A stretch of DNA of 24,000 nt, taken from assembly GCF_015207395.1 (NCBI RefSeq), contig NZ_JADEWX010000057.1, positions 7,235 to 31,234 on the forward strand. The letters are read 5' to 3'. The stretch is from Nodosilinea sp. LEGE 07088. GTDB lineage: Bacteria; Cyanobacteriota; Cyanobacteriia; Phormidesmidales; Phormidesmidaceae. The notes under the pieces are model-generated. The model was given only the letters and a program-made list of their open reading frames with translations. It ran no database searches and had not been told where the DNA came from. This document shows positions 1 through 24,000 of this stretch, one piece after another (within the stretch, counting starts at the first letter, position 1; each line of letters opens with the position of its first letter). Made by a program: the position numbers and the translations under genes.

Positions 1-50
1 CCTAATCAAAACAGGACAGGAAAGCAGGATCGGATCCCCCAAGGGGACGT

Positions 51-601
51 TTAGCTCTGATGGTCTGCGCCATCTAGGGCGAGGGGCGAGGGGGGAATGG
101 GGGGCCAGCGCAGATCCCACAGGGCCCAGGTGGCGATCGCCAGCAGCAGCGCAATAGCGATCGTTCGCCCCGGCAGCCACAGCGGGCTGCTCGACCAGAT
201 CAGCTGGGGGCCACCCTCCCCGGCGATAAACCGCTGAATTTGGTCGCGCAGGGCGGTGGCGGAGAGGGGGGTGCGCACCTCGGCCAGGGTGACCTGCCGC
301 CCCGGGCCTAGCAGGGTGAGGCGGTGGCAAAACCGCACACCGCCCCGGGGGGTGTTATCGCACAGCGCTGAGCTCATGGCCACATCCTGAAGCGCAAAGG
401 GGCGCCGCGCCTGGGGTAGCCAGGCCCAGGGCAGGGCGGCGTGGCCTGGCAGTAGACCTGCCCCGGCCCGGCGCGATCGCAGCTGACGGCCAGGGGGCCA
501 GGCATGCTCACCCCCCACAGCCCTAGCAGGAGCGCGCTGATAAGCACCACAATCGGCACGCGCCGTAAGCTGGGGCCCCATTTGTCGAGTAGTGCTGCCA
601 T
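51..601 (-). CDS. Hypothetical membrane protein split over two reading frames (ORFs 374..601 and 51..581). Either a frameshifted gene or two coupled small genes overlapping in ATGA at 374-377.
   Basis: The 374..601 frame looks protein-like only at its N-terminus (TM helix VPIVVLISALLLGLWGV, then LAVSCDRAGPGQVYCQ). The 51..581 frame looks protein-like only from about ALPWAWLPQARRPFALQDV onward and ends in a TM helix (TIAIALLLAIATWALW). The remaining parts of both frames are Arg/Pro/Gly-rich, as expected for off-frame GC-rich translation. Confidence 0.35.
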
Positions 602-769
602 GGTGGTTAACCAGTCTATTGGGGATCGATGTCTTTTATCCTGCCATAGGGGCTTAGCTCCGGGATGACCCTTGCACTGCCGGGCAGATTAAGGCATGCT
701 CAGCCATAGTTTGAGTGGCCCTGGCGGCCCGTCTGCATCCCCCTCGATTGTTTACCAAAGCACCGCACC

Positions 770-1453
770 ATGGGCAAGCATATTGTGATCACGGGCGTCA
801 GTCGTGGCCTGGGCCGGGCCATGGTCGATGGCTTTATCGCCGCTGGCCATACCGTCTCGGGCTGTGCCCGCAGCGCCGATGCCGTGGCCCAGCTGGCAGC
901 CCAGTACCCCGCGCCCCATCAATTTACGGCAATGGATATTCGCGATGACGCGGCGGTAGCGGCCTGGGCTCAGGCGGCGATCGCCGCCAACGGCCTGCCC
1001 GACCTGGTGATCAACAACGCTGGCCTGGTCAACCACCCGGCCCCCCTGTGGGCGGTGCCCGCTGAGGAGTGCGACGCCGTCATTGCCGTCAACCTCAACG
1101 GCACCTGCCATGTCATTCGCCACTTTGCCCCGCCCATGGTTGAGCAGCGATCGGGCATTTTTGTCAACTTTAGCTCCGGCTGGGGGCGCTCGACGTCGCC
1201 TGGCGTGGCTCCCTACTGCGCCACCAAGTGGGGGGTAGAAGGGCTGACCCAGTCCCTCTCCCAGGATTTACCCCCCGGCATGGCGGCGGTAGCTCTCAAC
1301 CCCGGCATTATTCACACCGATATGCTGGTGACCTGCTACGGCGACGATGCCGCCGCCTACACTCCCATTGCCACCTGGGCCAAGGCGGCGGTGCCCTACA
1401 TTTTGAGCCTTCATCCGGGGGACAATGGCCGGGCTTTGACTGTGCCGGGATGA
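770..1453 (+). CDS. Short-chain dehydrogenase/reductase (SDR) family oxidoreductase
   Basis: N-terminal Rossmann motif ITGVSRGLG, NNAG motif (VINNAGL), catalytic Ser (FSSGWG) and YxxxK (YCATK). 227 aa, typical SDR length. Confidence 0.85.
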   Translation: MGKHIVITGVSRGLGRAMVDGFIAAGHTVSGCARSADAVAQLAAQYPAPHQFTAMDIRDDAAVAAWAQAAIAANGLPDLVINNAGLVNHPAPLWAVPAEECDAVIAVNLNGTCHVIRHFAPPMVEQRSGIFVNFSSGWGRSTSPGVAPYCATKWGVEGLTQSLSQDLPPGMAAVALNPGIIHTDMLVTCYGDDAAAYTPIATWAKAAVPYILSLHPGDNGRALTVPG

Positions 1454-2088
1454 GGGGGAGAGGGGGAGGGTGGGGCAGAGAGGGAGGAGCTTGCCCCGAT
1501 CGCAGCTGAGGGAGACTTTTTGTTGATCAAAACGGGGGTGGCGCTTTCGGGCTTACCCGCCATCGAGATAGCCGCGCAGCCGAGCTTGTAGGCAAACTCT
1601 ACGGGGCGTCCAGCCCCGAGGGCGTCGTAAAAGCCGACGGCAAACTCGATCGCGGCTCGATCGCCGATCGCTTTGGTCATGCCCACCACGTAGGGCACAT
1701 GTTCGGCGATCGCCTCGGCCTGCACCGCTGAGTAACACCCGTTCAGCACCACGCAGTGAACTGGGTCGGGGTTACTGGCTGGGTCGGCAAATAGCTCAAA
1801 CAATTCGGCCAGGGCGGCTCCAGAGACCAGCTTGGCCTGCCCTATGTCATCTTCAAACACCAGCCCCTCAGCCTCTTCGCCGTGGCCCGAGAAAGGGACG
1901 ATCTGCGGGGTTTCTTCGAGCATGGCTCGCTGAATATCGCGGGGGCGCACCGCTAGCCGCTGGGTGAGGGTGAACTGGTCGCGCTGCTGCGATCGCTTCA
2001 GTCCCGCTTCGATATCGCGCAGTTCTTCGTCGAGGCGCAGGCGGCTGGTGTGTTTGGGGTTGGCCGCGAGAATCAGGATTTTTGGCAT
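1411..2088 (-). CDS. Stand-alone CHAT/caspase-like domain protein. This module is usually seen at the N-terminus of cyanobacterial NACHT/WD40-type proteins.
   Basis: KILILAANP...RLRLDEELRDI, a His in FSGHG and a Cys in VVLNGCYS (His/Cys dyad arrangement), then AIEFAVGFYDALGAG. No NTPase or repeat domain follows. A low-complexity Ser/Pro tail overlaps the convergent SDR gene by 43 nt. Confidence 0.6.
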   Translation of the reverse strand: MPKILILAANPKHTSRLRLDEELRDIEAGLKRSQQRDQFTLTQRLAVRPRDIQRAMLEETPQIVPFSGHGEEAEGLVFEDDIGQAKLVSGAALAELFELFADPASNPDPVHCVVLNGCYSAVQAEAIAEHVPYVVGMTKAIGDRAAIEFAVGFYDALGAGRPVEFAYKLGCAAISMAGKPESATPVLINKKSPSAAIGASSSLSAPPSPSPPHPGTVKARPLSPG

Positions 2089-2255
2089 GGCGAGGGCGGG
2101 GCGGTTTCTCTAACTATAGTCTCAGCCCTCAAAATGGCAAAAATAGCCCCATCTTTCACCTCCAGCCACCGTAGGATGGGCAAAGGGCTTTACCCGTGCC
2201 CATCAGATCCCATCACCCGCGATGGGCAGGCTTCGCTTTGCCCATCCTACCTGGG

Positions 2256-3068
2256 TTAACTGTGCCAAAATTGGCGAAAGTCTTCGTCCTGGTCGCTGAG
2301 CTGAGCCCAGGGGGCACCCCACTGGCGCACAATCTCCGCCAGCCTCGCGCAGGCGGGCCGCTCGGTGGCGTAGTGGCCCGCGTCGATCAGTACCAGGTTG
2401 CGATCGCGCCCTTCCTGAAACTGATGAAACTTGCAGTCGGAGGTCAGGTAGGCCTGGGCTCCGGTCTGGGCCACGGCCCCCATAAAGCTAGCGCCGCTGC
2501 CGCCCAGCACCGCCACTCGACTAATGGTTTGGGCCAGGTCAGCGGCGGGGGAATAGATCAGGTTGGGCGGCGAGAGCTTGGTCTGAATTAAATTCAGCAA
2601 ATCCTGCAAACTCAGGGCAGGGCTGAGATCGCCTACCCGCCCGTAGCCAATGTCGAGTTGGGTGGGCACCACGGGTTCAGGGTTTTGCAATTGCAGCACC
2701 TGGGCCAGCAGGTCGGCAGTGCCATCCTGCACCTGGTCGAAGTTGGTGTGGGCGGTGTAGATGCCGATGCTGTGGGCGATCGCCTGGCACACCATATCCC
2801 CCACCGGGTCGCCCGCCACCACAGTCTTGAGCGGGCTAAAGATCAGCGGATGGTGGGCCAAAATCAGGTTTACGTTCACCCCCTGCTGCCGCAGCGCCAG
2901 CGCCTCAGCCATCACAGCCAGGGTAGGGGTCAGACACACCAGCACATGGGCGGGTTGTTCCAGCACCCCCGGCTGTACCTGCCAGCCGCAGTTGTCCCAG
3001 CTTTCTTGCCAGGTGGGGTTGGCCCAGGCTTCGAGTTTAGAGATCAGATCGGCGATCGCAAGTGCCAT
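2256..3068 (-). CDS. NIF3-family (YbgI-like) dinuclear metal-centre protein
   Basis: WDNCGWQV near the N-terminus, LILAHHPLIF, YTAHTNFD, and C-terminal DAGHYATE. About 270 aa, typical of the family. Confidence 0.8.
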   Translation of the reverse strand: MALAIADLISKLEAWANPTWQESWDNCGWQVQPGVLEQPAHVLVCLTPTLAVMAEALALRQQGVNVNLILAHHPLIFSPLKTVVAGDPVGDMVCQAIAHSIGIYTAHTNFDQVQDGTADLLAQVLQLQNPEPVVPTQLDIGYGRVGDLSPALSLQDLLNLIQTKLSPPNLIYSPAADLAQTISRVAVLGGSGASFMGAVAQTGAQAYLTSDCKFHQFQEGRDRNLVLIDAGHYATERPACARLAEIVRQWGAPWAQLSDQDEDFRQFWHS

Positions 3069-3192
3069 AGAAAAACCGCTGGCCAGGGTAGCTCAGGCTA
3101 AAGGAAAACCTCCCTAGTCTAGCGTGCTACCTCTGACCAACGGCCTAGAGAACGTCTGTTGAATAACAAGTGCTCTCGGCGATTACCGCAAA

Positions 3193-3543
3193 TTACGGAG
3201 TCACCTGGCTGAGAGCGTCTTTGATTTGATCGATCGGCGAGGTGGCTTGTTTGGAGTTTTCGGGGTAGTTCATCTGGCTGACATCGGCATCTTTCTGCAC
3301 TTCGTTAAGCCCTTTGTTGGCCCGGTCAATCACCCGATCGCCCTTGAGCGCATTCTCGGGCTGCACAGATTTCTCGGCCTCATTGTACACACCGTCGAGT
3401 TTGGCCGTGCCCTGATCGGGCTGGCTGGGGGTACTGCCGATGGCCAGGGCCGCAGGGCTAGCCATCGACAGCATTAGAATGCAGGAAAGAGCGATCGCCA
3501 GGTTACGCACCCAGGTCGCCACGGCAGCAAATACAGGCTTCAT
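3193..3543 (-). CDS. Small secreted or lumenal hypothetical protein (116 aa from MKPVF...)
   Basis: The internal ATG at 3543 gives a classical signal peptide (MKPVFAAVATWVRNLAIALSCILMLSMASPAALA), followed by a hydrophilic Asp/Lys/Gln-rich mature part. No family recognised. Confidence 0.5.
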   Translation of the reverse strand: MKPVFAAVATWVRNLAIALSCILMLSMASPAALAIGSTPSQPDQGTAKLDGVYNEAEKSVQPENALKGDRVIDRANKGLNEVQKDADVSQMNYPENSKQATSPIDQIKDALSQVTP

Positions 3544-3757
3544 AGTAGTCTCCAAAATCGGGCAAGAAAGCGACCCCAGCAACTGGGAACTGCACAGAGC
3601 GCCCGGTTGCTAAGACTCTTTTGTTTTACCGATTTAGACCTTGCGCCTATATCATCTGATGGACAGAGAAGTAGGGCAGAGATTTTGGCCAAGGCCCTAT
3701 GCCTTTGGGTAGGGAAGTGACTCTATTGGCCTACGCGGCTGGTTGGAGATTATGTCC

Positions 3758-5662
3758 CTAGCCAGCCTTCACCAAAAACTTCTCAGGAATCTCGGTGTAC
3801 TGCCTCACAATTTGCCGAAACTCATCGCCGTCGATGGTTTCGCGCTCCAGCAGGGCATCCACCAGGTTATCCATTAGGGTGCGGTGCTGGCGCAGCATGG
3901 TGCGGGCGCGGTTGAGGCACGAGAGGGCAATGCCACGCACCTGGGCATCGATCTTGCCGGCCATTTCCTCCGAGACCTCGTTGCGGGGCATCAGGTTGCG
4001 GCCCAAAAATACCTGGTTATCCATGCTTTCGAGGGCCAGGGGGCCAAGCTCAGACATGCCGTAGAGGGTCACCATCTGGCGGGCCAGGTTGCTCACCTGC
4101 TGAATGTCGCCGCTGGCCCCGGTCGAGGTTTCGTCGTCGCCAAACACCTCGGCCTCGGCGGCAAAGCCCCCCAAAGCCACGGTAATGCGATCCATCAGCC
4201 AGTTGCGGGTGTAAAGGCCGCTGTCGATGATGTCTTCGTTGGGCAGCGATTGGGTAAAGCCTTCGATGCCGCCCGATCGCGGAATAATGGTGACTTTATT
4301 CAGCTCGTCGGAGTGGGTAAGCAGTGTGGTCAACAGCGCGTGGCCGACCTCGTGGTAAGCGGTCATGCGTTTGCGGCTGCTGTCGAGCAGGGGAGTGAGG
4401 CTGAGGCCGATGGTAACGCGATCGATCGCGTCTTCGATCTCAACCATACCCATGGCCTCTTTGCGGCGGCGGGCGGTGAGAATAGCGGCCTCGTTCAGCA
4501 GGTTGGCCAGCTCGGCTCCAGAGAACCCCGGCGTGCGGCGGGCGACGGCTTCCAGCGACACCTCAGCCTCGATTTTTTTGTCGCGGGCATGCACTTCTAA
4601 AATCGATAACCGCCCCTTGTAGGTCGGCAGGTCAACCACCACCTGGCGGTCAAAGCGGCCCGGACGCAGCAGGGCCAGATCGAGCACATCCACCCGGTTA
4701 GTGGCCGCGATTACAATAATGCCGCTGTTGCCCTCAAACCCATCCATCTCGGTGAGCAACTGGTTGAGGGTTTGCTCCCGCTCATCGTTGCCGCCGCCGA
4801 TGCCGGTACCCCGCTGACGACCTACGGCGTCAATTTCATCGATAAAGACAATACAGGGGGCATTTTCTTTGGCTTTGCGAAACAGGTCGCGCACCCGCGA
4901 CGCGCCCACGCCCACAAACATTTCGACAAATTCAGACCCCGAGATGCTGAAAAAGGGCACGGCGGCTTCGCCTGCGATCGCCTTGGCCAGCAGGGTTTTC
5001 CCCGTCCCCGGTTGGCCAATCAGCAGTACACCTTTGGGAATGCGCGCCCCAATGGCGGTAAATTTCTCTGGGCTTTTGAGGAAAGACACCACCTCTTGGA
5101 GTTCTTCCTTGGCCTCTTCGATACCGGCCACATCGTCAAATACGACGCCGGTTTTGGCCTCCATTTGAAAGCGGGCCTTAGACTTGCCAAAGCTCATGGC
5201 GTTGCCGGCCCCAGAGGCCGATCGCCGCAGCAGCATGAGCAGACCAAAGATGAGAATCAGCGCCAGTAGGGAATTCGTCGCCAGCCAGGCCAGCGCGCCA
5301 CTTCCCGACGAATCGCGAATGTCTACGTCTACGTCGTTGGCGGTCAGGGTGCGAATCAGTTCGGCATTGCCACCCTCAGCGAATAGCATCACCTCCTGGG
5401 GCGGGGCATCTTCGGCAGCACCATCGAGCTGCACGTAGGCAATTCCCCGAGCTTCATCGATTTCAACCGACTCGACCTCGCCTTGCTCAACCTTCTGCAA
5501 AAACTGACCGTAGGTCAACTCATCAGACTCGGCTTGGGCCAGGGCAGGGGGGAGGGGCATTAGGCTCTGCAACAGAAACCAGCCAATGGTCATCAATCCT
5601 GTGGCGGTTGCGCCCGCAGCAGGACGCAGCGAAGATTGCTTACCAGAAAAACGTAGGGTCAT
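3758..5662 (-). CDS. ftsH: ATP-dependent zinc metalloprotease FtsH (divergent paralog)
   Basis: Two N-terminal TM segments, Walker [14 protein letters not shown], Walker [11 protein letters not shown], second region of homology [20 protein letters not shown], and zinc site HEVGHAL. Confidence 0.93.
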
Positions 5663-5846
5663 AGACGGTTTAACTCAGCGAGACGATACCCAAGATAAGT
5701 GTCCCTAGATACTAGATGGGCTGCTTATTAGTCTAACTCCCCTGCCCTGAAATGACTGCCCTGCCTGGATAGCTTTTGTGTCCTTCAGAAACATGGCTAC
5801 ATGAGCAAGATCCTAGCCTACGGTCTTTGGAACAGTTAACCAAAAG

Positions 5847-5882
5847 CTAGGTCGGGGCAAATCACTGTTCGCGCCGACCTAG
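5847..5882 (-). terminator. Stem-loop terminator candidate downstream of psbA3
   Basis: CTAGGTCGG (5847-5855) pairs with CCGACCTAG (5874-5882), a 9-bp stem. On the minus-strand transcript it is followed by CTTTTGG. It starts 25 nt after the psbA3 stop. Confidence 0.5.
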
Positions 5883-5907
5883 ACATGCACGTGATTTAGA
5901 TGACCGA

Positions 5908-6987
5908 TTAGCTCTGAATTGTCGGGGCCAGATAGGCAACCGGAGTAGCTGGGCCGTTGGCTAAATCGAGGGGAAAGTTATGGGCATTGCGTTCATGCAT
6001 GACCTCAAAGCCCAGATTGGCTCGGTTGATCACGTCAGCCCAGCTGGGCAGCACTCGACCCTGGGAATCTAAAATCGAGTGGTTAAAGTTAAATCCATTT
6101 AGGTTAAAGGCCATGGTGCTAATGCCCAGGGCAACAAACCAAATACAGACTACGGGCCAGGCCGCCAGAAAAAAGTGCAGCCAGCGAGAGTTGTTGAAGC
6201 TAGCGTACTGAAAAATTAGGCGGCCAAAGTAGCCGTGAGCCGCAACAATATTGTAGGTTTCTTCCTCTTGGCCGAACTTGTAGCCGGAGTTTTGAGATTC
6301 ATTGTCGGTGGTTTCTCGAATCAGGCTTGAGGTCACTAAAGACCCATGCATGGCAGAAAACAGAGAACCTCCCAGAACTCCTGCGACCCCCAGCATGTGA
6401 AAGGGATGCATCAAGATATTGTGCTCCGCCTGAAACACAAACATAAAGTTGAACGTGCCGCTAATCCCCATGGGCAATCCATCGGAAAAGCTACCCTGAC
6501 CGATGGGGTAAATCAAAAATACCGAGGTGGTAGCCGCAACGGGGGCACTGTAGGCCACGCAAATCCAGGGGCGCATGCCCAGGCGGTAGCTCAGTTCCCA
6601 CTCTCGGCCCAGATAGCAGAGCAGGGCTGGAATGTAGTGGAAGGCAATCATTTGATAGGGGCCACCGTTGTAGAGCCATTCATCTAGGGTGGCGGCCTCC
6701 CAGATCGGGTAAAAGTGCAGCCCAATGGCGTTAGATGACGGCACCACAGCAGCGGTAATAATGTTGTTGCCGTACAGCAGTGAACCCGACAGGGGCTCGC
6801 GAATGCCGTCGATGTCTACCGGAGGAGCAGCAATAAAGGCGGTGACAAAAACCACCGTTGAAACGCCTAGTAAAGGAATCATCAGCACGCCAAACCAGCC
6901 AATATAAAGCCGATTTTCAATGCTAGTGATCCACTGGCAGAACTGCTCCCAGGTACTGTTGTCCTGGCGTTGGAGAGTTGTAGTCAT
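5908..6987 (-). CDS. psbA3: Photosystem II D1 protein, far-red (FaRLiP) paralog
   Basis: Full-length D1 (MTTTLQRQ...). It retains the Mn4Ca ligand positions: FSDGLPMG (D170), [12 protein letters not shown] (E189/H190) and [15 protein letters not shown] (H332/E333/H337/D342/A344), plus a C-terminal extension. It is embedded in the FaRLiP array. Confidence 0.93.
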
Positions 6988-7018
6988 AGGTTATAAATGT
7001 GAAATTCGACTCGGTAAC

Positions 7019-7050
7019 ATTGAAGCAAAAGAATATGAAGAACCTGGGAA
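7019..7050 (-). promoter_or_regulatory. Candidate psbA3 promoter: TTCCC-N6-TTCAT, 10-nt spacer, then TTCAAT (gene-sense)
   Basis: The plus strand reads ATTGAA(7019-7024)-N10-ATGAAGAACCTGGGAA(7035-7050). It shares the 11-mer AGGTTCTTCAT with the chlF and apcD5 elements in the same gene-relative orientation. It lies between the hairpin at 7073-7101 and the psbA3 ATG (6987). Confidence 0.45.
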
Positions 7051-7072
7051 AATTCGCCGGTCAGATACAAAT

Positions 7073-7101
7073 GTAGGGGCTTTGCAGTGCAAAGCCCCTA
7101 C
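7073..7101 (-). terminator. Perfect GC-rich palindrome (hairpin) between the 48-codon ORF and psbA3
   Basis: GTAGGGGCTTTGCA-G-TGCAAAGCCCCTAC, a 14-bp stem. A partial third arm, TGCAAAGCCCCTA, follows at 7111-7123. Confidence 0.5.
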
Positions 7102-7130
7102 AACCGGCACTGCAAAGCCCCTATGGTGTT

Positions 7131-7277
7131 CTAGCTGCGATCGCTGGGGTAGGTTCTATACCCGTACCAAATAAAGGCAATGCAGCCCAGGGCAAATACC
7201 AGCAGGCTCAGAAAAATGCCGCTGGCGGTGGCAGAGATTTGGCCTTCACCGTAGGCGAGATAAAAGAGTGGCAGCAT
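7131..7277 (-). CDS. Unlisted 48-aa single-TM protein, a candidate small PSII-associated subunit
   Basis: Hand translation gives MLPLFYLAYGEGQISATASGIFLSLLVFALGCIAFIWYGYRTYPSDRS, with stop TAG at 7131-7133. GAGG lies 6-9 nt upstream of the ATG (7275-7277). It is on the same strand, 60 nt after psbH2 and before psbA3. It is below the ORF-track length cut-off. Confidence 0.5.
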   Translation of the reverse strand: MLPLFYLAYGEGQISATASGIFLSLLVFALGCIAFIWYGYRTYPSDRS

Positions 7278-7337
7278 AGGATTACCTCATTAGATTTTTG
7301 GGTACGCTATTTGCCCGCAGAATTTGCATACAGATGC

Positions 7338-7556
7338 CTAAAATCCTGAAGGCTGATAGGTGTTCGCCCCATCGAGCACAATGGTGCCGTTGTAAAGCTG
7401 CAAAATAATCAGCAGAAACAAAAACAGCATGGCGATCATAAAAACCATAAATGGAGTGGTGCCCCAGCCTGGGGCAACCCGTCCAGCTTCAGCGTTAAAC
7501 CGCCGGAGAAAATACTGGATTGGGGCTACTTTTTTAGGAACAAATTTTTGTTGCAT
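7338..7556 (-). CDS. psbH2: Photosystem II reaction centre protein H, far-red paralog
   Basis: The PsbH core motif VAPGWGTTPFMVFMIAMLFLFLLIILQLYN matches the canonical GWGTTP...FLLIILQIYN. Its position after psbB2 is typical of FaRLiP clusters. Confidence 0.88.
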   Translation of the reverse strand: MQQKFVPKKVAPIQYFLRRFNAEAGRVAPGWGTTPFMVFMIAMLFLFLLIILQLYNGTIVLDGANTYQPSGF

Positions 7557-7605
7557 GGCTCAGGTTTGGTTGGGGGTCAGTCGTCAAAAAGAGTATCCCC
7601 GATTC

Positions 7606-7633
7606 GTAGGGGCATAGCATGCTATGCCCCTAC
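7606..7633 (-). terminator. Perfect 28-nt palindrome between psbB2 and psbH2
   Basis: GTAGGGGCATAGCA|TGCTATGCCCCTAC. It has the same outer arms (GTAGGGGC...GCCCCTAC) as the hairpin at 7073-7101. Confidence 0.5.
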
Positions 7634-7730
7634 GGGGTTCCTAATCGTGAATTGGGGTTTCCACAATCGGATTTCGTATGACTCAGTTGAGAACCTCTAC
7701 AGGTGATCTGATATCAGGCATGACGCAGGC

Positions 7731-9266
7731 TCAAATGGTGGTTTGAGTTTGACGTGTGGTCGTATCGCCCACCTTTTGGAAGTAGCCCCATTCCACCTGC
7801 TCAATGTCTAGATCGGGGTCAACGCCCGAGAATACATCCTGGAAGATGGCGCGGAGGCCGTGCCAGATGTGACCAAAGAACCAGACCAGTGCAAAGCAGG
7901 CGTGGAAGAAGGCGAAGAAGCCCCGGTTGCTGGTTCTAAAGGCCCCGTCAGAGTTGTAAACCTCACGGTCAAAATCGAAGGGCTCTCCTAGCTGGGCCTT
8001 ACGGGCATACTGCTTAACCTGGGTGGGGTCGCTAAAGGTTTTGCCGTTGAGCAGCCCGCCCAAAAAGCTGACGGTAACGCCGGTTTGCTCGAAGCTGTAT
8101 TTAGAGTCCATGCGGCGGAAGGGAATGTCGGCTCGGATCAGGCCGTCTCTGTCGGTCAGCAGCACCGGGAAGTTCTCGAAGAAGTTGGGGATGCGACGCA
8201 CCGTTAGATCTCGACCTTCTTGATCTTTGAAGACGGGGTGGCCCAGCCAGCCGGTGGGTAAACCGTCGCCATCGACCATGCGTCCCACCCGGAACAGGCC
8301 GCCCTTGGCAGGGCTATTGCCGACGTAGTCGTAAAAGGCGAGCTTTTCGGGAATGGCGGCCCAGGCTTCGGGTAGGCTCTTACCAGCTCTTACCCCGGAC
8401 TGCACGCGGCGATCAATTTCTTTTTGAAAGTAAGCCTGATCCCACTGGTAGCGGGTTGGCCCCCACAGCTCGATCGGGGTGGTGGCGGTACCGTACCACA
8501 TGGTGCCAGTGGCAATGAACCCGGCGCAGAAAAAGACCGCCAGGCTACTGGCCAGCACCGATTCTATGTTGCCCATGCGCAGGCCCCGGAATAGATTTTC
8601 GGGGGGGCGCACGAAAATATGAAACAGGCCGCCGATAATGACGACGATGCCGAGGGCAATGTGGTGGGCCACGACGCCACCAGGGTTTTGGGGGTCAAAG
8701 CCCGCTGGGCCCCAGTCTGGGGCCACCCCCTGGACGTGGCCGGTGAGGCCAAAGGGGTCTGAAACCCACATGCCGGGGCCAAAGATGCCGGTCAGGTGGA
8801 AGGCCCCAAAGCCAAAGCAGAGCAGCCCGGCCAGCAAAAGATGAATACCAAAAACCTTGGGTAAATCGATCACGGGCTCGTCGGTCTTGGGGTCGAAGAA
8901 GGTGGCGACATCCCAATACACCCAGTGCCAGCAGGCGGCTAAAAACTCTAGGCCTGCGAAGACAATATGGGCGGCGGCGACCATCTCAAAGGTCCAAAAC
9001 CCGGGGTCGGCAAAGGTGTCGCCGGTAATGCTCCAGCCCTGCCAGGAGTTGGTTACCCCCAAGCGGGCGACAAAGGGCATCAGAAAGCAGCCCTGCCGCC
9101 ACATGGGGTTGAGCACCGGGTTGGTGGGGTCGTAGCGAGCGAGCTCAAACAACAGCATTGAGCCGGCAAACCCGGCACAGAGGGCGTTGTGCATGAGGTG
9201 TACCGCTATAAGCCGCCCTGGGTCGTTGATGACCGAGGTGTGAACGCGATACCAGGGAAGTCCCAT
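7731..9266 (-). CDS. psbB2: Photosystem II CP47 chlorophyll apoprotein, far-red paralog
   Basis: [10 protein letters not shown]... start and full-length CP47 (511 aa) with the large lumenal loop. Cluster context. Confidence 0.93.
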
Positions 9267-9429
9267 GGCGTTGTTCTCCTTGTTAATAGACAGAAGGCAG
9301 AAGAGGCGGAGGCGGAAGATAGGCTTGTAGCGTGGGTCAGGCTCCCTAGAGATCAGGCGATCGCCCCAGAGAGAAAAAGCGGGTAAACCTACGAGGACAG
9401 CCAGCCAGATTCACCCGCGATCGCTATAC

Positions 9430-10893
9430 CTATCGTTCGCTGGGGTCGATGGGCGGCATGGAGAGCACCGGCTCGTTTTTGCGATCGATGCCGACAATGA
9501 ACCCCGCCGCCGTCGCCCGCGCCAGCCCGGCGTGCCACCAGTGCCCCACTAAGAAGAAGAAGGCGAAGATAAAGTGGGCCGAGGCCAGCCAGGTGCGCGG
9601 CGAAACGTAGTTAAACGCGTTGGTTTCCGTCGCCAGACCGGCCACCGAGTTGATCGAGCCCAGGGGGGCGTGGGTCATGTATTCTGAGGCGCGGCGCACC
9701 TGCCAGGGCTGGACGTCGTTTCTGAGTTTATTTAGGTCTAGGCCGTTGGTGCCGCGCAGGGGTTCTAGCCAGGGAGCCTTGGCATCCCAAAAGCGCATGG
9801 TTTCGCCGCCAAAGATAATTTCTCCACTGGGCGATCGCTGTAGATACTTACCCAACCCGGTCGGCCCCTGGGCCGACGCGATGTCGGCCCCCAAGCCCTG
9901 GTCGCGCACCAAAAACACCAGCGACTGCGCCTGGGATGCCTCGGGAATCGTCGGGCCGTAGAACTCGCTGGGGTAAACCGTATTGTTAAACCAGATGAAC
10001 GCCGTGGCGATAAAGGCCTGCCCGGCAATGTTGCCCAGGCTCTGGGCCAGATAGGTTTCCCCACTCCAGGGGTAGAGGTTGTGGGTCCAGCGCAGGGGCG
10101 GTACCAAAATGTGCCAAATGCCGCCGATCACCAGCAGCGAGCCGATCCAAATGTGGCCGCCGATCACGTCTTCTAAATTGTCGACGCCGATAATCCAGCC
10201 GCTGCCGCCGTAGGGGCTATGAAACAGGTAGCCAAAAATAATCCGGGGGTCGAGGGTGGGGTTGGTGATCAGCCGCACGTCGCCGCCGCCCGGAGCCCAG
10301 GGGTCGTACAGGCCGCCCCAGAACATGGCTTTGCAGACAAACAGCAGGGCAAAAATGCCCAGAACACCGATGTGGAAGCCCAAAATTTGGGCCACCTTGG
10401 CGCGATCGCCCCAGTCAAAGTCAAAATAGCCCGAGAGCTTTTCTGGCCCGCGCAGGGCGTGGTAGAGGCCGCCAAAGCCCAAAATCGCCGAGCCAATCAG
10501 GTGAATGACCCCGATGGCAAAGAACGGGAAAATGTCGATGATTTCGCCGCCGTGGCCGACGCCAAAGCCCAGGGTGGCAATGTGGGGCATGAGAATGCAG
10601 CCCTGCTCGTACATGGGCTGGGCCGGGTTGTAGTGGCTCACCTCAAACAGCAGCATGCCCCCGGCCCAAAAGGCCAGTAGGGCCGCGTGGGCGATGTGGG
10701 CACCCAAAAAACGGCCAGTTAGATCGGTGGTGATCAGTCGAGCATTGCCTGCCCACCAGGCGTAGCCGCTGGATTCCTCGTCGTAGCCAGCTTTATTGGA
10801 GGTATTGCGATCCCCTTCGTTAACGAAGGGGGTGAGGGTGTTGAGCGAAATGTTGTCTAGTGAAGATGCGATCGGTTCTATGGGGGTTTCCAC
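9430..10893 (-). CDS. psbC2: Photosystem II CP43 chlorophyll apoprotein, far-red paralog (probable GTG start at 10893)
   Basis: [11 protein letters not shown]...[22 protein letters not shown] is the CP43 N-terminal signature. AAGGAG lies 11 nt upstream of the in-frame GTG at 10891-10893. The longer ORF to 10977 would begin inside a perfect palindrome. Confidence 0.88.
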
Positions 10894-10945
10894 AGGGGTT
10901 AAATCTCCTTGAAAACAGTCAATCTTGAAAAGAAACTGATGAGCT

Positions 10946-10979
10946 GGGTGAGGGGCGCACCGCGGTGCGCCCCTCACCC
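10946..10979 (-). other. Perfect 34-nt GC-rich palindrome in the psbD3-psbC2 junction
   Basis: GGGTGAGGGGCGCACCG|CGGTGCGCCCCTCACCC. It starts 1 nt after the psbD3 stop codon (10981-10983). Confidence 0.6.
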
Positions 10980-10980
10980 C

Positions 10981-12039
10981 CTATTCACCAACGCCGCGAG
11001 GCAGCACCTCTTCGGGGAAGACAAACTTTTTGGCGGGTTGGTCAAGCTCGCTCATCCAGGCCCGCACCCCTTCGTTGAGCAATATATTTTTGGTGTAGAA
11101 GGTCTCAAACTCAGGGTCTTGGGCCGCCCGAATTTCCTGGCTAACAAAGTCGTAGGCCCGCAGGTTAAAGGCCAGGCCAATCATGCCGATGGCGCTCATC
11201 CACAGGCCTGTGACCGGCACAAATAGCATGAAGAAATGCAGCCAGCGCTTGTTTGAAAACGCGATGCCAAAGATCTGCGACCAGAATCGATTGGCGGTCA
11301 CCATGGAATAGGTTTCCTCGGCCTGGGTGGTCGAAAATCCTTTAAAGGTGTTTTTGCCAGTGGAGTCTCTATACAGCGTGTTTTGTACCGTCGCCCCGTG
11401 AATGGCGCAGAGCAGAGCCGCCCCCAGCACCCCGGTCACCCCCATCATGTGAAAGGGGTTGAGGGTGTAGTTGTGAAATCCCTGGAAAAATAAGAGAAAT
11501 CGAAAGATAGCGGCGACGCCGAAGCCGGGGCCAAAAAACCAGCTCGACTGCCCCAGGGGATACATCAAAAAGGTGGCCACAAAGACCGCAATCGGGGCAG
11601 AAAAGGCGATCGCATTGTAGGGCCTGAGACCCACCAGCCGCGCCACTTCAATTTGCCGCAGCATAAAGCCCATTAGTCCCAGCACGCCGTGAAACGCAAT
11701 GAAATTCCACAGTCCGCCGATCTGGCACCAGCGGGTAAAGTCGCCGCCGGCCTCTGGCCCCCACAAAAACAGCAGGGAATGCCCCATGCTTTCCGCCGGG
11801 GTGGACACCGCCACGGTTAAAAAGTTGCAGCCCTCTAAATAGGAGCTGACCAGGCCGTGGGTGTACCAGGAGGTCACAAAGGAGGTGCCGGTAAACCAGG
11901 CCCCAATGGCAAGATAAGAACAGGGAAATAGCAGCAGCCCCGACCAGCCAATAAACACAAAGCGATCGCGCTTGAGCCAGTCGTCAAGGGTGCCAAGCCA
12001 GCCCTGGGCCGACTTGAGACTGCCCATGGTAGTTGTCAT
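10981..12039 (-). CDS. psbD3: Photosystem II D2 protein, far-red paralog
   Basis: [23 protein letters not shown] signature, 352 aa, and a C-terminus FPEEVLPRG. It lies directly upstream of psbC2. Confidence 0.93.
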
Positions 12040-12107
12040 AACGTAGTCCTCTGGGTTCAGAATGATGGTTTGAAAGCTAGATATAGGAATAGGCGAGTAC
12101 CTAGTAC

Positions 12108-12205
12108 TGAAAGGCAGAAGGCAGAGGCAGAGGACGCATCCCAGATATCACAAGGGTTTCCGCGTTAGTAAATAGGTGAGTTATTGCCGCCTCAGAATGC
12201 CTGGC
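12108..12205 (+). repeat. Dispersed repeat copy 1: short GGCAGAR array plus a conserved ~55-nt tail
   Basis: TGAAAGGCAGAAGGCAGAGGCAGAGG, then AGGGTTTCCGCGTTAGTAAATAGGTGAGTTATTGCCGCC. It aligns with 18787-18946 at roughly 70% identity over the tail by eye. Confidence 0.6.
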
Positions 12206-12239
12206 CGATATAGGTTGCCGTGCTGTAGAAAGCTGTGGT

Positions 12240-12773
12240 TTACACCACCGGAATACTCTCGCCAACGCCGTCGTTGATGAAGTACGGCGGGCCGGGTAGA
12301 GCGATGTACTGAATGATTTGATCGAAGTACGGAATCACCTCCTCGGCGGTGGCGGCGTCAAGCTGTTTAATCGCCTCGGCCTTGAGACAGCGCATGTATT
12401 GCAGAATGTTGGTCAGGGGAATGCCGACGTTGGCATAGAGATCTTTCATGCCGGTGAGGCCAATCTCTTGCAGGGGCCGGTCGTTGCCTGCCAGCAGGCA
12501 GTAGCTGATCAGGCGAATGTACCAGCCCACGTCGCGTTTGGCCGATGCCGTTTTGATCCGGTTGCCAGAGTTGCTGGGGGTTCTGGGGCAAATTTTCCAG
12601 AACTGCCGGGTGCCCTTTTCCACAATGGTGGGGGCCTTGGCCTCGAGTTGTTTGACGAGCTGAATGCGCTCTGCCCCAGACTGGCAAAAGGTTTGAATCA
12701 TGCGCAGTTCCCCAGGGGTGGGGTAGCGCAGCTCTTCGTCGGCGTTGAGAATAACTTGCTTGATTAAACTCAT
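12240..12773 (-). CDS. apcD3: Far-red allophycocyanin alpha-type paralog lacking the canonical Cys81 and carrying a C-terminal extension
   Basis: Globin-like phycobiliprotein alpha fold (MSLIKQVILNADEELRYPTPGEL...). The site aligned to ApcA ATCLRDLDYY reads TASAKRDVGWY (Cys to Ala). There are about 17 extra C-terminal residues (LPGPPYFINDGVGESIPVV). The paralog number is assigned from gene order as I recall it from published FaRLiP clusters. Confidence 0.8.
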   Translation of the reverse strand: MSLIKQVILNADEELRYPTPGELRMIQTFCQSGAERIQLVKQLEAKAPTIVEKGTRQFWKICPRTPSNSGNRIKTASAKRDVGWYIRLISYCLLAGNDRPLQEIGLTGMKDLYANVGIPLTNILQYMRCLKAEAIKQLDAATAEEVIPYFDQIIQYIALPGPPYFINDGVGESIPVV

Positions 12774-12995
12774 GGATTTATGCAGAAAGTAAACAGGTGA
12801 AATCGTTGGCGTTTATATTCAGTTCCAATCCAGCGGGCTGAGCTTAGATTCTGTAAACCTGAATGCCGCCAAACCAGCCAATGGCAATGCGATAGCTGAA
12901 GATAGCCCGCAGCTTTTTGCGCCAGTGAAAGATAGCTGCCAATGGGTTTGGCCAAAGATTCAGGGGCCGGTTAGCCGCAGAGAGGTGGGTTCGGG

Positions 12996-15383
12996 TCATG
13001 GTGAATTGGCCTCCGAGGGCTGGGCCGCTGTCGCCATCGGCTCGGGCTTTGCTGCCGGAGGCGAGGACGGATGCCCGTTGTGGGCTGCAGCCTCCGGGGC
13101 GAGGTTGGGTACTGGCGATGGTGCCATTGACGCTGGCTCCGCCTGGCGATCCAGCACCGCTACGGCAGAAGCACTCTGGGCGGTACTCTGGGCAGCACTC
13201 TGGGCGGCACTCTGGGCGGCACTCTGGGCAGTACTCTGGGCGGCCATCCACTCGCCAGCGATGGCGGGGTTGTGGCGGGGCTTGCCCCAGGCGGTGGGGC
13301 CCTGGGGCGATCGCAGGGCATAGCCCCGGGGGGTCAGGTAGCGATCGTAGGGCACCGTTTCATCCCCAAATACCTGGGCGTATTCAGGGCTGTCGATGAT
13401 GGCATCGACCAGGGCATAAAAGCCCGCTTTACCGGCGATGTCGTAGTAGCGGTTGAGCTCTGCGCGGCCATAGGTGGGGCGGCCCAGCAGGCGGCGGTGA
13501 ATGCATTCAATTGACTTAGTGATGTACAGGTTTTCCCAATACATCTGTCGAAAGGCACGGGAGTAGGCGAGCTGGCGGACAAAGTCTCGCAGGGTAATCT
13601 CGCCGCCCTTGAGTTTGGTTTCGGCCACATCCTGCCGCTGGCTGTCGAACACCTCGCGGCCAAACACCTGACGGTAGGCTCCGAGAATGACAGCATCCAT
13701 AGAGTGATGGGCAAGATTCACGTTGGGGCCCTGGGGATGGCTACCCCGCTCGGGCTGGTGGGAGGGCTCCAGCTTAAACACCGACTGGCCAAACAGCCCC
13801 GGCACTCGGCCCAGGTGGGCTGAGGCATTGGGCTCAACGTGCCCATTGTGTCGCCGACCATTCTGCAGCCCGCTGCTGATTAAAATGCGGCGGCTAGTCG
13901 AGCTAAAGTGGGCCGGTTGGGCACTGGGGTGGCGGGTTTCGTCGGGGAAGATCGCCCCAAACTGAATCTCTAAGGGGTCGTTGCCCACGCCGTAGGGGTG
14001 CTGATCGGGCAGCGGTTTTTGGGCGCGGGCAAAGGTGGTGACAAACTGAGGTACCTTGCGGGCCGGGGCGCTGTACTTAAATAGGTCAAGCTGCGGCCCC
14101 CAGTTGCGGCATTCCTGCGCCTCTATCCCTAGACCCCTGAGGTAGGGTACGGTCTCTTCGCCAAAGTAGTCGGCGTACTCCTGGGAGTCGACCAGGGCAT
14201 CGACCAGGGCGGGCAGGCCCCCCTCGGAGATCACGTCGAAGTAGGTCTGAAATTCTTCTAGGCAGCTCAGCCCGCGACCCAAGAAATGCCGATGGGCCAG
14301 CTCAATCACCCGGCTAATCGTAAACGGCTCGTAGAACTCGCGCCGGTAGAGCCGCGATTTGCCCAGGTGCCGCACAAACTCTTTCATGGAATACAAGCCG
14401 CTTCTGAGCTTTGACTCCAGATCGCTCGCGGCCAAGCCGTAGGCCTGGGTTACATCGCGCTCAAGCACCTGGCGGTAGGCGGCGCGAATGGCCTCCTGAA
14501 GTTCGGTCTCCGACAGCCCTGGTTTAACGACTAGCTTGGGCGTCGGCAGCGCGCTCTGGTAATAGCTCTGGGGCAGGGGCTGCCCAGGGTGGAGTTTCGA
14601 CACGCCAATGCGCAGCCGATCGTCGGGCTTTTCCACCAGGTAGTCGGTGATCAGTACCTCAAAGTAGCGCTTGACCAGGGCGGCGGCATTGCTATCGGGC
14701 AGCAGGCACTGACCCGCCTTCCACTGCATTTCTCGCAGGGCGACGACGGTGGCCAGCGTCACATCTTCGGGAATGACGCCCCGCAACCCCCGAGTGTTGA
14801 CGGTGATAATGCTGGTGTCGCCCGCCACCATGGCGTAGGTGACGTAGCGCAAAAACCAGGCCAGATCGCGCATCGAGCGCTTCATCCGCGCCGTGCCGTA
14901 CTTGGCAATGCTGATGGTGCGAAATCGACTGGGAACGCTGGGCCGACCCTGGGCAAAGAGTGACGCGATCTGATCCACCAGGGTATTGGTAGAGTCGATT
15001 GACTGAGGCTCTTTGAACTGGGTTATTGAGGTGCCCTTGCCACGTCGGTGGCGGACGTTAGCCGACAAATAGTCTTCGCCGATGTAATATCTTGAACCGG
15101 GCATGCCGATGGGGTCGGTGGGCCGTTCGAGATAAGCCATCGGCGAACCGCCGGTAAAAATACGGTTGGCCCCTGCGGCCACAATTTTGTCGGCGTTTTG
15201 CGTCAGCGCGGCAGCGATTTCCAGGCGCTTTTGCCCCGACTCAAAAAAGGCCGAGAGGGTTTTGAGCTCGCTGGATTTTGGGTAGCGATCGCGCTGTTCG
15301 GCCTCGGCAATTACGGCCGTGGGCACGGTATGAAATGCTTGCGGGTGAGTAACTGGGCTGCCCCCGTTGGTCCGATTAGTCAT
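12996..15383 (-). CDS. apcE2: Far-red phycobilisome core-membrane linker with two REP domains (start at ATG 15383)
   Basis: The N-terminus MTNRTNGGSPVTHPQAFHTVP aligns with the canonical ApcE start. It has a phycobiliprotein-like domain with a loop insertion and two linker REP domains (YRQVLERD...VDSQEYADYFGEETVPY and YRQVFGRE...IDSPEYAQVFGDETVPY). The upstream TTG at 15416 is less likely. Confidence 0.9.
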   Translation of the reverse strand: MTNRTNGGSPVTHPQAFHTVPTAVIAEAEQRDRYPKSSELKTLSAFFESGQKRLEIAAALTQNADKIVAAGANRIFTGGSPMAYLERPTDPIGMPGSRYYIGEDYLSANVRHRRGKGTSITQFKEPQSIDSTNTLVDQIASLFAQGRPSVPSRFRTISIAKYGTARMKRSMRDLAWFLRYVTYAMVAGDTSIITVNTRGLRGVIPEDVTLATVVALREMQWKAGQCLLPDSNAAALVKRYFEVLITDYLVEKPDDRLRIGVSKLHPGQPLPQSYYQSALPTPKLVVKPGLSETELQEAIRAAYRQVLERDVTQAYGLAASDLESKLRSGLYSMKEFVRHLGKSRLYRREFYEPFTISRVIELAHRHFLGRGLSCLEEFQTYFDVISEGGLPALVDALVDSQEYADYFGEETVPYLRGLGIEAQECRNWGPQLDLFKYSAPARKVPQFVTTFARAQKPLPDQHPYGVGNDPLEIQFGAIFPDETRHPSAQPAHFSSTSRRILISSGLQNGRRHNGHVEPNASAHLGRVPGLFGQSVFKLEPSHQPERGSHPQGPNVNLAHHSMDAVILGAYRQVFGREVFDSQRQDVAETKLKGGEITLRDFVRQLAYSRAFRQMYWENLYITKSIECIHRRLLGRPTYGRAELNRYYDIAGKAGFYALVDAIIDSPEYAQVFGDETVPYDRYLTPRGYALRSPQGPTAWGKPRHNPAIAGEWMAAQSTAQSAAQSAAQSAAQSTAQSASAVAVLDRQAEPASMAPSPVPNLAPEAAAHNGHPSSPPAAKPEPMATAAQPSEANSP
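13173..13244 (-). repeat. Six tandem 12-nt units (ACTCTGGGCRGY on the plus strand) encoding (AQSA/T)n in the apcE2 tail
   Basis: Counted directly: units at 13173, 13185, 13197, 13209, 13221 and 13233. They translate as AAQSTAQSAAQSAAQSAAQSTAQSA. Confidence 0.9.
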
Positions 15384-15445
15384 GGTGGGTATGGCTCGCT
15401 TGGGTTGGTTGGGCAATACGGCTGGCGAATATGGCTATCGCTGAT

Positions 15446-15925
15446 CTAGGGCGTCATGCCCTGAATCAGGTAGTCAAAGTAAGGCCCCACTTCGGCCCTG
15501 TCTTCAAGGGTGAGCAGATCCAGGGCGGCGTCTTTGAGGCAGCGCATGCACTCGACGACGTTTCTAAGCGGAATTTCTAGCGACCTGTACATTTCCTTAG
15601 CGCCCTTCAGACCGCTGGTCTGGATCGGGTCAATATCGCCAACCACAATGGCGTAGGTAATCAGCCGCACGTACCAGCCCTGATCGCGCAGGCAGGAAGC
15701 CCGAAAAGTAGGGTTGCCGCTGTTGCTGGGGGTAATCTGACAGCGCTGCCAAAACGCTTCGCTGCCTTTCTCGACAATTTTTTCGATGTTGGCTGTCAAA
15801 ATTGAGGCAATCCGCAGACGCTGATCGCCGTCTTCAAAAAAGCTGCGCAGGGCATTGAGTTCGCCCTGGCTCAGATAACGAGCCTCGCGATCGGCATTGG
15901 CGATCGCTTGAGTAATGATGCTCAT
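15446..15925 (-). CDS. apcD2: Far-red allophycocyanin alpha-type paralog
   Basis: MSIITQAIANADREARYLSQGEL. The bilin Cys is retained (RASCLRDQGWYVRL). 159 aa. The paralog number is assigned from gene order. Confidence 0.85.
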   Translation of the reverse strand: MSIITQAIANADREARYLSQGELNALRSFFEDGDQRLRIASILTANIEKIVEKGSEAFWQRCQITPSNSGNPTFRASCLRDQGWYVRLITYAIVVGDIDPIQTSGLKGAKEMYRSLEIPLRNVVECMRCLKDAALDLLTLEDRAEVGPYFDYLIQGMTP

Positions 15926-15960
15926 GGTTTGATCACGATAGTTACATCAAGGGCAACAAA

Positions 15961-16075
15961 GGAGTATCGACTTAAAGCGGGATAAATCTCTGAGGCAGCC
16001 GTCAGAAGTCAGGAGCCAAGAATCGAGAGCTAGGAGCGCGCAGCTTTCTGCCCTCTGCCTTCTGTCTTCTGTCTT
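15961..16075 (+). repeat. Dispersed intergenic repeat copy A (AAAGCGGG...CAGCCGTCAGAAG...) followed by an inverted heptamer-like tract
   Basis: 15961-16040 aligns with the reverse complement of 17590-17672. 16046-16075 (TTCTGCCCTCTGCCTTCTGTCTTCTGTCTT) is the complement orientation of the GGCAGAA-type repeat. Confidence 0.6.
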
Positions 16076-16088
16076 AGTTGAGGGTGAT

Positions 16089-16119
16089 GCGGGTGTCCAA
16101 CCGTCAAATCGACACCCGC
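16089..16119 (-). other. Intercistronic stem-loop between apcB2 and apcD2
   Basis: GCGGGTGTC (16089-16097) pairs with GACACCCGC (16111-16119), a 9-bp stem with a 13-nt loop. Confidence 0.4.
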
Positions 16120-16169
16120 CATCTCCCCTTAACGCGTTCCGGGAGAGCAGAACGCATAGATGACACGCG

Positions 16170-16655
16170 CTAGCTCAGCCCCGTGCAAATGTGGTCAAAG
16201 TAGAGCCCCATTTCTTTGCCGGCGTCTGCGCCGAGCATTTCGGTGGTGACCTCTTTCATGGCCTGCACCGCCCGCACCGTCGCCCCCACCGGCACGCCAA
16301 GGGAGTTATAGGTTTCGCGCAGCCCGTTGAGCACGCGCTCGTCTAAAATCGACGGGTCACCGGCCAGCATGGCGTAGGTGGCATAGCGCAGAAAATAGTC
16401 CATATCGCGCACGCAGGCGGCGTACCGACGACAGGTGTACATGTTGCCGCCGGGGGCGGTGATATCGGTATAGAGCAGCGATTTGGCGGTGGTGCGGGTG
16501 ACGATGGTAGACGCATTAGCGCTGATGGTCATGGCGGCTCGGGCCCGCAGTTCGCCGCTGCGAAAGTAGTCTTGCAGGTTGTTGAGTGACGACTCATCCA
16601 GATATTTGCCCTGGGTATCGGAGGTGTTAATCAGGGTCGTAATAGCGTCTTGCAT
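16170..16655 (-). CDS. apcB2: Far-red allophycocyanin beta paralog
   Basis: [20 protein letters not shown]... is a beta-type N-terminus. Cys82 context is [13 protein letters not shown]. 161 aa. Confidence 0.9.
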
Positions 16656-16877
16656 GGGTTAATTCCTGCGATGTAATAGTTGTTAAACAAATCGATTGAT
16701 TGCTCAGTAAAGAGCCCCAACTCAACAATGCTGTGATGTGGTGACATTGGCGCAGCTATGGCTGTAGGGCTATTAGCCCAACGGGCCACTGCGGTTAGTT
16801 GAGATGCGTTACGCGGGGCGTTGGCGCACCCTACACTCAATGCCATTTCCCCTCAGGAGGGGGTGGGGCTCAAGCTT

Positions 16878-17354
16878 TTAGGACAACGAGTGAATAATCA
16901 AATCAAAGTAAGGGGCGACTTCAGCGCCATCTTCTTCACTCATTAGAGACATGGCTTCCTCTTTGAGGCAGCGCATACACTCGGCAATATTCCGAATCGG
17001 AATTTCCAGGTTGTTGTACATTTCTTTAATGCCAACGGTGCCAATTTCTTCGAGGGGTCGCTCACTACCTGCCAAAATTGAATAGGCAATTAGTCGTACA
17101 TACCAGCCTTGATCGCGCTGACAGGAGGCTGTTTTACGCTCGTTGCCGCAGTTGCTGGGGGTGTTAGGACAGCGTTCCCAAAATCTGGCGCTGCCGTTTT
17201 GAACGATTCGCTGCTCGTTTTCGGCTAGGATTTTGGCGATGCGAATGCGCTGCTCTCCGGTTTTTACGAAATCTTGGTAGATGCGTATTTCCTTAGGAGC
17301 CGGATAACGAGCCTCACTATCTGCACTCAAGATTAGTTCTGTCACCAAACTCAT
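16878..17354 (-). CDS. apcD5: Far-red allophycocyanin alpha-type paralog, first gene of the minus-strand array
   Basis: MSLVTELILSADSEARYPAPKEI. The bilin Cys is retained (TASCQRDQGWYVRL). 158 aa. The paralog number is assigned from gene order. Confidence 0.85.
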   Translation of the reverse strand: MSLVTELILSADSEARYPAPKEIRIYQDFVKTGEQRIRIAKILAENEQRIVQNGSARFWERCPNTPSNCGNERKTASCQRDQGWYVRLIAYSILAGSERPLEEIGTVGIKEMYNNLEIPIRNIAECMRCLKEEAMSLMSEEDGAEVAPYFDLIIHSLS

Positions 17355-17428
17355 AATCTATTATCTCCAAGCGGGTTGACGAAGTGTTTGAAACTGTTGA
17401 ATAAATCTTCCGATCAAGGGTTGGTAGG

Positions 17429-17482
17429 AGAATAAGCGATAAAAATGAAGAACCTATGAAGCATGAATTTTGCTTCAAGAAA
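17429..17482 (-). promoter_or_regulatory. Candidate apcD5-operon promoter: TTCAT-N6-TTCAT, 10-nt spacer, then TATTCT (gene-sense), plus conserved upstream flank
   Basis: The plus strand reads AGAATA(17429-17434)-N10-ATGAAGAACCTATGAA(17445-17460). 17441-17460 is a 20/20 reverse-complement match to 20251-20270 upstream of chlF, in the same orientation and at similar distance from the start codon. Confidence 0.55.
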
Positions 17483-17577
17483 CTATATGCCTCGAGGATT
17501 TGACGGACGCAGCAGGAAGTCCAGGCAGATAGTCCGGGTATCAACATGATCTAGGGCAAGTCTGGGTGTGGGGATTT

Positions 17578-17672
17578 AGAAGCCAGGAGCCAGCAGGCCG
17601 CGCTCTCCTAACTCCTACTCCTGGCTTCTGACGGCTATCTAATAAATTTGCCCCGCTTTAAACCGATACCTT
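17578..17672 (+). repeat. Dispersed intergenic repeat copy B, inverted relative to copy A, with an internal 12-bp stem
   Basis: AGAAGCCAGGAG (17578-17589) pairs with CTCCTGGCTTCT (17618-17629). The segment CTTCTGACGGCTATCTAATAAATTTGCCCCGCTTTAAACCGATACC matches the reverse complement of 15961-16010. Confidence 0.6.
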
Positions 17673-17711
17673 TTCATACTGAGTACCGATAAGTAGCTGG
17701 GTTAATTCAAA

Positions 17712-17779
17712 TGTAGGATGGGTTAGCGATAGCGTAACCCATGCAGGTGTTGGGTTTCGTTCCTCAACCGCAACCTACA
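17712..17779. repeat. MITE-like small palindromic element with terminal inverted repeats
   Basis: TGTAGGATGGGTT...AACCGCAACCTACA termini (imperfect inverted repeat). The internal GGGTTAGCGATAGCGTAACCC and GTTGGGTTTCGTTCCTCAACC motifs resemble a repeat type I recall as widespread in cyanobacterial intergenic DNA. Confidence 0.45.
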
Positions 17780-17816
17780 CGGTCTTATATTTGATTGGGT
17801 CTTCCTACTTAGCGTC

Positions 17817-17848
17817 TTCCCAGGAATTTCAGAGTTTAGTGCTTCAAT
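17817..17848 (+). promoter_or_regulatory. Candidate psbO promoter: TTCCC-N6-TTCAG, 10-nt spacer, then TTCAAT
   Basis: TTCCCAGGAATTTCAG(17817-17832)-N10-TTCAAT(17843-17848). An ungapped 38-nt alignment to the psbA3 upstream element gives about 26 matches by hand. It lies about 100 nt upstream of the psbO ATG. Confidence 0.4.
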
Positions 17849-17940
17849 CAATGATTGTCCTGGGTGTGGCCTAGGCGGCAGCGTCCTTCTCTGTTGTCCA
17901 GAAAGCCGCAGTAAACCCTATGCCAAAGAGGTCAATTTTT

Positions 17941-18783
17941 ATGCGCTATCGCACCTTGGTTGCTGTAGTTTTAGCCCTTTGCCTGGGGCTGATTACAGCG
18001 TGCAGCGGCAGCCCCCGAGCGGGAGATCAAGCTTTGAGCTATGACCAAATTAAAGGAAGCGGGTTGGCTAACCTATGCCCGCAAATTTCTGAAACCCGGC
18101 GAGATGCGATCGCCATTGCTCCTAATCAGTCCTACACCCTAGAGGAGATGTGTTTACAGCCCACCGCCTTCTTGGTTAAGCAGGAGCCGTTGGTCAAGCG
18201 CGCCAGCGCCAGCCAGGCCACCCAGTTTATGCCCACCAAGCCGCTGACCCGAGCTAGTTTTTCCATTGACCAGGTCAGTGGAGTATTAAAAGCCGATGCC
18301 GACGGTCGCCTGACCTTTATGGAACAAAGCGGCTTCGACTTTCAGCCGATTACGGTGCAACTCCCCGATGGCGAGCGCGTGCCGCTGCTCTTTTCTATCA
18401 AGGGGCTGGTGGCGCAAACGCTGGAAGCGGCCAAGAGCATCAACCCCTTAACCCAGTTCAGCGGCACCTTTCAGGTACCGGCCTACCGCACCGCAGGCTT
18501 TTTAGACCCCAAAGGGCGTGGGGTTATGGTGGGCTACGATGCCGCCGTAGGCTTACCCCCCCAGGCCGATAGTAAAGAGTTTCAGCGCTCGAATACAAAA
18601 GTCTTTGAGGTTGACGAAGGCACGTTGACCCTGCGGGTAGAGCGGGTAGACCAGGGTACCGGAGAAATCGCGGGGGTGTTTGAAAGCATTCAGCCCTCGG
18701 ATACCGACTTTGGCGCTAAAGATCCCATGGATGTCAAAATCCAGGGTGTTTTCTACGCCCGACTGAACTCAGAAATGGCCTAG
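17941..18783 (+). CDS. psbO: Photosystem II manganese-stabilising protein PsbO, cluster-encoded paralog with a lipobox-like signal peptide
   Basis: LSYDQIKGSGLANLCP...MCLQPTAFLVKQEP, DFQPITVQLPDGERVPLLFSIKGLVA, YRTAGFLDPKGRG and VKIQGVFYARL all match PsbO. The start is taken at ATG 17941 (AGAGG 9 nt upstream). The signal sequence ends LGLITAC. Confidence 0.88.
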   Translation: MRYRTLVAVVLALCLGLITACSGSPRAGDQALSYDQIKGSGLANLCPQISETRRDAIAIAPNQSYTLEEMCLQPTAFLVKQEPLVKRASASQATQFMPTKPLTRASFSIDQVSGVLKADADGRLTFMEQSGFDFQPITVQLPDGERVPLLFSIKGLVAQTLEAAKSINPLTQFSGTFQVPAYRTAGFLDPKGRGVMVGYDAAVGLPPQADSKEFQRSNTKVFEVDEGTLTLRVERVDQGTGEIAGVFESIQPSDTDFGAKDPMDVKIQGVFYARLNSEMA

Positions 18784-18786
18784 TTT

Positions 18787-18946
18787 TGAAAGGCAGAAGG
18801 CGGAAGGCAGAGGCAGAAGGCAGAAGGCAGAAGGCAGAAGGCAGAAGGCAGAAGGCAGAAGCAGAAGGCAGAACGGGAATTCCAGGTCTGACCAGGGTTT
18901 TCGCGTTAGTCAACCGGTGGGCTACTGCCGCCGTAGAGCACTAGCC
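18787..18946 (+). repeat. About 12 tandem GGCAGAA heptamers (STRR-like) plus a conserved tail: dispersed repeat copy 2
   Basis: 18790-18873 is a near-perfect 7-nt-period array starting 4 nt after the psbO stop. The tail AGGGTTTTCGCGTTAGTCAACCGGTGGGCTACTGCCGCC matches copy 1 at 12155-12195. Confidence 0.85.
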
Positions 18947-19044
18947 CCAGAGAAGTTGCCAAAGATGAGTCCCTCACAGACTTAGGCCCAGCAACATATT
19001 TTCGATAGCACGTTTTACTGCTGTGATAATTATGGAGAACCCCC

Positions 19045-19179
19045 ATGGCTAACTACAACGTTGATCAGCCGCAGTCATATCCTATCTTTACCGTGCGGTG
19101 GCTAGCGGTTCACACCCTGGCTGTCCCGACGGTGTTTTTCTTGGGTGCGATCGCGGCAATGCAGTTTGTCCAGCGCTAG
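19045..19179 (+). CDS. psbF: Cytochrome b559 beta subunit paralog (orphan psbF, 44 aa), absent from the ORF track
   Basis: Hand translation gives [44 protein letters not shown], with stop TAG at 19177-19179. It closely matches the canonical PsbF core ([29 protein letters not shown]) and includes the heme-ligand His. GGAGA lies 6 nt upstream of the ATG. No psbE, psbL or psbJ is adjacent. Confidence 0.85.
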
Positions 19180-19217
19180 GCTGCCCTATCGGCTGGCGAC
19201 AATAAACTTCCAACAAA

Positions 19218-19246
19218 AAGGTGCTCAGGCATGGCCTGAGCACCTT
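19218..19246. terminator. Terminator hairpin between convergent psbF and psbV, possibly bidirectional
   Basis: AAGGTGCTCAGGC-ATG-GCCTGAGCACCTT, a 13-bp perfect stem. It is flanked by AAAAA on the left, which gives a U-tract for the minus-strand psbV transcript, and by GGTTTAT on the right. Confidence 0.75.
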
Positions 19247-19269
19247 GGTTTATAGCTTGCTCCGGTGGA

Positions 19270-19785
19270 TTAGCGTCCAGGCTTGCCGCTGGCCCAGATG
19301 CGACCAATAATATTGGGCTGGGCTAACACATAGCCAGAGATATCCGCTAAATCTTGATCGGTGAGCGTCTTCATTCTGGGGAATAAATCGACCCTGGCCG
19401 TGGAGGGATGAAGTTCTTCCAGTGACCCTAGGCCGTCGTAGGTGGTGGGATTTTTCAAGTAGTCAATAATTCCTTCTAAATTGTCGCGAGCAGGGAGTGC
19501 TAAGGCCAGAGTCTGTGGGGCCAGACTAATATCTGGATTGGGCTTAGTAATGCCGTCTAAATGGCAAGCAGAGCAGGTGCCGTTAAATTTCTTGCGACCG
19601 TTGGCAAGCTGTTGTTCGGTCAAGGTGATGACATCACCCGATGCGTTGAGCGGCACCGTGCGGGCCGACTCGCTGATTTCAATAGCGAGGGCGGCTTTAG
19701 TGGGTATTTGAAAAGCTATAACTATAGCTAGGCCAACTATCAGGAGGATTCTTCCTGGCATAAATTTTTCAAAAAATTGAGCCAT
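19270..19785 (-). CDS. psbV: Cytochrome c-550 (PsbV) paralog
   Basis: Signal peptide, heme motif CSACH, DNLEGIIDYLKNPTTYDG and ELHPS (distal His) match PsbV. AAGGA lies 7 nt upstream of the ATG at 19785. Confidence 0.85.
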   Translation of the reverse strand: MAQFFEKFMPGRILLIVGLAIVIAFQIPTKAALAIEISESARTVPLNASGDVITLTEQQLANGRKKFNGTCSACHLDGITKPNPDISLAPQTLALALPARDNLEGIIDYLKNPTTYDGLGSLEELHPSTARVDLFPRMKTLTDQDLADISGYVLAQPNIIGRIWASGKPGR

Positions 19786-19932
19786 TAAATTATCCTTAAA
19801 AGCGCTTCAGTAGGTTTGAAGCTACCATATTTCTATGTTTTTTATTCTGATTAAGTAGACTTAAAAAATATTTCTTTAGATGAAAATAAAGATTAATAAA
19901 ACCCTTGAATTCATCCATAATTTAGCGAAAGA

Positions 19933-19964
19933 TTCCCAAGAAATTCATCTTTTTGTGCTCTGTT
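19933..19964 (+). promoter_or_regulatory. Fifth copy of the half-site pair (TTCCC-N6-TTCAT) in the AT-rich psbV/chlF divergent region
   Basis: TTCCCAAGAAATTCAT (19933-19948) is followed by CTTTTTGTGC, then TCTGTT at the 10-nt offset, which is a weak -10. It lies about 400 nt upstream of the chlF ATG and about 150 nt upstream of psbV on the opposite strand. Confidence 0.3.
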
Positions 19965-20237
19965 CTGGAAGCGATCGCGCCAGCAGATTGGCGGGTACAT
20001 CCCATTTCTGTAAGTGTCTGCCTGATGGCCACAGGGGCAGGGATCCACGGTGCAGAGACTCGTTGGCTTAGGCAAACCCATCTCTATGTCTCCCCTATCT
20101 CTACCTCTCCTAGAAGGGAATGTTTACCCCGTTCTTTCACAGCTTGTCCTGAGCTAAATTTGGGGTGGAGGAAGTCCTTCATTTGCTTGGGCCAGAGAAC
20201 TTTCAACCCCTTAAATGGGCGTGTAACGTTCCTTAAA

Positions 20238-20282
20238 GCAGATTTTCACATTCATAGGTTCTTCATTTTTCTCTTCTAGGTT
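20238..20282 (+). promoter_or_regulatory. Candidate chlF promoter: TTCAT-N6-TTCAT, 10-nt spacer, then TAGGTT
   Basis: TTCATAGGTTCTTCAT(20251-20266)-N10-TAGGTT(20277-20282). 20251-20270 is identical to the reverse complement of 17441-17460. The flanking GCAGATTTTCACA resembles the apcD5 flank GCAAAATTCATGC. Confidence 0.55.
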
Positions 20283-20351
20283 AAGCAGTAATTGAGCACG
20301 GCCAACCCTGCGTTGGAGGGGGTGCCGTCAGTTTTGGTTGAGGAACTACTT

Positions 20352-21557
20352 ATGACCACACAGCTTGGTAGAACGGTTGCCATCAATCGTTCTAGCCAAC
20401 TTGAAGCCGCAGAGATAACTCGCCGCACACCGGCTGGTTTAGGGCGCAGACAAATTAACCCTTGGGAGCGCTTTTGTCGGTGGGTAACGAGTACTGAAAA
20501 CCGCATTTATGTTGGCTGGTTTGGGGTGCTTATGATACCCACGATGGCTACGGCTGCCACCGTGTTTGTTCTGGCCTTTATCGCCGCTCCAGCGGTAGAT
20601 ATGGATGGCACTGGGCGAGCCATTTCGGGCGCCCTGCTTGACGGTAATAACCTGATTAGTGGGGCCGTGGTGCCGACATCGGCGGCCATTGGGCTACATT
20701 TTTACCCCATTTGGGAGGCCGCCTCTTTGCAGGAATGGCTGACCAACGGTGGCCCCTATCAGCTGATCGTGCTGCACTTTGTGATTGGCATCATCAGCTA
20801 TCAAGATCGGGAGTGGGAGCTGAGCTATCGCCTGGGCATGCGCCCCTGGATTTCGCTGGCGTTTACGGCTCCGGTGGCGGCAGCGGTGTCGGTGCTGCTG
20901 ATTTATCCGGTGGGCCAGGGGAGTTTTTCTTCGGGTATGCCCCTGGGAATTTCCGGCACCTTCACCTTCATGCTGCAATTTCAGGCCGACCACAACATTC
21001 TGGCCAGCCCATTTCACCAGCTTGGGGTAATTGGCGTATTTGGCGGGTCGTTGCTCTGTGCGGCCCATGGTTCTCTGGTGACCTCGGCAGTTATTCGCCC
21101 GGGCGTTGGCGAAGCCTCTCGGGAGCATCGCCCCTTGGGGTGGAAGAAACCCGCCTGGGCCGTGAGACCCGGTCAAACCTATAGCTTTGACTATGCCCAA
21201 GCCCACCAGGAGAAGCTGCTCTGGCGAGGCATGAAATTTAAAGATTCGCGATCGCTGCACTTTTTCCTGGCCGCCTTTCCGGTTGCGGGGATTTGGTCGG
21301 CAGCGTTGGGAGTGGATATGGCCGCCTTTGGGTTTGATCGATTTTCGGTGGGCGGTGCCATGGAGAGCTATGCCCAAAAGACCGTGGTGCCCACCTGGGC
21401 CGACCTCGTAACCCAGGCCAACCAGGGCATTAAGGCCATTGAAGAGACAGACACCATGTCGGTTCCAATTTTGCTGAGTGCCGCCGCCGATCGCGCAGCA
21501 GCCGCTGCCGACGATGGGGGTCTGCTATTGCAGCAAGTCAGTGACCCCTTGGGCTAG
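20352..21557 (+). CDS. chlF: Chlorophyll f synthase (super-rogue D1, PsbA4/ChlF)
   Basis: D1 fold, but the Mn ligands are lost: FSSGMPLG replaces FSDGMPLG, QADHNIL replaces QAEHNIL, and no [14 protein letters not shown]-terminus is present. It has [10 protein letters not shown] (the QD motif) where D1 has GREWELSY. Start taken at ATG 20352 (MTTQLGR, GAGGA 7 nt upstream). Confidence 0.88.
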
Positions 21558-21645
21558 CAACGACAAGGCTAACGCCAACTTATTAGCCCTGGGCTAACGC
21601 CAGATGGTTAGCAACAGATTGTTTAGTGACAGAAGGAGCGTTTCC

Positions 21646-24000
21646 ATGACAGCCAGTCCTCCGGAGCAAAGGCAACCGGTCAGGGTTGTTGTCGATACTA
21701 ATCCGGTGCCCACATCTTTTGACAAATGGGCGCAGCCGGGTCATTTTGACCGCACCCTGGCCCGAGGCCCCAAAACCACCACCTGGATTTGGAATCTCCA
21801 CGCCGACGCCCACGACTTTGACAGCCACAACAGCGATTTAGAAGATATTTCGCGCCAGATTTTTTCGGCCCATTTTGGTCACCTGGCGGTGGTCTTTCTG
21901 TGGCTGAGCGGCATGTATTTTCACGGGGCCAGGTTTTCTAACTTTTCATCCTGGATGACCGACCCTGCTCACATCAAGCCCAGCGCCCAGGTGGTGTGGC
22001 CAATCTTTGGCCAAGAACTGCTCAACGCCGACATGGGCGACGGGTTCCGGGGCATTCAAATTACCTCGGGGTTGTTTCAAATGTGGCGGGGCGAGGGGTT
22101 TACCCACGAGTTCCAGCTGTTTTGGACGGCCATGGGGGCCCTGGTCATGGCGGCGCTGATGCTGTTTGCGGGCTGGTTTCACTACCATGTGCGCGCCCCT
22201 AAGCTGGAGTGGTTTCAGAATGTGCAGTCGATGCTCAACCACCACCTGGCGGGGCTGCTGGGTCTGGGCTCTTTAGGCTGGGCCGGGCACCTGATTCACG
22301 TGGCGGTGCCCACCAACAGACTGCTGGATGCGGGGGTGCCCTTGGACAAAGTTCCGCTGCCCCACGACTTTATTCTCAATAAAGCCCTGATGGTGGATCT
22401 GTACCCCAGCTTTGCCCAGGGAGTAAAGCCCTTTTTCACCCTGAACTGGTCGGCCTATACCGACTTTCTCACCTTTAAGGGGGGGCTCAACCCGGTCACT
22501 GGGGGACTGTGGATGACCGACATAGCTCACCACCATGTCGCCATTGCCGTGTTGTTCATCGTGGCGGGGCACATGTACCGCACCAACTTTGGCATTGGCC
22601 ACAGCATCAAAGTGATGCTAGAAGACGCCCGCACCCCCAAAATGCTGCCGTTTTTGAGCTTCATTGGGCCGGTAGGGCACCGGGGCCTATTTGAGGTACT
22701 GACGACTTCTTGGCATGCCCAACTGGCGATCAACCTGGCTATGCTCGGTTCGCTCAGCATTATTGTGGCTCAGCACATGTATGCCATGCCGCCCTACCCC
22801 TACCTGGCCACCGACTACGCCACGGTAACGTCGCTGTTTACCCACCACGTCTGGATTGGCGGCTTTCTAATTGTGGGGGCTGCGGCCCACGCCGCCATTT
22901 TTATGGTGCGCGACTACGACCCGGCCCAAAACGTCAACAACGTGCTGGACAGAACGCTGCGCCACCGGGACGCGATTATTTCGCACCTGGCCTGGGCCTG
23001 CCAGTTCCTGGGCTTCCACAGCTTTGCCATGTACTGTCACAACGACACCATGCGCGCCTTTGGTCGCCCCCAGGACATGTTTTCGGATACGGGCATTCAG
23101 CTGCAGCCGATTTTTGCCCAGTGGGTGCAGCACATTCAGACCATGGCGGTGGGGGCCAGCCTACAGGCGGCAGAGCCCTTGGGCAACGTGTTTGGCGGCC
23201 TACGCAATATTGATCTGGCGGGTATTGGGGTGACGGCCCCAGGGCTTAGCGGCCCGGTCAGCCATGCCTTTGGCGGCGGCGTGGTGGCCGTGGGCGGCAA
23301 GGTGGCGATGATGCCGATTCCCCTGGGCACCGCTGACTTTTTGATTCACCACATTCACGCCTTCACCATCCACGTAACGGTGCTGGTGCTGCTGAAGGGG
23401 GTGCTGTTTGCCCGCAGCTCTCGACTGATTCCCGATAAGGGCGAACTGGGCTTCCGCTTTCCCTGCGACGGGCCGGGGCGGGGTGGCACCTGCCAGGTTT
23501 CGGCCTGGGACCACGTCTTTCTGGGCCTGTTTTGGATGTATAACTCCCTGTCAATCGTGATTTTTCACTTTTTCTGGAAGATGCAGTCGGACGTGTGGGG
23601 CACGGTGGATGCCGACGGCACCATTGCCCACATTACGGGGGGCAACTTCGCCCAGTCGTCGATTACCAACAACGGCTGGCTGCGCGACTTTCTCTGGGCC
23701 CAGGCCAGCCAGGTGATTAGCTCCTACGGGTCGGCGCTGTCGGCCTACGGGCTGTTTTTCCTAGCCGGGCACTTTGTCTTTGGCTTTAGCCTGATGTTTT
23801 TGTTCAGCGGGCGGGGCTACTGGCAAGAGCTCATCGAGTCGATTGTCTGGGCCCACAACAAGCTGAAGATTACGACAGCGATTCAGCCCCGCGCCCTCAG
23901 TATTACCCAGGGTCGCGCCGTGGGGGCCGCCCACTACCTGCTGGGGGGCATTGTCACCACCTGGGCCTTTTTCCTGGCCCGCATGGCGGCGGTGGGGTAA
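21646..24000 (+). CDS. psaA2: Photosystem I P700 apoprotein A1, far-red paralog (complete; stop at 23998-24000)
   Basis: [37 protein letters not shown], the [17 protein letters not shown]-cluster loop, and a C-terminus ending ...[16 protein letters not shown] lies 7 nt upstream of ATG 21646. At 784 aa it carries loop insertions relative to the usual ~750 aa. Confidence 0.92.

Follow-up and report, generated by a model that had tools for sequence, protein, structure and literature searches.

A conserved short-type FaRLiP motif as the probable core promoter of psbA3

The stretch of DNA that we analysed (24 kb, hereafter the window) carries a far-red light photoacclimation (FaRLiP) cluster. On the minus strand the genes follow the order apcD5 (16878-17354), apcB2, two further apc genes, apcE2, psbD3, psbC2, psbB2, psbH2 (7338-7556), an ORF of 48 aa and psbA3. 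The last of these (5908..6987, minus strand) encodes a far-red D1 of 359 aa that is set apart from standard D1 by DGLPMG and further far-red-specific signatures, and the closest PsbA3 sequences, at 94-95% identity, come from Nodosilineales (Nodosilinea sp. LEGE 07298 and a Leptolyngbyaceae MAG). The 48-aa ORF, orf48 (7134-7277, minus strand), is hydrophobic, lies directly after psbH2 and has no Pfam match; some 30 related loci have it beside psbH2, with 51-81% identity, and it is probably the gene named psbH2' in the available text of a recent preprint (Antonaru et al., 2024). A psbO paralogue (17920-18783) and chlF (ATG at about 20353), followed by psaA2, are encoded on the plus strand, and a psbV paralogue (19270-19785) on the minus strand. 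An FtsH protease gene (3758-5662) with AAA and Peptidase_M41 domains follows psbA3 on the same strand after about 250 nt. FtsH is a D1-degrading protease, which makes its adjacency to psbA3 suggestive; related loci, whose flanks extend some 1-2.3 kb past psbA3, show no FtsH gene there.

Hairpins are found on both sides of psbA3. Upstream, after orf48, is a perfect, terminator-like hairpin (7072..7102, minus strand). Its stem of 14 bp, 8 of them GC pairs, is closed by a loop of 3 nt and followed by the tail TTTGTATCTG; the fold z-score is -4.9. No other terminator-like site between window positions 3000 and 22000 is as strong, and the perfect hairpin noted earlier just upstream of the psbA3 element is real. 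Downstream, just past the psbA3 stop codon, a hairpin followed by CUUUUGG (5847..5882, minus strand; z = -2.6) is likely a terminator. Being flanked in this way, psbA3 looks like an insulated monocistronic unit in this genome. The sole site in the region comparable to the upstream hairpin is a strong terminator-like one right after the psbV paralogue (19218-19246, minus strand; 13 bp, tail TTTGTTGG).

The arm of the upstream hairpin, TAGGGGCTTTGCA, occurs three times within 7074-7123, the third copy being a direct one at 7111-7123. A related palindrome, GTAGGGGCATAGCATGCTATGCCCCTAC, sits at 7605-7634 inside the operon, between psbB2 and psbH2, where it has no T-tail; the palindromes at 7605-7634 and 7072-7123 have the outer arms GTAGGGGC...GCCCCTAC in common. 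Comparison with related loci (given L numbers here) showed that the hairpin at the orf48-psbA3 junction is not conserved in the relatives L031 and L038, which have the same tandem arrangement, and that L027, L034, L032, L039 and L044 carry unrelated hairpins or inserted palindromic elements at this junction. The shared arms and the varying insertions in relatives suggest that these hairpins belong to a small family of palindromic repeats, one member of which happens to have a terminator-like tail. As judged from the aligned loci, the upstream hairpin is lineage-specific and lies outside the conserved promoter design. By eye, we also noticed a long palindrome (GTAGGTTG...CAACC(C/T)AC-type, at about 17700-17770, minus strand) in the apcD5-psbO spacer. 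It looks like the insertions at the orf48-psbA3 junction of L032 and L044, and all of these may be copies of a mobile miniature repeat common to these genomes.

Between the upstream hairpin and psbA3, the minus strand at 7050-7019 reads TTCCCAGGTTCTTCATATTCTTTTGCTTCAAT, which parses as TTCCC-AGGTTC-TTCAT-ATTCTTTTGC-TTCAAT. The original prediction had described TTCCC, an 11-nt offset, a 10-nt spacer and TTCAAT at this place, and both the sequence and the coordinates proved exact. The element lies on the same strand as psbA3, with the end of its hexamer 31 nt 5' of the ATG at 6987, well inside the roughly 440 bp before the leading gene of a FaRLiP transcription unit in which motifs of this family are expected. 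Counting from a start predicted from the hexamer position (near 7012 +/- 2), which would give a short 5' leader of about 25 nt (6988..7012), the upstream half-site TTCCC (7046..7050) falls at about -38 to -34 and is degenerate relative to the family consensus TTCAT. The downstream half-site TTCAT (7035..7039; about -27 to -23) follows 11 nt after it. The T-rich 10-nt spacer ATTCTTTTGC (7025..7034) covers -22 to -13, and the -10-like hexamer TTCAAT (7019..7024) covers -12 to -7. Within the spacer, a TG at 7027-7026 occupies -15/-14, one base before the hexamer, as in an extended -10 element. The two direct-repeat units, of 11 bp each and with the cores TTCCC and TTCAT, span about -40 to -19, in the place of a -35 box; the family consensus has a longer repeated unit, TCTTCATA, with the same 11-bp period. 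A scan of 6800-7700 around psbA3 for sigma-70 -35/-10 (TTGACA-type) consensus promoters found none, indicating that this is not a standard promoter.

Similar sites occur elsewhere in the window. The 11-mer AGGTTCTTCAT is present exactly three times, at 7035-7045 (minus strand), 17445-17455 (minus strand) and 20256-20266 (plus strand), each time in sense orientation, upstream of psbA3, apcD5 and chlF, respectively. Its expected count is 0.25 even when one mismatch is allowed, and none of 100 dinucleotide shuffles reached three copies even with that mismatch, which bears out the earlier claim that the chlF and apcD5 elements have this 11-mer in common with psbA3. The three sites align in register, with the same half-site offset, N10 spacer and T....T hexamer. 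Both sister sites have two intact half-sites, TTCAT-AGGTTC-TTCAT (TTCATAGGTTCTTCAT), followed by N10-TATTCT before apcD5 (17429..17460, minus strand) and by N10-TAGGTT before chlF (20251..20282, plus strand). At position 7042 the window has T (AGGTTC), a base that is A (AGGATC) in 90% or more of the orthologous psbA3 sites of Nodosilineales. Owing to this T, the psbA3 site matches the chlF and apcD5 sites of the window exactly over 11 nt, which might reflect homogenisation within the genome or co-adaptation to the resident RfpB.

We also scanned the window with a 40-nt position weight matrix (PWM) built solely from psbA3 upstream regions of other genomes, from which the false picks L043 and L082 had been left out. 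The psbA3 site scored 36.2 bits, the best of about 48,000 window positions, against a maximum of 10.9 bits across 200 shuffles. The other matches above the shuffle maximum are all intergenic and face a downstream FaRLiP gene: the apcD5 site (31.0 bits), the chlF site (23.4 bits), a site before psbO (18.0 bits) and an extra site before chlF (14.4 bits). Detection of the chlF and apcD5 sites by a foreign psbA3 matrix, together with the shared exact 11-mer and register, speaks for homology of the psbA3 element to the 3' region of the chlF motif. The psbO site (17817..17848, plus strand) is of the short type, reads TTCCCAGGAATTTCAG-AGTTTAGTGC-TTCAAT and is separated from the far-red psbO paralogue downstream of it by about 70 nt, in agreement with the psbO motif reported for group VI in the accessible parts of the preprint (Antonaru et al., 2024). 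The extra site, also short-type, reads TTCCCAAGAAATTCAT-CTTTTTGTGC-TCTGTT (19933-19964, within a match at 19929-19968, plus strand) and precedes the chlF ATG by about 390 nt and the chlF motif itself by about 290 nt. A search for a small gene downstream of it gave no convincing ORF, and it could be a second chlF promoter, the start of a non-coding RNA or a relic.

To place the element in a wider context, we gathered psbA3 loci without using the motif. A peptide search with a 24-aa alignment specific to far-red D1, limited to one genome per species, yielded 80 loci spanning Nodosilineales, Chroococcales, Nostocales, Oculatellales and others, and exact-protein look-up added nine, for a total of 89. 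A match of at least 15 bits was present within 1.5 kb upstream of psbA3, or of chlF-psbA3, in 84 of the 89. About 60 distinct upstream regions have the same layout, (C)TTCAT-N6-T[TC]CA[TGC]-N10-hexamer (T....T): the TTCAT-like cores are exactly 11 nt apart in these roughly 60 sites, and all sites examined have a spacer of 10 nt. The distance from the end of the hexamer to the ATG is 34-47 nt in Nodosilineales orthologues; most other lineages have a longer one, of 65 to about 390 nt. Across six related loci of 16-21 kb, matches above 12 bits lie nearly all just before FaRLiP genes (psbA3, chlF, apcD5 and a response-regulator gene), the exception being a weak match in L007 (21006) with no called gene downstream. 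In L003, a 20.9-bit match (9261-9300, plus strand) stands immediately before the gene for a single-domain response regulator (9333-9737), which itself precedes psbA3; this match is consistent with the rfpD motif as described in the available preprint text (Antonaru et al., 2024).

A MAFFT alignment of 35 Nodosilineales upstream regions contains a single invariant or near-invariant block, corresponding to 7050-7019. Flanks and leader vary freely around it, and there is no conservation upstream of 7050. Aligning psbA3 upstream regions from other FaRLiP strains, the comparison that the original prediction had proposed, returns the element itself, from its first base to its last, as the conserved block. 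In these 35 sequences the invariant positions are T7050 and C7048 of the upstream half-site, T7039 of the downstream half-site, T7032, T7028, T7027 and G7026 of the spacer, and T7024 and T7019 of the hexamer; C7037 and A7036 of the downstream half-site and A7021 and A7020 of the hexamer are at least 90% conserved. The TTCCC form of the upstream half-site recurs in the window's subclade (L027, L031, L034, L038, L044 and L037). In L037 and L043, whose sites were found by PWM, both half-sites are degenerate and the spacer and hexamer are retained. Such degeneracy, in the window as in L037 and L043, suggests that the true contacts of the activator may differ from the TTCAT reading.

The base at -11, an A in the canonical TATAAT, is normally the most important base of a -10 element. 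TTCAAT matches TATAAT at four of six positions and is missing this A. The Nodosilineales psbA3 hexamer is T[CT][TC]AAT, TCTAAT being the most common form in orthologues (23 of 60 distinct sites), and position -11, T in the window, is C, T or G in orthologues and never A. All 34 sites lacking A at -11 have TG at -15/-14, and none of the 26 canonical sites does. In lineages outside Nodosilineales the hexamer is TA...T, without TG. We considered treating TG and the -11 base as independently covarying (Fisher p about 1e-17) and rejected this, since the split follows a single clade boundary and so amounts to about one evolutionary event rather than statistical covariation. The psbO site of the window (TGcTTCAAT) and the site at 19933-19964 are of the same TG type as Nodosilineales psbA3. 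A register shifted by 2 (CAATGT/TAATAG) would regain A(-11) at the cost of the invariant T(-7) and of the TG, and is less likely.

We consider it likely, and hold this with good confidence, that a monocistronic psbA3 unit has its core promoter at 7050-7019, in the form of a short-type FaRLiP motif activated by RfpB. RfpB proteins encoded in related clusters (L003 and L006) contain a Trans_reg_C domain within the order Response_reg + Trans_reg_C + Hpt + Response_reg. The pho-box-like geometry of the element and the OmpR-type character of RfpB point, by analogy, to class II activation. Under far-red light, a phosphorylated dimer of RfpB, the predicted binder, would occupy 7050-7030 head-to-tail on the direct repeats and, acting in class II fashion, bring in RNA polymerase. 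The lack of a -35 box and of a canonical base at -11 would be offset by the extended -10. Transcription would begin near 7012 and leave a leader of about 25 nt. The hairpin at 7102-7072 would stop most transcripts of the upstream apcD5...psbH2-orf48 operon, and the second hairpin, at 5882-5847, would end the psbA3 message. With an insulated unit of this kind, D1, which turns over fast, could be supplied independently of the rest of the operon.

The element could instead be a real promoter core whose control does not lie, or does not lie solely, with RfpB acting on the TTCAT repeats, its conserved part being the T-rich spacer and extended -10. Expression would then be semi-constitutive or differently regulated, by another sigma factor or by RfpD, and would set D1 and PsbO supply apart from the chlF/apc type. 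The half-sites do drift (TTCCC, TTCCT, TCCAT, TTTAG) around an invariant TTTGnT..AAT, TG goes strictly with a non-A at -11, and the same short type also precedes psbO; the preprint, in the sections available, likewise sees short motifs as a separate, old branch and names RfpD as a possible binder (Antonaru et al., 2024). Yet T7050, C7048 and T7039 of the half-sites are still invariant in 35 sequences, the exact 11-mer is shared with chlF and apcD5 in this genome, psbA3 is reported within a far-red-induced cluster, and the TG/-11 association is confounded with phylogeny and may be essentially one event. On balance we regard control by something other than RfpB as improbable.

Gene order bears on whether the element belongs to psbA3 at all. 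In the window and its nearest relatives (L027, L031, L032, L034, L038, L039 and L044), psbA3 stands in tandem after psbH2-orf48, an arrangement in which the motif could be a decaying chlF/apc duplicate of little activity and psbA3 be transcribed mainly by read-through from the apcD5 promoter via psbH2-orf48. The degenerate first half-site would suit such decay, and the orf48-motif interval of L031 and L038 contains no hairpin, so that in some genomes part of the psbA3 transcripts may come from psbH2 by read-through. In most other Nodosilineales, however, psbA3 is inverted and converges on orf48/psbH2 (L004, L005, L010, L011, L017, L018 and L020 among them), and the motif still lies 34-47 nt before the ATG. 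In L001, psbA3 is isolated among non-FaRLiP genes, its upstream neighbour is on the opposite strand, and the only match above 12 bits in that locus lies before it. Read-through is impossible in these inverted and isolated cases, and the motif has been retained with psbA3 after inversion or translocation, which argues that it belongs to the gene. Where psbA3 lies directly behind chlF, the loci checked have no motif between the two genes, and most have it upstream of chlF instead. Conservation of the 32-nt block in 35 diverged genomes with flanks free to vary, and the presence of the region's strongest terminator-like hairpin directly upstream in the window, also run against decay, to which we assign a very low probability. 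The pattern of conservation and gene order is as expected of an autonomous promoter and is hard to reconcile with dependence on read-through; at the level of sequence comparison, it supports the earlier proposal that psbA3 has a promoter of its own.

Another option, a general psbA or high-light operator (for example for RpaB, through HLR1) in place of a FaRLiP-specific element, seems scarcely credible. Although psbA genes are commonly regulated by light intensity and HLR1 also consists of direct repeats, in the loci scanned the motif is common to chlF, apcD5 and psbO and not to general genes, the HLR1 pattern (G/T)TTACA(T/A)(T/A), repeated with a 2-nt gap, was not found near psbA3 even with three mismatches, and the sole HLR1-like match in the window, at 12812, is within chance expectation.

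The short psbA3 and psbO sites may have an extended -10 without A(-11), drifting half-sites and a very short leader as the joint features of a functionally distinct promoter class in the far-red regulon, a proposal that we make tentatively and think rather unlikely to hold. If true, D1 and PsbO would have induction kinetics, activator dependence or sigma use unlike those of the chlF, apc and psa promoters, and loss of A(-11) with gain of TG would be a compensatory change kept across Nodosilineales.

FaRLiP clusters are already described, in the preprint text available to us, as containing a family of conserved T-rich intergenic motifs with three forms, a chlF form of about 61 bp, a long form of about 59 bp and a short form of 33 bp that corresponds to the 3' region, located upstream of chlF, apc, psa, psbA3, rfpD and psbO (Antonaru et al., 2024; bioRxiv 10.1101/2024.05.15.594131). 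The same source states that psbA3 has its own promoter and proposes RfpB as the binder (section 9, Fig. S7), and it holds the short psbA3 and psbO motifs to be vertically inherited in group VI, that is, Nodosilineales. Our element and that short motif (section 9, Fig. 5, Fig. S7 J) agree in genes, lineage, length (32-33 bp), T-richness and homology to the 3' part of the chlF motif; compared by text, they differ in nothing essential. As far as the accessible parts of the preprint go, the element is thus an orthologue of an already described short FaRLiP motif class, and its prediction is correct but not new. The reading as repeats, 10-nt spacer and extended -10, and the association of TG with a non-A at -11, are not spelled out in the preprint text that we could consult. 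Our additions are modest: the base-level direct-repeat and extended -10 reading, the motif-blind conservation test and the lineage-specific hairpin.

On the experimental side, far-red induction from the region upstream of JSC-1 chlF has been shown in a host that has RfpABC (Liu et al., 2023; PMC10127269), and according to the same study the DNA motif of RfpB was still being sought. Nine candidate fragments, one of them from upstream of psbA3 in Synechococcus PCC 7335, gave no far-red induction in the heterologous host C. fritschii 9212, which the authors ascribe to RfpB specificity or to weak promoters (PMC10127269). A literature search turned up neither mapped transcription start sites for FaRLiP clusters nor experiments on RfpB binding. 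The anatomy given here pinpoints the parts to mutate (7050-7046, 7039-7035, TG at 7027-7026 and the hexamer at 7024-7019), and such mutants would bear on the DNA target of RfpB. An independent promoter would allow the fast-turnover far-red D1 to be re-supplied without re-expressing the whole apc-psb operon, and the element could aid the design of compact far-red-inducible promoters for synthetic biology.

Among known systems, the pho box bound by PhoB in E. coli consists of two 11-bp direct repeats with a conserved core of about 7 bp, which take the place of the -35 box and stop 10 bp short of the -10 element. The psbA3 element is like such promoters in repeat geometry, in replacement of the -35 box and in having a winged-helix response regulator as its predicted activator. 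The cores compare as CTGTCAT in the pho box and (T)CTTCAT in FaRLiP. RfpB, whose binding is predicted by this analogy, differs from PhoB in having two receiver domains and an HPt domain, and the psbA3/psbO type differs from pho-box promoters by its extended -10. The RcaC L-box of complementary chromatic acclimation offers a second parallel, in which a light-colour cascade headed by a phytochrome-class kinase acts through a multi-domain OmpR-type regulator on direct repeats upstream of antenna operons. The cascade and the direct-repeat logic are alike, whereas the repeat sequence and the light colours differ, and we take this likeness as a lead only. Extended -10 (TGn) promoters, finally, resemble the psbA3 element in having TG exactly at -15/-14 and no -35 box, but the psbA3 hexamer is without A(-11), so that dependence on an activator, and not self-sufficiency, is to be expected of it.

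Follow-up and report, generated by a model that had tools for sequence, protein, structure and literature searches.

Some far-red PsbH proteins have been reported to carry a second C-terminal helix, and a separate 48-residue protein encoded downstream of psbH2 was noted bioinformatically in the same study, with examples that included Nodosilinea (Gisriel et al. 2022, PMC9325196, section 3.7). The psbH2-linked helix was proposed there to be a novel subunit of far-red photosystem II (PSII) that originated by gene fission. The name psbH2' comes from Antonaru et al. (bioRxiv 10.1101/2024.05.15.594131, 2024; Curr Biol 2025), who placed psbH2 and psbH2' together in an inferred ancestral apc-psb operon. 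More recently, the density of an unknown helix in the far-red PSII of Chroococcidiopsis thermalis was sequenced de novo with ModelAngelo and shown to be PsbH2' (Leong et al. 2026, PMC13396731). In that structure, PsbH2' is located close to the dimer interface beside PsbB2 and PsbH2, touches PsbH2 at both faces of the membrane, stabilises the lipid LMG628 and forms part of the site of chlorophyll (Chl) B617, which was assigned as chlorophyll f and linked to absorption at ~749 nm and emission at 751 nm. The authors hypothesised that PsbH2' keeps this Chl f, which is peripheral and weakly ligated, shielded from the membrane, and they drew an analogy with PsaJ2 of far-red PSI, another small peripheral helix that stabilises a peripheral His-ligated Chl f (B30 in PSI, B617 in PSII). 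PsaJ2, however, belongs to a different photosystem, is unrelated in sequence and has a white-light subunit as its paralogue, while no white-light counterpart of PsbH2' exists. The gene was reported to be absent from Synechococcus 7335 and Calothrix NIES-3974 (PMC13396731). For Synechococcus sp. PCC 7335, the apo far-red PSII also contains an unassigned single transmembrane (TM) helix that was modelled as poly-Ala (Gisriel et al. 2022/2023), but at a different site; we rejected it as a candidate for PsbH2' because this strain is reported to lack psbH2' and because lipids fill the site in the dimer.

The window analysed here, a stretch of 24,000 nucleotides from Nodosilinea sp. LEGE 07088, contains a complete Nodosilineales-type FaRLiP cluster. 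On its minus strand lie four allophycocyanin-type genes and apcE2, then psbD3, psbC2 and psbB2, and the cluster further carries psbO2, psbV2, a ChlF-like D1 paralogue and psaA2. The psbB2 gene for far-red CP47 (7731..9266, minus strand) encodes a protein that is 80-97% identical to PsbB2 of other FaRLiP loci. Next comes psbH2 (7338..7556, minus strand), the far-red PsbH paralogue, which is recognised by Pfam PsbH (E=3e-20) and by the NCBIfam PsbH equivalog model (E=2.5e-27). Its best matches in the PDB are 9t5t_H (1e-23) and 8eqm_H (8e-23) versus ~3e-16 for white-light PsbH, so that far-red PsbH2 chains exceed any white-light PsbH by seven orders of magnitude. After a gap of 60 nt, between the psbH2 stop at 7338 and a start at 7277, a 48-codon open reading frame (ORF) follows on the same strand (7131..7277, minus strand; ATG at 7277-7275, stop codon TAG at 7133-7131). 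A Shine-Dalgarno sequence, GAGG (7285..7288, minus strand), lies 7 nt 5' of this ATG. The translation is MLPLFYLAYGEGQISATASGIFLSLLVFALGCIAFIWYGYRTYPSDRS, which includes the stretch MLPLFYLAYGEGQ... and bears the motifs LAYGEGQ near the N-terminus and TYPxDR at the C-terminus; the 19-residue hydrophobic maximum covers residues 18-36 with a mean Kyte-Doolittle value of 2.46, and a single TM helix is predicted. An earlier note on this DNA, made from the sequence alone, had pointed to this ORF, and its coordinates, its 48 codons and its translation were reproduced exactly, as were the GAGG at 7288-7285 and the single hydrophobic segment. The ORF is not truly unlisted, as had been thought, because an identical protein is recorded in GenBank and RefSeq (MBE9138359.1 / WP_193966848.1), where MBE9138359.1 is labelled 'hypothetical protein IQ254_14380' of Nodosilinea sp. 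LEGE 07088.

Comparison of the window peptide with all PDB chain sequences by phmmer retrieved 9T5T chain G, annotated as PsbH2', with E=5.7e-10 over residues 3-47 of two 48-residue proteins. When a profile built from 14 family members was used instead, the same chain was matched with E=6.1e-24 over positions 1-47, and apart from 9t5t_G the profile search returned noise only (E>=0.33, the next match being at E=0.33). No Pfam or NCBIfam model covers the peptide. The product resembles PsbH2' of C. thermalis PCC 7203 in its length of 48 residues, its AYGEGQ and TYPxDR motifs, its single TM helix, the position of its gene immediately 3' of psbH2 in a FaRLiP cluster and the significant match over its full length. 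Only about half of the residues are identical between the two proteins; for example, a metagenomic copy close to the solved C. thermalis orthologue (locus L022) is 47% identical to the window peptide. This identity is concentrated in the two terminal motifs and is lower along the helix face, which reads GCIAFIWYGY in the window protein versus LCVLLIVYAS in C. thermalis. The host of the window protein, moreover, belongs to the early-branching Nodosilineales lineage.

A further line of evidence is provided by natural fusions of PsbH2 and PsbH2', which have been described in Leptolyngbyales/Elainellales (PMC9325196). One protein of this kind (P0010, 123 aa) comprises an entire PsbH2 and, C-terminal to it, a second helix that is homologous to the window peptide (BLASTP, 58% identity over 36 residues, E=2e-13), and the family profile matches it at residues 88-122. 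In contrast to such fusions, the window contains two separate cistrons 60 nt apart, with psbH2' having its own Shine-Dalgarno sequence and ATG, and P0010 has a linker in place of the N-terminal LAYGEGQ. Based on these sequence matches, we identify the product of the window ORF with high confidence as an orthologue of PsbH2', a single-helix subunit of far-red PSII. The earlier note had suggested an additional small subunit of far-red PSII that might be found as unassigned single-helix density in cryo-EM maps; the orthologue has in fact already been built as chain G in 9T5T (PMC13396731). Recognition of psbH2' in the window is thus a correct re-discovery and not a new finding, because the gene had already been described (2022), named (2024/2025) and structurally resolved (2026).

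The distribution of psbH2' was examined with several search strategies. A word-indexed search of 5.8 billion proteins returned three family members only, all of 48 aa, one of which was the identical Nodosilinea protein; both of the others are encoded between psbH2 and psbA3. FaRLiP loci were then fetched with PsbH2 as bait and searched for psbH2' by tblastn, which revealed an intact ORF after psbH2 in another eight genomes, among them Nostoc, Elainellaceae and Leptolyngbyaceae. Scanning metagenomes with the family profile yielded 17 more loci, every one of which has an ATG-initiated ORF of 43-48 codons directly 3' of psbH2, and an exhaustive profile search of 1.84 billion representatives gave ten relatives. 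The family is therefore visible only by exhaustive profile search and by tblastn on fetched loci, most of its members having been missed by the word-indexed search. Altogether, an intact psbH2' ORF of 43-50 codons was found in 28 of 28 copies (27 loci and the window) from diverse cyanobacteria. In each case, psbH2 is the immediately preceding gene on the same strand, 19-175 nt away, while the downstream genes vary, and the product has (L/F)AYGEGQ close to its N-terminus and TYPx(D/N)(R/Q) as its C-terminal motif. The start signal is also widely shared: each of the 11 loci of the first set has GAGG or GGAG at the equivalent position, as do most loci of the second set, but the marine lineage (L024-L030) lacks it. 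The reading frame was kept in all 27 homologous loci found by the TBLASTN comparison of FaRLiP clusters that had been proposed as a check.

Selection on the ORF was assessed from the differences between copies. For pairs with unsaturated dS, dN/dS ranged from 0.08 to 0.26, and in the closest pairs the differences at codon positions 1, 2 and 3 numbered 9/2/17 and 8/5/14, which is an excess at the third position. Indels or stops in the syntenic spacers of related strains, which would speak against a gene, were not seen, since all 28 frames are intact, dN/dS is low throughout this range and the Shine-Dalgarno sequence is kept in most lineages. We conclude that psbH2' is a genuine coding gene under purifying selection.

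Two loci in our collection, L008 (a Phormidesmis MAG) and L012 (an uncultured cyanobacterium), contain psbH2 and no psbH2'-like ORF 3' of it (searched in L012 at 4190-4700). Thus, psbH2' is optional in FaRLiP, and these two loci represent natural 'minus' cases for comparative spectroscopy. Two related database proteins, P0005 (73 aa) and P0011 (31 aa), have a PsbH2'-like start (M..FYLAYGEG...), after which the sequence diverges or ends prematurely. They have the appearance of products of frameshift, truncation or misassembly, and some psbH2' genes may therefore be decaying.

The placement of the ORF between psbH2 and psbA3, on which the earlier note had relied, holds for the window and does not hold as a general rule, since psbH2 alone is the invariant neighbour. 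In the window, psbA3 for far-red D1 (5908..6987, minus strand; Pfam Photo_RC, E=4e-89) is the downstream neighbour, an arrangement seen in this lineage only. It lies on the opposite strand in L006, L007, L008, L010-L012 and L017-L019, being convergent on the other strand in several Leptolyngbyaceae-type loci, and it is upstream of psbH2' in L025-L029; in the marine lineage the distance upstream is 6-8 kb and apcE2 is found after psbH2'. A linkage between psbH2' and psbA3 was rejected because psbA3 is located elsewhere or on the opposite strand in many clusters that keep the psbH2-psbH2' pair. The gene is tied to psbH2 and is not functionally tied to psbA3.

Residues of the partner subunits in the window may provide clues to the site that PsbH2' occupies. 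Residue 107 of PsbB, which is Leu in white light and Glu, Gln or Ser in far-red PsbB2 (PMC13396731), is Glu in PsbB2 of the window. In PsbH2 of the window, the residue that corresponds to Thr5 of white-light PsbH is A11, as obtained by extending the phmmer alignment without gaps (query 16 = chain 9 in 3wu2_H); A11 also pairs with A12 of 9t5t_H. Both features, PsbB2-107 and the PsbH2 Ala in place of the white-light Thr5, are published signatures of the B617 site (PMC13396731, PMC9325196). As for orientation, the N-terminus of PsbH is stromal and its C-terminus lumenal (PMC9325196). The N-terminus of PsbH2' (LAYGEGQ) is inferred to be lumenal and its C-terminus (TYPxDR) cytoplasmic, because, in the natural fusion, the helix follows the PsbH part, which ends in the lumen. 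The charges, with E11 on the N side of the helix and R41 and R47 on the C side, put this topology in agreement with the positive-inside rule.

Taken together, the best explanation, and in our opinion a very likely one, is that psbH2' encodes a far-red-exclusive PSII subunit that docks onto PsbH2 and PsbB2 and covers Chl f B617. According to this model, psbH2' would be translated from its own Shine-Dalgarno sequence as the last cistron of an apc-psbD3-psbC2-psbB2-psbH2 unit. As judged from the structure of its C. thermalis homologue, the protein would pack against PsbH2 and PsbB2 near the dimer interface, where it could cover the otherwise membrane-exposed B617 on the cytoplasmic side, help to hold chlorophyll f there and anchor the galactolipid LMG628 on the lumenal side. 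Physical presence in far-red PSII has been shown for PsbH2' of C. thermalis only and would extend to the Nodosilinea protein by homology, and the latter presumably acts as its C. thermalis orthologue does. With regard to the mechanism, we have moderate confidence that PsbH2' may stabilise Chl f at B617. It is also predicted that Nodosilinea sp. LEGE 07088 carries the B617 chlorophyll f.

Alternatively, PsbH2' might be a transient assembly or repair factor of the PsbB2/PsbH2 module, or might have a lineage-specific role other than the shielding of B617. PsbH is known to act in the assembly of the CP47 module and in D1 repair (PMC9325196), and the absence of psbH2' from L008 and L012 shows that FaRLiP clusters can do without it. 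In addition, the phylogeny of PsbH2' requires heterotachous models, from which the authors of the structure suggested 'possible functional heterogeneity' among lineages (PMC13396731). The residues of the helix face differ from those of C. thermalis, and a Nodosilineales-type face, G31-C32...W37-Y38-G39-Y40, is missing in Chroococcidiopsis. It is conceivable, if improbable, that PsbH2' with this face binds or tunes its neighbouring pigment differently, or that it docks far-red allophycocyanin or takes part in assembling the CP47 module; a lineage-specific role of this kind would fit the functional heterogeneity that those authors suspected. However, the orthologue shows clear density in purified dimeric far-red PSII (PMC13396731), the partner signatures of B617, PsbB2-E107 and the PsbH2 Ala, are both present in the window, and conservation extends to the terminal motifs, through which PsbH2 and the lipid are contacted. 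We therefore consider an assembly factor or a divergent role to be unlikely for the window protein in comparison with a structural subunit at B617.

The earlier note had also pointed to a weak resemblance to PsbJ, with EGxI near the N-terminus and F..YG.Y at the end of the helix, which would make the protein a far-red PsbJ paralogue ('PsbJ2') replacing PsbJ beside cytochrome b559. PsbJ (PF01788) is indeed another small PSII subunit with one helix and a comparable size, and it shares a superficial EG...YG pattern, but this similarity is visual only and failed every test, no homology to PsbH2' being detectable. All 14 family members lack a Pfam PsbJ match at E<=10, and no PsbJ chain in the PDB, which has at least 29 distinct PsbJ sequences, was matched at E<=10 by either the window sequence or the family profile. 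In an hhalign comparison with a T. elongatus-type PsbJ, whose query was verified to be genuine, the probability was 0.5% with one aligned column. The 'YG' at the end of the helix is specific to Nodosilinea-like copies and is missing from most family members. Moreover, PsbJ (chain J) and PsbH2' (chain G) are separate chains with different binding sites in the same far-red PSII structure, 9T5T, and the gene sits after psbH2, outside any psbEFLJ context. PsbJ homology was thus rejected, and we regard a PsbJ2 as extremely improbable. Homology to PsbX and PsbY, two families that had also been put forward for HMM comparison, was rejected in the same way, as Pfam, NCBIfam and PDB sequence and profile searches were negative, and PsbX, PsbY and the other standard small Psb subunits all gave no match at E<=10 in Pfam or NCBIfam. 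This agrees with the earlier impression that the peptide could not be recognised as any standard small Psb subunit.

That the ORF arose by chance in a non-coding spacer, its conservation being due to a regulatory RNA or DNA element, can practically be dismissed: although ORFs of ~50 codons are frequent by chance in the window and the peptide has no Pfam or NCBIfam family, its frame is intact in every copy, including lineages with saturated synonymous sites, the codon-level constraint and third-position excess point to a protein, the ATG and Shine-Dalgarno sequence are conserved and an orthologous protein has been built into cryo-EM density (9T5T).

The preferred reading, in which psbH2' encodes a PSII subunit at the B617 site, bears on how FaRLiP clusters are annotated. 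PsbH2' is the only far-red PSII subunit without a white-light counterpart and is linked to the longest-wavelength Chl f site (B617, ~749 nm), and its gene is still labelled 'hypothetical protein' here and in most records. IQ254_14380 should be re-annotated as psbH2', and the 28 intact copies could seed the family model that is missing from Pfam and NCBIfam. Recognition of psbH2' helps to predict which strains have an extra red-shifted antenna pigment.

Directly after the psbH2' stop codon lies a GC-rich hairpin or intrinsic-terminator-like element (7072..7123, minus strand) that contains GTAGGGGC...GCCCCTAC repeats, in line with the hairpin that had been noticed next to the ORF. The segment 7123-7074 has a minimum free energy of -39.9 kcal/mol (z = -4.8 versus dinucleotide shuffles), and a consensus scan found a terminator-like stem at 7102-7072 followed by the T-rich tail TTTGTATCTG. 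Stem-loops of differing sequence occur 3' of the psbH2' stop in most related loci. The distance from the hairpin to the psbA3 ATG is 85 nt, and this spacer holds a T-rich block whose core, AGGTTCTTCAT (7035..7045, minus strand), is found 48 nt before the psbA3 ATG. The exact sequence AGGTTCTTCAT occurs three times in the window versus 0.25 expected, at 7035-7045 (minus) before psbA3, at 17445-17455 (minus) before the first apc gene and at 20256-20266 (plus) before chlF. All three are in sense orientation, upstream of the starts of units and within longer T-rich blocks, local alignments of which reached z=3.6-4.6, and the motif is conserved in L002. The regions upstream of psbH2, psbB2 and psbD3 have no similarity to these blocks.

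A T-rich FaRLiP intergenic motif was reported by Antonaru et al. (bioRxiv 10.1101/2024.05.15.594131), who inferred that psbA3 has its own promoter. The AGGTTCTTCAT blocks are probably this regulatory motif, and the copy at 7035-7045 probably marks psbA3's own FaRLiP-regulated promoter. We suggest that psbH2' is probably the last cistron of the apc-psbD3-C2-B2-H2 unit, because it is followed by a terminator-like hairpin and a separate copy of the shared motif precedes psbA3. The earlier description of the ORF as lying inside the far-red PSII operon thus stands as far as membership of the unit is concerned; it needs correction in that psbH2' appears to be the last gene, the unit not continuing into psbA3. 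Given its place at the 3' end of a motif-bearing apc-psb unit, psbH2' may be expressed in far-red light only.

The palindromic GTAGGGGC...GCCCCTAC hairpins bracket the psbH2-psbH2' pair, one being located between psbB2 and psbH2 (7606-7633) and the other after psbH2' (7073-7101), and the repeat is also found at 10210-10217. The palindrome octamer occurs five times in the window versus 1.06 expected, and a related hairpin follows psbH2' in L002. These hairpins may constitute a lineage-specific repeat family for RNA processing, stability or termination.

Several other features of the cluster were observed. The optional far-red paralogues psbO2 (17920-18783, plus strand) and psbV2 (19270-19785, minus strand) lie beside chlF (20292-21557, plus strand), and carriage of psbO2/psbV2 has been reported for the early-branching Nodosilineales lineage (Antonaru et al.). 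The chlF ORF as listed begins with TTG and its Photo_RC match starts only from residue 72; the true start codon therefore probably lies further 3'. Similarly, the 5' end of the psbC2 ORF (GTG at 10977) is probably over-extended, because the Pfam match starts at residue 71. A full-length gene for an FtsH protease (3758-5662, minus strand; 634 aa, AAA and Peptidase_M41 domains) follows psbA3 on the same strand after 245 nt. This is of note because damaged D1 is degraded by FtsH. The two genes are not adjacent in the close relatives L001 and L002, so their proximity here may be coincidental.

Another small ORF, '...AIFSYRIAIGWFGGIQVYRI', spans the apcE2 stop codon (~12844-12999, minus strand) and has been called as a 47-aa gene in L002 (817-960), where the C-terminal 34 residues are 76% identical to those of the window. 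As a second small gene it is probably spurious, because tblastn found it in this closest relative only and in none of 11 other loci that cover the 3' end of apcE2. In the Nostoc loci L005 (4530-4640) and L009 (4458-4570), the psbH2' stop is followed at ~25 nt by another short ORF, the product of which starts like a signal peptide (MKRIFTLVLVIILWLGIITSALA...). A PsbH-coding fragment was also detected in a 563-bp contig (L013) from an assembly labelled Chitinimonas prasina. This species is a non-photosynthetic betaproteobacterium, and the fragment is almost certainly cyanobacterial or plastid contamination.

Follow-up and report, generated by a model that had tools for sequence, protein, structure and literature searches.

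Members of the OmpR/PhoB family of regulators recognise direct repeats in tandem, spaced about one helical turn apart. The Pho box is made of two 7-bp direct repeats with an 11-bp period, which take the place of the -35 element of the promoter and stop some 10 bp short of the -10 element. A related arrangement serves complementary chromatic acclimation in Fremyella diplosiphon, where RcaC, a large OmpR-class protein with a receiver, a DNA-binding, an Hpt and a second receiver domain, ends a light-colour phosphorelay and binds the L box TTGTTA-N5-TTGTTA, a direct repeat that likewise has an 11-bp period.

Far-red light photoacclimation (FaRLiP) supports oxygenic photosynthesis on light of 700-800 nm and is of interest for the engineering of crops and cyanobacteria. 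Expression of the FaRLiP gene cluster is abolished by deletion of rfpB, whose product is described as an activator of transcription in which two receiver domains enclose a winged helix (PMC4658448). A fragment from upstream of chlF in Leptolyngbya JSC-1 was far-red-inducible in a reporter, unlike the corresponding apcE2 and psbB2 fragments (PMC10127269). The apcD5 and chlF fragments of Synechococcus sp. PCC 7335, which belongs to the same order as the organism studied here, gave no far-red induction in Chlorogloeopsis fritschii PCC 9212; the apcD5 fragment, the only published apcD5 reporter from the order and one assayed in a heterologous host, was leaky in white light, and the authors explained the lack of induction by a strain-specific RfpB (PMC10127269).

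The motifs closest to the element analysed here were described in a 2024 preprint by Antonaru et al., which reported T-rich intergenic FaRLiP motifs of a chlF, a 'long' and a 'short' type, in which a variable gap separates a strongly conserved 3′ part from a 5′ part of lower conservation (bioRxiv 10.1101/2024.05.15.594131). These motifs were found before chlF, apc, psa, psbA3, psbO and rfpD, were absent at internal genes and at rfpABC, and had no match in motif databases (bioRxiv 10.1101/2024.05.15.594131). The same work proposed that the apc genes share transcripts with psb genes, psbH2 and psbH2' among them, and that psbA3 has a promoter of its own, and it reported multi-gene mRNAs in metatranscriptomes of three FaRLiP groups (bioRxiv 10.1101/2024.05.15.594131).

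Gene content of the window

The window (the whole stretch of 24,000 nucleotides analysed here) carries a FaRLiP gene cluster of a Nodosilinea-type cyanobacterium. The protein collection searched had no exact match to its ApcD5; the closest relatives by this protein, 96-99% identical, come from genomes and metagenome-assembled genomes of Nodosilinea. The genes considered below, whose identities were assigned, are located as follows.

5908-6987, minus strand: psbA3, followed by ftsH and unrelated genes
7131-7277, minus strand: 48-codon ORF
Between the 48-codon ORF and apcD5, minus strand, in the order in which they follow apcD5: apcB2, apcD2, apcE2, apcD3, psbD3, psbC2, psbB2, psbH2
16878-17354, minus strand: apcD5, with its start codon at 17354
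17920-18783, plus strand: psbO2, a PsbO paralogue (Pfam MSP), divergent from apcD5
19270-19785, minus strand: cytochrome c550 gene (psbV-like)
About 20352-21557, plus strand: chlF/psbA4
From 21604, plus strand: psaA2

None of rfpA, rfpB and rfpC lies within the window. A 76-codon ORF (17317-17547, minus strand) that overlaps the element described below has no family match and was treated as spurious.

Composite element upstream of apcD5

The initial annotation had placed the second copy of a 20-mer upstream of apcD5, and this copy is indeed present. The window contains exactly two copies of the 20-mer TTCATAGGTTCTTCATTTTT, at 17441-17460 on the minus strand and at 20251-20270 on the plus strand; the two copies precede apcD5 and chlF, respectively, each in the sense of its downstream gene. 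The likeness extends beyond the exact match, since the apcD5 and chlF copies are alike over 46 nt with 78% identity (17438-17483 versus 20228-20273). On the minus strand, 17473..17429 reads GCAAAATTCATGCTTCATAGGTTCTTCATTTTTATCGCTTATTCT. A 23-mer taken from the element was not seen in any of 100 shuffles.

The element had also been said to carry three TTCAT pentamers. All three are present on the minus strand (17467..17463, 17460..17456 and 17449..17445), but only two of them, 11 nt apart, are conserved across genomes and in phase. The most upstream pentamer shows moderate conservation, limited to the apcD5 copies of this lineage, and stands 7 nt from the next pentamer in the window and 8 nt in most relatives; it is therefore out of phase. 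The TTCAT pentamer alone shows no enrichment in the window (42 observed versus 37 expected), so the signal resides in the composite element rather than in the pentamer. The parts of this element are as follows.

17472..17486, minus strand: 5′ box ATAGTTTCTTGAAGC, weaker than the 5′ box before chlF and separated from unit 1 by 9 nt
17463..17467, minus strand: most upstream TTCAT, lineage-specific and absent from the chlF-group consensus
17456..17462, minus strand: direct-repeat unit 1, GCTTCAT (consensus TCTTCAT), predicted at -40..-34
17445..17451, minus strand: direct-repeat unit 2, TCTTCAT, 11 nt downstream of unit 1, predicted at -29..-23
17435..17444, minus strand: T-rich spacer TTTTATCGCT of exactly 10 nt, fixed in length in all aligned copies, with a conserved T run
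17429..17434, minus strand: -10-like hexamer TATTCT (TAnnnT), with T, A and the final T nearly invariant in every gene group
17421..17422, minus strand: predicted transcription start (A), placed from the position of the -10-like hexamer and a small conserved CAA patch of the apcD5 copies

When copies were aligned on the core, conservation formed an island from about -30 to +27 between unconserved flanks. The order within the island is a 5′ box, a variable gap, TCTTCAT-nAGT-TCTTCAT, a 10-nt T-rich spacer and TAnnnT, of which the core, the spacer and TAnnnT are nearly invariant. The CTTCAT of unit 1 is nearly invariant in the chlF, apcD5, psbA3, psbO2 and other copies. Conservation of the 5′ box is strong before chlF and moderate to weak among the 43 apcD5 copies. 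No recognisable consensus of a -35 hexamer was found at the element. Past the predicted start the sequence is unconserved, and the predicted 5′ leader of ~68 nt is unstructured (z = +2.05).

Besides the apcD5 element, the window holds three further copies, all on the same plan.

20222..20282, plus strand: sister copy before chlF, with the 5′ box TGTAACGTTCCTTAAAGC, the repeat units and the -10-like hexamer TAGGTT
7019..7051, minus strand: short copy before psbA3, with a degenerate unit 1, CTTCAT as unit 2 and the -10-like hexamer TTCAAT (17.6 bits in the matrix scan of the comparative survey)
17815..17848, plus strand: degenerate short copy before psbO2, with the geometry kept (10 nt, then TTCAAT)

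The psbA3 copy contains AGGTTCTTCAT at 7045..7035, and for the copies that precede psbO2 in relatives the scores range from 12 to 28 bits. In all four window copies the -10-like hexamer (TATTCT before apcD5, TAGGTT before chlF and TTCAAT before both psbA3 and psbO2) begins exactly 10 nt past the second pentamer. The window thus offers a natural example of four graded copies of one box, before chlF, apcD5, psbA3 and psbO2.

The apcD5 site was also scored with a position weight matrix built solely from 36 chlF-upstream copies of other genomes, in a 37-nt and a 61-nt model. It was the best site of the window, with 39.8 bits in the 37-nt model and 51.2 bits in the 61-nt model (17427-17487). The chlF copy ranked second and the psbA3 copy third (9.3 bits); the remaining positions of the window scored at most -2.1 bits, and the best score in shuffled sequence was 3.4.

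Distribution of the element across related loci

For the comparative survey, 80 genome loci around ApcD5 homologues were annotated by tblastn with the window proteins. Two layouts predominate. Where psbO2 and apcD5 diverge, as in Nodosilinea, Phormidesmis and related thin filamentous lineages, apcD5 stands at the head of the array. In the other layout apcD5 lies on the same strand after psbA3 (Nostocales, Chroococcidiopsis and others) or after psb genes (Pleurocapsales). Scanning 2.7 million positions with a position weight matrix returned 138 matches of at least 12 bits, all of them intergenic; at this threshold there were 0 matches in annotated coding regions and 0 in shuffled sequence. Occurrence of the motif before four of the genes, sorted by whether the gene stands at the head of an array or behind a same-strand gene, was as follows.

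apcD5: array head 43/43; behind a same-strand gene 1 of 37-38
chlF: array head 35/35; behind a same-strand gene 3/5
psbA3: array head 21/23; behind a same-strand gene 1/12
psaA2: array head 2/3; behind a same-strand gene 1/17

The claim that no comparable motif precedes the internal genes of the array holds in the window, where the chlF-only matrix leaves no other position above -2.1 bits, and well beyond it. Among 572 spacers before apcB2, apcD2, apcE2, apcD3, psbD3, psbC2, psbB2, psbH2 and the 48-codon ORF, drawn from 81 sequences, not one carried the motif, the best score being 9.2 bits; this includes 0/60 loci for psbB2 and 0/70 for psbD3. Because the first matrix had been trained on apcD5 copies, the analysis was repeated with the chlF-only matrix, by which every apcD5 gene at an array head reached at least 15.1 bits (43 genes, median 36.3) and 37 of the 38 non-head apcD5 genes scored -4.3 or less. 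In Hydrococcus, two motif matches lie before psbA3, which heads a 12-gene same-strand run, and none lies inside the run. The motif tracks the heads of arrays and not particular genes, which is the pattern expected of an operon promoter. An RfpD-like receiver gene of Nostocales also has the motif upstream.

The likeness of the two copies might in principle be a functionless relic of a duplication or of gene conversion inside the cluster. The unusually long exact stretch of 20 nt shared by the window copies would fit such an origin, as would the inference in the preprint that the chlF motif was duplicated to give the apc copies (bioRxiv 10.1101/2024.05.15.594131). Nevertheless, the block is kept across cyanobacterial orders, between unconserved flanks and only at array heads, a pattern that indicates purifying selection, and a by-product devoid of function is scarcely credible. 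By its conservation, the element is a real, strongly conserved promoter-type box that is clearly functional, and the comparison supports its reading as a promoter-type module shared with chlF that marks array heads.

A metagenome scan with the 21-nt core CTTCATNRGTTCTTCATNTTT gave at least 120 matches. Among the core matches listed (at least 120), most were on contigs without a FaRLiP-type gene, many of them from human-gut metagenomes; 13 of those listed (12 distinct) had a good -10 part, and these were mostly in FaRLiP contexts, which is a qualitative result. Since most listed matches fell outside FaRLiP contigs, the 21-nt core alone is unspecific at that database size. Its chance occurrence in unrelated metagenomic DNA counts against the promoter reading.

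Relation to described motifs and operators

The apcD5 element agrees with the 'long' motif type of the preprint in the following features. It is intergenic and lies within about 440 bp upstream of the head of an expected operon; its 3′ region is T-rich and homologous to the chlF motif (39.8 bits versus 3.4 for shuffles); its 5′ region is present, less conserved and separated from the 3′ region by a gap; and, in keeping with the preprint, which places this type before apc genes specifically in Nodosilineales-type clusters, the nearest relatives of the window are Nodosilinea spp. and 43 of 43 apcD5 genes at array heads have it. Nothing essential differs between the two descriptions. The scans reported here reproduce the motif distribution of the preprint and thus amount to an independent rediscovery; neither the element nor the operon idea is new, as both are described there. 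The motif class and the single-operon idea had thus been proposed by 2024. The terms 'direct repeat', 'sigma', 'winged', 'OmpR', 'TATA' and 'transcription start' do not occur in the main text of the preprint (bioRxiv 10.1101/2024.05.15.594131), and the 3′ region had apparently not been dissected into 11-nt tandem repeats and a -10 hexamer. The Pho-box-like reading given here is a modest refinement and not a new discovery.

Like the Pho box at class II PhoB promoters of Escherichia coli, the apcD5 element consists of tandem repeats with an 11-nt period (17462..17456 and 17451..17445). The repeat sequence is CTGTCAT in the Pho box and TCTTCAT in the FaRLiP box, and the FaRLiP copies have a fixed 10-nt spacer to an invariant TAnnnT, whose role as a -10 element is predicted. 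As in the OmpR/PhoB operators, the presumed regulator carries a Trans_reg_C winged helix. This assignment comes from an ORF of C. fritschii PCC 6912 at the position of rfpB, next to the phytochrome gene rfpA (L060:5358-6545, minus strand), which contains Response_reg, Trans_reg_C (PF00486, E = 1.1e-24) and Hpt domains. RfpB differs from PhoB in its Hpt domain and, according to the literature, in a second receiver domain. The first three domains of RcaC are the same as those of RfpB, as represented by the C. fritschii PCC 6912 ORF, whereas the RcaC/L-box and FaRLiP systems differ in repeat sequence, regulon and photoreceptor, which in FaRLiP is the knotless phytochrome RfpA.

Organization of the apcD5 array

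The initial annotation suggested that one far-red promoter may drive all genes from apcD5 through the 48-codon ORF, with intercistronic hairpins modulating stoichiometry. The features of the array that bear on this proposal are listed here.

7131..17354, minus strand: proposed unit of ten genes from apcD5 to the 48-codon ORF, on one strand, with its order kept in relatives and no internal motif
9368..9418, minus strand: terminator-like hairpin with the U-rich tail TTTTTCTCT, directly after psbC2 (hairpin proper 9418..9379, -20.9 kcal/mol), a possible internal attenuator
7062..7102, minus strand: strong hairpin of 14 pairs (7102..7072), then TTTGTATCTG, the likely end of the unit

The hairpin at 7062..7102 is the strongest terminator-like structure on the minus strand and lies between the 48-codon ORF and the short motif of psbA3. 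The one-promoter part of the proposal is favoured by this hairpin together with the presence of the motif at the head only; the U-tailed hairpin after psbC2, which may end part of the transcripts, speaks against one uniform transcript of 10 kb. It is plausible that a single promoter serves apcD5 through the 48-codon ORF as one operon. A sigma-70 consensus scan gave 8 sites versus 8.7 expected and, its count being at chance level, is uninformative on internal promoters.

The part concerning stoichiometry was over-read. Stable hairpins do occur in some spacers, namely apcD5-apcB2, psbB2-psbH2 and 48-codon ORF-psbA3 (z = -2.5 to -3.3), but they are not conserved in relatives, and a role in stoichiometry is speculation. 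A structure similar to the hairpin after psbC2 is found in Nodosilinea sp. P-1105 and is not general among relatives. A search that covered discrete hairpin lengths only, and that missed the end hairpin of the window itself, found no internal hairpin position general among relatives. Two dispersed repeats and the GTAGGGGC hairpins had no copies outside the window in a blastn search of the related loci.

An alternative organization would keep the apcD5 promoter as real and break the array into several operons, with motif-less promoters serving psbD3-psbC2 and/or psbB2-psbH2 and with the hairpin after psbC2 acting as a true terminator. The terminator-like appearance and U-rich tail of that hairpin suit this organization, as do spacers of 160-240 nt, which leave room for promoters, and the gap between psbC2 and psbB2 in Nostocales, which is roughly 150-850 nt and mostly 350-700 nt. 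Weighing against it are the want of a FaRLiP motif before psbB2 (60 loci) or psbD3 (70 loci), the failure of the JSC-1 psbB2 and apcE2 upstream fragments to respond to far-red light (PMC10127269), the lack of general conservation of the psbC2 hairpin among relatives, and the conserved gene order, with the motif staying at array heads even under permutation, as in Hydrococcus (L076). We consider a division into several operons somewhat unlikely, and a single operon headed by the apcD5 element is retained as the plausible arrangement.

Predicted promoter mechanism and candidate regulator

The element is probably the regulatory core of a far-red-light-activated promoter that heads the array from apcD5 to the 48-codon ORF. 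The interpretation in the initial annotation was accordingly correct in outline, and the comparison of sequences lends it partial support. Under the proposed mechanism, the two TCTTCAT units, placed 11 nt or one helical turn apart, would cover roughly -40 to -23 and stand in for a -35 element. Phosphorylated RfpB would most likely bind both units head-to-tail as a dimer and recruit RNA polymerase with a sigma-70-type factor, in the manner of PhoB at the Pho box. The TCTTCAT units are taken as the RfpB operator because their geometry matches the layout of the Pho box; a literature search found no report of RfpB binding. Transcription would start near 17422 and proceed through the ten genes, with some loss possible at the psbC2 hairpin, and would terminate at the hairpin that follows the 48-codon ORF. 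psbA3, psbO2 and chlF-psaA2 would each be served by a box copy of their own. Of the published reporter results, the far-red-inducible chlF fragment of Leptolyngbya JSC-1 favours this mechanism, and the uninduced fragments of Synechococcus sp. PCC 7335, assayed in a heterologous host, speak against it (PMC10127269). The two phased TCTTCAT units and the -10 hexamer provide a concrete, mutable model for work on this promoter.

The box might instead be read by a factor other than RfpB, with RfpB acting indirectly; an RfpABC-dependent alternative sigma factor, an RfpD-type receiver protein and an RpaB-type factor are the candidates. According to a 2023 paper, the sequences that RfpABC recognises at promoters had yet to be identified (PMC10127269), RfpD has been named as a possible partner (bioRxiv 10.1101/2024.05.15.594131), the transcript levels of several sigma-factor genes shift in far-red light (PMC6424891), and the 5′ box of the chlF type is similar to an HLR1/RpaB site in inverted orientation. 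Several features speak against such a reader. The invariant TAnnnT, predicted at -12..-7, has the form of a standard -10 element of the sigma-70 type; the RfpD-like ORF (L054) reads as one receiver domain and has the motif upstream of it; the 11-nt tandem layout is typical of binding by OmpR/PhoB-type winged-helix domains, one of which RfpB possesses; and deletion of rfpB abolishes expression of the cluster (PMC4658448). A reader other than RfpB is quite unlikely by this evidence. Still less weight falls on the idea that the conserved sequence is part of the transcript and works at the RNA level (a leader element, a processing site or a small-RNA target) rather than as a DNA operator. Distances of 47 to 474 nt between the motif and the apcD5 start codon among relatives imply that long leaders exist, yet the region of the element shows no RNA structure signal (z = 0.16) and has no Rfam match, and on these two grounds the RNA-element reading was rejected. 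Moreover, the block ends in TAnnnT at a fixed distance of 10 nt, a promoter feature at the level of DNA, and the sequence downstream of the predicted start is unconserved, all of which makes an RNA element very improbable. The preferred reading of the box is that of a DNA operator for RfpB.

HLR1-like 5′ box

HLR1 is a tandem 8-nt repeat, (G/T)TTACA(T/A)(T/A), with a 10-nt period, which activates when centred at -66 to -45 (PMC6525291). The chlF-type 5′ box has the consensus TGTAAC-N4-TGTAAAG, whose opposite strand reads TTTACAAA-AA-GTTACAAT.

On that opposite strand, the chlF-type 5′ box matches the HLR1/RpaB pattern (G/T)TTACA(T/A)(T/A)-N2-(G/T)TTACA(T/A)(T/A), so the FaRLiP copies differ from HLR1 in having an inverted orientation. 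The box is centred near -60, inside the activating range of HLR1. The mean match to HLR1 was 13.4/16 for the chlF copies and 12.9/16 for the psbA3 copies, values that none of 300 column permutations reached; the apcD5 group had a mean of 11.1/16, reached by 18/300 permutations. An HLR1 reading was rejected for the apcD5 5′ box of the window itself, which matches at 10/16 positions, no better than its flanks. A literature search found no paper linking RpaB with FaRLiP promoters.

These matches raise the idea, which we regard as unlikely, that FaRLiP promoters might have two inputs, the 3′ box as the operator of RfpB and the chlF-type 5′ box as an inverted HLR1 site for RpaB. Light colour and light intensity (redox/RpaB) would then be integrated at one promoter, and the apcD5 copy, which keeps only a decayed 5′ box, would respond mainly to RfpB.

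An HLR1-like element in the chlF-type 5′ box

The 5′ box of the chlF-type FaRLiP motif matches on its opposite strand the consensus of HLR1, the box of the redox and light-intensity regulator RpaB. The consensus used consists of two (G/T)TTACA(T/A)(T/A) octamers separated by a 2-nt gap.

20222–20239, plus strand (HLR1 match on the opposite strand): chlF-type 5′ box, HLR1-like by consensus comparison

The chlF-upstream copies with an HLR1-like 5′ box include those of the related loci L037, L052, L060 (C. fritschii PCC 6912), L064 and L067, among others. The chlF-type 5′ boxes match HLR1 at a mean of 13.4 out of 16 positions, a value as high being reached in none of 300 column permutations, and the HLR1-like box is centred at about −60 relative to the predicted start. 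The chlF copy of the window retains one good half-site (GTTACA). No connection between RpaB and FaRLiP was found in the literature searched.

Box copies and hairpins around the array

Shorter or degenerate FaRLiP boxes precede psbA3 and psbO2, and three hairpins lie in or directly after the proposed operon, the minus-strand array from apcD5 to the 48-codon ORF:

7019–7051, minus strand: short FaRLiP box 5′ of psbA3 (unit 1 degenerate; unit 2 CTTCAT; 10 nt, then TTCAAT)
7072–7102, minus strand: near-perfect terminator-like hairpin after the 48-codon ORF
7131–7277, minus strand: 48-codon ORF
7605–7634, minus strand: near-perfect hairpin in the psbB2–psbH2 spacer, without a U-rich tail
9368–9418, minus strand: hairpin (−20.9 kcal/mol) directly 3′ of psbC2, within the proposed operon, then TTTTTCTCT
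17815–17848, plus strand: degenerate FaRLiP box 5′ of the divergent psbO2, TCTTCCCAGGAATTTCAG-N10-TTCAAT

The position of the short psbA3 box, directly 3′ of the hairpin that trails the 48-codon ORF, suggests that psbA3 forms a transcription unit of its own. The psbO2 box is clearer in 11 related loci, where it scores 12–28 bits. The hairpin after psbC2 may be an attenuator; a similar structure occurs in Nodosilinea sp. P-1105, and it is not general among the relatives. The other two hairpins have the arm GTAGGGGC...GCCCCTAC in common, and no copies of them were found in the related loci.

L068 is the exception in that apcD5 follows psbA3, yet has its own motif (about 9830–9870) in a 478-nt gap. 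In Hydrococcus (L076, 1538–2115), two motif matches precede psbA3 at the head of a 12-gene same-strand run. A distinct motif variant in Nostocales (L054, 2043–2593) stands 5′ of an RfpD-like gene for a 129-residue CheY-like protein, which adjoins chlF.

Other genes of the cluster

At least 32 of the compared sequences retain the 48-codon ORF downstream of psbH2. It has neither a Pfam or NCBIfam match nor similarity to PsbH2 by BLASTP, and is probably the gene named psbH2′ by Antonaru et al. (bioRxiv 10.1101/2024.05.15.594131).

19270–19785, minus strand: psbV-like gene inside the cluster (upstream region 19786–19950)

The region upstream of this gene is very AT-rich; it carries no FaRLiP box, either in the window or in any of the 32 related loci compared, the highest score being −0.9 bits. 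A strong terminator-like hairpin (19246..19218) follows the gene. On the strand opposite psbC2 (10227–10413, plus strand), the Rfam model of IsrR, the RNA antisense to isiA, scores 113.8 bits. This match most likely reflects psbC–isiA homology and is no evidence for an existing antisense RNA.

Repeats

15964–16015 and 17618–17669: 52-nt inverted repeat, 81% complementary, in the apcB2–apcD2 spacer and the psbO2–apcD5 inter-promoter region
18790–18873, plus strand: tandem heptamers (GAAGGCA)n just 3′ of psbO2
13171–13254: 12-nt unit (GCACTCTGGGCG-like) in five tandem copies, within the apcE2 coding region and close to its 3′ end

The inverted repeat was not found in relatives; its 17618–17669 copy adjoins a local stem, AGAAGCCAGGAG...CTCCTGGCTTCT (17579–17630). 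The heptamers, which resemble cyanobacterial-type short tandem intergenic repeats, have related copies in two apc-array spacers (16043–16075, complementary; 12104–12139, same-sense). The apcE2 repeats code for a short peptide repeat.

Follow-up and report, generated by a model that had tools for sequence, protein, structure and literature searches.

Since 2014-2015, RfpB has ranked as master regulator of far-red photoacclimation. Deletion mutants showed that it acts as an activator of all genes of the FaRLiP (far-red light photoacclimation) cluster (PMC4658448), and among DNA-binding regulators it alone is reported from every FaRLiP cluster examined (PMC4390838). The region upstream of chlF from Leptolyngbya JSC-1 conferred 30-fold far-red induction in a host bearing RfpABC (PMC10127269). 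Transcripts were detected upstream of several FaRLiP genes, and the group behind the far-red-inducible chlF promoter described a hunt for RfpB-interacting motifs as in progress (Liu et al. 2023). We searched the literature for RfpB EMSA, footprint, ChIP or transcription-start mapping and found no report of these.

A candidate recognition motif has been described by Antonaru et al. (bioRxiv 10.1101/2024.05.15.594131) as a class of T-rich motifs, conserved in intergenic DNA, whose 5' and 3' regions lie ~12 bp apart. The class comprises a ~61-bp chlF form, a ~59-bp long form (including that of apc in Nodosilineales) and a 33-bp short form (psbA3, rfpD, psbO); its members are found no more than 440 bp ahead of chlF, psbA3, psbO and, in Nodosilineales, apc. 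The authors reported it to be confined to FaRLiP species and proposed its interaction with RfpB, naming RfpD as a possible partner.

Related regulatory systems offer models of how such a motif may be read. PhoB sites consist of tandem 8-bp boxes with 3-bp linkers, placed 10 bp upstream of a TAN3T/A -10 element (PMC1906773). Cyanobacterial SphR Pho boxes (CTTAACCT, at least three tandem units) are likewise made of 8+3-bp units and belong to a regulator of the OmpR/PhoB family. The RcaC/L-box (type 3) and CcaR/G-box (type 2) systems are, like the FaRLiP relay, light-colour phosphorelays of a sensor, a small CheY-like protein and a complex response regulator, which end in a winged-helix regulator and a short repeated box in antenna-gene promoters (PMC5737509; PMC4390838). 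Their box sequences and target genes differ from those of FaRLiP, and RcaC both activates and represses. The L-box is a TTGTTA direct repeat. In a published account it is termed an inverted motif.

The window (the whole stretch of 24,000 nucleotides analysed here) represents a Nodosilineales-type FaRLiP cluster. Its gene order is identical to that of the Nodosilineales loci L001, L002, L003 and L006, and the nearest genome found was that of Nodosilinea sp. LEGE 07298, with identities of 81% for ChlF, 96% for ApcD5 and 96% for PsaA2. The minus strand reads apcD5-apcB2-apcD2-apcE2-apcD3-psbD3-psbC2-psbB2-psbH2, psbA3 and then ftsH. The genes that bear on the present analysis are:

5908-6987, minus strand: psbA3, ATG at 6987
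16878-17354, minus strand: apcD5, ATG at 17354, heading the apc-psb far-red operon down to psbH2/psbH2'
17920-18783, plus strand: psbO2, between the two copies of the 20-mer described below
19045-19179, plus strand: psbF2, 44 codons, between the two copies
19270-19785, minus strand: psbV2, between the two copies
20352-21557, plus strand: chlF (psbA4), ATG at 20352, psaA2 next
21604 to the end of the window, plus strand: psaA2, which follows chlF in a proposed regulated operon chlF-psaA2

The product of chlF is a divergent PsbA paralogue that scores under the psbA cut-off and carries the ChlF-specific YQDREWE 'QD' site, and the product of apcD5 is a divergent allophycocyanin alpha subunit; together with the operon context, these features uphold the gene names chlF and apcD5 given in an earlier, sequence-only reading of this DNA. 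The window holds no rfp gene, rfpB included, and the RfpB domain data given below come from the loci of relatives. No sigma factor gene was seen in the FaRLiP cluster.

Upstream of chlF we found the 20-mer TTCATAGGTTCTTCATTTTT at 20251-20270 on the plus strand, with its exact reverse complement at 17441-17460, upstream of apcD5. Allowing up to 3 mismatches, these two copies were the only matches in the window, and the 20-mer had no match in 100 dinucleotide-preserving shuffles, so that none is expected by chance. Similarity between the two copies reaches 46 nt at 78% (17438-17483 and 20228-20273). The elements recognised at these copies, and at a weaker copy upstream of psbA3, are:

7019-7052, minus strand: weak copy of the 'short' form ahead of psbA3, scoring 21.9 bits with the box matrix
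17429-17434, minus strand: -10-like hexamer of apcD5, TATTCT, which reads TATTCT or TACTCT in 7/7 apcD5-class copies
17445-17461, minus strand: apcD5 core CTTCATAGGTTCTTCAT, half-sites at 17460-17456 and 17449-17445, 43.7 bits
17463-17467, minus strand: extra upstream TTCAT of the apcD5 copy, 7 nt ahead of half-site 1
17472-17485, minus strand: 5' module of the apcD5 'long' motif, TAGTTTCTTGAAGC, conserved in relatives
20222-20238, plus strand: 5' module of the chlF motif, TGTAACGTTCCTTAAAG, at a predicted position of about -66 to -50
20250-20266, plus strand: chlF core ATTCATAGGTTCTTCAT, half-sites TTCAT at 20251-20255 and 20262-20266 with an 11-bp period, consensus cTTCATnaGTTCTTCAt
20267-20276, plus strand: T-rich 10-nt spacer between core and -10, of invariant length in 34/34 instances
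20277-20282, plus strand: -10-like hexamer of chlF, TAGGTT, a TAnnnT at fixed offset

The sequence-only reading had singled out this repeat, and most of its description agrees with our measurements: the exact reverse-complement pair, an extended similarity that it put at about 45 nt, TTCAT starts 11 nt apart in both copies (20251/20262 on the plus strand, 17460/17449 on the minus strand), a hexamer exactly 10 nt past the second TTCAT (TAGGTT at 20277-20282; TATTCT at 17434-17429, minus strand), and an orientation that is the same relative to the gene, each copy pointing at its own ATG (20352 for chlF, 17354 for apcD5). Its distance of 86-91 nt to the start codon needs correction, as 81 bases lie between 20-mer and ATG at chlF and 86 at apcD5.

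A near-identical element is located upstream of chlF orthologues in Nodosilinea-like, Leptolyngbya-like, Coleofasciculaceae, Nostoc and Calothrix genomes. From FaRLiP loci of several cyanobacterial lineages we assembled 34 distinct instances, located upstream of chlF, apcD5, psbA3 and psbO2. The core aligns without gaps over all of them and follows the consensus CTTCAT-N5-CTTCAT with an 11-bp period. The consensus of the whole 3' block over the same instances, cTTCATnaGTTCTTCAtnTTTtTtnntTAttnT, can be parsed into two 11-bp units, CTTCATnnkTT and CTTCATnTTTT, followed by 5 nt more and then by the hexamer. Pairs of TTCA at 11-nt spacing numbered 30, where the control loci led us to expect 7.1. 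The core search was independent of the -10 columns, the hexamer columns being unused; nevertheless TAnnnT stood exactly 10 nt after the core in 30/34 instances and at any other offset in at most 3/34. The remaining four, all of them facing psbO2, have TTnnAT at the same 10-nt offset.

For specificity, 18 FaRLiP loci (L001-L018) were compared with 61 non-FaRLiP cyanobacterial psbA loci (L019-L079, 679 kb) as controls. A position matrix of the 34-nt 3' block, in its first version and at a threshold of at least 18 bits, gave 28 hits in the FaRLiP loci and 0 hits in the 679 kb of the 61 control loci. The 16-nt core CTTCATNNGTTCTTCA, with up to 2 mismatches, was hit 45 times in 264 kb of FaRLiP DNA versus 8 weak hits in 679 kb around non-FaRLiP psbA genes. 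A scan of the metagenome collection with TTCATNNGTTCTTCATN10TANNNT was dropped as a test of specificity, since a collection of this size calls for more than 17 specified bases; it returned 120 loci, mostly chance matches in unrelated AT-rich DNA, and only L104, L128, L171 and L173 among them were FaRLiP clusters. Specificity was measured against the 679 kb of cyanobacterial control loci instead.

The chlF and apcD5 copies are both present in 4/4 Nodosilineales loci and also in the metagenome clusters L104, L128, L171 and L173. Within the two intergenic regions, of 566 nt and 565 nt, only 20219-20304 and 17408-17488 align past the closest relative, L001; a few short extra intergenic segments align to L001 alone. 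The conserved islands in both regions form a clear phylogenetic footprint.

The 5' module has the consensus TGTaAcnTTTtnTaAAg in 16 distinct chlF-class instances, in which ~11-12 poorly conserved positions separate the 5' and 3' blocks. At chlF it matches what was published as the conserved 5' part of the ~61-bp chlF motif. In the apcD5 copies of L001, L002, L003, L128 and L171 the string aGTTTnTTTAAGCG is kept, and it is related to the chlF block; the extra upstream TTCAT of the apcD5 copy reads yTCAT in most apcD5-class copies. We tried two further parses of the 5' module and rejected both. A palindrome with compensatory changes (CTTTTATGAAAAG versus CTTCTGTGAAG) was discarded, as by eye its arms pair only in a shifted register, and so was an NtcA/CRP-type GTA-N8-TAC site, the downstream arm of which reads TAA or TGA and not TAC. 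Read as a possible third RfpB half-site two helical turns upstream (TTTCCT/TTTCTT, -21/-22), the module agrees in only 4-5 of 6 bases. It also contains a CTTAA(A/G)-like string, which is single, whereas SphR boxes have three phased units; this likeness to the SphR Pho box is probably coincidental.

The copy upstream of psbA3 consists of the 3' block only and is without the 5' module. Its first half-site is degenerate (TTCCC, 7050-7046) and only the second is intact (GGTTCTTCAT, TTCAT at 7039-7035); the -10-like hexamer is TTCAAT at 7024-7019. The copy ends 32 nt ahead of the psbA3 ATG at 6987, is directly preceded by a perfect hairpin behind psbH2', and fits the published 33-bp short psbA3 motif class. 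Scanning with the position matrix detected no box at psbO2, psbF2 or psbV2 of the window. For the psbO2-facing box, nothing above 6 bits was found in the window or in its closest relative L001; this box is present in L002, L003, L006, L171 and L173, back-to-back with the apcD5 box and ~51 bp apart from it.

Measured in our alignment of the instances, the span from TGTAAC to the end of the -10 is 61 nt and that from CTTCAT to the end of the -10 is 33 nt, equal to the published ~61-bp and 33-bp forms. The window copies stand ~100 nt before chlF and apcD5, have two blocks with a gap of ~12 bp and the published lengths, and at psbA3 the 3' block occurs alone. By span, layout and position, rather than base by base, the window element is the motif of Antonaru et al. 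Their text describes it without direct repeats, tandem units, half-sites, an 11-bp period, a -10 (Pribnow) box, sigma factors or a PhoB-type mechanism. The element is thus already known, and the dissection into half-sites and -10 seems new, a refinement and not a discovery. The earlier reading was aware of no defined operator for RfpB, which is outdated in so far as a candidate motif had already been put forward (Antonaru et al. 2024).

Scanning for the sigma-70 consensus returned no promoter and no -35/-10 pair at either copy; the -35 position reads ATnnGT, and no -35 hexamer of the canonical kind was found 16-18 bp upstream of the -10. Absence of a sigma-70 -35/-10 pair is what is expected for activator-dependent promoters. 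Among the orthologues the distance from box to start codon ranges about five-fold (~97-491 nt); the orthologous copies as such lie 97-502 nt upstream, with a few second copies out to 1043 nt, and orientation and the spacing from box to -10 stay constant while the ATG distance varies, which fits a promoter and not a translation-linked element. The layout has the features of an OmpR/PhoB-type activator site, namely direct repeats of ~10-11 bp, a box in the -35 place ~10 bp from the -10, and a regulator with a Trans_reg_C domain in relatives. These features point to a -35-less promoter that would depend on an activator bound at the -35 place.

The resemblance to the E. coli pho box covers the tandem 11-bp direct repeats in the -35 place, the 10 bp to TAN3T and the Trans_reg_C regulator. 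Unlike the pho box, the FaRLiP element has the half-site CTTCAT instead of a CTGTCA-type sequence and an additional conserved module ~12 bp upstream, and unlike PhoB, RfpB has the hybrid make-up REC-wHTH-HPt(-REC) and receives its signal from a phytochrome phosphorelay.

The RfpB orthologues encoded beside rfpA (L010, L013, L017, L011) combine REC, Trans_reg_C (PF00486, E ~1e-23) and HPt domains, with a second REC in those outside Nostocales. The best solved matches to the DNA-binding domain were BaeR and PhoB (1GXP, 3T72; E ~1e-14), the two PhoB entries being presumably PhoB-DNA and PhoB-sigma-4-DNA complexes. The winged-helix region LTPKEYxLLELFLRN...TVTAHIKGLRxKL is invariant across lineages, consistent with the near-invariant half-site. 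This domain make-up agrees with published descriptions (PMC4658448; PMC4390838).

In its interpretation, too, the sequence-only reading has gained ground. It had called RfpB a DNA-binding response regulator, and the Trans_reg_C winged helix of the relatives' orthologues is of the OmpR/PhoB class; the 11-nt spacing, which it took for typical of sites of this class, is the geometry of PhoB (PMC1906773) and recurs in the 34 conserved instances. A search of the kind that it advised, through the FaRLiP clusters of other strains, yielded these 34 instances with the 11-nt half-site spacing and the 10-nt hexamer offset. Its suggestion of a candidate far-red-responsive promoter or RfpB box is supported by the conserved layout, the specificity for FaRLiP loci as against the control psbA loci and the domain class of RfpB, with binding as a step that we infer.

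We consider the element likely to be a promoter of the pho-box type that depends on RfpB, with RfpB binding, transcription start and activation all as predicted steps. Far-red light is thought to activate RfpB through the RfpA-RfpC-RfpB phosphorelay. Through its OmpR/PhoB-type winged helix, an RfpB dimer would then occupy both TTCAT half-sites in head-to-tail order; the chlF core, which overlaps the -35 position, is the proposed site of this dimer. The two 11-bp tandem units would fill the missing -35 place, ending 10 bp upstream of the TAnnnT -10, and bound RfpB would recruit RNA polymerase to a promoter that is otherwise silent. Transcription is predicted to start ~7 nt past the -10, near 20288 for chlF and near 17422 for apcD5, which would give chlF a 5' UTR of 20288-20351; for psbA3 the predicted start is at about 7012 on the minus strand. 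The 5' module TGTAAC-N-TTTyCyTAAAG, which the chlF and apc copies carry ~12 bp upstream, probably raises or tunes activation.

The box was also seen outside FaRLiP clusters. In six cyanobacterial-looking metagenome loci a near-identical short box, ATTTATTTCTTCATTGGTTCTTCATTTTTGCTCTCTAGCTT, lies ahead of homologous small hypothetical ORFs. Three MAG contigs (L202-L204) have a near-perfect box of 33.7 bits and carry homologues of one of those ORFs; here the box heads a string of four genes, made up of two tiny ORFs and the genes for a REC-wHTH-HPt-REC-GGDEF regulator and for a PAS/GAF histidine kinase. The regulator shares 53% identity with Nostoc RfpB and has its TVTAHIKGLR winged-helix segment unchanged, and the core of the kinase is 61% identical to the RfpA core. 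No FaRLiP genes were found in the available flanks of L202-L204 and the related metagenome box loci.

The far-red box could instead be read by a factor other than RfpB, in which case RfpB would act indirectly; candidate readers are the accessory response regulator RfpD, a paralogue resembling RfpB, and a dedicated sigma factor with TTCAT as its -35-type element. RfpD was named as a possible partner by Antonaru et al., and an RfpB-like REC-wHTH-HPt-REC-GGDEF protein is encoded downstream of the same box outside the FaRLiP cluster. In addition, the chlF, apcD5 and psbA3 regions of Synechococcus PCC 7335 (Nodosilineales) gave no far-red induction in Chlorogloeopsis PCC 9212, a host with functional RfpB in which induction was seen with just one of the regions tested, that of JSC-1 chlF (Liu et al. 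2023); the box may therefore be insufficient, or its recognition lineage-specific. This is the main evidence against the preferred reading of an RfpB-dependent promoter, and the lack of a detected box at psbO2, psbF2 and psbV2 of the window adds to it. Against a reader other than RfpB, no other DNA-binding regulator is reported in all FaRLiP clusters examined (PMC4390838), deletion of rfpB abolishes expression of the cluster genes (PMC4658448), tandem 11-bp repeats suit the OmpR/PhoB-class domain of RfpB, RfpD is found in some of the clusters but not in all (Antonaru et al., bioRxiv 10.1101/2024.05.15.594131) and the cluster contains no sigma factor gene, so that we regard such a reader as unlikely. 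RfpB need not be the only reader, as the same box adjoins an RfpB-like paralogue outside FaRLiP clusters. Since the site overlaps the -35 position, it could also be the operator of a repressor that keeps the far-red genes off in white light and is relieved by far-red light, but deletion of rfpA, rfpB or rfpC derepressed no FaRLiP gene (PMC4658448), and there is no -35 to occlude and the geometry is that of pho-box activation; a repressor is on these grounds very improbable.

Fixed orientation upstream of start codons and the transcripts seen upstream of several FaRLiP genes (Liu et al. 2023) would suit a signal in a transcribed 5' UTR, acting in RNA stability, processing, or sRNA or protein binding. 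Against this, the element folded no better than shuffles (z = +1.37 and -1.86) and matched no Rfam family, on which grounds a structured cis-regulatory RNA (riboswitch or leader) was rejected; moreover, it is the primary sequence that is conserved, with a hexamer at fixed offset, while the distance to the ATG varies about five-fold. We give a 5'-UTR signal hardly any chance. The two window copies share the core dinucleotide AG, which is found in apcD5-class copies and is absent from other chlF copies, and the preprint has the apc motif arise from the chlF motif by duplication (Antonaru et al., bioRxiv 10.1101/2024.05.15.594131), as would be the case if the match were a neutral remnant, devoid of regulatory function, that a recent duplication, a gene conversion or a small mobile repeat had left behind. 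Yet conservation of the orthologous copies extends across several cyanobacterial lineages and leaves out their flanks, orthologues align over 82-85 nt whereas the paralogous copies of the window align over only 46 nt, and there are no terminal repeats and no window copies beyond those described. A neutral remnant is, in view of this, highly unlikely.

The preferred reading, an RfpB-dependent promoter of the pho-box type, has its added value in a falsifiable model: two 11-bp units in the -35 place, a fixed 10-bp gap to the -10 and an optional upstream module. The model defines the 33-61 bp to use and the bases and spacings to mutate, and a possible outcome is a minimal far-red-inducible promoter for cyanobacterial engineering. 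Tentatively, and with more doubt than confidence, we suggest that CTTCAT-N5-CTTCAT-N10-TAnnnT could be a shared operator code of a wider family of RfpB-like hybrid response regulators, beyond FaRLiP. The circuit of the L202 type may be RfpB-like and share this operator code, or it may belong to the RfpB regulon as an out-of-cluster member. If the shared code holds, the 61-bp chlF form and the 33-bp psbA3 form would grade promoter strength within the window, and the L202-type genes would represent an uncharacterised, possibly autoregulated light-sensing circuit that shares the far-red regulon or cross-talks with it.

The window holds a third copy of the box, in the short form (33 bp, 3' block only). 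It lies before psbA3, directly after a perfect hairpin that probably terminates the apc-psb operon, and the preceding ORF fits the published psbH2'. The relevant features are:

7131-7277, minus strand: 48-codon ORF, psbH2' candidate, downstream of psbH2
7072-7102: perfect hairpin with a 15-bp stem, TGTAGGGGCTTTGCA-C-TGCAAAGCCCCTACA, after the 48-codon ORF
7019-7052, minus strand: short box, with 32 nt between its end and the psbA3 ATG

This copy retains a single intact half-site, the second, and has TTCAAT as its -10-like hexamer. It is an addition to the copies listed by the sequence-only reading.

Another short box was found in Nodosilineales clusters, including the metagenome clusters L171 and L173. 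This copy faces psbO2 and stands back-to-back with the apcD5 box, about 51 bp from it, an arrangement that is predicted from the sequence to be a divergent promoter pair. The psbO2-facing copy is absent from the window and from its closest relative, Nodosilinea LEGE 07298 (L001).

Positions of the apcD5 and psbO2 boxes in each cluster
L002: 1843 and 1896
L003: 2580 and 2631
L006: 3504 and 3554
L171: 1843 and 1894
L173: 6330 and 6381

Upstream of psbO2 the window carries other elements, one of them an arm of a 52-nt inverted repeat:

15964-16015 and 17618-17669: inverted repeat, 81% identity, sense-oriented at both sites, at distances of 39 nt from apcD2 and 251 nt from psbO2, upstream in each case

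The repeat includes CCCGCTTTAA(A/G), and a short-word BLAST of related loci returned no match to it. In addition, the 40 nt at 17702-17741, upstream of psbO2, are 85% identical to L001 5447-5486, which is located in a different intergenic region, psbV2-chlF; this stretch may be another small dispersed element.

Between psbO2 and psbV2 lies a short ORF whose product resembles cytochrome b559 beta; it is the far-red accessory gene psbF2. A sigma-70-like match with an extended -10 (19002-19030) lies upstream of it.

19045-19179, plus strand: 44-codon ORF, psbF2
19218-19246, minus strand: strong terminator-like hairpin (13 pairs, 8 of them G-C, T-rich tail), directly after psbV2

Tandem repeats were found as well. 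The heptamer arrays resemble a typical cyanobacterial short tandem repeat, and the apcE2 units would encode a predicted low-complexity repeat near the C-terminus.

18790-18873, 16043-16075 and 12104-12139: GCAGAAG arrays (or complement), at three intergenic sites of the cluster
13171-13254, minus strand: seven tandem copies of the 12-nt unit GCACTCTGGGCG, inside the 3' part of apcE2

The box also occurs in near-perfect form outside any FaRLiP cluster, at 1671-1704 of the MAG contig L202 and likewise in L203 and L204. Small hypothetical ORFs follow the non-FaRLiP box in these contigs and in loci L085, L118, L156, L162, L166 and L186. In L202-L204, the gene string headed by the box ends with an RfpB-like regulator of REC-wHTH-HPt-REC-GGDEF architecture, which shares 53% identity with Nostoc RfpB, and with a PAS/GAF histidine kinase whose kinase core is 61% identical to that of RfpA.
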